From contig CM119263.1 in assembly GCA_051294375.1 (NCBI GenBank), forward strand, positions 21,309,154-21,373,153: 64,000 nucleotides of DNA. Direction: 5' to 3'. This document shows, piece after piece, positions 1 to 64,000 of the stretch. How positions within the stretch are numbered: the first letter of the stretch is position 1; each line of letters starts with the position of its first letter. The translations under genes were made by a program, and so were the position numbers. Origin of the DNA: Paraspadella gotoi (lineage: Eukaryota > Animalia > Chaetognatha). Below the pieces are notes generated by a model. The model saw nothing but the letters and a program-made list of their open reading frames with translations. It did not search any database and had not been told where the DNA came from.

Positions 1-224
1 CGGCGGTAAGTCAGGTGAAAGAACGATTCGTCGTCATCGTCGTCGTCGTCGGCGACGTGATTAGTTTGGGCGACGAACGACGAGGAATGTTGTTGACTCA
101 TGGGCGAAGATTTTCCCGAATCATCAATCCATCAAATTCGATCGTAAACATTTAAATGGATCGAAAATGAGTTTTGAAAAAGAAATTTCTCTCTCTCTTC
201 GTCTATCTCTCTCTTCTCTCTCTC

Positions 225-288
<64 letters not shown>

Positions 289-458
289 CCTCATTTTCGA
301 TCCATTTAAATGTTTACGATCGAATTTGATGGATTGATGATTCGGGAAATCTTCGCCCATGAGTCAACAACATTCCTCGTCGTTCGTCGCCCAAACTAAT
401 CACGCGCCGACGACGACGACGATGACGACGAATCGTTCTTTCACCTGACTTACCGCCG
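1..458. repeat. Long inverted repeat (arms 1-171 and 290-458) around a (CT)n spacer; left arm runs off the window edge
   Basis: 1-171 is the reverse complement of 290-458 except for two single-base indels. Confidence 0.95.
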
Positions 459-483
459 CTTCTTCCTCGACGATCCCTTGCAG

Positions 484-3400
484 GTTCCTTCGGAGAAGAT
501 GCTGCAGGCCGGCTGCATCCTCAAGATGCTGCTCATGACGAAATCGGCGCATTTGCTGCACGACTCCAGGATACGATCCAAGCAGAGTTCGCAGGTGGAC
601 AATGTGGCGATGTTGGCGCTGTTGAAGCTATGGAATAAAATCCACCAACCGTTCATCAGCGGCCATTGGTGCCGGAGGCAAGTCATTCGCCTCCCAACCC
701 AAAGGTCCGGGGTTCTAGCCCGGTGGTCGCCTAGCAGTTAAGAGGGATTGGGTGTTAACCCGCCTGTAACACGGTGTTACAGCCTGATCCGAACTCCGGG
801 ACTGCTTATATTGAACGGTTCTGTCACTACACATAACAATAATTACTGTCTCTTCATAGCTCTCGTTTTTTGTTGTTCTTCCTTCTCATTGATATTTCTG
901 TGGTCAAAGAACCTCGTCGGCACCGAGATGGTGGACTGGCTGCTGGCGGTGAAGGAAGGGACGGCGAACACCGCGTGACAAAGACATGAGACGCCAAGTG
1001 TGGGGATGTGGCAAGCGCTCATGGAGCACGCGGTCATCAGTCACGGTGAGGGTGTTCATGTTCAGTGTCCACTGTCCAGTCTGCTGATAAAAAATCAATC
1101 AGGAGATGGATGATTTATTTGAGCCACCAAGTCGTGTCTTATCCTACAGTGAGCCGAGACTACCCTTTTGCCGACAAGTTCGTCTTCTTCCATTCACCAT
1201 CGACTCTGAAAAAGTTCGAAGAAATCAAAAAGGTTATTCAACGAATTGATTAAATAATTAAATAATTAATTATTAAATAATAAAAATAATTGATTAAATA
1301 ATTAATCAAAAAGTTTATTCAAACGAATTGATTAATATATTAACTCGATAGTATTACTTAATCCAAACCCGACTTTTCGGCCTTGAACTCACCTTTCTCC
1401 TCACCTCTCGATCGCCAGGAGTCTCGTCGGAAGCCCTGGAGTCGAGAGCCAAAGAAGCGATCAAGACGCTCAAGCTGGCGGGACCCGACGCTCTGCTGGG
1501 TCGGGCGCTGCGGAAAGTGCCAGCCAGCGGACGTCGGAAGACGTAAGGAGGATTTTACTTAATTAAGGATGTGCCGTCTGATTAGCTAACTCCAGTTGAC
1601 GCGCTGCCTTATTTTTAGAGAAAGTTTATTTTAATGAGAAAAAGTTTATCGTCGTTAAAAACTAGACCTGATTTAATAATGATAAAAGTATTACAACGCC
1701 ATTTCGCATTCATCACTGATAACGTATGGTAAATAGAAGTTTCTTCCTCTAGATTGATATCTCACTACAAGAGCTGCTGCATATAAAGGCTCTGTCGCAT
1801 CTCTCCACGATGGTGAACGAGAACTCGCCTCGGTCTTCGTCTTCGAATCGCGACCCAAAAACGGGACGGTGCTCTTCAGTCAGGGTCACAAAGGCACCAG
1901 TTGGTACATCATCCTGTCCGGGTCCGTCAATGTAGTTATTCATAACAAGGTGAAGAATCGGTTTAATTTTAACGGTTTAAGGTTAATGGATTATTATTGA
2001 TTTATAATTTCATGATTGATTTATATCGATTTATTTATTGATGGAACTTTTTTAACGTAAACCTTTATTGATGCATGATCGTTTTTTTTGTTTTATAGAT
2101 TGATTGATTGACAGCTTCGTTAATTGATTGATTGATTGATTGACTGATTTATCCTTTGACTGATTGACCATTATTGATTGATGCATCGACTGATGTGTTG
2201 ATTGAGTGATTAAAATTTTTTGAATCGCACTATCGTCTATTGATGTTCAGGGTGTTGTCTGCACTCTGGAAGAAGGAGACGACTTTGGCAAATTGGCTTT
2301 GGTCAACGAAGCGCCACGAGCTGCCACCATCGTCCTCAGGGTAAGGATTTTTATCGATAAGGATTTTCTAATCTGTCTAATCCGATCTATTCACCTCTGG
2401 TGCTGGGGCGTAGGAGAGAGAGTGGCGAGGATGAAGGAGAGAGAGATGGGGGATGAAGGAGAGAGAGAGTGGGGGGAGGAAGGAGAGAGAGAGTGGGGGG
2501 AGGAAGGAGAGAGAGTAGTGGTGGGAGGAAGGGAGAAGATGACATATATGAATAATTCATTAATTACCTTCAGGAGGACAATTGCCACTTTCTCCGCGTC
2601 GACAAAGAGACTTCAACCGCATTTTACGAGACGTCAAGCCAACACCGTCAGACTCAAGGAACACGACGTGGACGTGCTGTTGCTGGAGAAGATCCCGGCC
2701 GAGGCGTCGCCGCCGCATCGCGGTGAGAAGGCGGTTGGTGTAGGGCAGTTGAGCGACTGACAATTAGTCTGACATTTAAACTGAACTCAAGATTAAAATT
2801 ATCATTTCCTCTCCCCATCCTCATTATTCTATCTTAGCTTCGGCACCCCCTCTCCCGCGGCCTCACGCAAATCTTCCGACACAAAGTTCGCCGACCAACT
2901 TGGCGCCGCCGTCGACCACCTCGTCCGGCGCCGCTGGCGTCTCGCCCTCCAACACTCTTGGCGTCACCGGCGCCTCCAGTCTGGCGCCGGCGCCGCCAAC
3001 GCCCTCTCCAAGAGCGGCGGGCATTACAAGTATTCGGTTGTGGCGGGGACCCCCGAGAAGATGTTGGAGCATCTCTTGGAGACACGTTTGGTGGTTATGC
3101 CAACGGAGTCTGCATGGTCGACAGATCGGGTGAGTTGATGACGATAAATTAACAAAATAGCAAACAAACGAACAAAAGAGTAGTGCTGTTAGAGGGTGAT
3201 TGTTGATGGGTGATTGTTTTCTCCATCAGTGCAAGAAGTTTTTGGAGAATGAATGGATTAAAAACCCACTTTTAAAAAAAATTTCAGTGTACTTTTATAA
3301 TTTCAGTAAAAAGTAAGCTTAGTCAAAATTGGATATTTTTTTGTTTAATTTTGACGCCATTGGAACCTGTTTTTTATATAATAAAATAGAAAGAGAAAGA

Positions 3401-6400
3401 AAGAGAAAAATGCAGTTCTCATTCTTCTCTTTAACAAAGTTATCGTTAATTTGAACGAATGTACCTGAACATGTATTATATTTAACATGTTTTAATACGA
3501 TTTCCTCCACAGACGCTTTCGTGGAAGAGTTCATCATGACGCACAGTGTGTTCATGACTTCCGATCAAATGACGTCTTTTCTTCGTTAATTACTACATGG
3601 CTAGAAAAAACGATCTCCTTCCGGAATTCCTACCTGCTTCGTCGTTGCCGTTTCCTGGTAACAAATCTTTTAACTTGATTATTTTATTCTATTTTAATCT
3701 TTGGATAATGATGTCGGTGAGACACACGCGGAGTCTTGTTCAAAGTTACTGAAACTAAGATAAACTCGGTTTATTTATAACGAGAGAAGAGGATCGGTGG
3801 TATGGGTAAGTTTGACAGATCAAATTATTCTGGAAGCTGATTGGTCGATTCCGTTTCCGTCTTGACCATCAGGATTCGGCGATTCCATTTCCTGCGGAAA
3901 TCGCCAAGCCTCCGATCCGATTTGATTTTCCTGGCTTGATACTCCTGCGATGATAGCATTATAGCTGGATGGTTTTTAATATTTTCCTTTTGCTCTAATA
4001 TAATATTATTCACTGTAGTTAATTTTAAAACTACACTTTTTTGCAGGTGCTTGTTCTCCAAACACAGCACGGCGGCCGCCGCTGCTACCGTCGCTGCTGT
4101 CGCCAAAGGTTAGTTATACAGATGAATTATAGATGGATTTGAGTCATTCTGTTAATAATCTTAACTAAACTTCCAGGATTAACGCGACGCGCCTCACATA
4201 CGAGATTCCAAAGACTCTGACAAAATGAATGCGTCGATGGATCTGTTGTCTTAGCAACCGACAACGCGTCATCTGCTTCATCAGGAATGGCGCGACGTTG
4301 TTGGTAAGGATCTTGAGTAGGAATAAAAAAAATTATCAAAGTTTGTACTGCGACTTTCCTTTTCTCTCTTCCGGCTTTCTGGAGGCACATCAACTTTCTA
4401 TGACATTCCAAACATCATGCCGTTCCTTCAAGATTTGGATAAGGTAAATAAAGATTGACGCCACTAAAATAGAATATAAGAAAGAAAAGTAAAAGTAAAA
4501 AAGAAATTTTCATTGATAGAAAAGCAAATCATTCTGGGAGTTTTAACCTAGACTGTGTGTGAGTCTTCATTAAAGCTTATCCTGTTAGAGGGATGCGACT
4601 TTAGTCTGTTTAAAGTCAGGGCAAAATAACTTCGTCTTTCTCAATTAATATAAATAAGCAAACGCCAACGTGGCTGAGTCAGCATTGTTGTTGTTATCAT
4701 TTTAGAATCAATCCGACGACGACGAACTGATGATTGGACTGGAAGACGATTACGAAAACCTCAAGCAAATCATCAAAGAAGGAATACAAAAACTCACCTT
4801 AACCCGAAGGTAAGTCGTTGCGCGGCGACGGGAAAAGACAGTCATGGTGTGATTTATAAAAAAAAAAAAAAAACGGAAAAATGAAACAAATCCTATTATT
4901 ATTTATTTATTTATTTATCTAATAATTAATACTAATTCTTCAGATACAAAGACGGGGAGAGTGTCGTCTCGAGCGCCGAGTTTCCGCAAGGTTCCGTCGC
5001 AGAAAATCCTCGGTGTACGAGGATTGGCCATCAGGTAGAAGATGCAATGATATCTTTTCTTGTTACGATTCTAGTTAGAGACGCGTAGACATGTACTCGG
5101 GCATTGCAATATGTTCACTCGCCTATAAGCATAATAAATAAAATAATAAATTTTTTAACCCTTAAAGAGTTACTACCATGATGGAAAAAAAATTGTCGCG
5201 GTTAATTTTTTGGCCTTAATAGAATCTCAAAAATAAAAATTGGGTAACTATAGCCTCTAGTGATTCATATGAGCTGTGTCTCATTTATGTAAAAAAAAAA
5301 GTTCTATGCCAAAAAAATTATGTGTTTAAAAAAATATTTGTTCTTTTTTATCTTTTTTATTTTTATACTTTTTTTTTACTAATACACTAATAATTTTTGG
5401 TTCTTTTATTATTAACTTTTAAAAATCCCTGCCTTTTCTCAGTTTCATGTCAAATGGTTATGCATCATCTCATTAAGATAAATTTAGGTGATGAATAATT
5501 AAGTGGTATTTAAAAACATTGATGCTGTAGATCTCACACATATTTTTTTTATTGTGAAGTATTAAAAAATATTATAAGGTTCCGGGTAACCTTTTTGTGA
5601 ACAAAGTTATTATTTTTAGTTACCTCTGGATGTATTATCAGAACCAAGTATCAAACAAGTAAAAAAATAAAAAATCAAAGATTTTGTGAAGTGAAGACAA
5701 TGCATTATCACAATATGAGCAACAACTATGGTTCACTTTATATGGGATCAATCTTTTCCAAAGAATTAAAATATATTTGACATAAAATTAACCAACTTTT
5801 CCGAACGCGGCAAATTTTTTTTCATCATGGTACTTCGTTTCTAAATAATATTAATAAAGTTTTAATGATTTTTCATTTATAATTAATTTAAATTTAATTT
5901 AATTTCACTTAATGAGGAGTGTGTTTTACTCGGATTGAGGTATTTGTTCTTTTGACCGTCAGGTGGTTGGGAACATCTCGACGAGCGAAACAACGAGTAC
6001 AACAACGATCTCAACAAACAGTTTTTGGCGGCGGCGAATACGGCGAGGCCGGTTCACGCTAAGATGAAAGTGAGTCGTGTGGTTCTCGGTTGCCAAGTGA
6101 TAGGAAGAAAATATACATATAGTGAGAATAATTAGATAAAAATATTATTTACTTTGATGTCTTTACGTTAAAATCTATGATAAATCACTATTGTTATCGC
6201 ATGAAGCTTTATTCTATATTTAATATTTATTTATATTCTCTCTCCTCCCTACACTTAACTCATCAAGTCATCACAGGGTGTACTGTGCCGATCCACCAGT
6301 AAAGACGACCATCGACGCCTCAAGAAAATCCGTCAGTTGGCGGCGGAAAAAGTCGGCATCAACGAAGCAGCGGAGTTGGTGGAGGTTCGGGATTTGTTGT

Positions 6401-7022
6401 CTTGTTCAGCAACATATTACATTTTCACTATGCTAGCCAAGGACCATTATGGAGAGTGGCTCCCGTTAATTCGCCTGGGACATACACAACTTGATAATCT
6501 TGCATATATTACTTATTCTCACATACATAACGCCAAGGCAATCCTGGTTTTCTCCCTTGTCATTAAAAACAATTGAACACTAGCAATGTTATTTTTTTTC
6601 GATCTTAGGTGAAATCGACGGGAGAACGATGTCCCTTCAGAGACGACGATGTGGGCATTATGACCTCGCTGAGTTGCAACGGACAGGTGATTTAGAAATT
6701 CCATCTCGTTTCTTGTTTTTTAAAATGTTTCTCTTCGTTTTTTCAGCTGTTCGTTGGTCCGAGAGAACATTTGGATTCCCTTACACCAGAGACGATCCAA
6801 GAGGACCGACATCTTCTTCGCTGAAGACCCTGGAATCTTTTTCCTCCAAAGTAAAGAAAAATAATAAAATAGGGTTTTAAAAAAATGAAGGAAAAAATTT
6901 CATGAAAAAAATCGATGACAGGACATCGCTTTTCACTTGATGCTGTACGATTGGGAGCTCTTCAGCACAATTCACGTCCACGAGCTTATTTATCACATTT
7001 CGGAAGGCATTTGTTCAAACAG
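484..7022 (+). CDS. Epac: Epac (RAPGEF4-like) middle exons (DEP, cNMP-B, REM, RA, start of CDC25 GEF); frameshifted, opposite orientation to the 5' exons; likely low-quality or inverted assembly copy rather than a true pseudogene
   Basis: Exon fragments: [14 protein letters not shown] (484-593), [23 protein letters not shown] (~907-1045), GPDALL.RALRK (~1480), [15 protein letters not shown] (~1770), [20 protein letters not shown] (~1875), [30 protein letters not shown] (2251-2340), [30 protein letters not shown] (~2575), [19 protein letters not shown] (~3030), [17 protein letters not shown] (~6945). Several 1-nt deletions in short homopolymers (~1816, ~7000). Confidence 0.85.
629..856 (+). 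mobile_element. Family-1 tRNA(Gly)-promoter + twister element (solo-LTR-like), copy 1
   Basis: Near-identical to copies at 23580, 34592 and 40453; ends TATGG..CTTCA; flanks AAGC/TAGC (4-bp TSD with 1 mismatch in an error-prone region). Confidence 0.85.
5176..5830. mobile_element. MITE with terminal inverted repeats CCATGATGGAAAAAAAATTGTCGCG.. and TA TSD (Tc1/mariner-type non-autonomous)
   Basis: TA|CCATGATGG at 5176 and CATCATGG|TA at 5830; same TIR as the element at 13680. Confidence 0.75.
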
Positions 7023-7170
7023 GTCATTAAATTTTATCAGAGCTTCCCAATTCACTTTCTGAAATCTCATCGTCCGTGATAAAATGTTTAGTTCCTGTTA
7101 ATGATTATTTAATAATAAAATTGATTTGTACACCAGATCACCTCGAACTTAGAAATCTTTCATCTCCTCT

Positions 7171-7195
7171 NNNNNNNNNNNNNNNNNNNNNNNNN
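7171..7195. other. Assembly gap (25 N) separating the plus-oriented and minus-oriented parts of Epac
   Basis: Run of 25 N. Confidence 1.
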
Positions 7196-7700
7196 TTTCT
7201 TTTTCAAACCCGTCGACTAATCGCTCTCGGAGAATTTATTCACAATTATTCGAAAAAAGTTAACGTATTTTTTTTAAAAATGAGATTAAAAAGATTAAAT
7301 CCCCAGGTTATTTAAGCCACGCGTAATTTAATCGTTTTAAATTCGCAAAATTTTTTAATCACAAACAATTAAATCGATTCTCAGATTTAAAAAACGAGCG
7401 ATTTTTCTGGTTTTGATTCGCGAGTGATTTTCATCGTAAAAACTTTGAAAATTTAATCATCTTTTCCAACGCGAGTTTTTTTTCGCGAGAATTCATGATG
7501 ATTTTTTTTTGGCACAGTTGGATTTCACGCGCATATGTAAACGTGAAAACTAATCCCTTTAATCTTGTACCCAAAATGAAAAAAAAATGTTTATAATTCA
7601 AACTTTTTAGCCTTTGAATTTGACCGCCGCGAGATCCGATTCAAGTTTGGCGCCAACATAGACCAATCGCTTTATTTATTTTATTTATTTATTTTTTTTT

Positions 7701-7731
<31 letters not shown>

Positions 7732-7739
7732 CTTTCTTT

Positions 7740-7776
<37 letters not shown>

Positions 7777-7937
7777 TTTTTTTTTCTTCTTTCTTTCTTT
7801 TCTTCTCTCTCTCCTCTGTCTTCTCTCCATTACTCTAAACCCCCCTCCCGATCCCCACCACAAGCACACCACCACAAATGACCCATCATCCCCTTCCCAC
7901 CTCATTTGCCCCCCTCACCACGACCCATACACCACAC

Positions 7938-8161
7938 CTCGAAGAGCGGCAACCGGCGTTGAAGTCGGCGTCCCTTCCTCCTTCTGGTTGAGCAGATGAC
8001 ATCGGGCAGCGGAGAGGGCGGGTTGAGGAGCGGGGAGGCGGGGGGGTGGGGCAAACCGTGGGTGCGCTGTGGGCGGTGCCCAGAATGGAGCCGTGGGTGT
8101 AAGAGAGGATTTGCTGCCGACGTGGGCGAGAGGAACGGTGTCCGAGCCGGAGGGGATCGGA
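7938..8161 (-). CDS. Epac: Candidate Epac exon 6 (Pro-rich linker)
   Basis: GC-rich, open; acceptor CTTCTCAG (phase 1) and donor GAG|GTGTGG (phase 0) would join exon 5 to the VPSEK exon; no conserved motif, boundaries uncertain. Confidence 0.45.
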
Positions 8162-8229
8162 CTGAGAAGGCGGGTGTGGAGGCCTGGGGGTAGGGGAGGG
8201 ATGTGGGAAGGAGGTAGTGGTGGATGTGA

Positions 8230-8265
<36 letters not shown>

Positions 8266-8386
8266 ATAGAAAATAAAAATAAAGCCTTTATTAAAGGAAA
8301 GCCGAATGGAAGATAAAAGGAAAAGAAAGAAAGAAACAAAAAACGAAAGAAGGGCGAATAAAGTCAGTTATCATATAATTCCTTAC

Positions 8387-8444
8387 CCTGATTCTTGAGA
8401 CTTGAGGAAGGCACGACGAGGCCTTCGATGTACTGACGATTCCG
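8387..8444 (-). CDS. Epac: Epac exon 5
   Basis: ttttcag|RNRQYIEGLVVPSSSLKNQ(G)|gtaagg; resembles Epac2 KYRQYMAGLLAPP. Confidence 0.8.
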
Positions 8445-10859
8445 CTGAAAAAAATCGCAAACCGAACCTTTTAAGTTCGACATATATCCGGTTGTTACTG
8501 TACATTTATCTTAAATATTTTCTCAGGTATTTTTTATTTATTCCTATTTTTTTTTTATCATTTTTTTAAATCTGTTTGACAGATATCCAAAAGTCAAAAA
8601 AGGGTAATCGCTGACGTGTTTTTTTATATTTTCCATTTTCTCATTTTTTCTGTTTTTATTTATAAAGAATTTGTTTTGGGGCAAAATTGAAAATTTCCCG
8701 CAATTTGATCCTGGAAAAAGCGCGGGAAAAACGAAAGCCGCTGATCGAGATGAGGAAAAAGTAAAAATGATCGGATTTTCTTTTTCGTTCTATTTTATTT
8801 CAAGATTATTTTGTTTATAAAGTGAAAGAATAATCTCGATGCAAAATTATATCTCTCACTCTCTCTTTCTTTCTGAGTCTCTCTCTTTCTCTCTTTTTCT
8901 CTCTCTCTCCCTAGTATTTCTTTCGCGAGTATACTTTCCCTCTCGCACTCTACTTTTTATTTTCGAACCAAATGATTTTTTGATCTGGATTTTTGATTTG
9001 AGGTTTGCTCTGCTGCGTCTTGTCTTGAGGCGGAAGCACGAATTAGGGGAATAGGGGAGAAGGGGAAGGGAGAAAAAGGGAGAAAGGGGGAAGGGGACAG
9101 AAGCAGGGAAAGGAGAAAAGAAGAGGTTTTAAGTATCAGAAGGGGTGAAAACTGGTAGGAGGGATGAGTGGAAGAAGGGAAAGAGAAAGGGACGAAAGAT
9201 AAAGGAAATGAAAAAGAAATTTTTGAGTTTGGGGGAGATTGGGAGGAAAAGAGAAAAGTAGGGAGAATAATAGAAGAGGAGAAAATAGTTCTAACTCAAA
9301 ATGCCTCGTCAATCTCTCTACCTTTAAAGCCTTCCTCGGGAAAAAACTCGGGGAAACAAAAAAAAAGGAAAGGAAAAAGAGGTGAAAGGTTTTGTATCGC
9401 TTCTGGAAATTAATGAAAGAAATAAAAGGAAAATTGAGAAACGCACGATAAGAAAAATAATCGGAACAGTAAATATAGTGCTCAGCAGAAGACGAGCGCT
9501 TTTAAATCGTGAGTGCAAAATCATGAACATATCGAAAGAAATTAGGAAGAGACGATGTCACAAGAAAAAAAGAGAGAGATTGATTTTTGAATCATTGCCC
9601 AATCAAACCCAAATCCCACCCCAATCGCACCTAAATCTGTCCATAGTCGTGGAATCAAATTTCGAATTTCGTAATATTTTATATTTCCGACGATTTCTTC
9701 CGCAAAAGTCGTAAGCTTGGTCGTCGTCGTCCTATTCGTCATCGTTTTTCGTTGTCGTCGTCAAAGTCAGATAGACCTTCAGTAATATATTTTTCTTGGT
9801 TTGCTAGAAAACATTTGTATTCATTTAATCAATTCAAAAGTGACTTTTCTCAATCTCAATTAAAAAATGAAATGCCTAATTCAAATATAACGACGTGCCT
9901 TCCCTGCTATTGACTCATCTCGTTGATTGATACAACTGATTAACCATCTTAGAACCACGACGTCCAGTGGTTCCAGTTGGTAGTCGACTTCGTCATGGCG
10001 ATAACGATTTACCATGAACGATTCATCATGTCAATGAATGACTATCATCGCATCAATGAATGATTATCGTCATATCAATGAATGACTATCATCGCATCAA
10101 TCATTTGGTTATCATCGCATCAATCATTTGGTTAACATCGCGTCAATTTTTTGTCTTTCTTTTTTTTATTTCCTTAATTCCTTCTCTCGTCAGGCGAGAT
10201 CCTATTCTTTTAAGATTTTTTTTTTATTTCGGATTTTGTTTTGGTTTCCTGGTTCGTCATTCGTCGTTTCCTGGTTCGTCTTCAATCGAGATTGAGCTTT
10301 TTTAGAAATAAAATCGGAAGAATTTAATATATAAATAATTAGAAAGATTTTGTTTAAATTAGGTTGCAGCAAATAGTTTTATGGACTGATCAGAACTGAA
10401 TTCCTCATTTAAAAAAAACCTTTGTTTATTAAAGAGTGAAACTGATAAGAAAAGACGGGAAAAAAGAAAGACTCTCACTTCATTTTTTTAAAGTTTTTCC
10501 CTTCTCTTGTGGGAGAGATGATTTTTTTTCGCCATTAAGGAACACGGTTTTTTCTTTGCCCTGAATCTAAAATTAGAGACTTGACATTTGCTCAGCGGGT
10601 GGGGGACTCAAGGGGGCAGAAGGCGGGGTGTGGGGGAGTGTGCGGAGTAGGGCCCAGGTGAAGTCAAGTTGGGGGCCTGTCGAAGATGATCTGTCGAAGA
10701 TGAGCTGTCGAAGATGAGCTCGGTTCTAACATTATGTCAGAGAAGACGCGGCGAGGAATGGTCGAAGTTAAACAATGATGAGATATTTTGATAATAAAAT
10801 CGCAACGAAAAGAAATCGATTTATATATCGAGATGCGGGTTTTTCTCTTTTTATCTCTT

Positions 10860-11780
10860 TTTATCTGGCTAGATTTTGGATCGGTTCAGTTTCTTGTGAC
10901 GTCGTCGTCATCGTCATCGGCGTCACACTTTTTTCTTATTATCTCGCCAGATGGGCTTAAGCCTGTCTTGGCTAGATTTAGGATTGGATCAGCTTCTTTT
11001 TGATGTCTTCATCGTCGTTGTCGTTGTCTGCATTGGCGTCACACTTTTTTCTTATATAGTTTTGACTAGGGCTTACAATTTTTTTTTAAATAAAAATTAC
11101 TCTGAATTATGATGGATTTTTATAAAAGTGTGCGATCATAATAAGTTAAAAATTTAGATATGACTTTTTTATCTTTAAGATCTTGGCAATTGTCATATTT
11201 TATATGGATTCAAGTTGTAAATAAAATACTATATTCTAATTTGTATGAAATTGGTACATTTTGTATATTGCAGTAAATCATATTGAAAAGAAAATTCATA
11301 CAAAAAATATTTGAATCAATATGACACATATGATTTTAAAAAACTTTTTTGATGAGAAGCTATATCTAAATTTTAATATAAATAAAAATACACACTTTTA
11401 TAATTTTCAATTAAAAAAAATTATAACAATATCCAATTGTAAACAATTTTAACATTTTTTGTTTTTATTTTATTTTTTAAAATTATATATACTTATTTTT
11501 TTTATCAGTCGCTGCTTTTTCTGATTTGTCTAAAAACAAGGTCAACTCCATAGCGGTTGGATTATGGTTATTATTGCATCAATATTTGGTTATCATCGCA
11601 GCAATATTTGGTTGAAATAAATAGTTCTGTAACTACAATTTAGGTCGTTATAATCTAACCTGCATCTTTTTATATGGATAAATATTGAGCAATTAATCAT
11701 TGTGCATTTAAGATTTTTTCATTAATTTTCTTGGATAGTAACGTCTGGAGAGATCACTATACTTTTAAATTATTTTTTTT
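10860..11780. mobile_element. Family-B HINE/DINE-like non-autonomous repeat (partial, approximate ends)
   Basis: Shares the TGTGACGTCGTCGTC..GGCGTCAC block, GGTTATCATCGCATCAAT units and the GAGATC..TATACTTTTAA end with 53110-54567 and 15900-17640. Confidence 0.55.
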
Positions 11781-12186
11781 TTGGTTAGGATTTGAATCTG
11801 TCAAAAGTTAAAAGCAATACAAGACTTAGGACAAGGCAAGGATGGGGCCTCAGATGGAGGACAAAAAGGTTCAAATACGGAAAAGAGGCTCGAAACAATA
11901 AGAGTCCAAATTCGGACGAAAAAGTCGAGATTCGGAAAAGCGGAACGAATATTCGGAAAGTTGGAAAAATTCCAGGGAGTCTCCATTGGATGCAAAAAAC
12001 CTTGGGACAGAGAAAGAGAGAAACCCAAGTCAGACCCGCCCAGAGATAAAACAAAGATAGAAGAGAGGGAGGAGACAAACTAATTTTATTTTAATATTTT
12101 CTGTTATACTTAATTTTAATATGATATACATCAAACTAATCTTCCAAATAAAAAAATTATCGATTAGAATTTTTTTTTCACCTCAC

Positions 12187-12333
12187 CTCCCATACTACGC
12201 GAAAGTCTTTTTTCTCGACTCGAAGTAATTCACAATATTCCCGCGTCACGATTGTGGCGTCGCGAGGAGCGTCGTTCAGTATGGAGTCACCAAAAGAACA
12301 ACCCGCGCCCAACTGGCACACGTTCAGCGGATT
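12187..12333 (-). CDS. Epac: Epac exon 4 (second half of N-terminal cNMP-binding domain A)
   Basis: cag|NPLNVCQLGAGCSFGDSILNDAPRDATIVTREYCELLRVEKKDFRVVWE|gtgagg; 147 nt, phase 0/0; matches Epac2 [26 protein letters not shown]. Confidence 0.93.
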
Positions 12334-13275
12334 CTGTTTGTAAAAAAATGGGGGAAAATATTATTTATATTTCCATGACAAAAATTTGAAAAAAAAAAAA
12401 CGGTTTTGAGAATACCTTATCCTTAAACTCTATACCGCTTTCTAAAGTGTATTTCGCTCTCCTTCTCATGATAGCGAAAAATGTTTGAGGATTATTGTTT
12501 TCAACGAGGTTAACATCTCAAACGAAGCGAATGATAACCAAATTTCGAGTCAAGAGTTATTATAAGAGATCATGAAAGAATTCCATTGTGGTCGACCAAC
12601 TGCGCTTTTTTTAAAAAAAAGTTCAGTGCTTTCTAAAAAAAACTGTTTGACTAGGCACAATTCACAGTCACTAAAATTACCACGAGTAAATTTAAGAGTA
12701 AAAACTTTTTAAAAAAATACTAGAAAAGTGTATTCTAAAAATAAGACTTCATCAAAAATAAGTTTTTTGATAATAGAACATCTAAAGTTATAAAACAGTA
12801 GAATATTGAGATAGGAGTAATTAAACAAAAAAATAAATCAAAATAAATATGTTCAGACAATACTATGTTGCATTATGCTGGTGCGACAGTTTCGAGCGTA
12901 ACATAGGTAAAAAGCAGAATATTAGATTTTTCAATAGATGAAAACCAGGAAACCCGAAAATGTATGTATTAAAACGATAAAATATAAAAATCCCCCAAAA
13001 GTCAATCCCCGAAAAAGATCAATACTGTTTCCATTAATACTTGAATATGATCTTTTGAACCTGATATTCGAAATTCCGAAACCATCAAACAATACTAACT
13101 AGAAAAAAATAATTATTTATAATATATATATATATATTCATAATAATAATACATTACATTTACTATATTTAGTTTATACTAATTTGCGCATTGTATCGTG
13201 TAATTAAAAAAACACGATAACTCTCAGAATAACACGTTTGACAAACTTTTTCGACAAAAAGAAAGAAAGAAGTTT

Positions 13276-16200
13276 TCAAACATTCGTCAAGATTCGTTCC
13301 AGAGGCGACTTTGATTTTCCCTCTTCTTCCTCCCCTTCCCCTCTTCCTCCTCTTCCTCCTCCGTCCAACTCCTTCCCGTACAACGCTTGTCGTCCCAAGT
13401 AAGCCTCTCGCTTGAGGCCGAGCCGGACGTCGTCGGGCACGTCGGGCACGACCCAGGCAAGGGCGTCGCGGACGAAGTAGACCACGTGTTCGAAGACGAG
13501 GACGAAGACGACTTTGGCCAACATCACGTGGAACCAGGTGGTCGTCCGAGCGTAGGAGGATGAGGAGGGGGAGCGGTAGTCGCGGTAGAAGCAGGTGCCG
13601 TTAGGAGGCTTTGGACGGGGGGTGGAGTGGATGGTTGTGGAGTGGAATGAAAGGGGATGAGATGAAGATTAGAATTATACCATGATGGAAAAAAAAATTG
13701 TCGCGGTTTGAAAATATCGGTTAATTTCATTGTTAAAAATATTTTTTGGCCATTAAATAGGTTTTATTATGTAATATGACTTCCTGAGGACTGAATAAAA
13801 ATATTATTTTCTAATAGCATGAAATTATTTATTGCATACAATTACTTCCAAAAGAGGTTGTCTCTAACTGTTTTCACCTCTTTTTGATCAAGAGGAATAC
13901 TAATATCATTATTAATATTATATCTCTGACATAATATTTTTTATCAGATTTTGGGCAAAAATTGGTTTTTGGCAAGCAGTAAAAAGGATTGATCCGCTAT
14001 AAAGTAAACCAGTGCATAATAGGATTTTGGATTGTTTTTCCCTTCAACAAAATCTTTTTTTTTTGGACTTGTTTGATACTTCGTTCAGATATATCCCTAA
14101 TGGTAAAAAAGTCCTGTTCTCATTATTGACCACAAAGTTGGCCAGAAAATTTTAACAATCAAAAATATATGCAACATGCAAAGAAGATTTTTTTCCCAAT
14201 TATTATCGTTATTTTACCATGATAGAGAAAAAAATTGTCGCGGTTACTTTCCAGCTATTTTTTGACATTTTAATTTGAAAAATAAAAAATAAAACTTACA
14301 TATCATCAACAGATATAAGACTGCAGCTCTCCTCGCACCATATTCTCCACCATGGAAGCAGGAGACTCAACCATCAGCAGCCTAGGCAGGAAACGAAGCC
14401 CACGAGGCTCACCGGACTATGGACCGAACAATAGAGGCTCTTTCAAGCTCTATGACCACAACAGGCCTAAAAACAGACTCAGTTTGGCAATACTTCAATG
14501 ATATTGAGAAACTTTGGCCTTTTGTGATTCATATGAGCTGTGTCTCATTTATGTACGACAAAAAATACAAAAATTCCATGCACTTTTTTATTAATTTCCG
14601 GTTCTTTTTTATTACTTTTTGAAAGGAAATTAACCAACTTTTCCAAACCGCGACAATTTTTTTTTCCATCATGGTACAAATCTCAAGGATCTTACAGTGT
14701 TTAAAAGCATGACCTATTTACAGCTCATTAACTCCTCAACCACCGCCCCTCACTCCCGCCCCCAACCTCACCTCCACGCCCCCCTCCGGCCGAGTCGCCG
14801 CCGTGAAACTCGTCGCGTTAAATTCTGAGAGGGAGAATCTCGTGAATCCGACGAGGGCGCCGCCGCCGGACGTGAGGCGAAAGTAGAGGCTTTCGACGAA
14901 GTTGGAGGTGAAGGCGATGACGAGGGCGTTGGTGATGACGGCGAGATTGGCGATCGAGGAGAGGATGGCGAACCATGCGCCAATGTTGCGGACGAGTTGG
15001 GGGCGTGGCCGGCGGAGACTGAGGGTTTCAATATATGGTTTAAAATAATTAAAGAAACGTTAAATACAGACATACAGAAATATACAGAGATATATAGTAG
15101 AGTATGAAAAAATCAAGATTACTTTTATAACTACTAAATTAAAATTAATATTACAATCATTCAAAAAATGAATATACTTTAAAATGCTACTTAAATGATA
15201 AATGTTAGTCATAATAGAATATTAATATATTTATTTTTTAAATAGAATGATACGTTTTGGTGAATTTGTTGGCGTCGAGTCTAATCTCGATCACGTTGTT
15301 GATGAGAGCGAAGACGGGCGCCAAGGGGAAGGCCGTGACAAAAAGAGTCACGAAACCGAATTGGATCACCTGAGGGGAAAGAGAGGGTGAGTAAAGGAAT
15401 AAATCACGAGACCGAATAGATGTGTTGATAAGTGGGCTGTTTGTTTATTTAATGATTAAATATTTTTTAAATTGGTTGTGCAAATTTAATAATTAAGCTA
15501 TATATAAAATCAAAAATCAACCCCACTGACTAACCATCTCCAAATACTCGTCGAACAGCCCCAACTCCCCGACGTCCGTCAGCGCCAAGTCGCTCTCCCA
15601 TCGCGTCTTCGTCTCGACCTTGACGCCACCGTCTCCAGTCACCGGCGCCACCTCCGCCGACTTGCGACGACAGCGCCACTCGCGCCACCAACTCCGAATC
15701 AGCGGAATTCGCGGCTGTAGAAATTCGAGAAAGTTCATGAAGATCTGTTTGCCGACCATGATTATGAACATTTGGATGAAGAGTTCGAGCAGGCAGCCGG
15801 CAGGGTCGCAGGCGTCGTAGCGTGCTGGGGAGACGGCCTGAAAAGGGGGTGAAGATGAGGGGGTTGGTGGAGCTACTTAGTGTCAACAGAGTAAATATTG
15901 TGAAAAAATCCTAAAAGAATAGTGATCTCGATAGACGAGAGGAGGAAATAAAGTAATAAAAAAAGAAAGAAAAAAATTTATGCGATGATAACCAATAACC
16001 AATAATTGATGCGATGATAACCAAATGATTGATGCGATGATAACCAAATGATTGATGTGATGATAGTCATTCATTGATGGATGATAATCATTCATTGATG
16101 CGATGATAGTCATTCATTGACTGGATGAATCATTCATCGTAAATAAAACAAACAAATGCGTGTATGAGTGAGAGTGAAAGAGAAAGAGAGAGGGAAAGAA

Positions 16201-17128
16201 AGAGAGAGAGAGAAAGAAAGAGAAAAAACGTGACGCAGAGGCAGACAACGACGATGACGACGTCACAAAGAAGTAAAAGCGATCCAAAATCGAGATAACA
16301 AACAAACTCGTGTATGAGTGAGAGAGAGAGTGAGAGAGAGAGACAGAGACAGAGAGAGACAGAGACAGAGAGTGTACAAACACTTGCGGGTTCGTGCGAC
16401 TTCAAAATAGGGAATTTAATTTGACACCGTTTCCAAACATAAAACGTATTCCGACTAAATCTTGGAGCCATAAAATAAATCCACAAAAATCTCGGATGTA
16501 AATTTGATATTTTGTATTGAGAAAAAAAAGCGGAATAAATGGCGATAAAAAAGTTTTTAGAAGGAAAAAAATAATCAGAGAGAGAGAGAGAAAGATAGAG
16601 AGAAGCTGGACAGCCGCTGGACCGCCGCTGCAAAGCTGACCTCTTTTAAAACGAATATGAATAGGGTCGAATTCCTTTCCTTTCTATAAATAAATATTAA
16701 AAAATAAATATTTTGGTATAGAGCCATATAAGAAAATTTTTGTACATTGAAAGTATTCTTAAAAATGTATAAATTTTTGTGTTTTCACACTAAATTTTTG
16801 ACTCACCTCATTGAGAGGGGCTACCCCTATTCAGAAGAAAATAAGAGAAAAAGAGAGCAACATATAATTAAATGAGAAAGAGAAAGTAACATATAATTAA
16901 AAGAGAAAGAGAGAAGCTTGACAGCCGCTGGAAAGCCGCTGGACAGCCGCTGCAGAGGTTTTTACACGAATCAGAAGAAACAGCAACGGAAAAAAGAGAG
17001 AGAGAGATAGCGACATAAAATTAAAAAAGAGAGAGAAGCTGAATAGCCCCTTTACTTGTCCATGAAACAGCAGTACCTATGGCGCTAGTGGTAGCGCGAG
17101 TTCCTCACAACATAAAGGATTCGGGTTC

Positions 17129-17159
<31 letters not shown>

Positions 17160-20100
17160 GGGAGTAGTCCTTGTGTGTAACGGCCGGTGAACTGCTCGCG
17201 TCATCGTCTTCTACATTGGTGAGCCCACAATATAAATAAATTTTTTTTTTTTTTTAAAGAGGGGGAGAAAGATAGCAAGAGAAAGAGAGAGAGAGAGAAA
17301 GAAGCTGGACAAACCCTGCAGAGCCGGAACTCGTTTTTAGACAAAGCAGTGACGGAGAAAAAGAGAGAGAGAGAGCGACATATAATTAAAAGAGAGATAG
17401 AGCGACATATAATTAAAACGTTTTTGTTTTGTAAATAAAACATAAACAAATATGAATATTGATATGAAACATGACAATTTCAAAGATCTTGATGATTAGA
17501 AGCCATATCTAAATTTTCAACTCCCTATGATATCACACTTTCTATAGCCATGATGGTAAAAAAGCGTGACGCAGACGCCGCCGCCGACGACGACGACGAC
17601 ACAAAGAAGCTGGGCCTTCGCTTAATCTCGCCAAGACGGGCCTTGGCGCCTTTACAAGTGTACAACTATCAAAAATATATTTATAAATTTGTTTGATTGA
17701 TATTTGACTTGGTAGAAGTTGAGTTGACAATCCGGTAAAGTGAGGCCACTAATTAAGCTTCACTCACCGACTCAAAGTCTGACTCACAACTCACGTGAAG
17801 CTCGTCGGAATCTTGAAAAAATTCGTGAAATCGTCCTTTAAAGAAGGCGATGTAAAAGATCGACGCATAAAAGTTGACGAACTGAAAGCAAAACATTTTG
17901 ACGGTAAAGGAATCTTCGTAATCCTTGTCAGTTCGCTGATTCTCCATCCGGGTCAACTTCAGGGCGAGGATCCCGTAGAACTTGTTGAGGATCATGATGA
18001 AGACGAGATTGAGTGTGGCCGAAGTAATCGTCACCAGGATCTTGGAATACTCCACCACCTGAAGGACCTAAGAAGAGGGTAGTAAATTTATGATTAATAC
18101 CCTATATCTAGGCTTAATAGTGAGTGCTAAATACTAGCATTTATTTTGGTTTGTGTTTCATTCGAAGAATGGGTATTTTTAAATCGCCAAAACAAAACAA
18201 ATACTTAAAAAATAGTTTGTTTAAAAAAAATTTCTCAAGGACTCTTCAAAAAATCAAACAAAAATTTCGTCTTTTATTTAATAAATTATCAGGAAGAAGC
18301 ACAATAAAAATAATTTTATAGCAAGATGCATATTATATTTTTTGTTCAATTTTTTTAACGAAAATTAATGCGGAGATGATAATCGATATCTCTTAAATTA
18401 ATAATGTATCTGAGGCCTGAGTTAAGTCGCCTCACTTATATAGATTGATCTATCGTTTTAACTCCATCCGAGTCATCAATCCGAAATGACCTTACCCCAA
18501 ATTCACCTCCTCACCCACTCGTCCTCACCTCTTTGTCCGTTGCTTCCTTCCGCAGCTGCCAAAACGCGACCCGCACGGCCCCGCGATAAACGATGACGCC
18601 GACGATGGCGACGAGGACGCAAATGACGGCGAGAACAACGACGGCGACGCCGGAGAGATAACGCGGTAGGCGCGCCCAGGGCGGGAAGTAGGGCTCGAGG
18701 ACGTGGGTGACTGGATTTCGGCGTCTCTCGCGACAGCGCGCCTCAAAATCGGGGCGGAAGCTGGAAAAGCGGATAAGGGATGAGTTGGGTAGGTAAATTT
18801 AAAACAAAATCTTACCCAAACAAACGTTATACCAACGTTATACCAAAGTAAATCAACCCGAACCAACTAATAACCATAAAAAAAATTTTAAAAAAACGGA
18901 AAAAAATAGCCAAAACTGATCCAAAACACAACCAAAACAAACAACTGACTTGCTCTCGTCCTCGAAATCCTCGAGGAGATCCCATTGATAGGCGATCCTC
19001 GCCTGACGTCTTTTCCAAAACTCGAGAAACAAAACTGACCAGACGGACATAAAGAAACAAAAGACAATCGTGAATTCGTTGTCGACAAGATGGACCAGTT
19101 TCGAGTAGAAGCAGGAATTCTATGATAATCGAGAAGAAAAAAAATTAAATTCCAAAATCCAAATGACTAAAAATAAAGAATGAATAAATACACAAATGCA
19201 AAATAAATCAATCAATCAATCAATCAATCGAACCTGCAATTTCCAAAAAGGGCAGAATGGCTCCCTGCACTGGGGACACATTATGAGATTCCCGTCGACG
19301 GAGTCATCGCAAATCTCGCGCGAGGCGACGGAGGATTCCAGCGTTGCAACTCCGTAAGCCGTCGCCGCCAGCCCCAGCAGCGCCGCGGGAAAGAGGAAGC
19401 GCGTGTAGAATCCCAACCAGGCGAAGTAGACGGCGACTTTCTCGCCAAAGTATCTTGGCAGATTGAAGAGACATGGACAATAGAGTGATGTGAAAATGAT
19501 AAAATTTTAGAAAATTAAAATTTAACATATAAAACATGAACATAAAAACTATTAAAAATACTTTGGTAAATTTATTTTTTAATTTTATACATTAGTGGTC
19601 ACCAGTGAGCTATATTTATATATAGTAATAAGTATATAATAGGCTAAAATTTTAAAATGCAAATTTTCAAATTTTAAGACCGATTTTCAATTTCCAGCTT
19701 AAAAATATAGTTTTTTGTAATTTTAACCTACTTAATAACATATTTTTTGAAAAAGATTTATATTCTTTTATCAACTTTTAATGAGGAATCTAAATCTGTT
19801 CTCAGAATTTAAAAAAAAAAATTTTGAAATTTTGACATTATATAAGGGTAGTACTATATACAAAATAAGCTGACTGGGCTACTATATTTATAAAAAAAAA
19901 TAACTACAGATTAGTATTCACTAATATGATAGTTTTCACGATATAACTGCTAAATTTCAATTCCAAACTTTCACTTCACCCTAATGGACAATCAGAATAT
20001 TTATCATTTTCAATTTTACTATGTATACATTCAAGGCGCTAAAATCATTCCAGAATCTTCTTCCTCTTCCGGAATCCTCTTCCTTTCTGAATTTTTATTC

Positions 20101-21924
20101 ATCTGTGATGATATATTTAAATAATAAATCGTTCCACCACATACTTTCTGACGAGATTCAATGGTTGCCGCTTGTAGAAATATTTGAAGTTGCCCCAAGT
20201 GTGATAGAGACGTTCACGGTCAGAGATAGGGACGCCGGAGAGCGTGGTGTCGGATGCTAACGACGCCGCGACGCCGGTCGACGGTGACGCCGGAGCTGGG
20301 ACGATGGCGGCGTTGAACGCCTCTCCGTCGTGAAGAGAGAAAGCGGCGCTAAAATCGCCGATGTTAATCAACTGTTCGATTCCGATTTTTCGCTCCTGAA
20401 AATCCGAGGTTGGGTTCAAAGATAATTATTACAAGGAAGACTTTTGACTTGAGCTTATACATAATTTACACACAATTAATACATTATACAGTAATACATA
20501 ATTTATACCTAATTCATATTTTTGATAAAACTATGGAGAGATATGCGATATTTGTAACTAATTGTAACAGTTTTTGATATTTAAAAAACAATTTACTTAT
20601 TGTACTTATTTTAGTTTCTCTATTTATTTCAGCTACATTACATAGCTCTATAGTCTATACTCATCAACGCCCAGGGAACAAAACAATACTGTAAAAAAAC
20701 GTTAGAATTTAGAAAAAGAATTAAAGGGTTTTCGGCGAAACTTAGTGATTTTTAAAAGTGATTTTGCGTCTCGTATCGTCAGCGCCTCGCATCGCATCGC
20801 GCCATCTCATATCTCTCGTCTCTGTAGCGTCGCCGTTTTACCTTACCCTACCAACGTATTTTTTACAGCAGGTTTTACTGTAAAAACAAATTTACAAGTT
20901 AAAACTCAATTATAGATTGGTTTAAGAAAATACAATAATATGCAAATGAAATTAATCGTTTATTATAAAAATTTAAAACCAAAATCATCCCGGTGAAGTC
21001 AACGGCCAACATCCTAAAAAACTCCGCCCATGCCTTACCTTTTCCTCCTCTTGGTAAGGTGCCCTCGCCAAGGCGTCGTACACCAGCCGCACCCGCTGAG
21101 CCGACGAGAAAAAGTTTTCTTCGTCGAGAATCCGGAAAACGTCGGCATTTTGTCGATCAAAAGCGAGGGTGTAATAGTCGGTCTCGCGCTCCTCGGGAAC
21201 GAGGCGCGGGTCCACGTCGAAGGCCGCGTCGATTCGCCGCAGCGCGCGACGGATGGCCTCGCGGCAAAGCAGCGCGCTGCAGCAGCACTCTTCCGCTTGA
21301 ATGAGGTCGTCGTCGAATATGGCGTCGTCGTCGGAGAGACGAATCGGCATCTTCAATCGGAGCATCTCCGCGCGGAGGCAGAGGACCTTGAACGTAAGTT
21401 AAATGTGAATTTTTTTTGTGTGTGTGTCGACCTGCATTGTGAACTCGCTGCGATTACACCCGTACCGTATCCGAATGCGATGAGGTCAATCTCGCCCATC
21501 CACATCCTCATCTCACCTCAAAAGGCGCGTGGACTTTGACGAACTCTTCGCCCGTCTCTGCCTTCGCCGACTCCACCTGAAGCCCGAAGCGGCTCGTCAA
21601 CGTCTCCAGAAAAAAACGGCGTCGTCTGCTTCTCTTCTTTTCCTCTTCCTTGTTGTTATCTTTTATGAAAACCAAAATGTAATCGATCTTTCGAACCCCG
21701 TCGTCGAAACGAACGCCGGTTTTGACTGCGTCGGGGGCGCCTTTGCCGACAGTGGCGGCGCCTGTGATGCCATCAACGGCGTCGGAAAGAAGTTGTGCGG
21801 GAAGATCAAAGTCGCTGCGGTAAGGGTCGTCGAGGGAGGCGGCGTCGCGAGATGCGGCGTCGTCGGCGTCGTCCGCGAGGTATGCAGCGTTGAATTGGGC
21901 GCCGCCGCCCGCCTGACGAGACAT
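13276..21924 (-). CDS. Anoctamin/TMEM16 family Ca2+-activated channel/scramblase, 11 coding exons, ~965-975 aa, nested in Epac intron 3
   Basis: Exons 21924-21517, 21386-21039, 20395-20145, 19453-19234, 19119-18950, 18760-18529, ~18058-17795 (alternative sites 18067/17768), 15837-15535, 15369-15254, 15018-14772, 13608-13276; all GT-AG and phase-consistent. Motifs [106 protein letters not shown]. Confidence 0.95.
13680..14674. mobile_element. MITE with ~50-bp TIRs and TA TSD, in the last anoctamin intron
   Basis: TA|CCATGATGGAAAAAAAAATTGTCGCGGTTTG..GGTTAATTTC and GAAATTAACC..AAACCGCGACAATTTTTTTTTCCATCATGG|TA; an extra internal left end near 14217. Confidence 0.85.
15900..17640. mobile_element. 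Composite family-B HINE-like repeat region in an anoctamin intron
   Basis: Reverse-complement similarity to 53110-54567 (ATTGATGCGATGATAACC units, GCGGAATAAATGGCGATAA, CTGGACAGCCGCTG blocks). Confidence 0.55.
17048..17229 (+). mobile_element. Degraded tRNA-derived element (A box TGGCGCTAGTGG, partial B box GGGTTCA), right end ..CCCACA
   Basis: Pol III boxes followed by a poly-A run; right terminus is the reverse complement of TGTGG as in the twister elements; no TSD found. Confidence 0.35.
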
Positions 21925-22338
21925 CTGTTGGGAAAAATCTAAATCAAAAACAAAACGCTAAGAAATAGATAAAATTATAAAAACTATAGACGAGATGAAT
22001 TATCAAATTATAAATATTTATATACGAACCTCAGAGAGTAACAAAAAATAACATTTTAAAATGTTATCGATAAAAAAATCAGCGTTCAGAAAAACAAAAT
22101 TCAGAAAAAAAAGGTCCACACGTCGGAACCACATGGAGCGAAGTGATGGACAGACGACTCGTGGTCGATCCGGAGTTCAGCATCTGGTTAATGATGTCCC
22201 GGATAAGATTTCTTCTAATCCGTAGGACTTATCTTTTCGATTCAAATGGACGAAATTTCATGTCAAAAAAATCTTAAAAGCATATAGGATCGAGCCTGCC
22301 TTTGATGATAACCAATTCATTGACGAGATGAGCCAATT

Positions 22339-22387
<49 letters not shown>

Positions 22388-22402
22388 AGAGAGAGAGAGA
22401 GA

Positions 22403-22441
<39 letters not shown>

Positions 22442-22623
22442 GCTGGACAGACGCTGCAAAGCCGGAACTCGTTTTTAGACAAATCAGAAGAAGCAGTGAT
22501 TTTGTATTGAGAAAAAAGCGCGGAATAAATGGCGATAATAAAAGTTTTTAGAAGGAAAAAAATAATCATAATTTTTCAAAAAACGAACGATCACGCAAGA
22601 GATCGTACAGAGAGAGACAGAGA

Positions 22624-22655
<32 letters not shown>

Positions 22656-22761
22656 CAGAGAGAGACAGAGAGAGAGAGAGAGAAAGAATATGGACGGACG
22701 CTACTGAGCCGGAACTCGTTTACTCGTTTACTCGTCGCCTAGTGACGGTAGTGAAAAAAAA

Positions 22762-22818
<57 letters not shown>

Positions 22819-22923
22819 AGTTGGACAGTTTTCCCGCCAACGAGACGCATTATTAGGTCACTCTCGTTTACATCGGTTATCCGTTGCCTCGCAACGGCGG
22901 CGTCATCTCGGTCAAGTTGATTT

Positions 22924-23570
22924 TTAGTCGGTTCTGCTTATCAGCAGATCCCGACTCTATAATTCACTTTGTCCGTCCGTCGGTCCGTCCATCCTACCTT
23001 AGCAAAAAACACCATTTACTCATGATTGGATGGATGGATTTGAATGAAATTTTGTGTGTTGGTAGGGAAGTGTGTGATTGAGCTGGATATGATGTTTCGA
23101 TGGAATCGTCCAAGTGGAAATGAGTTTAAATGGAAAAAACAAAAAAATATATTTCACTAACACCAATTGCTCATGAGTGGATGGGGCGATTGACTTTGAA
23201 TTAAGCTGGAAATCAAGTTTCGATGGAATTGTCTTAGTGGAAATGAGTTTAAATAGAAAAAACAAAAAACCTGTTTCATTAATTGATTATGCTTCTTTTT
23301 CCTTTTATATCAAAAGTAAATGCAGGATGTATTAATTAATGAAATAATTAATCAATTAGTCAATTAATTAATAAATAATTAATTAATCAGTCAATAAATC
23401 AAGTCAATCATTATTGGCATTATTCTCATCGTCGTCATTGCTTTTGTCGTGGTTAGTGACGAAAAGACCTAAAAACAAACAATTAATTAACTTGAATAAT
23501 TTAATTATTAATCAATTATTTACCGATAATGATCGTGGGCAGATCCGACATTGTTTGCTCAAACTTGTTT
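22924..23570. mobile_element. Family-A DINE-1/HINE-like non-autonomous Helentron
   Basis: Subterminal inverted repeat GTCGG(A/T)TCTGC/GCAGATCCGAC, short inverted repeat at one end, (GTCC)n microsatellite, terminus ..AAACTTGTTT, T-rich insertion site; four more copies in the window. Confidence 0.75.
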
Positions 23571-23579
23571 TTATACACG

Positions 23580-23812
23580 TATGGTGGACTAAAATCCACC
23601 AACCGTTCTTCAGCGGCCATTGGTGCCGGAGGCAAGTCATTCGCCTCCCAAAACAAAGGTCCGGGTTCTAGCCCGGTGGTCGCCTAACAGTTAAGAGGGA
23701 CCGGGCGCTTAACCCGCCTGTAACACGGTGTTACAGCCTGATCCGAAGCTCAGGGACTGCTTATATTGAACGGTTCTGTCACTAACACATAACAATAATT
23801 ACTGTCTCTTCA
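23580..23812 (+). mobile_element. Family-1 tRNA(Gly)-promoter + twister element, copy 2
   Basis: Perfect TSD CACG|TATGG...CTTCA|CACG; tRNA-like 23613-23683 (acceptor GCGGCCA/TGGTCGC, TCGCCTCCCA anticodon arm, B box GGTTCTAGCCC). Confidence 0.92.
23687..23760 (+). ncRNA. Putative type-P5 twister ribozyme (family 1)
   Basis: P5 CAGUU/GACUG; GG-GA-(C)CGGG; UAA-CC; GC; P3 CUGUAACA/UGUUACAG; P4 CCUGA-UCCGAAGC-UCAGG; T1 UCCG:CGGG; T2 GC:GC; predicted cleavage 23710|23711; P1 and P2 are minimal. Confidence 0.7.
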
Positions 23813-23939
23813 CACGTAACATTTCCGTTGCCATCGAAACGCGTTATTAGGTCATGTTCCTCGACATTGTTTACTCGTTGCCCCGCAACGGCCACGAAAT
23901 CAAGGTCAAGTAAGTTATTCGTCACTTTTTCTAAAAAAA

Positions 23940-24705
23940 ATCAATGAAAATCTCAGATATAAATTTGGGATTTTTGAGAAAAAAGCGCGGAATAAATGGC
24001 GATAATAAAAGTTTTTATAAGGAAGAAAATAATTAGAATTTTTCAAAAAACGAACGTACAGAGTGAGAGAGAGAGAGAGAGAGAGACAAAGAAAGCTGGA
24101 CAGCCGCTGGAATGCCGCAGTACAGACACAGCAGAACCTGAACTCAATTTTAAACAATTCAGAAAAGGCAGCGCATGACAAATATAACACATATATAATT
24201 TAAAGAAATAAATGAAAAGTCAAAAAATGTTAAAATGGTTTACAATTGGAAATTGTTACAATTTTTTCCTATCATAGATTGTAAAATATTTTATTTTATT
24301 TGTATTAAAATTAAGATATAGCTTCTCATTAAAAAGGTCTTTTGATTTGTAAATTAGATTAAATCATTTCTATTATAATGAGTACTATAATCTCATTTGC
24401 ATATTGCAGTAAATGATAATGAAGTGGAAATTCAAATAAAAAATCCAAATGTAATATAAAAATTTTAAAGCTATTTCAAGATGAGAAGCCATATCTAAAT
24501 GATATCGCACATTTCATCGTAATTCATAATAATTTTTATCTAAAAAAAAATGGTAAGTCCCAGCGAAAACTATAAAAGCGTAGTAGTTTTTATAAAAATA
24601 CAGCGTGACGCCGACGACAACGACGACGACGACGACGACGTTACACAGAAGCTCAACCTAAACTTACTCGAGCCCTCACCGGCTTCGCCGGCAGGCTCGA
24701 TAAAG
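23940..24705. mobile_element. Family-B HINE-like repeat (approximate ends)
   Basis: Terminal hairpin CGAGCC..CCGGCTTCGCCGG..GGCTCG and shared blocks with 53110-54567. Confidence 0.55.
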
Positions 24706-25527
24706 AATTAAGAACTTTTCCCGTCGAAGTTTGGTTGCTTAAATTTGTTTCCAAGATAAGTTGAACCGGGTCCTTCGCTTCGTTGTCATGAGCCGGGATG
24801 TATTTTTTTTTTTCAATTAAAAAAATAATCGTCAATATTCGATGAGAAATTAAGAAAAATCGTTACGCAATTATAATACCAACTGTACTTTGTAGTAAAA
24901 AGTAAAAGGAACCAGAATAAAATATTTAACTCCTAACTAAACTAATAACAGTTTTTTTAAAATACTTTTTAAAATGAAATTTAAATTTGGAAAATGAAAG
25001 TGAAAACAATAGACTCATCGGAAAGCGAGAAATCTGAAAGTCACAAAAGAGAGACAAATGAGGACATTGAAGAGCCAACACGAAAAAAGTAAAAAAAGTA
25101 AAAAACAAGTTTGAGCAAACAATGTCGGATCTGCTCACGATCATTAGCGCTATTTAATTATTTAATACAAACTATATAAACTAAAAAAATATTTTAATTA
25201 ATAAATTAATTAATTTTATCCGAAATGTTTTTAGATCTTTTCGTCACTGAACACGACAAAAGCAACGACAACGATGATGGCGACGACGACAATAATGCCG
25301 TTAACGATTGTCTTGATTGATTGATTAATTGATTAAAAAGTAATTAATTTATAAATAAATTGATTGATAGAATAATTAATTAATAGATAACTAAATAAAT
25401 TGATTGATTGAATAATTAATTGATTGAATAATTAATTGATTGATTAATTGACCGATTAATTAATTATTTATTAATTAATTAACTAATTGATTAATTCACT
25501 GATTATTTATTTGATTAATTAATACAT

Positions 25528-25778
25528 TGTGGCAGCAAGACTTAAAGTTGCCTCACTGCTGTCCATCCTCGTCTCAATGGCTGAGCAGGCTAAATCATCT
25601 CATTCCATCCGTGTGTCCCGGGTTCAATCCCTGGGTATCCCGGTTCTGACTTAAATGTGACGGTGCCGGTATAAACATGCCAGTGACAGGAGGCGGTCAC
25701 TGAGGGTCCGCAGCCCCTACACCAGTTGGTGAGATACCCCGCGCCCCGGTTATCACAGACTATCCTCCCGTTGCCATA
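25528..25778 (+). mobile_element. Family-2 tRNA(Gly-like)-promoter + twister element (solo-LTR-like)
   Basis: TSD ACAT|TGTGGCAGC...GTTGCCATA|ACAT; imperfect terminal inverted repeat; A box TGGCTGAGCAGG (25578), B box GGTTCAATCCC (25621); interrupts a HINE copy cleanly. Confidence 0.85.
25645..25725 (+). ncRNA. Putative type-P5 twister ribozyme (family 2)
   Basis: P2 AUGU(25655-58)/ACAU(25675-78); GA then CGG; short P1 hairpin; UAA (25672-74); GC; P3 CAGUGAC/GUCACUG; P4 AGGG-UCCGCAGC-CCCU; T1 CCG:CGG; predicted cleavage 25672|25673. Confidence 0.78.
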
Positions 25779-28489
25779 ACATCTTGCATATATATTTAAT
25801 ATAAAAAGAAAAATAAGTTTTTTTTCGTTTTTTTCATTTAAACTCATTTTCATATCCAGCTTCATCTCACACTGTCCTACCCACACACAAAATTTCATTC
25901 CAATCCAACCAGCCAATATCGAGTTATTGGAGCTTTTTGCTAAGTGGGACAGATGGACGGATTGATTGACTAATTAAGTAATTATTGATTAATTAATTGA
26001 CTAATTGATTTATTAACTGATTAATTATTTGATTTATTAATACATCCTTCATTTACATTTAATATAAAAGAAAAAGAAGCATAATCAATTAGTGAAACAG
26101 GTTTTTTGTTTTTTCCATTTAAACTCATTTCCACTCAAACGATTCCATTGAAACTTGATTTCTAGCTCAATCACACACTTTCCTACGCAAATACAAAATT
26201 TCAAGTCAATCGCCCCATCTACTCTTGAGTAATTGGTGTTCAAATAGTGAAATTTATTTTTTTATTTTTTCCATTTAAACTCATTTCCACTCGGACGATT
26301 CCCTCGAAACTTCATATCCAGCTTAATCACACACTTCCCTACCCACATACAAAATTTCATTCCAATCAATCCATCCAATTGGAGCTTTTTGCTAAGGTGG
26401 GACAGACGGACAGACGGACAGACGGACATCGTTTTTTTTTTTTTTTTTTTTTTTTTTGCATAATTTATCATAATTTGATGTTCTGACATGACATAAGTGA
26501 ATTTCCGACAAGATTGAGGATGCGGACCGACGGTCAGACAAAGTGAATTATAGAAAAAAAGAAAAATAGAAAAAAAAAGGGAAAAAAAAGGTGAAATTCT
26601 GTTGCGAGTTTTTGGCTTCGTTGCGCAGGAAAACTTTTCGCCGTCGATGCGACGAATTCGCGAATGAAAGAAAACGAGAACGAATCAAAAAAAAAAAAAA
26701 AAAAAAATTGAGAATGACTTGAGAATGGACAAACTTGAGATAGAATTCAACAATGAATTCTAGAACAAACAAGACTGAAATTGAACGAACCTGAAAATGA
26801 ATTACCAACTTGACACACTTGACACTTGACACTTGACACACAACTTTACACAACTTGAAAAAGTCTGACGACTTGCAGTTGATAAAAGAAATGTTTGAAG
26901 ACAAAATATAAATTTATTTATTAAGTGAAAGTGATTGAAGAAAAGCACAACGTATTAGTGCAAGAACATCCAAAAAAAAACGAAAAAAACAAAGTGCGAC
27001 GTAAAAAGCAAATTTGCCACTGACGCCGCAAACAAATCGACCGGTGAAGCGACGACGACGACGACGACGACGGCGATGACAACAACGACGGAGAGGATTG
27101 CACAGCAAGATTCCAAAGCACGAATTGAAGATAAAAGAGATGCAAGTTGTCGGACTTGTCAAGTGATATGACTTCAACCTCATTTTGAATGGTTTCCTGA
27201 GATAAAAGATTAAAAGTCACGAGAGTTAAGTTAGGAATGTTAAAATATTTGCTTTCCCCGGAATGGAAGTGTATAATTCAGTTTTTCTGGTCAGTTTCTT
27301 TATGCAAAACTTAACAACTGGAATTTAAAAAAATGGTAAAAATCTAGAATATATTATAAACTTCATGAGGACTTAAAAACAAATTTAAGTATCGATATGC
27401 AGTGAATATTTTTACTTTTGTTATAATCCTACTGAGAAAAAGCTAAAAAAATTACAAAAGAGCAAATACGTACCAAGTAGATTACTAACCTAACAAACTG
27501 TGGGCGGGAGAGAGAGAAAAATTCGGTAAAAATTATATATATATATATATTAAGGCGGGCCAGAATTTAATATCTTTTACGATATAAATAGTCTGCAATA
27601 AAAATATTTTGTCCTTTTCAAACCAAATTGACTTATGATGTTAGATTTTGATTAAATTAATTTTCTTCATGCGTGGGAGCATTTTTTTATTTAATATGCC
27701 AGGTTCACTAGGAGTGAATAAACAAGACTGTGAGAGAGTCTTGATTGAAAACTTGCAGAAACCTGCTATGTTATTATCTTGTAAGTGTGATAAAGGCCTT
27801 AAACCACCAAAGCCTGTCCAAATTTAGGGACAAGATAGCTTATTTATTAAATAAATGGATAATTTTGATATTGATTGTACCAATTTTATATAAGAAATGC
27901 TAAAGAAAGAGTGAGAGAGAGAAAGAGAGAGAGGGCAAAGTTTCCAACACAGAGTTGAGAAAGGATAGAGCTCAAAGTGAGCTGCCCAAGTAGCCGCTGA
28001 TGCAGTTTCTCCCTCCATCCCCCAGGAGGCAGAAAGGGAGCTTGCTGCTGAAGAGCCAACCGCGCCCACCACAGCGCAAATGAAAGATAAGCAGAAGCGC
28101 CCTAAGAACGTGGGCCACTTGTCCCTCCCCTACCACCAGGGGATCACTGAGTTATTGGTGATATGATATGATAATAATGATAATAAAATAGAGAAAAAAT
28201 TATTATTTTATTTTATTTTTTATTATTTTTTCACAATGTTTGTTTTAATATTTGTTTTAACTTAACTTACTTTTTATTTAGAATGGATTTTAGCTTTTTG
28301 GAAAAAAAATATATTAATAATACACGTACAGCAGCATACGTCTAGAATTTTTGAGACGGCAAACTCTGTAACTCGAGTACAAATAATAATTTTAAAGAGA
28401 GCTTTTGTCTTGATATGGCTACTCCCCCTTCGGTAAGCTATTGCTCTACGACAAATTTTGGGACGTCAGAACTTATGGTTAAAGGTAAC

Positions 28490-28560
28490 TTCAGCTAGAT
28501 TTGAACCTGAAATCTCTTGGTAGCGTTGAAATCTGGCGCGCTAAGCACTCGGCCAAATGA
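28490..28560 (-). repeat. tRNA-derived SINE-like fragment
   Basis: Minus strand has A box TGGCCGAGTGC and B box GGTTCAAATC; no intact cloverleaf. Confidence 0.4.
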
Positions 28561-29044
28561 TTTTTTAAAAAATGTTGTTCAAATTAAATTATATAAAGCT
28601 GTAGGTTCACTTTTAATTTTTGTGGGGAAACAAAAAATTCATTAATGTTAATATGCGTTCGGCCAAATCGTCTTCTGGTTATCTTGTTGGTCTCTGAGTC
28701 GTAATTTGGCAGAGATTTTGACATCTGAGTCCCAAGTTTTCCGATTTGCGACGACGATTAATACACAGAATAAAGCAAATATCTGGCTTATATTTAATGT
28801 TTGAAATTTAAGAAAAGTCAGAGGCAGTTGCCTCGTTGTTAAGCCGAGACGTCGAACGTTTTCACGTTGCTTTTAAGGTGTTTTATTAAGTGTTTTTAAC
28901 CTCTTGTTTATTGTGAAACAACTGAAACTGTTTTTATATATCGTCGCCTATTGTATCAATATTAATAAATAAGCTAATGATTGAGAGAATAAAAGAATGA
29001 AATTGTTTCGAAAAAAGAATAATCTAAGTTTTCGGTTGTCATGA

Positions 29045-29971
29045 AAACAAGTTTGAGCAAACAATGGCGGATGTGCCAACAATAATTAAGCGGTAATGAG
29101 CTAATCCGATGATAAATCATGGTAATTTTTCTGACTCTCAATTTGGATTATAACAAATCATAACAGACTTCTTAATAAATCTATGAAAAAATCTATAAAT
29201 CAATTGATCTATCAATCATTACCAGAAGCTGTGCCAACTTGCATAATTTGGTCATCTTTCATAATTTCATCAACTTGCATAATTTGGTCAACTGGCTTAA
29301 TTTGGTCAACTGTCATAATTTGGTCAACCAATATAATTTGGTCAATTGGCATAATTTGGTCAATCAATCAATAAATCAATAAATCAATCAATCAATTAAT
29401 CATTCAATCAATCAATCAATCAATCAGAGAGAGATAAAGAAAAACTTTTAATAATTGACATAAATATGTCTTTTGGTTTTCTGTTTTAAACTGTTTTCCA
29501 CTCCTACGATTCCATCAAAAACTTTTATCCAGCTTAATCACATAGTTTCCTACCCACACACCAAATTTCATTTCAATTTATCTATCCATTTTTAATAAAT
29601 AAATAATTATGAGTAAATATAAGTAAATATGCTTCAAGTAAATATGACTTTTATTTTTTCCATTTACACTCATTTACACTAGCACGATTCCATCAAAACT
29701 TTATATCCAGCTTAATCATACACTTTCCCATCCACGCACAACATTTCAATCCAATCCATCCATTCAATCATGAGTAATTGGAGTTTAATGCTAAAGGGGA
29801 TGGATGAATGGACGGATGGACAGACGGACATCATTTTTTTTTTTGCATAATTAATCATAATTCATGTTCTGATATGATAAAAATCATTTACCGACAAGAT
29901 TATGGGGTAGACCGACGGACGGACAAAGTAAATTATAGAGTCGGAATCTGCTAATAAGCAGATCCGACTAA
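29045..29971. mobile_element. Family-A HINE-like element containing a 21-bp tandem array (~29235-29365)
   Basis: AAACAAGTTTGAGCAAAC start, GCAGATCCGACTAA end; CAACTTGCATAATTTGGT-type units. Confidence 0.75.
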
Positions 29972-30321
29972 AAGGAAAAGAAAAACAAAAATTTATATTA
30001 AGGTTTTTGAAATTTAAACTAAATTTAACTAAGACTTCGACGCGGAATGGAATGGTAGAATTGAAATCCCACTCAAGGTAAATTTTTACAATAAACTGCA
30101 ATGTCCCAAAAGTGGTCTTAGAGCAATGGCTTACCAAAGTGCTCGATAACAAGACAAAAACTCGCTTTCAAATTATCATTTGTACTCGTATTACAGATCT
30201 AGCCGTCTTAGAAATTCTAGACGGATGCTACTGTACCTAAAAGGCGACAGATCTATTTTACTTTTTTAGCTCTTTCTCTCACTCACTCACTCACTCACTC
30301 ACTCACTCTCTCACTCTCTCT

Positions 30322-30355
<34 letters not shown>

Positions 30356-30932
30356 TCTCTCTCTCTCTCTCTCTCTCTTCGCTCTTTCCTTCTTTCTTTC
30401 CTACTTTCTCTTCACATGTTATCTTCTCTTTCTCCTCTTCAAAAAAAAAAAAAAAAAAAAAATATGTCAACGTCTCTTAAACTAAACTTCAGTTTTTTCT
30501 ATTTGCCCGTTTTTTTATTTCTTCTTTATGTTTACCTCTACTGTTTTCCGTCAACGGAGGCGAAAAAGAATTATTGGGTTTTTCGTCGTCGTCGTCGTCA
30601 TCGTCATCGTCGTCGTCTTCCATGTCTTCTTCCTTTGGCTCGTCGTCGTTGTCGATGTCAAATTTCGACGAGGTTCTCAAGAGACGTCAAAGAGACGATT
30701 CTCCCGATCCTCGTAACGAGGCGCTCGATTCGCCGAAGTGACAAATCGAATAGACAAAAGAACAGCGAAGGTAAATTTAAAAAAAATCTAGATCCACCTT
30801 GGAGAATTTTCCGCTAAATAAACGTGACTTTTATAGCCTTTCTTATCTTTTTTTTTTCCACTCCTTCTCTAGTTCTGAAGTAAAATCATTGAATATGAAA
30901 ATTTATCAACTAAATATTGATTAATCAGTGAA

Positions 30933-31056
30933 AAACAAGTTTGAGCAAACTATGTCGGATCTGCCCACGATAATTAAGCGGTAATCAGCTAAATAAATTT
31001 TAAAAAAATTAATAAAATAAAAAATAAATAAATAAATAAATAAATAATTAAATATA

Positions 31057-31087
<31 letters not shown>

Positions 31088-33610
31088 ATACTATAGTAGA
31101 AATAATTACAAATAAAGTACAAATAATTTTTTTTAACTATTATTTTTTTTTCACTTGCTTTATTTTTTTACTCGCATCATTTTTTAATTTGCTTCATTTT
31201 TTCAACTTGCTTCACTTTTTCAACTTGCTTCATTTTTTCAACTTGTATTATTTTTTTCAACTTGCATCATTTTTTCAACTTCCATATTTTTTTAACTTGC
31301 ATCATTTTTTTATCTCGCTCTATTTTTCTAACTCGCCTAATTTTTTCAACTTGAATAATTTTTTTCAACTGGAATAATTTTTTCAACTTGCATAATTTCT
31401 TTAACTTGCATAATTTTTTCAACTTGTATAATTTTTTAAACTTGCATAATTTTTAAACTTGCATCAGTTTTTTAACTCGCATCATTTTATTAACTTGCAT
31501 AATTTTTCAAATTTGCATCATTATTTTTAACTTGTATCATTTTTTTAACTTGCATAATTTTTTTTAATTTGCATCATTTTTTTAACTAGTATCATTTTTT
31601 CAACTCGTATCATTTTTTCAACTTGCATCAATTTTCTAACTTGCATCATTCTTTCAACTTTCAACTTCATCTTTTAACTTGCATCATTTTTTCAATATGC
31701 ATAATTTTTTTAACTTGAATCATTTTTTCAAATTGCATCATTTTTTCACCTAATTAATTAATTAATTTAAAACATTCATGAGTAAGCATAAATATAGAAC
31801 CAAATTCCTAAACTCGATCCCAAACCTTTTTTCATAATGTTTTTATATTTTCGGATAGAGAATAACTGGAATAATGTAAATCTTAAGTTACGTCTAAATT
31901 GGCCCATGGGTTTAGAAGAAATTGATCAAAAACAACCAAAGTTCCTCTCCCTTTTTTCAACATTCTCGCCTTTTAAGATTTTTGCCGATTCTGACTTCCT
32001 CTTACAAACTTTAATTTCGCTAGTTAATTTTTTTTACTTTTTTCTGGTGGAAAAGAAAGATAAATACTTAGGCTGTGATGGGGTGAATAATATTTTGTAG
32101 AATTTTGTAAGCATGCTTGTAATATCAGTCAAGTAAATATTTAAGTGAAATAAAAATTATAATTTATTTATCCAAAAAACTTTAAAGTTTTACTAGAGTA
32201 CAATGTAGCCTTTTTTCTTTCAGAATCACTAAAAAGAATTTAATTTTCATTTATTTTTATGGGGTTTCATTAGTTTTAAAATTCATTATAATTTTGACTT
32301 AGTTTGACACTCACCCTGTAAAGAGGTTTCAGCAAAAATAATTCTAATATTGTAACTTGTATGTGCCAAATGATTATGGCTTCATTTTGGTACTATTGCC
32401 ATCCCTGTATCTTTGTTCCTTCAAAAGATATCAGGAAAAATCAGTTTTTTCTCTCAACCTTCCTTTTAATTTCTTATTAAATAAAAATTTCACTGTGTCA
32501 AACCAGACCAATGGACTTTACCACGTTGGTTTACTATGAAGAGTTTGGTCAATAATGAAAAGAAAAATTTGACAAGCTCTTGAGACAAGAGGCTTTCTAA
32601 ATCTCATAATTTGAAGTAATATTTATAATGTTAACATACCCTAGCCCCGTTTACAATTTTCGAAAAGCAAAATTTCCCATTCATTTCTATAGTAAAAACG
32701 AGGTTTGAAAATTCTCCGGAGATGACTAGTGCATTTCCCCTGGCTTGTTTGATATTATTAAATCCTTTAACAAATGCCATAAGACAAATTTGACTAGCTC
32801 TTAAGATATAACGCTATCGGAATCGTGCATTTTTACAACTGTTTTTACCCGAATTTCTGGCAATCGCATTTGCAATTTGAATAATCAGATTTTAACGGAA
32901 ATCTCTTTAAGAAAAATGTTGAATTTTTTTTAAGCGAGATTCGTCAACTTGACTTTTTGTTTTTTCCATGCAAAGTCATTTCCACTCATCCATTCCATCA
33001 AAACTTTATATCGTGCTCAATCACACACTTTCCTACCCACACACAAAATTTAATCTCAATCTATCCATAAATTATAATTATTTCGATTAATTATGGATTA
33101 AAAAAGATTAAAAAAGATTCAAATAAAAGTGATCTATGTTTTTCCATCTAAACTCAATTCCACTGGCACGATTCCATCTAAACTTTATATCCAGCTTCAT
33201 CCCACACTTTCCTACCCACACACAAAATTTAATCTCAATCTCACCATCCAATTATGATTAATTCGAGTAATTAAGGGTTAAAATTAGTAAAAAATATTTA
33301 AGTTAATGTGACTTTTGTTTTTTTCATTTAAACTCATTTCAACTCGCACGATTCCATCGAAACTTTATATCCAGCTCAATCACACAATTTCCTATGGTCC
33401 TACCCACACACAAAATTTAATTCCAATCCATCCATCCAATCACGAGTAATTGGACGGACGGACGGACGGACGGACGGACAGACGGACAGTCATCTTTTTT
33501 TTGGCTTATTTAGCATAATATGGTCTTTTGATGTGATAAAAATGATTTACCGACAAGATTTAGGGGTGGTACCGACGGACCGACGGACCGACGGACCGAC
33601 AAAGTTATTT
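30933..33610. mobile_element. Family-A HINE-like element (expanded) with a ~20-bp tandem array at ~31150-31745
   Basis: Same left end; roughly 30 degenerate TTTTTCAACTTGCATCA units; (GGAC)n near the right end. Confidence 0.6.
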
Positions 33611-33850
33611 TGAAATCAGTAAATGAACAGAACGAAGTTAGAAAAATTTGGAAATTTAGTGTTTTGGACATTTCGTTAATCTTATTTTTTCAAAGACTCT
33701 GACCACAATGGAACTCAGCTAAGACTTTTTTAAACAAGCAGCTCTGGGTCCCGCTGTTCCATCACAACGAAAGAGCTCAATAAACTTTTACAATTCATAC
33801 AAAGTAAATGTTGTATTGCCTTTTATACTCCTCTCTTGGTGGAGGCATAC

Positions 33851-33939
33851 CTTGGAAGTGTTGGCGTCACTAACGATGACGTCAAGGGAGCCGTTGAGAA
33901 CCGTGTACCAGTTTGTGCCGATGTCGCCTTGCCGAAATA
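33851..33939 (-). CDS. Epac: Epac exon 3 (cNMP-binding domain A)
   Basis: cag|(L)[29 protein letters not shown]|gtatgc; Epac2 has [21 protein letters not shown]. Confidence 0.95.
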
Positions 33940-34450
33940 CTGTTGAGGCAAAAAACAACCAGTAAATCTGTTGCCATTTGGTGAATTGTTGTCATTCCGA
34001 CAAGCTATTTACGAATTAGTACTACAAAAATAAACAATGTTTAACAGGAGGGAAATCGGCGGTGGCGTCTAAGATGACTCACGTCACAATAATGTTTCGG
34101 GGTTCAAATGCCGATCATAACTATATTATAAGGTTAACTGATAATAAAATAATGCTTGAGATCCAGGATGAAAACATCAAGAATCGAATGTGCAACTTTT
34201 ACTCATTCCTCCTTTAATTTTTTCAGATGTTTAAATAGCCCGCATACACCATAACCATTCCCCTCTATCTCTTTGAACGTCTAAGATCGCGCATGTCCTC
34301 TCTGTCAACGACGCCGCCTTTCGACGCCGTTCACTTCCGTCGTCACTAATCAACGCGAGACCGTGTTGTTGACAGGCGCCACTTTTCCCTTTCACCTTAG
34401 ACGATTTTCTCGAAAAACTTTTTTCAGAGATCTGGAAATGGTTTTTCCGG

Positions 34451-34515
34451 CGTTCTCCTTGAATATCTCGATGTTCTCCTTGAATATCTCGATGTTCTCC
34501 TTGAATATCTCGATT
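34451..34515. repeat. 21-bp tandem repeat GTTCTCCTTGAATATCTCGAT x3
   Basis: Three consecutive copies. Confidence 0.9.
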
Positions 34516-34591
34516 TACTCCTTCCCGATTTAACGGTTTTGTTTGTTTCTTTTAATGACAAACTTTTTACGCCGGTCCTTTTCTTTTAATT

Positions 34592-34800
34592 TATGGTGGA
34601 CTAAAATCCACCAACCGTTCATCATCGGCCATTGGTGCCGGAGGCAAGTCATTCGCCTCCCAACCCAAAGGTCCGGGGATCTAGCCACGTGATCGCCCTA
34701 TCAGTTATGACGGACGGGGCACTTAACCCGCCTGTAACACCTTGTTACAGCCTGATCCGAAGCTCAGGGACTGCTTATATTGAACGTTTCTGTCTCTTCA
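34592..34800 (+). mobile_element. Family-1 tRNA+twister element, copy 3 (3' internal deletion between CTGTC repeats)
   Basis: Perfect TSD AATT|TATGG...CTTCA|AATT; twister fold 34701-34774 with GA-CGGG pairing to loop UCCG. Confidence 0.9.
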
Positions 34801-35021
34801 AATTCATGGTTTTGTTCCAAAACTCGTTACGGTTCTCCTCCCCAGACCGTCCTTATTCTCGTCTTTCTCCCTCTCTCGAATACATCTCAGTAAATTTCCT
34901 CTCACCTTCTTCGTCCCACTTATCACGTTTCGATCACGTTCGCCCCCCCCTTTCTTCCCCATCACTTTACCTGTCGACTTCAGCCTCTAAAGGCCGGAAA
35001 TCCTCCGTCTCTTTCGCGAGG

Positions 35022-35058
35022 TATAAAAAGACGCGAATTTCCCGAACGCTGCTCACTT
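35022..35058 (+). promoter_or_regulatory. TATA box and Inr-like site of the nested peptide gene
   Basis: TATAAAA at 35022-35028; TCACTT about 31 nt downstream; ATG at 35178. Confidence 0.55.
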
Positions 35059-35177
35059 GTCCGTCGACACTTTTTAACCGCCGAGACTTCTCTCGGAAAT
35101 ATTCAATAATTTTTAAAATTCGGAAGAGCGGAAAGGGAAAAAAAGAGCATCGCTCTTCTCACAAGGTGGACGCGGTT

Positions 35178-36060
35178 ATGTTGGCGAGTTCTAGTGGCCG
35201 CCGATCGTCACTGCTCTTCGTCGTCGAGATCGTCACCGTCGTCGTCACCATCGACTGGGCGCCCTGCAATGGAATGGACGGTGGCGCCGCCGGAATCGGA
35301 AGACTTCGAGGACGCGTCAGGTTCGTCTCCGGCGCCGCGGCTGATTTGCCGCCGAGACGGTCATCCGCGGAACCGAGATGGTTGCCGCAAAGGAGGGAAG
35401 TCGACTTAAGCCGTCTGGGAAAGTTGCTGCAGCAGCATAGAGAAAACGGAACGAAGGACGCGGCTTGGCAGGTAAGGGGGGAATGGAGTTTGGCAAATGG
35501 TTATTCCTTGGAATAAGAAATTGAAAAAGAAAAATGGGACTTTTTTTTGTTTATTATTCTGTTTATTAACGTCGTCATAGGAACTCAAATTCTTGGAAGA
35601 AATTCTTCGCCGAATCCGACAACGACCCTCGGAAACAGCGACGCCCGCGAAGGCGTCCGTCGGAAAAGATTTCGGCACCGCACGTCATTCAATCTTCGCT
35701 AAAGAAACCAACCCTTTTGGCGCTGGAAGACCGGTTTGGAACGCCGTCTACGCGCCGCCGCGGAGGCTCCACGACCCAGGAGAATCCGACGTCGCTGGCT
35801 TGGAATCGACGTCGCCGCGGGCGCAGAAATGTTCTTCCGATTCTACGGGCGGCGTCGAAGCGCCAAAGCAGAATCCGATCTTCCCCATAGAATCGGCGCC
35901 TTTTTCCGGATCGGAAACCGCGAACCAGGCGCCATTTTTAGGAGCGGATGTGGCGAGGTCGGCGACAGCGCCGCTGAAAAGAGAAAACGTGCGGCGCCTT
36001 TTGGGAAAACCTTTGACGAACGGAGGTTCCGAAGTCACTAATCCGTTTAAGTACGGATAA
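35178..36060 (+). CDS. Candidate neuropeptide precursor (257 aa; NKY/RYamide-like C-terminal ..NPFKY-amide), 2 exons, antisense in Epac intron 2
   Basis: Exons 35178-35471 and 35581-36060 (CAG|GTAAGG..CATAG|, phase 0); N-terminal hydrophobic SLLFVVEIVTVVVTI; KR before ENVRRLLGKPLTNGGSEVTNPFKYG-stop; GC-rich like other exons. Confidence 0.65.
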
Positions 36061-36755
36061 GGTTTTTGGAAGTTGCGAGTTTTCAACCTGGGATCGGACC
36101 ACCATTGACCGTTGCGGACCCAGGTTCAAAATTTTAACTTGAAATAATGAAGGATAAAGCTAAATCTGGAACCTAAACTTGGATTCACGAAAACGGACCC
36201 CTTTATACTTTAATTTTAAATTTACTATAATTTATAAGATTATTTCAGGCATATTTTATTATGATTAATTTGTTGCCTAACAAATACCAAAAAAACCATT
36301 ATTGCAGATGATAACAGACATGTAATCGTCCTTAATATTTTAATATGAAACTTTTTTAACCTTGGCATAGTATAATTCGACGGATAAAATATTAAATCAA
36401 TTACTTAAAAAAATTCAACACCTTTACGTTGACTTAATCGTTTGCACTTGTTTTTCGTTTTTTTTTTAATAAACTTATTGCTGAATACTAATGGAATATT
36501 GGACTTTGATTCTTAAACGTTACATTGATAAGTTGTGTGTATTATCCAAGATGTGCGGCCGTGTTTCTTGTAGAGCTCTAATTTAAAAAAAATATTTGCA
36601 AGCAAAAATCTTACTCCTTTAATTTTTATCCTTCTACCTTTAAAATGTTTTCTAGCCAATGTGCGTTTTGCGGGACAGTGATTTATTTATTCTAGTGTAA
36701 AAATGTGCATACAATATATTTTTTCCTAAAACAACAGGTCTCATTGTGAACTCAC

Positions 36756-36898
36756 GAGTGACTCCGGACTCGAGGTCCTCGTAGTAACCGTAGTGGCAAA
36801 TGTGCTGCAGCAGCAGCGGGTGGAACTTAGTGAAGGCCTCAACTTCCTTCAGGTGGTTGAATATGAAGTCCAGGTCCTCTCCAGTTCGATCCGCGGGT
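36756..36898 (-). CDS. Epac: Epac exon 2
   Basis: cag|(R)[47 protein letters not shown](L)|gtgagt; Epac2 has [48 protein letters not shown]. Confidence 0.95.
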
Positions 36899-37212
36899 CT
36901 GTGGAAGGGAAAGGAGAGAAAGAGAGAAAGTGTGTGGGTAAGGTCAAGAAAGGTGAGGTGGGTAAATCCCGATAATTCGAGCCATGAAGCAGCGAATTTC
37001 CAGAAAGAGTTTTAAAAGGGAGGGAGGGAGGAAAAATTAAAGTATGGACCACTTATTAAGCGGTCAAATAATGACGGAAAATCAAACGTAACGGGGCATA
37101 AAGCATGAAGAAAATTTTTTTATCTGTTGAAGTTGATTGGAAAAAGCTAATAGTAATACACTGGTCAAATATGTAAGCAAAGTGTATCTTCTAGTCAAAG
37201 CAAAAATCTAAC

Positions 37213-37298
37213 CTCTTATCCAAACAGGAAATCCAATTTTGAGGATTGAATGTGGGAAAGCCGGAGTTTTGGTGAGAAGAAAATTCGTTGGAATCCAT
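37213..37298 (-). CDS. Epac: Epac first coding exon
   Basis: MDSNEFSSHQNSGFPTFNPQNWISCLDK(R)|gttaga; matches Epac2 WIACLDKR; phase 2 joins exon 2. Confidence 0.88.
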
Positions 37299-37348
37299 GC
37301 TTGAACTGAGTGAAGCTTGAACTGAGTGAAGCTTGAACTGAGTGAAGC
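37299..37348. repeat. 16-bp tandem repeat GCTTGAACTGAGTGAA x3 immediately 5' of the Epac ATG
   Basis: Three copies abutting the start codon. Confidence 0.9.
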
Positions 37349-37842
37349 CAAATCCCGAACTGACGTCGAATTTGATGTCTTGGAAGGTTTCACACTAGTT
37401 TTTTAAATTAGATTGATCTTATTTGGATTGATACACAAACAAATTACTTTACTCCATTTTGTCAAATCGCAAATCACCTAAATGATTTGGTCTTCGCATC
37501 TATGGATTTGAGGCGGTCACCTTCATCCAGTTGCACAAGCAAGAGAACCAGCTACCTAGAAATTTGGTATACAATGCCGTCTCCCGCTTGCCTCACTCTC
37601 GCTCTCACTATCTCTCGCTCTCACTTTCTTAGAAATTGAAACAGCAAAGAGATATATTCTTGTTTCGTGTTTTTTGTTTTGTTTTTATTGGTTTGTTTTG
37701 AATTGTTCCGAAGACGCGAATAATAATTCACGCGCTTCGGGATTTCCCCGCGCGCGATTCTCTTCGTGACTTCCGGTTCGCTCGAGAAAAAGGAAAAGGC
37801 GCCGGGCGCGAGGCTGCGCGCGCGCGTGAAAGAGATTTAAAG

Positions 37843-37936
<94 letters not shown>

Positions 37937-37941
37937 CTCTC

Positions 37942-37973
<32 letters not shown>

Positions 37974-38632
37974 NNNNNNNNNNNNNNNNNNNNNNNNNNN
38001 NNNNNNNNNNNNNNNNNNNNNNNNNNNNNNNNNNNNNNNNNNNNNNNNNNNNNNNNNNNNNNNNNNNNNNNNNNNNNNNNNNNNNNNNNNNNNNNNNNNN
38101 NNNNNNNNNNNNNNNNNNNNNNNNNNNNNNNNNNNNNNNNNNNNNNNNNNNNNNNNNNNNNNNNNNNNNNNNNNNNNNNNNNNNNNNNNNNNNNNNNNNN
38201 NNNNNNNNNNNNNNNNNNNNNNNNNNNNNNNNNNNNNNNNNNNNNNNNNNNNNNNNNNNNNNNNNNNNNNNNNNNNNNNNNNNNNNNNNNNNNNNNNNNN
38301 NNNNNNNNNNNNNNNNNNNNNNNNNNNNNNNNNNNNNNNNNNNNNNNNNNNNNNNNNNNNNNNNNNNNNNNNNNNNNNNNNNNNNNNNNNNNNNNNNNNN
38401 NNNNNNNNNNNNNNNNNNNNNNNNNNNNNNNNNNNNNNNNNNNNNNNNNNNNNNNNNNNNNNNNNNNNNNNNNNNNNNNNNNNNNNNNNNNNNNNNNNNN
38501 NNNNNNNNNNNNNNNNNNNNNNNNNNNNNNNNNNNNNNNNNNNNNNNNNNNNNNNNNNNNNNNNNNNNNNNNNNNNNNNNNNNNNNNNNNNNNNNNNNNN
38601 NNNNNNNNNNNNNNNNNNNNNNNNNNNNNNNN
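37974..38632. other. Assembly gap flanked by (CT)n and (AG)n
   Basis: Run of N. Confidence 1.
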
Positions 38633-38667
<35 letters not shown>

Positions 38668-38809
38668 TAAAAGATAAAATACAGGAGCAACAACGTCAAC
38701 GACTTGCTTTTCGAATAAGATCGAAAGCTTCGTAATCAATCAACTAGAGAATTGATTCTTCGGTCATCATCAGTGTTCATTGTAATTTTAATCATGATCT
38801 ATCACAACC

Positions 38810-39427
38810 AAACAAGTTTGAGCAAACAATGTCGGATCTGCCCACGATCATTATCGGTAATTAATTAATTAATAATTAAATAATTCAAGTTATTTAATTA
38901 ATTAGGTAATTGATTAATTAATTTGATCCGAAAGCAATGACGACGATGAGAATAATGCCGATAACGATTGATTTGATTTATTGACTTATTAATTAATTAT
39001 TGATTAATTAATTGACTAATTGAATAATTAACTTATTAATTATTTGATTAATTAATATACTTTGCGTTGACATTTAATATAAAAATAAAAAGAAGCATAA
39101 TCAATTAGTGAAACAGGTTTTTTGTTTTTTTCCATTTAAACCCATTTACACCCAAACGATTCCATCGAAACTTGATTTCCAGCTAAATCATACACTTTCC
39201 TACCCACATACAAAATTTCAGGTCAATCGCCCCATCCACTTATGAGCAATTGGTGTTCAAATAGTAAAATATATTTTTTTTGTTTTTTCCATTTAAACTC
39301 ATTTCCACTCAGACGATTCCATCGAAACTTTATATCCAGCTCAATCACACACAAAATTTCATTCCAATCCATCAATCCAATCACGAGTAATTAGTGTTTT
39401 TGTTAAGGTGGGATGGACGGACGGACG

Positions 39428-39462
<35 letters not shown>

Positions 39463-39633
39463 TGACTGACTGTCAGACAGACAGATGGACGGATATCTTT
39501 TTTTGCATAATTTATCATAATTCGATGTTCTGACATGATATAAATGAATGCCTGACAAGATTGAGGGGGCGGACCGACGGACCGACAAAGTTAATTATAG
39601 AATTGGGATCTGCTGATAAGCAGATCCGACTAA
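38810..39633. mobile_element. Family-A HINE-like element (full length)
   Basis: AAACAAGTTTGAGCAAACAATGTCGGATCTGCCC ... GATCTGCTGATAAGCAGATCCGACTAA; reverse orientation relative to 22924-23570. Confidence 0.8.
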
Positions 39634-39636
39634 AAA

Positions 39637-39841
39637 TGACAGTCTGTTGGAACTGATGCCGAACTAAATACCAGGCAAGCATGACTGTAGTCCGCCACTT
39701 CAGGTGGGTGTGACGTCCCGTTACGTTTACAAGCATTGACAGCAAGGGACCGCTTGGAGGAAAGCAAGAATGGTCGCCCTTAGGCCACCGGGGTTGCGCA
39801 GATGCAGTTAGGCGGGTGGCGACAGTAAAAGTGTTGCCACA
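39637..39841 (-). mobile_element. Degraded relative of the family-2 tRNA element (twister core apparently deleted)
   Basis: Minus strand starts TGTGGCAAC + hairpin, A box GGTGGCCTAAGG, TAAACGTAACGG and ACAGACTGTC blocks resembling 25528-25778. Confidence 0.45.
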
Positions 39842-40243
39842 GCACTTTCCAACAATATAACAAAACCAAAAATGAATCCCTAAATTTTAGGCTAAAACGT
39901 TCTTTTTTACGAACCAAGTCGTTCAATAGTATGTATTGCTTTTATGGATTGGATTAAATTTAACCATTAAGTTTTCATAACGATCAAGATAAAAAAAGTG
40001 TTCTTTTGTTTCATTTTAAACTAGTAAAGGCGTTACTTGTTCAACGGTCGAGCACGATGTTGCTTTACATAAACAAAATTTCAGCGAATCTCTCCATGAA
40101 CAAGAAAAATGTCGAAACCATTTTTTGAAAAGTTTATACATTAGGTCATCGAATAGGAATAAATTTGGTTTTTCCCTTTTAATTAGTATTTGTTATTGAC
40201 TCCTAAAACAAACCACAAAAACGCAAGACGCTTTGTTTTGTTT

Positions 40244-40291
<48 letters not shown>

Positions 40292-40452
40292 TAAAAAGTC
40301 GATAACAAATATTAAGAAGTCGATATCCTCGAAGAAGAGATACTTAACGTAGATTATTACGACGTCTCAAAGATAATTTGAAAAAAAGGTATCTGCCTTA
40401 TTTTTGATTTTCGACTGTCACTTAACGATTGTTTTTACAGTAAGAATTCCAC

Positions 40453-40686
40453 TATGGTGGACTAAAATCCACCAACCGTTCGTCAGCGGCCATTGGAGCC
40501 GGAGGCAAGTCATTCGCATCTCAACCCAAAGGTCCGGGGTTCTAGCCCGGTGGTCCCCTTGCAGTTAGGAGGGATGGGGCGCTTAACCCGCCTGTAACGC
40601 GGTGTTACAGCCTGATCCGAAGCTCAATGACTGCTTATATTGAACGGTTCTGTCACTAACACATAACAATAATTACTGTCTCTTCA
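40453..40686 (+). mobile_element. Family-1 tRNA+twister element, copy 4
   Basis: Perfect TSD CCAC|TATGG...CTTCA|CCAC; twister fold 40561-40634 (P4 3' strand mutated to TCAAT). Confidence 0.92.
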
Positions 40687-41803
40687 CCACGTTGTTTTTG
40701 ATTTTTAAGATTTTGATATGGATATGGTCTTTAGACTGATAGTTGTGCTTGCAGCACGTCTAGAGAAATCACTGTTGAGTCATACCCATATCTTTTATGT
40801 TATCAATTCAATTGATACATCTAACTCGATACTGCAGTGATATTTAATTAATGGTAAGCTTGTATCTTTTCTATAAACATGAAAATAGCTAAAAATGATA
40901 ATTTTCCATATTCCACATAGATTTATTGAAATATGCGTTTGGTAGGACAACGACATAATAGCATAAGATGCACAAATTTTTTTATGAATACATTTTTAAT
41001 GAAAAATTTCAACCAAAATGATTAAAAAGTTTTTTAAAGGAATAATGAAAATGGTGATACTTAAAAATTCAATTAAAAAAGTGAAGCAGAAAAACATCAA
41101 ATCAAATACCAAAAAAATCTTAAATACACCTCATATGAACCTAAGTCTACTAGAACAAATTTGGAGGAATCAAAAACAGTACATGGAATAAATATTTTTT
41201 TTCCGGGACTCGAAGGTGTTTGGGAATTCATTTGATATCCCGGATGTTAGTGCGAGCGAAACAATATTGTGATGCTGCGAAGCACCTCTACATGACACTT
41301 TTAAGCAATCATTTTGCAGCATCTAGGTTCACTGGTTGATGTTTACGAACTAAAAGATATTCAGAATAGAGAAAACGTACGTATAGTAAAAACTCTTTTT
41401 ACAACGAATACATTTCAAAAACTACGTATAAAAGACTAGCACGAAATAGTTGGTTCAGAGTCATGATATTGTAGTATTATTTCTCTGAGCCGGATTTTTT
41501 CTTTTTTTTCGTTTAAACGACATTTTATGATTGCACCTTCCCTGATTGTTTAATTGTAACCCATGTAGCAGCCTACAATGCTTTGAAATGAATTAAAAAC
41601 TATACGTTATTTTCGTTTTTAGAATTATCGTAGCAGTAAAAAAAAATCACTAAACTGTCGTGATTCTCTCTATGAATTCGGTATTAAACGATTTTTATTC
41701 AAAAAGAAAAATATTTTTATCATTTTAACATAGAAGCAAAAGTAGATAAAAAATATAACCAAATGGTGAGGGCAAAAAACGAAAGAAATTCAATTAACAC
41801 AAC

Positions 41804-41811
41804 TACCCGTA
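41804..41811 (-). promoter_or_regulatory. miR-100/miR-51-family 8mer target site in the inferred hb 3'UTR
   Basis: Minus strand UACGGGUA. Confidence 0.5.
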
Positions 41812-41958
41812 ATTCGCACATCAAAGCTTTTTTTAGTAGTCATTTCGTAAATTATTTCCAGATTTAATCGTCTGGAAAGTCATCAACATAACAAATTCTC
41901 TCTTATGTATTGCGTGATTCAACCACCAAGTTTTGCACTGGCTATGGGATATCAGAGA

Positions 41959-42092
<134 letters not shown>

Positions 42093-42107
42093 AATAAAAC
42101 CGATAAT

Positions 42108-42130
42108 TGAGGTAGTTAGATTGAAATCGT
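42108..42130 (-). promoter_or_regulatory. let-7 complementary site (8mer + 3' pairing) in the inferred hb 3'UTR
   Basis: Plus strand TGAGGTAGTTAGATTGAAATCGT versus let-7 UGAGGUAGUAGGUUGUAUAGUU. Confidence 0.65.
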
Positions 42131-42399
42131 CGACTTTCGTCGTGAAGTTATTTACTATTACAAAATGTAATTTTAACTATCATTAGAAAAAAAAGAAATA
42201 AAAAACAAATATTTCAACTGATGAAAATAAAAATTATTTATCTTTTGACGATTCCGTATTTACAAAAATACAGCGGATAGTCCAGGACGCTATTTAGTTA
42301 ATGGGTAAAAAATAGTTATTTAAAAATCCATTATTCAGAAAATTCCAGCCGAGAGAGAGAGAAAGAAAGAAATAGAGAAAGAGAGAGAGAAAGAGAGAA

Positions 42400-42458
<59 letters not shown>

Positions 42459-42778
42459 ACGTTGTGGTTTGAATCGGAGTATCATCATAATCAATGATGG
42501 GCAACAAAAAAAAGAAATTTCTTGTACAACGGAAATAGCGTAACAAGATGACTTAGAAAAGGGTTGCGTTTTATTTAGAGATGTTGTATGTACACGTATT
42601 CATACAATTTTATTTAATCGAAATATATGCATGATGACAAAACCCAAAAGGTTTTTTTTTGCCAGCGCGTCAAGTTTTTTATCCGATTTTCGGTTACAAG
42701 TTTATGGAACCGTCACTACAAAAATCACCGAATAAATCAAACAAGCAATCGATCAATCAAAAAACAAGAATATCATGC

Positions 42779-42787
42779 TCCCTGAGA
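42779..42787 (-). promoter_or_regulatory. miR-125/lin-4 8mer (9-nt) target site in the inferred hb 3'UTR
   Basis: Plus strand TCCCTGAGA = nt 1-9 of miR-125/lin-4. Confidence 0.6.
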
Positions 42788-43971
42788 AGCCGGTTAGGCT
42801 TTTACCAATGTTTGTTTTTGCGTGAGTGAGAGAGAGAGAGATAAACGGGTAAAGTAGTAATTAGATACAAACTATGAACAGGGTATGTGTTTGAATGTAA
42901 GGGGGGAATGAAGGGAGTCTGGGTAAGGAAGAAGGAGATAAAGAAGATTGAAATTGAGGTGAGGGCGGTAAACGATTATTTTTGTCTCAAGTCTGAGATC
43001 CATTTATTACCAAAGGTTATTATGATTTGATTGGCGTAGCGACATATAGTTTATGTAAGTTTAAATATAAAAAAAATCGAATTGGAAGGTGCAATGTTTA
43101 AGTTTATGCATGTTAATGTTTTTGTTTTTTTTTTGAGCGGGAGACGAAGAATCATGTCGTGTGACAGGGATGAAAAATCATTAAATAAGCGAATGGGGAA
43201 AATGGGTCTGGTGCTCAGCGGGTGAAAAAAAAAGAACAATGCGATCAACAAATGCGCTTATGAGAAATAAAAAAAACATAATGGTAAAGAGATGCTATCT
43301 GTCAACAATTTACCTGATTAAAACCAGTACCTGATTTGCCTTTTTTCATTTTCCTCGGCTTTGAGACGATAAAATCTCTCGACCTCGGAATACCGATTCT
43401 TTCATATATATTGATAATCTATTTTTATCAATACATTTTCGTTTGCAAATATCTCCGTAGATGTCGTCGTAACTTGCTTTTTACCCGGAGTGGGGGAGGG
43501 GAGGTGGGGAAAAGAGATACTCTGACATCTACGTTTCCTCGTACCAAACATCGAAAAACCAACTACCGAATATAAGACGTTTCTAAATATATAAGATCGT
43601 CGGAATTTTAAAACTATACATTATAATCCGTTACTTTTCGTTTATTTATATGTATAGTAGGTATTTAAGAAATGATCGTCACACGAAAATAAATTGTAAA
43701 AAAAAAGAATGTAGGGAAATGAAAACCGGCGGCTAACTACCGAAGACTACTGCTACTAAATTACTCAATAATAAGCGAGAGCTTTTCGTGTTTTGTGATA
43801 AATGTCAATAATAAAACCGCGATATATCGATGACATCTTTCGTATGTCTCCTTAGTCCAATGATGAAATGGGAGAAAATATATGCTTCACTCGCAAACTT
43901 TTTTTTACTCGATGCGCTAACAACAGAATTTCATTGAAAAGCGGGACAACTACGTTTTTCGTAAGAGGTCG

Positions 43972-44090
<119 letters not shown>

Positions 44091-44923
44091 CGAATGGTTT
44101 GGGTAAGCGATTCGATAGAGACTTTGTAATAATTCGGAGTAAAAATTCTAAATTTAACTTGAATAAAAATTCTAAAAGTAAGGAATGAACAACATTATAC
44201 TAATGAACATTTATGTATAAAAAATTTTATAATAAATTTTACAATTTACGCAGCAGGCCATATTTATACTAATACTAATCAAATTAAATGTTAAAATTTC
44301 AAAATAGTTTTTTGTAAGATTTTTTTACAGATTTGGATTCGTCATGAAAAGTTGTTGATTAAAAATTGTTCCAATAAGTTGATCAAATATAATAAAAACC
44401 TAACCTAAAATATAAAATATAATAAAAACCTAACCTAACCTGAAAATTAAAATTTTATATATTAAATATATTTTTTTAAATTTTTAACCCACTTAATGAA
44501 AACAATTTTAAAAATGATTTATATTTTCTTCTATCAACTTTTGACGAGGAATTCAAATCTGCAATCAAAATTAAGAAAACCCTATTTTGAAATTTTTAGA
44601 TTTTATAAGGATAGTACTATATATAAATATAGCCTACTGCAAAAATTGAAGAACATAAATAAATTTTTTTTACAAATTAATATTCACTGATGGTATGTTG
44701 TTCATAATTGACATTTAGAATTTTCCTCAGTATGTAACTTTCACTACGCTCTAAATGGAGAGTCTTAATTGACAGAAGTTGAGGAGGGTAAGGACTTTTT
44801 TTGGAGTGGTGAGGTTGAGACGCGGTCTTGGGTGGAGGATGGGGTTTGTGATTGGAGGGAATTTGTTTCTTTGTGATTTCCATTTTATTACCCGATACCG
44901 AAGTGAAATTTCTGCCGTGAGAA

Positions 44924-45044
<121 letters not shown>

Positions 45045-45048
45045 GACT

Positions 45049-48000
45049 TCATCGATGCGCCACCCTCGCAATGTGCAGAAAGAAGGAGACCTTATCGCCG
45101 AGCGAGTCTCCGCACATGTTGCAATGGAACGGATCTTGGAACCCGTGATAGCCCATGTGCATTGTGTACATGACGCAATCCCGGAACGCGATGTCGCAAT
45201 GGGGGCACTCGAAGAAGTCGCCCTTCTTGTCGGCTCCCTTGGCCGACTCGGGAATGTCGGGCGTGGCCTCAGGAGCGGCCGAGACGGGCCGGTCTTCGGC
45301 GGGCGAACCGGGCACAGCGCTGCCGGAGGTTGGCGGTGATGGCGCCGATACGGTGCCAGTCTCGGGCGAGTCGGACTTTATCTGGTCGTACCGCTTAATG
45401 ATAGACGATTTTCGCTTGTTAGATCCGCCGAGGCGTGGGGAGCTGGAGTGCGGACCGGGGCTGCCGTCCGAATCGCCGCTCCCACCTCCACTGCCACCGC
45501 CGCTGCGGGGCGAATTTGTCTCTTCCCAGCTTCCAACTGGGCTGCTGACAGCGCCATCTTCCACGGGGGGCGCGCCGGTTGCGGCTTCCTTCTCCCGGCG
45601 CCAGCGCCGATCCCCGTTCTCACTATTCAAGTCGGCCGTGTGTAGGCAATCCAAGCCCTCTGTCGGCGGCGCCGCTTTAGCTGACGCCGGCGACGCCGCC
45701 TCAACGCCTTCCTCGACGGCGCCGTCATCGTCGTCGTCCGATGCGCCGCCGCTGCGCTGCTGCAGCCTGGCGCTGATCTGTTCCAGCTTGAAGGCGGGAC
45801 CTTTGCGGGGCCGCTTCTTGGGCGGGCCGCTCGATGCCGACCCACCGGCGTCTGATTGGGGGCTCATATCTCGATCGCTCTCGACGCCGCGGGAGAGATC
45901 GAGGGCGCAAGGGGTGGCGCCGGAATCGGGGGGAGCTTCGACGCGCGGACTTCCGGCGGCGCTTGCGACGCTGGCTGCGCTGCGGGGGCGTGAAGAGGGC
46001 GATCGAGTTTCGGGCGACGTAGATCGTGGGCGTTTTGGCTCCACGTTGCGATCCGAGGGAGAACGAGCCGGGGCGGGAGAGGGCTGAAAAGTGGAAGGAA
46101 GAAAGTGGACTCAATCAATCATTCAATCAATCAATAAGTTATCAATGAGCAATTTATTTTGAAACAAATTAATCACAAAAATTAAATTATGGAATTTAAA
46201 AAGTCATCGCCTTACCGCGTTCGCCCTCTGCTGAATTCCTTGTCCGTGAGCCGCCGCGGCCGCTGCGTAGGCCGCCTGGGCCTGCAGCGCCTGCGCTAGC
46301 AGCGCCGGGTTCGGCTGGATGCCTGCCGCCGCGGCGAACATAAGCTGCTGTTGCAGGTGCTGCTGAATCTGCAGCAGCCCGCCTGGGGAGAGCATTTTCG
46401 AGTCATTTGCTCCCGTCGGGTGTCCCGGTCGACGCGAGTTCTGCGGCGGAGCTCCCGAGTGCGGCGGAAGATGCGGAGGTACGCCGCCGTGCAGAGCCGC
46501 GACGGAGCGGGGCGGCAGCGGCGGAGATCCGCCGTTGTGGATCATTTTTCGCGCGTCTTCGGGCGAACGGGAGTGGCCGTTGCTGTGGAGAGGAGCGATG
46601 CCGCCGCCGACGCCCCCGCCGGCGTTAAAGGGTCGGCCGCCGCCGGCGTTTTCCGTGTACTTCGCGATGACTTGAGACAAAACTTCGGTTTGATTTCGTT
46701 CGCCGAAAACGCTGGCGCCTTCCGGAGTCGGCTGAAAGTGAATCGATCTTATTAATTATTACCTTACATTGATTGTTATTAACGAAGGTGGCTATTGATT
46801 AGTGTCGAGAAATTGGCAATGAAGGTGGATGACTGAGAAAAATCTAGAAATGTCTGGAAGGAAAGAAAAAAAATAAAAAAAGATCAATAGATCGACCAAC
46901 CTTCGGCCCCATCGCCATTTGATGCTTTTCGGGCACCAAGTGCCGCGCCAGGCTGCGGTGCCTGGTAGCTTCCGTCGCAGCGCCCCCGGGGCCGCCACCG
47001 ACTGGCGGCTTCTGTTCGGACAGAGACTCGGACGAGATGCCGTACAGGCTGCACAGGTCCTTGTTGTTCTCCGCCGCGTGGACGAGCATGTGCTTGGCCA
47101 GGAGATCCTTGGTAGGGGCGTTGAACTCGCAAAGATTGCACCTTGCCGGAGAACCTGGGGAAGAAGGGAGTTGAATTTTTGAGCAAGCACAAGCACGAGA
47201 AATAGGCAAAAGGTTCTTGAAAAATTATTTGTTTTTCTAGTCAAGATGTGAATTTCGTATTCAATGAACTCAGCCCAAATTTTAACAAAAATAACTAATT
47301 CCAACGGAAATTATAAAAATAATCAAAACAATCAAAAAATAAACAAAACAAACTCTTACCATTGACGCTGGCCGCGGGCGAACGGGGTCTCGCCCCGTTA
47401 TGGAACCGGAAATCGCTCTCTCCGCCTCGCGACGGCGATTGGCGTTCGCGGGACGGATCGCGCGTCGTCGAGGAATGATGAGGGTGTTGCGGAGCGTCAC
47501 GCGGTGTCGATTCGCGCGCGAGGGGATCGCGTAACGCGGCGTCGCGCGACGTCGGGGTCGATGGGTCGCGGGACGAAGGGTCGAGGCCATCTCCGCGGGG
47601 GGAGTGGGGCTGTAGGGGAAGTAATGAATAGAATGAATGAATGAATAAAGGAATGAATGAATGGCTACAAAAAAGGATGAATGTACTACAGAATGGTATA
47701 ATTTCTTACCCTGTGCGAAGGTGGGACTTGCGGTTGGCCGTTAATGAGCAGAGGATTGACGCCCTGCGACGCTGCGATGTGATGCTGCCAAAATGCTGCG
47801 GCCGCTGCTGCTCCGGGATGCTGTTCTCCGGGAGGAGGGAGGGGAATGCCCTGTAAAGTAAAGAGAGAGAATATATTGCTAAATACTCAAATAAAATTAC
47901 AATTACAATTACAAACAAAAAAGTAAGTATTTTACAATAATTGACAAAAAATGTTCTTTTTCTCACGGGAAGTCCAAGCATGTCGAGTCTCTTTCTCGGT

Positions 48001-51000
48001 CCTCCCGCTCCTCCTCCTCCTCCTCCTCCTCCTCCTCCTTTGATCCCGGGACCGGGTGCTCCTCTCGGCGAACCGGGTCCGGACGCCACCGGGGACAGCG
48101 GGCCGCCGGGAAATCCCGGCGGTGAGCCATGTCCCGGTGATCCCGGCATTCCCGGTAAGTGCGAGGAGAGTTCCGGCGGCAGCGGCTGCGGATTTCCGGC
48201 CGAATTCAACATCGTCGCCGGTTTGTGGTTGTACTTCCGGAGATGCAGTTTCAACGAGTGGCAATACTTGGTGGCGTAAGTGCAATCCGAGCATCTGCAA
48301 GGTCAAGATGTGAGTTTTGTTGAGATTGAGGAACTGGAACTAGTCTTGAGAGGACTATATTTCTACAATAATCCTTAAAAAAAAAAAATTAAATTAAAAT
48401 AATTGCTAAACCATAAAATAAGTAACGAAAAATTAAAAAAAAAAACTTAAAAAAAAGAAACGTTTTAAAATGTTACATTATGCAAATGAGGATATGGCAA
48501 TCTGAAAAATAGAATCTTCAAATTACGAATAAGGGTATTTTTGTGGACAAAACTATTAAACGGATCAAAGCAAAAAAATCGCACCTGTACTGATAGATGT
48601 TGGAATGCGATTTGAGGTGCGAGCGCAACATGGAGAGATTGACGCAAGAATAGTTGCACTTGGAGCACTTGAAGGGTTTGGAGCCGAAGTGGTTGCGAAG
48701 GTGGTACTCAAGGTGATGCTTGTATTCCGTCACGAAAGGGCACTTGGGGCAGGCCAACAGCTTCTCAGGCTGAGAGAGAAAAGGGATAAGGGTTAATCAC
48801 GATGTCGATGAGAGATAATTCGGGAAAAAATATTTCAAAGGAGAAAAGATGAATGCTCACGCTCTCTTCTTCTCTTCGCTACCCTTACCACCTTGATGTG
48901 AACTCGCGAATGCTCCCAAAACGAAATCTTGGTTTGTCCCACAAAGGAACACTGCTTACATCTGAAGACTTTGGGACGACCCGAGGCCGTCGTGGCGATT
49001 TGAGACGCCTGAGTTTCGAAAACAAATTCATTGATTCTCTCGCTTCTTTTTCTCTTGCCTGCTTCTTGGCTTAGATTTATTTAATTTTTAAATTACTGTA
49101 TTGCTTTTAGTTTTATAAACATTATAGAAAAATCCTTGAAGTTTGAATTATATCAATAAAACATAAAAATCAGATGGTGCAAGTATTTGTTGACGAGAAT
49201 AATTTAGTAGCTACTCTTTAAAAAAAAAACTATAAAAAATTTAAAAAAAACGAGTTAAAAAATTAATGTAGATCATTGGCTTTCGCCTTTTGCCTATAGC
49301 AATATTTCACCTGTTGCAAAAACAGATCCTCTTCCGGCGCCACCGACTGAGAGGCCGCAGCCGCCTGCAACGCCTGCAGTGATGGAATGGAGGAGAGCCT
49401 GTCCGAACCGGAGCCGGACGAAGCCACTCCGGGCGAGACGGCGCCGTCCATCGGCGGGCCGGGGGAACCTGGCGGCATTGTCGGGTCGTGATGACCTCCG
49501 AATCGTTCCATGGGGTCAAGGTCGTCGTCTTCGTCTTCGTCCATGGGGAAATCGTCTGCGAAAACAAGTGAGGGGAAATGTTTGGAAAAACGGTGGCCAG
49601 TGGCCACGCCCTTTTTCTCTTTTTCTCGCCATTTCGCGACCCAATTTTTTCGATCGTCGCCGTCGATGATCTTTCGACTTTTTCCAGATTTCGTCAGAAA
49701 TAATCGTCGCCATTCGGAAAGAACCGCGTCTCTGCGGAAAGGTCACCAATGGAGATGAAGATTGCAGATGGAAGCGTTTTCGTTTGCGTTCTTTTTTCGG
49801 GAGTCTGTTCTTTCGTTAGTTTCCGTCACTTCAGAGTTTAGTTTGTTCGTTTGTTTGATTGTTCGTTTGTTTCTTCATTAGTATAAACAACAATATAGAG
49901 TAAACAATTAACAATATACCTTTCAACGTCATTCTATCAGAAAGATTTTGATAGACTTTTTCGGACCAGTCTTTTCACCTTTCTCGTCGCTTATTCTTTC
50001 TACACTATCTCCAACAATTCCCTTCCTCCGTTAACTTTGTCCCTTTTCAAACTTACCCGGTCTCATCTTGTTCGGATGAAAGTGTTGAATGTGATTCTTG
50101 AGCCGCTCGGACGAGGTGGTCGAGTAATCGCAGAGCGGACACTTTTCGTTGTAGTGAGTCGCTACGTGTTCATGAATCGCGGCGAGGGAAGCGTCGGCGA
50201 ACGGACAAGAGTTGCAAACGTACATGCGACGTCCGTCTCTGTCCGTCTCCACGCGTGCAGCGCCGCCGAGATCGGGCTCAGAACCGGCGCCGGACGGGCG
50301 TCGATCGGCGGCGTCGCGGACAGCGTCGTCGCCGGCGTCGGAGATGGGAGAATGACGCCCGTCGTAAGGGCGACCGCCGCCGGAGGGCGTCCGGACGCGA
50401 TCCGGCTCAATGGCGTCCACTTCTCTTTTGGGGAGGAACTTCTTTTCGACGCCGACGGCGTCTGAGGCGACGCCGTTGTCGTCGAATGACGCCGCCTCCC
50501 CCGGATCTTCGGTCTTGGTACGAACCGGCATCATCTCGGTCGTTTCCGCCCTCGGTACGCGCCCTTCCAACATCTGAGCAACAATTCGGTTTTTGAGGCT
50601 TTTGAGAACCGGGCGGTTATTGGCCGACGCCTGGCCGACAGACTCGGCGTCGGCCGGCAGAGGAGACGACGCGGATCGAGTCGGCGATGGCGGCTGATGA
50701 CCCTGAAGCTGCTTCTGCTGCTGCTGGTCTAGATACTGCGCCATGCTGTGATGCATCTGGGAGAGGAACGCGTGCTGCGCGTCCTTGTGAGCAAAATGGG
50801 GTGAGATGGGGGACGGCGCGGATTTGGAGGGCGGTCCGGGATAAAAGGGCGGCTGCTGCGATGGCAGCGGAGGCTGTTGCTGATACCGTTGATGCAGTTG
50901 ATTGAAGAAAGACTCGGAGTTGCCTTCCCTCGACCCGTGGCTCAGCGGAGAGAGCGGCGGCGGCTGGATGAAAGATCGTTGGGTGGGATTGAGCGGCTGC

Positions 51001-52383
51001 GTCGTCGGCGCAGCGGCTGCGGCGTCGGCGGCCGCGCCGGACGAATACGATTCGGAGACGGCGACGGCGGAGCGGGACGCCGAGGCGTTGAGAAATGGCG
51101 TCGACATGGCCTCTGACGACGGCGCCTTTTGCGGCGACGTGAAGGGAGGCCAGCCCAACGCCGGCGCCGTCTTTGCCGCCACGGCCCCGGCCATCGCTGC
51201 GAACGCCGGTTGTGGCGCCCGAGACTGTGGCTGCCGAGCGAGGCTCTCCGTGCAGAAGCTCGATCCCTGAGGTGAGGTTGCGCAGACGCCGTTCACAGCG
51301 TCGAGCAAAGCTACGAAGTGAGTGGGGGGAAAAGATAGGAAGAAGGAAAGAAGGAGGAAAAAGGAGGGAGAAGGGAAAGAGAGAGAGAAGGAAAGAGAAA
51401 TGAAATTTAAATTAACGATCGTCTTTCCATCTTTTTTTTCCTTCCATGTTTCAAAGAGTTCCAGACTAAATATTATAATATGGCTCAAAGACCTGATCTA
51501 AAAAGTTTACGCCATTCCTATCCCACATTATTCTCCCATAATCTCCACAAAAAATTCACAATAAAACTTTCACTATTCCTCCCTCACACTCACCAGAATT
51601 TTGAGAGGGCGCGCTTCTCGTCGCCGCCTTCGTCGCCGTCTCCAAGGACATCATGGCGGCGGCGGCGTTGTAACGGTCGGCGGCTTCGGCGGCCTGCAGT
51701 TGCTGCTGCTGATGATGATTGTGAGGCTGCTGTTGCTGTTGCTGCGTCGGCTGATGCGGAGGTGGCGGCGGATGAGATCGAGCTGAGGTCGGGGGCGGGG
51801 ATTTGCTAAAGTCGTGCGGACTGAGGAGATGTTGCTGCGTACGAGCGGACGAAGGAGTTGAGGCTGAATGGTTAGAATGAAGTAGCGGTTGTTGTTGTTG
51901 CTGCTGGGTCAGCGGGGGCGCTGTCGAGTAAGCGGTGGGGGTTACGGGTTTGACTGAGGGGGAAACGGAGGAAGGACCAGAAGAGACAAAGCTGGCTTCC
52001 GGTCCGGCGGAGAAAGTGCCGGAAAATGAGGAGGGGGAAGAGGAGGAGGAGTTTGAGTTGGGCGAGGGTTGTTTGAGGTGAGGCTGGGTCGGCAGCTGAT
52101 TGCCGCTTCCGCCGCTTCCGCCGCTGGATTTTTGCGTCGGTAGCGTCGACTGAGCCTGATTGTTGGGCGAGGATTGAGAGGCGAAATGCGTCGGCATTGA
52201 CGGCGACGTCAACGGACCGGCGCCGGGAGAAACACCGCCCACGCCGCCGCCGCCGCTGCTGGAGCCGAAGCCGAGATTGGCGACGCCGTCTTGAGAACCG
52301 TTGGGCGTGGCGGCCGAGGCGGATCCGAAGGCCGCCGCCATGGCGGACGAGCTCGTCCCGTGCTGAGTCTCAACGTGAAGCAT
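45049..52383 (-). CDS. hb: Hunchback C2H2 zinc-finger transcription factor, 11 coding exons, ~1704 aa, 9 fingers (2 N-terminal, 4 middle, 1 extra, 2 C-terminal)
   Basis: Exons 52383-51594, 51310-50057, 49555-49311, 49008-48892(or 48889), 48769-48585, 48294-47967, 47850-47710, 47609-47360, 47154-46901, 46731-46216, 46083-45049; all phase-consistent. Diagnostic [62 protein letters not shown] and RKGPAFKL motifs, C-terminal [37 protein letters not shown]. Confidence 0.97.
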
Positions 52384-52500
52384 GATCGAATGTTGCCGGA
52401 ATGTTGTGGAAAATGCTACGGAGGTTATGTTTGCGCTTTGCTTTGACTGTTTCTCGCTTTCTTTCTTGCGATGTCAATATACAGACCCGTTACGAGTTTT

Positions 52501-52602
52501 TTTTTTATGCTTAATAATGTTTTTCCTGGAATTTTTTTTCAGTTTTTTATGCTGTCGCGGTTATATGCTGCTGGATTTTTATGCTGTGAAGTTCTTTTAT
52601 GC
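52501..52602 (-). promoter_or_regulatory. Cluster of GCATAAAA(AA) motifs (Hb-type consensus) in the hb leader exon
   Basis: TTTTTTATGC at 52501 and 52543, TTTTTATGC at 52576, TTTTATGC at 52595; the leader begins at a strong acceptor at 52686. Confidence 0.5.
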
Positions 52603-53031
52603 TGTTGGCTTTTCTCGCCCGAGGGTTTTGAATTGTTTACAAGCATCAGAAATTGGAATCGCGTTTTCTAAGAAGTTGTATGGACCTGCAGAGGGAAAAG
52701 AGAGGGGAAAAAATACTAATTAATAAAGTCTCTTGAATCTTGTAAAGAGAAGTAGAGATAATGTAAAAATGGTATCTAAATTTTATTAAATACGCTAAGA
52801 GACGAATGAGATGTCTCTCAACGGTGCGAACGTTTGTTTACAAAAACATTTCATCGGATAAAAACAAAAACAGACTGCGAAACGATTTATCGAATTATAA
52901 AAAAATATTGATGAAAATAATCATCGTCTTTTATTTTCGTCGATCCGTCGAAATTCTCGCGCGTAAACATCATTCCGTGGCGAAGGGGGAGAATCACCGG
53001 TGATAAAAAGCTAAAAACCATCATAACAGCT

Positions 53032-53071
<40 letters not shown>

Positions 53072-53109
53072 CATTATTATCCAAAACTAGGGGATTCTTC
53101 TCTCTTTTT

Positions 53110-54567
53110 TTTATCGAGCCAGACGGCGAATCCCGTCCTGGCTTGACAATAATTCAGAATAGCGTCTTTGTGATTACGACGTCGCCGTCGTCGGCATCGT
53201 CAGCATCACGCATTTTCATTATTTAAAAACTACTGCGATTTATATAGTTTTGGCTGGGGCTTCAAATTTTTTAAAAATAAAAATTACTAGGAAATAACGA
53301 TAAATTTTTATAAAAGAGTGCGATCATAGTAAGTTAAAAATCTAGATATATAGCTTCTCATCTTTGTATTTTGAATTTCTTTTTTGCTATTTAAAATAGT
53401 TTAGTGATGAAACGAAAAATTAGTTGTAATAGCAATTTTTATTTTTATTATTGTACATGTTTCGACTCTTAGTGTTACGAGTCTTCATCAGCAAATGAAT
53501 TCAATAGACCAAATTTTGATTGGAAAAAATTGTAATAATTTCCAATTTTAAACAATTGTAATATTTTTTTGCCTTTCTTTCATTTCTTTAAATTATATAT
53601 ATTTTTCTTTTAAATTTTTTGTCAGGCGCTGCCTTTTCTGAATCGTTTAAAAACAAGTTCAGGCTCTTCAGCGACCGTACAGTGCCTGTTCAGTGGCTGT
53701 TCAGCGGCTGTCCAGTGGCTGTCCAGCTTTGTCTCTCTCTCTCTCTGTCTCTCTCTCTCACTCTCTCTCACTCTCCTTCTTTCTTCTCTCTCTCACTGTG
53801 TGTCTGTCTCATCTCACAAGTTTCAGGCTCTTCAGCGACCGTACAGTGCCTGTTCAGTGGCTGTTCAACGGCTCTCCAGTGGCTGTCCAGCTTTGTCTCT
53901 CTCTCTGTCTCTCTCTCTCTCTGTCTCTCTCTCTCTCTCTCTCACTGTGTGTCTGTCTCTCTCTGTACGATCTCTTGCATGATTAAATTCTGACTTTTAT
54001 TATTGCCATTTATTCCGCGCTTTTTTCAATACAAAATCCCATATTTACTTCTAAGATTTTTTAGATGTATTCTCTTTCTTTCTCTCTCTCTTTTTTTCTC
54101 TCTCTCTCTCTTTCTCTCTCTCTTTCACTCATACACGCATTTGTTTGTTTTATTTACGATGAATGATTCATCGCATCAATGAATAACAATCATCGCACCA
54201 ATGGATGACTATCATCGTATCAATGAATGATTATCATCACATCAATGAATGACTATCATCACATCAATCATTTGGTTATCATCACATAAATTATTTGGTT
54301 ATCATCACATCAATCAATTGGTTGTCATGGCATTAATTATTGGTTATCATCGCATTAATATTTGGTTACCATCGCATCAATATTTGCTTATCATCGCATC
54401 AATAATTGGTTATCATTGCATCAATAATCAATTCCTATTACATCAATAAATTACTATTACATCAATAATTCGTTATCGCATCAATCATTCGTTTTTTTTT
54501 TGGATTTTTTTATTAATTTTCTTCAATAGCTGGCTGGCGAGATCCATATACTTTTAAGATTTTTTCT
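53110..54567. mobile_element. Family-B HINE-like element with internal GGTTATCATCGCATCAAT tandem units
   Basis: Terminal hairpin GAGCCAGACGG..CCGTCCTGGCTT, (GTC)n block, end GGCGAGATCCATATACTTTTAAGATTTT shared with 10190, 11745 and 15903. Confidence 0.65.
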
Positions 54568-54923
54568 TCTTTTCTTCCGTGAATAAGTTTAAAATCAGTA
54601 AAGGTTTCTGATTAGGGGAAATTCCAGATTGAAATTTAATAAATCGTGGGAAAAATCAAAAGCTTCTGATATTTTAAAATTTGATTACCTTTCCTTCAGC
54701 CTTAATTGTCCCCGCCACCCCTCAGCCGCCACCACCATCTCTGTTGCTTCTACCGCCGCCCTTTCCGCCGCCACCGCCACTACACTCGCCACTACCGCCG
54801 CCGCCTCCAAACCGTAAATTAGACGGAACGCTTCGTTGGATCCGAAAAAAGTGATTACGAGGTCGGATGACGCTTAGACGCATTTTAAGCGCCGATAATT
54901 CCTCTCTACCAAAAAATATCTGC

Positions 54924-54986
<63 letters not shown>

Positions 54987-55345
54987 TGCCACATCCCCTT
55001 TTCTCCCCCTCGAATATTTTCCTCTGAATATAATCGCGGTGGAATCAACCATTTCTCGTTTTATTGTGCCATTCATTTCATCAAACCCCCGCGGTTTTCG
55101 GGACGCCACCGACGACCGAATTTATCGCTCAAGGAAATAATTCAACGAATTCGCCAACATACATATGGGCGTTTTTAGTCGTCGGCGCTCTTTTGCGCCA
55201 GCGCTTTCCCTGCGTCTGGAGGCGCGCGCGCGCGATTTAAGGCGGCGAAAGAACGACGCCGGTCGAGGAAAAGTTTTCTGGCGGCGGGAAAGACACGGCG
55301 CCGGCCACCGAGGCCGCCCGTTCGGCGAGCGAAAAAACTTCGTTC

Positions 55346-55417
<72 letters not shown>

Positions 55418-56472
55418 CGTATCATTTTTCAATGAGGCCCAAATCGCAAATAACGATTTTTAATATCAGCGGATGAAATGAAATGGAATGAAAGTGAAAA
55501 GTGCCAAGGAAGAGTTAAGGATAGAAAAAACGAGGAGGGGAGCGGGCGAAGGAGGATAAAGGGTGAGGTAATAATATTTGTTGTAATCTAATCCCGAGCT
55601 CTTTTTCTGGTTTTTTTTTCCTATTTCTAACAAAAATATCTTTGATTTACTATATTTAAAATGTTGAAACTTATGCTCTAATACCTCACATTTTATCTTA
55701 AATACATATTTCTCATCATAACTCATCTTTTCGTTCCAGCTATTATCCTCCAACACCCTGCCATCCTCTCCCCCCCCTCTCCCATCCCCACGAAAACAAC
55801 CCAGCCGGGAAAATCGTCATCGAAAAATCGGTTATCGCCTCGTTTGCGTCGGAGAATTGCGCCACTTCCGGTTTGCGTCTCCGAATTGCGCCACTTTCGG
55901 GTCGCACTTCCGACTCGAACCATCGATTTCCGCGCGCGTTTTCTCCGCGCCGGCGTTGGGAAAACTGGGCGGCGTTGACGGCGCCGACTTTTAAATTTCG
56001 ACGCCGAAAAATTTAAGCCGCCGCCGCCGCCACCGGCGTCGCCGACCGAAAAATTTTCGGCGCGATGGATGGCGTTTTTCCTGGGGATTCGACGTCCCCG
56101 GGGATGGGGATCGAAGGGGAGGAGGACTCGTGGGATTGTGCTTGGAGAGTGGTGCGAATCGGGGAAAGGAATGAGGAGGATTTAAACGTATCTGTGTTAA
56201 AATATTTGAAAATGAGTTCAAAGTGATGTGTCAAGTTGTTAACAAATGTTTAACAAGAATTCGTAGGTTTAACTAATTCATTGGAGAACATCGGGAACGG
56301 GGGTTTAAGATGCTAAGAGGTTGGGGTAATGATGGAATAATGTGGCGGAGAAAAAAGGGGTATTTAAAAGAAAAGGGACCTTTTGAAAAGGAAAAGAAAA
56401 AAGGAAAAAGAAAGAATCGCGAAGCGGTTTTTCATCGTTTGGCGCAAATGGCGGAGAAAAGTCGCTGGATTT

Positions 56473-56526
<54 letters not shown>

Positions 56527-58477
56527 AAGGAAAAACACAATCGCAGAATAATTATTGAATTAAGCGGTGGGCGGAGGAGATGAAGGAAAAGAAAGAAAAA
56601 AGAGGGAAAAAAATTTAAAAAAGGAAAGAAGGAGATTCGGAGGTATAAAAAAAGGAAAGAGAAAAATTAAAGAAAAAAGGTAAACCGACTGAAGTAACTT
56701 TATAAAAATTATAAAGATCAGTTTATAAAATAGAATTTTAAAAAAAGGAAAAGAAAAGTAAAAGAAAAGAGTAGAATAATAAAAATAAAGGAGGCCAAAA
56801 GTGCAGAAGAAACGACGGAGAAAAAAAGAGGAACAATAGAAAAAAAAAGAAAAAAAAGGTGCGACGAAAGTCGATTGACGAAAATCGTTTTATCGCGATT
56901 ATATTTTCGAGATTGGCTTCGTCATCGACGCCGCCAACATTCTTACCTCCGACATTCTTACCTACCTCCCGACAGCCGACAGCCGATTACCAAGAGTCGA
57001 ATGCGTCCATGACCCCTGTTTTGTCGGTGACCACGCTCACTTTCCCCCGGCGAAGCGCCTTGACCCGGCCCCGTTATCCTAATAGACGGACTACATCGTC
57101 CACCGATTACGGCGTCGTCGTCGTCGTCGTCGTCGTCGTTGCAATCTCGAAATTAATTCGGTTTCGTCGGTAATCGAGACTCATCGACGGCGAAGGACGA
57201 TTATGAGGTGATTACGAAAAAAAGGTCGCGAAAATTGGCGCCATTCCGCTGATGCTGAGGATCCCGGCTATCGAGTCAATCAGGGATTGAAGGCGACTGA
57301 TTATGCAATGAAATATTGATATCGGGGTGAGTAAGTAAGGTTACTCAGTGGAGTGATCAAAACTAGGACTGAGAGAAGGTATTGGTTGAAATATGGATTG
57401 GTGATTGCCATTCTTGCGGACTATCAATCTTGGTTTAAAACAAAAGATGGTTCGGAGGTGCGACTGTGCGCGAATTTATTTTTTTGAATCGTGCAATAAA
57501 AAAAGTCAAGATCTTTAACTCTCGAATGGAATCGAACTCTTTAAGTCGGAATGAATCAGAAACGACGACGATGACGACGACGACGATGACGACTTCGTAA
57601 TAAAAGTGAGACGAAGAAGAAAATAAAAACGTTTCTCCGAAGGAACCGATCAGGACGCCGATGACAATGCATAACGCCCGCGCATATATTTTAAGGACGT
57701 CGCTTCAAAAATGACGCCCCCCAAGAAGACGGCATAACTTTTCTCTACGAGCGTCTTCCTTCTTTTATTTTCAACTCCATTTTATTCCAAACGGCGTCGT
57801 CGTTGTTGTCGTCATCTTCGTCGTCGTCGTTGTTGTTATGGTTTTCGTTTTTGTAGTTGTAGTTGTTGTTTTCGTCGTCCTCTTGCCATTCGTCCTTTTT
57901 TTTCAATTTTTTTTATCATTAGTAAATTGTTCTTTCTCGTTCGTCATTGTTCTTTCTCGTTAGTCATTGTTCTTCGTATTTCGTCGTAGTTCTTCGTCTC
58001 CGTTCGTCTCATCCGCCAAATGTAGGCGTTAAACAAGGATCGTTTCCCATATATTTTATGGCAAACTTTCTTCCCGTCAACGGCAAAGGCGGCGGCAGTC
58101 GCTCGACCGCCAGACCGCCCCTACATTCGGAAGTCGGAGAGACGTGGAAAGAGAGAAATAAAGAGGCAGTCTCAATAAAATATCGCTTTTCGAAAACTAT
58201 TTCCCCTCGGAAACCGCCGCGGCAGCCGTCAACGCCGCTTCCGCCGCTTTCCCGCCGGGTTTTTATCGCCGTTTCTAACCAACAAATACAATTATCTAAA
58301 TATTTTAGTCGTCAAAAAGATATTATTTGAATGTTATGGCCCACTTTCGACTTTAGACTGCCGAGTTTCGGCGGGCGGCGTTTCTAAGAGCGGGGGGGAG
58401 GTGGCGCTCTTTTCCCGAGCGGCGCTCTTTTCTAGGGGCGGCGTCGTTTCTTCCTAAGCAACGAGGAGGAAGGAGAG

Positions 58478-58557
<80 letters not shown>

Positions 58558-60799
58558 TTTCGTTGGTTTTAGGATTTGGACCAAAATCGTTAAACTTAAT
58601 ATAAAAAAATATGTGACAGTAAAAAATAGTGATTTGGAAAAATCTCAGTCTAAAAAACTCTAAAAATCCTTATTATTAATCAAATAAATAAATAAATATA
58701 TTCAAACTATTCCTTTAATCTACAAACACAACAAAAAAGAAAGGATTTACACATAATAAATAACACAAAAAATTAAGTTTTCTTATTCGCTTCGCCGTTT
58801 TTTTGCCGTCTTTATACTTTTTCTTTTCTCTCTTCCCATTAAGTCCACCACCTCATCCTTACCGCCCACCCATCACCGCCCCACCCATTTCCCACCGCCC
58901 CCCTTTTCTCACCTCCCCCACCCCATAAGAAATTTTTTCCGTCGTTGGGTTCCGACGATTATAATATTAAAGACGTGGCTGGTCTTTTCTCGCTCGATTG
59001 ATGTCCTCCAAAACTGCCGAATAGTCAACTCGGGGGAAGAATAGAAAAATTCATATTTTCTCTTCTCTTCAAAAATTGTCGTCGTCGTCGCTCGTTCGTC
59101 GCCATTCGTTCGTCGGCGTTGTTCGTCATTTGTCGGCGTCGTTCGTTCGTCTTCCTTCATCGGCGTCCTTCGTCATTTTCTTTCTCGGCGTGAATGTCTT
59201 TTTTTTCGTCGTTGAACTTTGTCGACGTCGTTGCGACAGTCGTCGTAATTATCTTGTCCTAATTTGTACTCAAAGTCTTGGGGAACGGATATAACATTGT
59301 AATGAGGGAAGATTTGGCAAGATTTCGAAAGGGACATCACCGGTGAAGCGTATTATCGATGTAAATCCAGAAAATATATACCCGTGAAATGATGTTTGTC
59401 CAGGAAAAGAATAAAAAAAGAAAAATGTCATCTCATTTGCGTCTCTGGCGACTTTAATTCTTTCCCTTATTCGTCGTCGTCTTCGTTGTCGTTTTTACAA
59501 TCTTCGTTGTCACTGTAGAAGTCATTGTTTCTGTATTTATTGCCCCATTGCCATCTTGATTGTTGCCGTTCTTGTCATTACAGCCAGCGCCATGCGTGTC
59601 ATCTTCATCATCTTCGTCGTTATCGTCGTCGTCGTCGTCGTCTTCGCCAAAAACCCGAAACTCGAGAAAACAAAAGGAATTAACGAGAAAGTTAATCTTT
59701 TTTTGAAAAACTCAAATTTCCAAAATTCTCATATTTTTTCTCCCCAAACTTTTCCCTCAACCTTTCTTTTCCTCACACTAGTTTCCTCAGTCCACTTCCC
59801 CCTTTTTTTCTTTCCAGTGTCTCATTTCCTACAATATGCTTCCCCATCTTCAGCCCCATCCCTCCCCATCCCATTTACCAGCACCTATCCCCACCCCAAC
59901 CCCATCTTCATCCCTATCCACTCCATCCCCATCTCCTCATCCACGTTTTGACCTCAAAACCGACGTTGAGTCCTTTTCTTCGAAGTCATTAACGTCTTTG
60001 CGGTCTACATCTTCTTTTCGGGGCCCGCCGCCGAACGCCGCCGACCGCCGCCGCCGCCGCGCCGCAACCGACATTGGGAGGGAACACGAACCCCCGCTAC
60101 CGCCACACAATACCTAGCGGCGGACGCACTCACCCACGAACGCGACTCGCTGATCCGTGACTTTTTCGCGGTCGAACGAGGCCTCGTTTACAATGAGAAA
60201 AATGTAACGGCGGAGTAACGAGCACGGAATTTATAAATAGTATAATTAAATTTACATTAATTATACTTAATTGTCTCTTTGTATTTTGCTTGATAAGGAA
60301 AGGGTTTTCTCGTCGTTAGCAAAGACTAACTTTTTTTTATTGTTTTTTGAATTAACGTCACGGTTGCTCTTCTGTCTAGATTTTCGGCGCCAGATTCTTT
60401 GTCTATATTATCTCGCGGCCGAAAATTATCGAAAACAACCTCTAGCGAGAGAGAGAGAGAGGAAGAGAGAGAGAGAGAGAGAGAGTTGATTCGTTGCCTC
60501 GTTAGTTTGACAAAAGGGAAAAACGTCCCGCATCTAAACTCGTCAGTTCAACGGTTTTGGTCCCGGGAAATCGAAGAATTGCTTAACGTTTTTCCATCGT
60601 TTGTAAAGGAGCGAGTCTCGTTACGGTAAAAGGTTTTTGGTTTTAAAGGGGTGGGAGTGGGTAGGGGGTTTGATAGAGAGGGAGAGAGTGAGATAGAGAG
60701 GGTGCGTATGTATTGGAAAAGAAAGGGGAAAAAGTGGAGGAACGGAAAGAGGCGATAGACTAGGAAACTCAAAAAGAAAGCCTAAAGAGAGAGGGAGAA

Positions 60800-60895
<96 letters not shown>

Positions 60896-61154
60896 AAATG
60901 AGAAAAGAATCAAGAAAAAAAATAAGAAAAGAAAGCAACAAAAAAAATAAATAGAATTAAAAGCAAAAGGGAGGGAAAAAAAGGAAGGAAAACGATTCGC
61001 CCTCTGCGAACAACAACCAAATACGAAAATGGATAAACAATAGAAAAGAGTTTAACGAATTCTGAGAAAAGTTAACAAAAGGATTTTTAAGCGGATCGAA
61101 TCCCTTCCTCCTCTGCGGAGGACAGCGGATTTGAAGGTTGGGGGTTGGGGTGGG

Positions 61155-61164
61155 NNNNNNNNNN
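61155..61164. other. Assembly gap (10 N)
   Basis: Run of N. Confidence 1.
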
Positions 61165-61211
61165 AAGTCATTAAAAAACGGATCCGATTCGCGATCGGGT
61201 TTGCGACCCTT

Positions 61212-61249
<38 letters not shown>

Positions 61250-61354
61250 TTTTGTGAATCGGCTTTTCTTTCTAAAGTTTTAACCGAAAATGAAGAAGAT
61301 TTTTGAGGAAGTCGGTAGTTAAAAGATTTTCTATCGGGGGGTGGAGAAGACGTT

Positions 61355-61407
<53 letters not shown>

Positions 61408-64000
61408 AACTATTTTTCTCTCTCTCTTTGTTATGGAATGACATGGCTCTGAGGAGAAGTAGATCAATTTTTTTTTTAGTTCCAAACTATTTTTTTAAAA
61501 AGATTTTACGATCTTTTTTGTCAAATATTTTATCGTTTTTTTTTCTAACTTCACTTACATCGTAAATCCATGAAAGTTATGAAATTTTTAAACGCGTTTG
61601 TTTCGTTGACAAAGCTATGTAAAGTGAAGAAAAACCGCGTCAGTAAAAAAGCATTCAAGAAGAAAAGTCTTCCGCACGTTGACTTTTTATCTCTTTTTCC
61701 TTTTTTTACCCTCTTTTTTTTAATGCCCCCAATCGGCTCGTGCATGTCTCATGGTGCGCATCTATGGTGTGCCCGCACTCCGTGCCTAAAAACTCGCTCG
61801 TGCGTTTAAATCAAAGGAGTTTCAGTTTTGCTCTAGATTTTTTCCAAAAATGGTCCGAGTGGATTTGCGGCCCGTTTTTATCGTCATCTCAAAAATGGAC
61901 CCAAAAAAGGGACCGTTTTTAAAGAGACGGGTTTTTTTTTAGCCGTGAGTTGAGGGGGAATGAAGAGAGATAGAGAGCGAGAAGCGTGAAAGATTTATGA
62001 GAAGTGAAAAGAAATCGTCACACTGGCGCAAGCGAATTTTTTTTTTTGAATGTTCATTGGCAGTCGCTCGCGTCCAAACCAATAATTTATAATAAATCCA
62101 ATTAATTCTTTTCCATCATACTTTTCTTAGTTGCAATCAGTTTTGTCACTAATTCCTCATCCTCACCGTTTCTACCACTCCATCTCACCACTCACCACTC
62201 CCTATCACCACTCATTAATCCCACTCACCACTCACCACTCCCGAGCTTCTCTCCCTCTCGCCAGGGAGGGTTTAAAAAATAACTCCGCGCAAACAATTCC
62301 TTTCGTATAAAAATTCACGGGAGTTTAGAAGTTCAGTGATAAACAAACGCCTCTGTCCCGAATTTGACGAGCACCTTCGCGAGTTTTTCGGTTTGGAAAT
62401 CGTTTTTTACCGGATGTATAATCCGTATACAATAACTTACTCTCTACCAAAGTAAGAAAAAAAATAGTTAATAAAATAAAAGAAAATAATAAAAAATAAT
62501 TTAGCGTTAGATTTATTTAACAAATTAGGGAGACGCAGAAAGAGGATAAAGTGCTTTCACCCGTGCCCCGCCCCTTCCTCTCATTCTAACTCAATCCTTC
62601 TCTTTTTTCTTCTCCTTCTTCTGCTCCTCCTCCTCATCTTCCACCGCCATTGTTTCTATGGCGACAAACTTTCTGAGGCGGGGCTCGGATGTTGTTGATA
62701 GCTCAACGAAATCGGAGAGGAGGGTTAATAAAAAAGGGGGCCAGAAAAACACAGAGGAGAGAGAGAGGAGAGAGAGAGAGAGAGAGAGAGAAGAAGAGAG
62801 AGAGAGAGAGAGATGAGAGAGAGAGAAGAAGAGAGAGACTGAAAGACAAAGGTAAAAAATTCAGAAAATAAAGCAAGAGAAAGAAAGAAAAAAACGAAAA
62901 GCAAGGGAATCAAGAAATAAGAGAGAAGAAAAAAGAAAGAAAGAAAGAAAAAAGAAAGAAAGAAAGAAAAATAGAAGAAAAGAAGAGAAGAAGGAAAGAA
63001 AGAAAGAAAGAAAGAAACGAAAAACGAAAGAGAGAGACAGAGACGGAGAGAGTGGCATCGGAGACAGAGAGAGATGAAGCTATGGAGTCGAAACGAGAGC
63101 TGGAAATGTAGAGCAAAATTTGGAGCCGAGCAGAAAATGGGGGGGGGGAAGTAGGGGGGAAGGGAATCGGGGAAAAGGGGGGCTGAGGGGAAAAGGTATG
63201 TGAAGGGCGGTTTTTTCCGCACGTAGGGCGGGGCCTACTTTTTTTACGGGGCGATGTGTTTTGTAAGGGGATGTAACGAAGAGGTGGTATGACGGTCGGG
63301 CGATCGGATGGGTTGAAGAAAAAATGGAGGTTTCGTTGGAATATGATTGCGACGATTGAGGGGGATCGGGGGGGAGGTGTGAGAGCGATGGTTAGGGAGT
63401 AACGACTCTGTAGGGGATAAAATAAGACAAATTGTAATCGCAGAAAAGGTTAGAGTAATGAGTCATGGGATACATGATGTAATGAGGGGAGAGATTTTGT
63501 GTTAAGTTAGAAACGTAAGAACATCGCGACTGCAGTAAAAGCTGCTGTAAACGAAAATAATTTTTTTTTGTGGGAGAAAAACACAAAAAAGAAAACAAAA
63601 CAAAAAAAAAACAAAAAAACTGAATCTACAAAAAAAAACTTATTTCATTGCCATAGGGAAATAAGATGAATTATTTATCACTATATAAATAAAAAAATCT
63701 ATTAAAGTGAGGAGAAAAAACAAATAAATGAAGGCAGAGGAGGAGGAGGAGGAGAAGAAGAAGGATGAGGAGGAGAAGGAGGAGTGAAGAGGTCGATGAC
63801 CGCCTGGAACCGGAACTCGCCGATGTTGACACAAAGTGGAAGAAGAAGATGGAGAGAGTGAAAAAAAGAGGAAGAGGAGAAAGGATAAGAGAAGGGGAGG
63901 GTCTTTGACCCAAAAAAAATGTAAGACGAGTTGACAATGGGGAGGAAATTAAAAAAAGAAAAAAGGAGAGCAGGAGAGAGTAAGAGAGAAAGAAAGAGAG

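What the first reader, a model, noticed from the sequence alone, without database searches (positions are those of the whole stretch)
23580..23812. Solo-LTR-like mobile element combining a tRNA Pol III promoter with a permuted twister ribozyme (candidate 'twister retrozyme')
Seen: four ~210-234 bp copies (629, 23580, 34592, 40453) with fixed ends TATGG..CTTCA. Each has a different 4-bp TSD (CACG, AATT, CCAC; AAGC/TAGC) and no poly-A tail. About 33 bp of conserved sequence, including a hairpin, lies upstream of a tRNA-Gly(CCC)-like head. The head is followed by a fold with the twister core: UAA, GC, P3, P4 with loop UCCGAAGC, GA-CGGG pseudoknot and closing P5. No TTTT terminator follows. Established: a fixed 4-bp TSD with a ..CA end indicates integrase (Ty3/gypsy- or Ginger-type) insertion, not SINE-type TPRT. 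Plant retrozymes carry hammerheads in LTRs and Cassandra TRIMs carry 5S promoters. From memory (to verify), animal Helenus TRIMs have tRNA-like LTRs and 4-bp TSDs. Inference: these are solo LTRs of a Pol III-driven non-autonomous LTR element. Its two twisters would excise a unit-length RNA (5'-OH/2',3'-cyclic P) that could circularise. I am not aware of this combination being described.
Basis: partly seen in the sequence, partly recalled or inferred. Interest (0 to 1): 0.92.

Follow-up and report, generated by a model that had tools for sequence, protein, structure and literature searches.

The report
Twister-ribozyme solo LTR with tRNA promoter
A 233-base non-coding repeat of an invertebrate has fixed ends and 4-base target duplications and carries a tRNA-like segment followed by a predicted twister self-cutting RNA, so it is likely the lone end (solo LTR) of a tiny retrotransposon that would cut, and possibly circularise, its own RNA.

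Summary
The repeat is real. Four copies (209-234 bp, 88-95% alike) have fixed TA..CA ends, 4-bp target duplications (3 perfect, 1 with a mismatch), no TIRs and no tail. Contigs of three studies show the same ends and an empty site, which points to integrase-type insertion. Inside are a degenerate tRNA-like head (A and B boxes, 7-bp acceptor stem) and a P5-permuted twister-like fold with all 11 core bases in 3 of 4 copies (my strict descriptor: 7 of 473,758 shuffles score as high). Against: Rfam does not recognise it, a rod fold is more stable, the focal copy has a broken T1 pair, and no two-LTR copy, PBS, PPT, RNA or cleavage was seen. New here: P1 is a 6-nt palindrome that could pair only between two ribozymes, like double hammerheads. 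Also, two published Helenus LTRs (Synergus wasps; 4-bp TSD, PBS, PPT) carry a type III hammerhead after their tRNA part, read by eye and not mentioned in that paper's text. Best reading: solo LTRs of a Pol III, gypsy-mobilised 'twister retrozyme' (0.45). New variant of known kinds.

The parts
23580..23812 (+). Whole element (focal copy), 233 bp, TA..CA ends; inferred solo LTR
   Evidence: contig ends pile up at 23580 and 23812
23576..23579 (.). Left target-site duplication CACG
   Evidence: empty-site joint skips 237 = 233+4
23813..23816 (.). Right target-site duplication CACG
23580..23612 (+). 33 bp upstream of the tRNA-like part (U3-like, inferred): 7-bp hairpin 23582-23601 and 5' arm (23601-23609) of a long-range stem
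23613..23684 (+). tRNA-like head: acceptor stem 23613-19/23677-83, A box 23621-32, B box 23665-73 (one mismatch each), T-arm-like hairpin 23661-76, extra hairpin 23628-48; predicted Pol III internal promoter
   Evidence: not found by ARAGORN or Rfam
23687..23760 (+). P5-permuted twister-like fold: P5 23687-91/23756-60, P2 3' strand 23695-98, GA 23699-700, T1 23701-03/23743-45, UAA 23710-12, P2 5' strand 23713-15, T2 23716-17/23748-49, P3 23718-36, P4 23737-54
   Evidence: layout compared with Table 1 of PMC8501958 and the Rfam Twister-P5 consensus
23704..23709 (+). 6-nt self-complementary P1 linker; cannot fold as a hairpin, can form a 6-bp duplex with a second copy
   Evidence: -8.3 kcal/mol duplex, 0.0 as hairpin; intact in 2 of 4 copies
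23710..23711 (+). Predicted self-cleavage site U|A (untested)
   Evidence: position by analogy to twister L1
23761..23812 (+). 3' part (U5-like, inferred) with 3' arm (23767-23775) of the long-range stem and terminal CA; no TTTT
629..856 (+). Copy 2 (TSD AAGC/TAGC); most damaged ribozyme core (one core G missing, T1 broken)
34592..34800 (+). Copy 3 (TSD AATT); 26-bp 3' deletion, one P2 pair and the palindrome broken
40453..40686 (+). Copy 4 (TSD CCAC); two outer P4 pairs broken

Best explanation
These repeats have fixed ends and 4-bp target duplications and are likely solo LTRs of a small non-autonomous LTR retrotransposon, whose tRNA-like segment would drive Pol III transcription and whose predicted twister ribozyme would cut the RNA. 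[quoted passage not shown]
For: Fixed ends: contigs with unrelated flanks (agreement 0.41-0.45) stop at 23580 (25, 131, 74 contigs in X9, X1, X2) and at 23812 (54, 231, 110); an empty-site joint skips 237 bp in 3 contigs of 2 runs. TSD 4 bp in 4 of 4 window copies, one with a mismatch. No TIR, no T4. All 11 twister identity positions are present in 3 of 4 copies; strict descriptor scores 12, 12, 11.5 of 13, against 7 of 473,758 shuffles at >=11.5 and a maximum of 9 in 518 other window tiles. T1 has a G-C swap on both sides relative to the S. mansoni table (CCG/CGG against CCC/GGG). A 3-bp P2 occurs in natural Rfam-positive P5 twisters (L016, L018) and P1 is dispensable in vitro (PMC5408937). 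Palindromic short stems make Penelope hammerheads work as dimers (PMC6765202). The palindromic linker has a chance rate of 4,298 of 120,000 6-mers, and the 9-bp long-range stem 407 of 20,000 shuffles; one arm of that stem lies upstream of the predicted start, so it can form only in a two-LTR, circular or read-through RNA. tRNA-head descriptor: 47 of 17,094 shuffles; two common acceptor-stem variants (20-30% and 18-42% of depth) keep the pairing. Precedents: plant retrozymes have 4-bp TSDs and solo LTRs (PMC4918200); Helenus-2_SyJa and -2_SyUm have a tRNA-like part, a hammerhead core, PBS, PPT and 4-bp TSD (hammerhead read by eye).
Against: No two-LTR copy, PBS or PPT seen: 4 of 4 window copies are single. 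The end-to-start joint in 3 contigs of X1 has low depth and unknown letters between, and fits chance neighbours. Rfam gives no twister hit although it found 5 of 20 phage test loci above its cut-off. A model built from 8 phage P5 twisters ranks two copies 2nd and 3rd in the window, but only at E 0.24 and 0.38 and not in my register. My descriptors were written after seeing the element; the loose one also scored 3 of 518 ordinary tiles at 23 of 24. The six Rfam-matched phage P5 twisters have 17-25 nt P1 linkers, against 6 here. A competing fold is 6-18 kcal/mol more stable than the nested part of the twister fold (pseudoknots not counted). No pair shows a change on both sides among the four copies. 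Each copy has at least one defect in the fold. Both promoter boxes miss a conserved base; the tRNA descriptor fits 2 of 4 copies. The Synergus internal parts contain T4 runs, so Pol III read-through is not certain even there.
Confidence: 0.45

Rival explanations
1. Solo LTRs of an ordinary Helenus-type TRIM; the twister-like fold is a dead relic, a captured fragment or a by-product of a long imperfect hairpin, and the RNA replicates through a normal R repeat.
For: No Rfam hit, weak independent model score, more stable rod fold, P1 hairpin absent, no covariation. Several fish Helenus LTRs also lack TTTT and show no ribozyme by eye.
Against: All 11 core bases, both pseudoknots and four stems in the right order is rare by chance (7 of 473,758); the family majority keeps T1.
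Confidence: 0.25
2. The 233-bp unit is the whole element: it has no internal part, and a unit-length (circular or tandem) RNA is copied and integrated by a borrowed integrase with some priming other than PBS/PPT.
For: 4 of 4 window copies and hundreds of contig ends are single units; 3 contigs join element end to element start.
Against: No priming site is evident; Kojima reports Helenus families that survive only as solo LTRs; the joint has low depth.
Confidence: 0.12
3. Solo LTRs of an autonomous, Pol II-transcribed gypsy element whose LTR has picked up a tRNA-derived SINE and a ribozyme.
For: Ends and TSD fit gypsy integrase as well; the internal part is unseen, so coding capacity is not excluded.
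Against: An intact ribozyme in each LTR would remove cap and poly-A from an mRNA (inference); LTR size and tRNA part match non-coding Helenus LTRs.
Confidence: 0.07
4. A tRNA-headed SINE or a Penelope/Naiad-mobilised non-LTR retrozyme inserted by target-primed reverse transcription.
For: tRNA head plus ribozyme is known in Schistosoma Sm-alpha repeats; twisters occur in a non-LTR element (PMC8501958); unchecked notes of this scan describe palindromic P5 twisters in Naiad pseudo-LTRs.
Against: Both ends fixed, 33 bp upstream of the promoter retained, no tail, no 5' truncation or inversion, TSD 4 bp in every window copy; animal non-LTR retrozymes are tandem and have longer TSDs; neither end coincides with the predicted cut site.
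Confidence: 0.06
5. A MITE-like DNA transposon (Ginger-type or another 4-bp-TSD DDE element).
For: 4-bp TSD and terminal CA.
Against: No terminal inverted repeat (4-6 of 15 bases). That such elements need TIRs is recalled, not from a call.
Confidence: 0.03

Closest known systems
Plant LTR retrozymes (Cervera, Urbina, de la Pena 2016, PMC4918200; passages read)
   Same: Non-coding, ribozyme inside an LTR-sized unit, 4-bp TSD, solo LTRs; predicted R-less RNA closed into a circle and copied by Ty3/gypsy enzymes.
   Different: Animal host; twister-like (P5) instead of type III hammerhead; tRNA-like internal promoter; 233 bp against about 330 bp; PBS, PPT, RNA and circles not shown here.
Helenus TRIMs / TRIMp3 (Kojima 2024, PMC10886601; main text parts 1-4 of 6, supplement parts 1 and 5-9 of 11 read)
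   Same: tRNA-like A/B boxes in a short LTR-like unit, 4-bp TSD in animals, some LTRs begin TA and end CA, solo LTRs known.
   Different: In most Helenus LTRs read, the tRNA part lies near the 3' end, often with a T run behind it; here 128 bp with a twister-like fold follow it. No twister loop motif in the supplement (4 motifs searched). [quoted passage not shown] No close sequence likeness seen by eye.
Helenus-2_SyJa and Helenus-2_SyUm (Synergus wasps; Data S1 and Table S1 of PMC10886601)
   Same: Same order: short 5' part, tRNA-like part, self-cleaving ribozyme core about 30 nt later, 3' part ending in CA, no TTTT in the LTR, 4-bp TSD.
   Different: Type III hammerhead (read by eye, not scanned) instead of twister; internal part with tRNA-Trp PBS and PPT known; the paper's text does not mention the ribozyme.
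Type-P5 twister ribozyme (Rfam RF02684; consensus seen; review PMC5408937, sections read)
   Same: Order P2'-GA-T1'-P1-UAA-P2-GC-P4/L4, 11 identity positions, both pseudoknots.
   Different: No P1 hairpin (6-nt palindrome), P2 of 2 pairs plus bulge, P3 and P5 both present; not recognised by the model.
Twister T-variants of Perere-3 in Schistosoma mansoni (Liu et al. 2021, PMC8501958; parts 1-3 of 9 read)
   Same: Twister with weak or missing P1 tied to a retroelement.
   Different: P1-type, at the 5' end of an autonomous non-LTR element, TSD abuts the cut site; here the fold is internal and the ends are integrase-like.
Sm-alpha SINE-like hammerhead repeats and animal non-LTR retrozymes (PMC6765202 and PMC7229834; passages read)
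   Same: Pol III promoter followed by a self-cleaving ribozyme; RtcB circularisation shown for animal retrozyme RNA.
   Different: Tandem arrays, hammerhead, no LTR/PBS/PPT, longer TSDs.

Membership tests
Helenus / TRIMp3 | tRNA-derived A and B boxes inside the terminal repeat | tested here: met
   A box 23621, B box 23665, one mismatch each, inside a 7-bp acceptor stem; 47 of 17,094 shuffles; full descriptor met by 2 of 4 copies
Helenus / TRIMp3 | 4-bp TSD (animal families) | tested here: met
Helenus / TRIMp3 | Two LTRs around a short non-coding part with PBS and PPT | tested here: inconclusive
   absent beside 4 of 4 window copies; no genome held; end-to-start joint unresolved
Helenus / TRIMp3 | Pol III transcription | not testable with these tools
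   no raw RNA reads listed
LTR retrozyme | Self-cleaving ribozyme in the LTR | tested here: inconclusive
   descriptor positive, Rfam and independent model not significant; cleavage untested
LTR retrozyme | Ribozyme is a hammerhead | tested here: not met
   no hammerhead hit in Rfam scans; the fold is twister-like
LTR retrozyme | 4-bp TSD | tested here: met
LTR retrozyme | PBS, PPT and paired LTRs | tested here: inconclusive
   not seen; see above
LTR retrozyme | Abundant circular RNA | not testable with these tools
   contigs cannot show RNA ends or circles
Twister ribozyme, type P5 | Conserved core bases in L1, T2 and L4 | tested here: met
   11 of 11 in 3 of 4 copies, 10 of 11 in copy 629
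Twister ribozyme, type P5 | Pseudoknots T1 and T2 | tested here: met
   T2 in 3 of 4, T1 complete in 2 of 4; family majority restores T1 where the focal copy departs
Twister ribozyme, type P5 | Stems P2 and P4 | tested here: inconclusive
   P4 5 bp in 2 of 4; P2 2 clean pairs plus bulge; 3-bp P2 seen in natural examples
Twister ribozyme, type P5 | P1 hairpin | tested here: not met
   6-nt linker, no hairpin; only an intermolecular 6-bp duplex; P1 is dispensable in vitro
Twister ribozyme, type P5 | Match to Rfam RF02684 | tested here: not met
   positive control
Twister ribozyme, type P5 | Self-cleavage at U|A | not testable with these tools
   bench test needed
tRNA-derived SINE (TPRT) | Starts at the tRNA 5' end, 3' tail, variable TSD | tested here: not met
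   33 bp upstream kept, no tail, fixed 4-bp TSD and fixed ends
MITE / Ginger-type DNA transposon | Terminal inverted repeats (requirement recalled) | tested here: not met

The most novel reading that the evidence does not exclude
An animal LTR retrozyme: a Pol III-driven, gypsy-mobilised TRIM whose twister works only as a domain-swapped dimer between its two LTRs, so that the ribozyme checks for a complete two-LTR transcript, replaces the terminator and delivers a circular RNA template. With the unannotated hammerhead in Synergus Helenus-2 this would define a class of 'Pol III LTR retrozymes' that has recruited at least two unrelated ribozymes.
Probability: 0.3. Interest if true: 0.88.

Novelty: new variant of a known kind. 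Interest (0 to 1): 0.7.

Why it matters
In the papers I read, LTR retrozymes are described from plants and with hammerheads, the only eukaryotic role shown for twisters is in a non-LTR element, and Pol III TRIMs are said to be unlikely to encode functional RNA. An animal LTR element joining a Pol III promoter to a twister would link these three lines. It would give a natural counterpart of the engineered tandem-twister circular-RNA systems, and suggest how a Pol III element can end its transcript without a terminator in the 5' LTR. The dimer model and the Synergus hammerhead are both cheap to test in vitro.

Tried and rejected
Whole-genome search: no genome held. Metagenome scan with a 3'-end motif: 2 matches, both chance matches in unrelated contigs. 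Rfam on the window and on two single copies: no twister, tRNA or hammerhead; a mascRNA match at E 1.2 is not significant. ARAGORN: 0. Expression: no RNA holder listed; X9 is only guessed to be RNA and is contigs only, so nothing is said about expression. Summed contig depth suggests very many copies but is not a copy number. That none of the 11 core positions is among the 20 element positions listed as variable is no evidence: about 0.4 is expected by chance. Covariance model from 8 phage twisters: not significant. One search used a mis-registered structure string and is discarded; pairs were recounted (the P5 row was also off by one and is replaced). Host identity: the hunchback zinc fingers match protostomes of many phyla at 58-79% and one unnamed protein at 92%, so only 'protostome invertebrate' is claimed. 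A crude motif look for RT remnants in the window found nothing credible. A P1-type reading and the minus strand scored lower. A HUH/Helitron origin for the terminal hairpin is rejected because of the TSD (recalled: these make none). A 12-base match to Ajax LTRs seen by eye is expected by chance. Earlier notes on this genome or sequence: none.

Full report
Setting. The window is animal DNA with an anoctamin gene, hunchback-type zinc fingers and a cNMP-binding exon. The zinc fingers place the host among protostome invertebrates and no closer. No genome is held, so genome-wide statements rest on Logan contigs of organism A from three studies; the best holder may be the source sample.

The repeat. 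BLAST finds four copies and no fragments: 629-856, 23580-23812, 34592-34800, 40453-40686, all on the + strand, 88-95% alike. All begin TATGG and end CTTCA. Three have perfect, different 4-bp duplications and one has a single mismatch. In contigs, unrelated flanks begin exactly before 23580 (25, 131, 74 contigs in X9, X1, X2) and behind 23812 (54, 231, 110), and 3 contigs in 2 runs skip 237 bases at the focal site, that is the element plus one TSD copy. There is no TIR, tail or TTTT. Fixed ends, a short fixed TSD, a terminal CA and 33 bp kept upstream of an internal promoter are what an LTR integrase leaves, not target-primed reverse transcription (established knowledge; Kojima ties animal 4-bp TSDs to gypsy). 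LTRs beginning TA occur among Helenus families. What is missing is the full element: none of the four copies has a partner, PBS or PPT. Three X1 contigs join the element's end to its start with unknown letters between, at low depth, which neighbouring solo copies could also give.

The tRNA-like head. 23613-23684 has a 7-bp acceptor stem, a T-arm-like hairpin and A and B boxes 44 bp apart with one mismatch each; the box patterns are recalled consensus. The combined descriptor fits 2 of 4 copies and 47 of 17,094 shuffles. Two frequent family variants in the acceptor stem keep the pairing. ARAGORN and Rfam do not call it a tRNA. It is best read as a promoter relic; the Gly(CCC) label is untested.

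The twister-like fold. Against Table 1 of PMC8501958 and the Rfam consensus, 23687-23760 reads as a P5 permutation. All 11 identity positions are present in 3 of 4 copies, P3 is a perfect 8-bp stem in 4 of 4, and T1 carries a two-sided change relative to S. mansoni. A strict descriptor over three permutations and both strands scores the copies 12, 12 and 11.5 of 13 (copy 629 fails); 7 of 473,758 shuffles reach 11.5 and none of 518 other window tiles exceeds 9. A looser one gave 47 of 139,842 shuffles and 3 of 518 tiles at the copies' score. Both were written after seeing the element. Independent tests are weaker. Rfam gives no hit, although it recognised 5 of the 20 phage loci I gave it (20 of 40 fetched). 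A model built from 8 of those loci gave E 0.24 and 0.38 in another register. The reason is visible: the six Rfam-matched examples have 17-25 nt P1 linkers, the element 6 nt. The short P2 is not disqualifying, since L016 and L018 pass the cut-off with 3 pairs, and P1 can be deleted with near wild-type rate. The focal copy itself has a broken T1 pair; G stands at 23702 in 96-99% of family depth. A competing, mostly rod-like fold is 6-18 kcal/mol more stable than the nested part of the twister fold; this may be an off-state, as in ribozyme-bearing circles, or a sign that the resemblance is partly a by-product of a hairpin. Four close copies show no covariation.

Two further features favour a two-LTR RNA. 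The P1 linker is self-complementary: it cannot fold alone but forms a 6-bp duplex with a second copy (-8.3 kcal/mol; chance 4,298 of 120,000). Short palindromic stems make Penelope hammerheads cleave as dimers. A 9-bp stem joins 23601-09 to 23767-75 (407 of 20,000 shuffles), and its 5' arm lies upstream of the predicted Pol III start, so only a second LTR, a circle or read-through supplies it. Each is modest evidence (p about 0.02-0.04, noticed after the fact).

Mechanism. I infer a master of LTR-PBS-internal-PPT-LTR. Pol III starts in the 5' LTR and meets no terminator; the two twisters, probably paired through their palindromes, cut at U23710|A23711 and release an RNA with no terminal redundancy, 5'-OH and 2',3'-cyclic phosphate. 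RtcB closes animal retrozyme RNAs in vitro. Reverse transcription of a circle would rebuild the LTR and, in the retrozyme model, can yield solo-LTR, unit or multimeric DNA for integration, which would also explain why solo copies dominate. Only the DNA anatomy is shown; every RNA step is inferred or predicted.

Comparison. It works like a plant LTR retrozyme and is built like a Helenus TRIM, but cannot be filed under either: paired LTRs, PBS and PPT are unseen, and the ribozyme is not a hammerhead. In Kojima's Data S1 (parts 1 and 5-9 of 11 read; parts 2-4, 10, 11 only searched by term) I saw no twister, and 4 loop motifs gave one irrelevant hit. Helenus-2_SyJa and -2_SyUm, however, show by eye a full type III hammerhead about 30 nt after the tRNA part: GUC site, CUGAUGA, GAAAC, three stems and complementary loops I and II, in 277-bp LTRs without TTTT, with PBS, PPT and 4-bp TSD. 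The paper's text names hammerheads only in a reference title. This is a two-LTR precedent for the layout and raises my confidence, with the caveats that I could not scan it with a model and that its internal part holds T4 runs.

Novelty. Nine literature searches found no twister in an LTR element, no animal LTR retrozyme and no dimeric twister; the library lacks most subscription papers, Repbase and Dfam were not searchable, and bioRxiv supplements are closed. Papers seen: PMC10886601 (text parts 1-4 of 6, supplement as above), PMC8501958 (parts 1-3 of 9), PMC5408937 (parts 1-2 of 7 and passages), PMC4918200, PMC7229834, PMC6765202, PMC10085705 (passages); the rest as search listings only; Roth et al. 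2014 not read. Unchecked notes of this scan report palindromic P5 twisters in Naiad elements of other genomes; they postdate my note of the idea and are leads, not support. Verdict: new variant of known kinds; interest 0.7; full mechanism 0.45.

Noticed in passing
PMC10886601 Data S1, Helenus-2_SyJa-LTR and Helenus-2_SyUm-LTR: Complete type III hammerhead core with a 12-bp loop I/loop II complement, about 30 nt after the tRNA-like part; not mentioned in the paper's text. Candidate animal LTR retrozymes with PBS, PPT and 4-bp TSD. Read by eye only.
   Followed up: partly
window 596-909: Copy 629 seems to sit, in sense orientation, in a short intron between two Epac/RAPGEF-like exons (gene label recalled from the peptide; Pfam confirms only a cNMP exon at 2224-2346). 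It has the most damaged ribozyme core, as expected if cutting a pre-mRNA were selected against; one case only.
   Followed up: partly
window 22970-23572 (-), 25097-26555, 29041-29973, 30927-31057, 32950-33584, 38810-39635: Another interspersed family with internal 156-180 bp subrepeats and a fixed end that abuts T runs; resembles Helentron/DINE-1-type elements (recalled). The focal copy lies just beyond its end.
   Followed up: no
window 23813-24750, with relatives near 10959-11535, 16471-16636, 22389-22917, 53107-54126: A third, more diverged mosaic repeat with AG microsatellites flanks the focal copy on the right.
   Followed up: no
element positions 23605-23782: About 9 of the 15 non-private family variants are C>T or G>A at CpG sites, which suggests methylation-driven decay of the copies.
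   Followed up: partly
run X11 (organism B), element 3' end 23752-23812: Two low-depth contigs match the element's last 38-61 bases; a related family or cross-contamination.
   Followed up: no
L003/L016, L012/L033 and L004/L018: Three phage contigs each hold two P5-type twister matches, 240 bp apart in two (near-identical sequence) and about 2.9 kb apart in the third; one of each pair has a 3-bp P2.
   Followed up: partly
window 1-171 and 290-458; 44166-44724: A 99% identical 171-bp inverted repeat around an AG microsatellite at the window start, and a long imperfect palindrome near 44.4 kb.
   Followed up: no
window 45049-52473 (-) and 13276-21957 (-): hunchback and anoctamin genes; N gaps at 7171-7195, 37974-38632 and 61155-61164.
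   Followed up: partly

What the first reader, a model, noticed from the sequence alone, without database searches (positions are those of the whole stretch)
25528..25778. Second, sequence-unrelated family with the same tRNA + twister architecture and full covariation
Seen: ACAT TSD, TGTGG..CCATA ends, 5' hairpin, A/B boxes with a TCC (Gly) anticodon-like loop. The twister helices all differ from family 1 yet still pair: P2 AUGU/ACAU, P3 CAGUGAC/GUCACUG, P4 AGGG/CCCU. The core residues (UAA, GC, GA, UCCG..AGC loop, CGG partner) are retained. Inference: structure has been conserved while sequence diverged, which argues the ribozyme is functional and the architecture is an old, diversified lineage rather than a chance fold.
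Basis: partly seen in the sequence, partly recalled or inferred. Interest (0 to 1): 0.85.

Follow-up and report, generated by a model that had tools for sequence, protein, structure and literature searches.

The report
Animal jumping element carrying twister ribozyme
This 251-base stretch is one copy of an abundant mobile element in an invertebrate genome that joins a tRNA-type promoter to a predicted self-cutting twister RNA; it is likely the lone end-repeat (LTR) of a small retrotransposon that would copy itself through circular RNA, a combination I did not find described.

Summary
Observation confirmed, with corrections. 25528-25778 is an insertion with an ACAT duplication. Empty sites exist in the window and in sequencing runs, and the family is multi-copy. 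The descriptor matched once in the window and never in 20,000 element shuffles. All catalytic and mutation-intolerant positions are kept, and the one odd base (C25711) is tolerated in published mutagenesis.

Corrections: 'full covariation' is 6 double changes in 14 alignable pairs between two families only. The families are distantly colinear, not unrelated. The Gly anticodon arm does not fold. This copy has lost pairs that most copies keep.

Fixed ends, 4-bp duplications in 5 of 5 window copies, a promoter 40-50 bases inside the 5' end and catalytic residues upstream of the cut argue against an ordinary SINE. They favour a solo LTR of a Helenus-like element working like a plant LTR retrozyme. 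No two-LTR copy, primer site, transcript or cleavage was seen, so the mechanism is about 50% likely.

The parts
25524..25527 (+). 5' target-site duplication ACAT
   Evidence: a single ACAT at empty paralogous sites 26042-26045 (+) and 23327-23330 (-); joint 25523->25779 with 4 shared letters in runs X1, X2, X9
25528..25778 (+). Family-2 element, 251 bp, likely a solo LTR; ends form an imperfect 9-bp inverted repeat (7 Watson-Crick + 2 G-T); no run of 3 T on the sense strand
25531..25552 (+). 5' hairpin upstream of the predicted Pol III start (U3-like part, inferred); most copies have C at 25548, where this copy has a G-U pair
25571..25641 (+). tRNA-derived head: box A 25578-25589, box B/T arm 25617-25635; no acceptor or anticodon stem
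25646..25650 (+). Twister P5, 5' strand (3 of 5 pairs in this copy; most copies carry G at 25649 and 25721, with which all 5 pair)
25655..25663 (+). P2 3' strand AUGU, general-base G25659, A25660, T1 partner CGG
   Evidence: numbering from the mutant header
25664..25671 (+). Minimal P1 linker (2 pairs + 4-base loop); varies among copies at 25664 and 25671
25672..25680 (+). UAA with predicted cut U25672|A25673, P2 5' strand ACAU, T2 GC
   Evidence: cut position by analogy with PMC8501958 section 17
25681..25702 (+). P3 hairpin, 7 of 7 pairs
25703..25718 (+). P4 (4 of 4 pairs) with L4 loop UCCGCAGC; C25711 stands where the rice ribozyme has A28
25721..25725 (+). Twister P5, 3' strand
25730..25757 (+). 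3' hairpin (8 of 10 pairs here; most copies have G at 25750, which pairs with C25737)
25779..25782 (+). 3' target-site duplication ACAT
23580..23812 (+). Family-1 sister element, TSD CACG
630..856 (+). Family-1 copy, TSD AAGC/TAGC (one mismatch)
34592..34800 (+). Family-1 copy with a 3' internal deletion, TSD AATT
40453..40686 (+). Family-1 copy, TSD CCAC

Best explanation
The stretch is one copy of an abundant 251-bp mobile element flanked by a 4-bp duplication, and is likely the solo LTR of a small non-autonomous LTR retrotransposon (Helenus-like) whose LTR carries a tRNA-type promoter and a predicted type-P5 twister ribozyme. Inferred cycle: in a two-LTR parent, Pol III would start near the tRNA head of the left LTR and read on, since the element has no T-run terminator. 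The twister in each LTR would cut at the site matching U25672|A25673. The unit between the two cuts would be ligated into a circle by a host tRNA ligase and reverse-transcribed from a primer site by a Gypsy-type helper. The helper's integrase would insert it with a 4-bp duplication, and recombination between the LTRs would leave solo copies like this one. Shown: insertion, fixed ends, multi-copy state, sequence anatomy. Inferred: promoter use, cleavage, circles, the two-LTR parent, the helper. This particular copy is probably decayed and weaker than the family's typical member.
For: 4-bp duplications of differing sequence at 5 of 5 copies in the window, all with complete 5' ends. Empty sites in the window and in runs. 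Sharp ends with heterogeneous flanks: family 2, 17 contigs at 25528 and 25 at 25779 in X1, flank agreement 0.47 and 0.44; family 1, 150 contigs at 23580 and 236+55 at 23812/23813, agreement 0.42-0.43. Animal Helenus have a tRNA-like sequence in the LTR and 4-bp TSDs; some Helenus families (fungal examples are named) survive only as fragments and solo LTRs (PMC10886601). Plant LTR retrozymes have 4-bp TSDs, ribozymes in the LTR and solo LTRs (PMC4918200). Box A lies 50 bases (family 1: 41) inside the 5' end, beyond the usual Pol III start (recalled: about 10-20 bases upstream of box A), so the 5' hairpin needs a second copy to be inherited. G25659, A25660, the T1 partner and half of P2 lie upstream of the cut, so a cut linear RNA alone could not pass the ribozyme on. 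PMC5786205 makes the same point for SINEs. The four positions intolerant to all changes in the rice twister (G13, G30, A46, G48; PMC5113685) are kept, and A28C has relative activity 1.00 (my reading of the supplement matrix). Of the 6 single-base positions where the majority of run depth differs from this copy, 4 improve helices (25548, 25649, 25721, 25750). Neither family's intact copies have TTT on the sense strand (P about 0.04-0.07 each); the Helenus LTRs I read mostly have a T run after the tRNA.
Against: No two-LTR copy, primer-binding site or polypurine tract was seen: 0 of 5 window copies. For family 2 none of the 15 joints shown (12 not shown) goes back from end to start. For family 1 only 3 contigs in X1 do so, about what neighbouring copies would give by chance (my estimate). 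The ends are TG..TA and TA..CA, not TG..CA, though a Helenus LTR ending in ATA exists. Family 1 has no terminal inverted repeat and a short P2. No reverse transcriptase or integrase among 101 window ORFs. Rfam score is far below threshold; the family-1 model gives only E 0.3. The twister fold is 9-14 kcal/mol above the minimum-energy fold in this copy, pseudoknots not counted, with P2 probability 0.0; the whole element folds no better than shuffles (z 0.31). Absence of TTTT alone is not unusual (P about 0.5).
Confidence: 0.5

Rival explanations
1. The 251-bp unit is the whole element: a SINE-like or Sm-alpha-like Pol III retroelement copied from tandem masters through cut-and-ligated circles or uncut RNA, and inserted as monomers with fixed ends.
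For: All 5 window copies are monomers; flanks in runs are heterogeneous; schistosome SINE-like repeats combine a Pol III promoter with a hammerhead (PMC6765202; PMC4918200).
Against: Animal non-LTR retrozymes are tandem and have TSDs larger than 4 bp (PMC7229834). No head-to-tail joint without spacer appears among the joints shown. There is no simple-repeat tail and no 5' truncation among the 5 copies. The promoter lies well inside the 5' end.
Confidence: 0.25
2. A real mobile element whose twister-like fold is an inactive or weak relic, or has a structural role only.
For: The fold is not the minimum-energy structure in this copy; P1 is minimal; family 1 has a 3-base P2; Rfam 19.8 bits; no covariation within family 1.
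Against: Both pseudoknots and every catalytic residue are kept in two families with about 50% identity. P1 is dispensable (PMC5408937). A28C is tolerated. The majority letters repair P5.
Confidence: 0.15
3. A non-autonomous DNA transposon with a 4-bp duplication that carries a captured tRNA-twister cargo.
For: 9-bp imperfect inverted ends in family 2; fixed ends.
Against: Family 1 has no inverted ends. A cut-and-paste element gives no reason to keep a promoter and ribozyme through divergence.
Confidence: 0.07
4. A chance twister-like fold in a tRNA-derived repeat.
For: The descriptor was written after seeing the site; library scores are not significant.
Against: 0 of 20,000 element shuffles and 0 of 400 window shuffles. 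Among 78 distinct sequence-pattern matches (viral contigs plus the window), only the window's has both P2 and P4 at 4/4. The same core sits at the same place in family 1.
Confidence: 0.03

Closest known systems
Helenus TRIMs (TRIMp3; Kojima 2024, PMC10886601)
   Same: tRNA-derived A/B boxes inside an LTR-sized unit (104-323 bp in animals per Table S1), set back from the 5' end; 4-bp TSD in animals; probably non-functional tRNA; solo LTRs common.
   Different: No ribozyme reported (0 'twister' in the main text; six L4 8-mers gave 2 hits in the supplement, both in internal parts without twister context). The Helenus LTRs I read mostly end shortly after the tRNA with a T run and TG..CA ends; here about 140 bases follow, with a twister and no T run. 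Internal part not found here.
Plant LTR retrozymes (Cervera 2016, PMC4918200)
   Same: Ribozyme inside the LTR, 4-bp TSD, solo LTRs, Gypsy helper and circular RNA model.
   Different: Plants; type III hammerhead, not twister; no tRNA-type promoter in the passages read; LTRs about 330-350 bp; full elements and circles demonstrated there, not here.
Schistosome SINE-like hammerhead repeats and metazoan non-LTR retrozymes (PMC6765202, PMC7229834)
   Same: Pol III/tRNA sequence plus a small self-cleaving ribozyme in a 200-400-base animal repeat.
   Different: Tandem arrays, hammerhead, larger TSDs; here dispersed monomers, twister, fixed 4-bp TSD.
[quoted passage not shown]
   Same: Twister core with UAA, GC, L4 and GA motifs in an animal retroelement.
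   Different: Type P1, at the element's very 5' end with the TSD next to the cut; here type P5, mid-element, with catalytic residues upstream of the cut.

Membership tests
Twister ribozyme (type P5) | Stems P2 and P4, pseudoknots T1 and T2 | tested here: met
   4/4, 4/4, 3/3 and 2/2 pairs; descriptor controls
Twister ribozyme (type P5) | Conserved core residues (N|AA, GC, G-A, U..AGC) | tested here: met
   All present; C25711 replaces A28, tolerated in Osa-1-4
Twister ribozyme (type P5) | Ends located in a P5 stem, P1 closed by a loop | tested here: met
   P5 has 3 of 5 pairs in this copy and 5 of 5 with the majority letters; family 1 has 6-7 of 7. P1 is only 2 pairs.
Twister ribozyme (type P5) | Rfam twister model at gathering score | tested here: not met
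   No match at gathering score; best is twister-P1, 19.8 vs 67.2 bits
Twister ribozyme (type P5) | Site-specific self-cleavage | not testable with these tools
   needs an assay
Helenus / TRIMp3 | tRNA-derived A and B boxes within an LTR-sized unit | tested here: met
Helenus / TRIMp3 | 4-bp TSD (animals) | tested here: met
   5 of 5 window copies, one with a mismatch; empty sites
Helenus / TRIMp3 | Two LTRs around an internal part with PBS and PPT | tested here: inconclusive
   Not seen in the window or among the joints shown; contigs collapse shared sequence and the tables are cut; no genome held
LTR retrozyme | Ribozyme in the LTR is a hammerhead | tested here: not met
   twister core; no hammerhead match
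LTR retrozyme | Circular RNA between two cuts accumulates | not testable with these tools
   only contigs were available; no holder on record as RNA
tRNA-derived SINE (SINE2) | 5' end at the tRNA head | tested here: not met
   43 bases (family 1: 34) precede the tRNA head
tRNA-derived SINE (SINE2) | Simple-repeat or A tail and variable-length TSD | tested here: not met
   fixed 3' end, 4-bp TSD in 5 of 5

The most novel reading that the evidence does not exclude
These are the first animal LTR-type retrozymes: a diversified lineage of Pol III-driven elements in which a permuted twister replaces the terminator and yields circular RNA. Possibly they need no internal region at all, with the roughly 250-base unit itself being reverse-transcribed and integrated with fixed ends, a route not described for SINEs, TRIMs or retrozymes in the papers I read.
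Probability: 0.3. Interest if true: 0.9.

Novelty: new variant of a known kind. Interest (0 to 1): 0.72.

Why it matters
It would join three separately known things in one element: Pol III TRIMs, LTR retrozymes and twister ribozymes. It would give type-P5 twisters a concrete job in an animal genome. It also offers an answer to how a Pol III LTR element ends its RNA in the right LTR without stopping in the identical left one. Two diverged, very abundant families make this directly testable by a cleavage assay, circular-RNA RT-PCR and a genome-wide search for two-LTR copies. The elements would also confuse tRNA and SINE annotation and could cut host transcripts when inserted in sense.

Tried and rejected
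No whole genome is held, so copies could not be collected or run through R-scape.

Collection scans: the family-2 20-mer in metagenome contigs gave 1 hit, L001, a chance match in GC-rich bacterial-looking sequence. The family-1 21-mer gave 0 in viral contigs and 1 isolated match in a Rhodobacter genome, L106. The family-2 22-mer gave 0 in viral contigs. A loose twister pattern gave 104 viral loci, none with P2 and P4 both complete.

Expression: no RNA holder listed. X9 and X10 are only guessed to be RNA and are contigs, so they are not used as evidence. Summed depth is no copy number (tool's caveat).

The type-P1 reading in Rfam's alignment (GGUAU/AUACC as P1) was rejected: its P2 is broken and it has no T1 partner. 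The Gly isotype was rejected for family 2. The sequence-only family-1 model did not find family 2 at E up to 10. Other hits of the structural model (e.g. 27774-27839, E 0.054) lack the core on inspection. MAFFT did not put the two families in structural register, so cross-family pairs were counted by coordinates.

Folding was done on this copy only, so whether typical copies favour the twister fold is open. Hunchback searches placed the host only among protostome invertebrates. Earlier scan findings: nothing by place or sequence; one unrelated SINE note.

Full report
Setting. The window is from an invertebrate animal. It has cyclic-nucleotide-binding exons near 1.8-2.8 kb, an anoctamin gene on the minus strand at 13.3-22.0 kb and hunchback on the minus strand at 45.0-52.5 kb. 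The protein hits do not narrow the host beyond protostomes. The element lies between anoctamin and hunchback, inside an AT-rich repeat. No genome is held.

It is an insertion. ACAT flanks 25528-25778 on both sides. Two paralogues of the host repeat in the window carry a single ACAT: the left flank aligns to 25960-26045 at 88% and the right flank to 26042-26079 at 85%, and likewise at 23327-23330 on the minus strand. In public runs, contigs join 25523 to 25779 with 4 shared letters. In that,042 contigs were laid in the two DNA runs, a count that includes host-repeat flanks; 99 contigs per run show the commonest letter at 25721. Summed depth (about 0.3-0.8 million, against 80-220 for the long single contigs listed) suggests thousands of copies, but the tool warns that depth is no copy number. 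Family 1 has four copies in the window, each with a 4-bp duplication (AAGC/TAGC, CACG, AATT, CCAC). It drew 16,171 and 11,763 contigs, with sharp ends and heterogeneous flanks.

The ribozyme motif. The strand order is P5, P2', G-A, T1', short P1 loop, UAA, P2, GC, P3, P4 with L4, P5'. This is the type-P5 permutation described in PMC5408937 (parts 1-2 of 7 read). Pair counts in this copy are P2 4/4, P3 7/7, P4 4/4, T1 3/3, T2 2/2, P1 2/2 and P5 3/5. A descriptor found this site alone in the window, in 0 of 400 shuffled windows at P2 4/4 and in 0 of 20,000 shuffles of the element; it was written after I had seen the site. Rfam gives only twister-P1 at 19.8 bits, E 0.19. Mapped on the rice ribozyme numbering in the supplement of PMC5113685 (whole text read; supplement passages), A7, A8, G13, C14, U24, G30, C31, G45, A46 and G48 are kept. 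The outer T1 pair is swapped to G-C, which that paper says is generally tolerated. A28 is C; I read the A28C single-mutant value as 1.00 by counting columns (the same count gives A28G 0.48, matching its tabulated 0.39/0.821). P1 is dispensable (PMC5408937 abstract), although PMC8501958 section 17 calls cleavage without P1 inefficient.

This copy versus the family. At six positions the majority of depth differs from the window (25548, 25565, 25614, 25649, 25721, 25750), and many contigs carry 6 more bases after 25566. Four of the six improve helices: the 5' hairpin, both damaged pairs of P5 and the 3' hairpin. In family 1 the majority letters at 23687 and 23702 likewise complete P5 and T1. So the genomic copies are decaying from structured masters, and there are no compensatory changes among the four family-1 copies. 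In this copy the twister-compatible fold lies 9-14 kcal/mol above the minimum-energy fold, pseudoknots uncounted, and a rival hairpin (25640-44/25665-69) hides G25659 and T1'. The whole element folds no better than shuffles. This counts against activity of this copy and leaves the family's typical member untested.

Covariation. Between the family-1 copy at 23580 and this one, P3 has 2 of 7 pairs changed on both sides, P4 3 of 4 and P2 1 of 3, with one family-1 P2 pair unpaired and the fourth absent. T1 and T2 are the same (with for the T1 majority). That is real but is one comparison. The families are colinear (score 97 against 52 +/- 10, max 86 of 300 shuffles) though invisible to blastn. A covariance model from family 1 alone finds family 2 at 13.2 bits, E 0.3, the second best hit outside family-1 loci among 19 listed; a sequence-only model does not find it.

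What kind of element. The tRNA part is only a promoter remnant. Four features argue against an ordinary SINE: a fixed 4-bp TSD in 5 of 5 copies, fixed ends without tail or truncation, 34-43 bases with a hairpin in front of the tRNA head, and a ribozyme whose catalytic G lies upstream of the cut. PMC5786205 (passages) notes that a ribozyme behind a SINE head causes 5' truncation. These features fit an LTR. Helenus elements (PMC10886601; text parts 1-4 of 6, supplement parts 1, 7 and 11 of 11 and two supplement searches read) carry tRNA boxes in the LTR, make 4-bp TSDs in animals and often occur as solo LTRs. No ribozyme is reported for them, and those I read mostly have a T run behind the tRNA. 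Plant LTR retrozymes (PMC4918200 and PMC7761336, passages) carry a hammerhead in the LTR, make 4-bp TSDs and form circles. The simplest joint reading is a Pol III LTR element whose twister defines the RNA ends. The missing piece is the parent: no primer site, purine tract or two-LTR copy was seen in the window or in the joints shown, and the 3 family-1 contigs that run from end to start fit chance adjacency. Contigs collapse shared sequence and the tables are cut, so this is weak evidence of absence. The main rival is a monomeric Sm-alpha-like element (PMC6765202 and PMC7229834, passages; the original Sm-alpha and twister discovery papers were not read).

Novelty. Ten full-text searches returned no paper describing a twister with a tRNA-type promoter in an LTR or TRIM. 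The library lacks most subscription papers, Repbase was not available, and the unread parts of the Helenus supplement were covered only by motif searches that can miss line breaks. PMC7761336 mentions unpublished truncated twisters at the 5' end of RTE elements, and PMC8501958 (abstract, section 17, passages) shows type-P1 twisters at the 5' end of Perere-3; both are a different arrangement. PMC9901934 and PMC10085705 (passages) added only background. Verdict: a real, new variant combining known parts. My estimates: the twister motif is genuine, about 0.85-0.9; typical copies cleave, about 0.7; the unit is an LTR, about 0.6; the whole mechanism, about 0.5.

Noticed in passing
window 22970-23570, 25250-26555, 29462-29973, 32954-33584, 38810-39635: A multi-copy AT-rich repeat with short internal tandem units; it hosts the family-2 insertion and abuts the family-1 copy at 23580.
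   Followed up: partly
window 45052-52473 (-): Multi-exon hunchback gene with N-terminal, central and C-terminal zinc fingers.
   Followed up: partly
window 13279-21957 (-) and 1758-2757 (+): Anoctamin exons, and cyclic-nucleotide-binding exons that look like Epac (name recalled from the sequence).
   Followed up: no
run X10 on window 25550-25727 and 23579-23630: A run labelled as a second organism holds one low-depth contig of each family at 90-95% likeness: a close relative or contamination.
   Followed up: no
window 23580-23812: Family 1 has an intact acceptor stem and a CCC (Gly-type) loop, a 7-bp P5 and 5-bp P4, but only a 3-base P2 strand; 3 contigs in X1 and 2 in X2 run from its end back to its start with unknown sequence between, and are candidates for two-LTR copies.
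   Followed up: partly
window 25664 and 25671: A minority subfamily (51-65 contigs in X1) differs in the short P1 linker.
   Followed up: no
window 25541-25547 and 23590-23594: Both families have a TAAA motif in the loop of the 5' hairpin, 20-30 bases before the tRNA head; possibly an upstream element for Pol III (speculation).
   Followed up: no
window 1-458: Near-perfect inverted repeat, 1-171 against 290-458 at 98.8%.
   Followed up: no
window 44166-44724: Long imperfect palindrome, with a related piece at 19703-19864.
   Followed up: no
window 23823-23832: Ten bases identical to the family-2 3' end lie just after the family-1 copy at 23580; probably chance.
   Followed up: no
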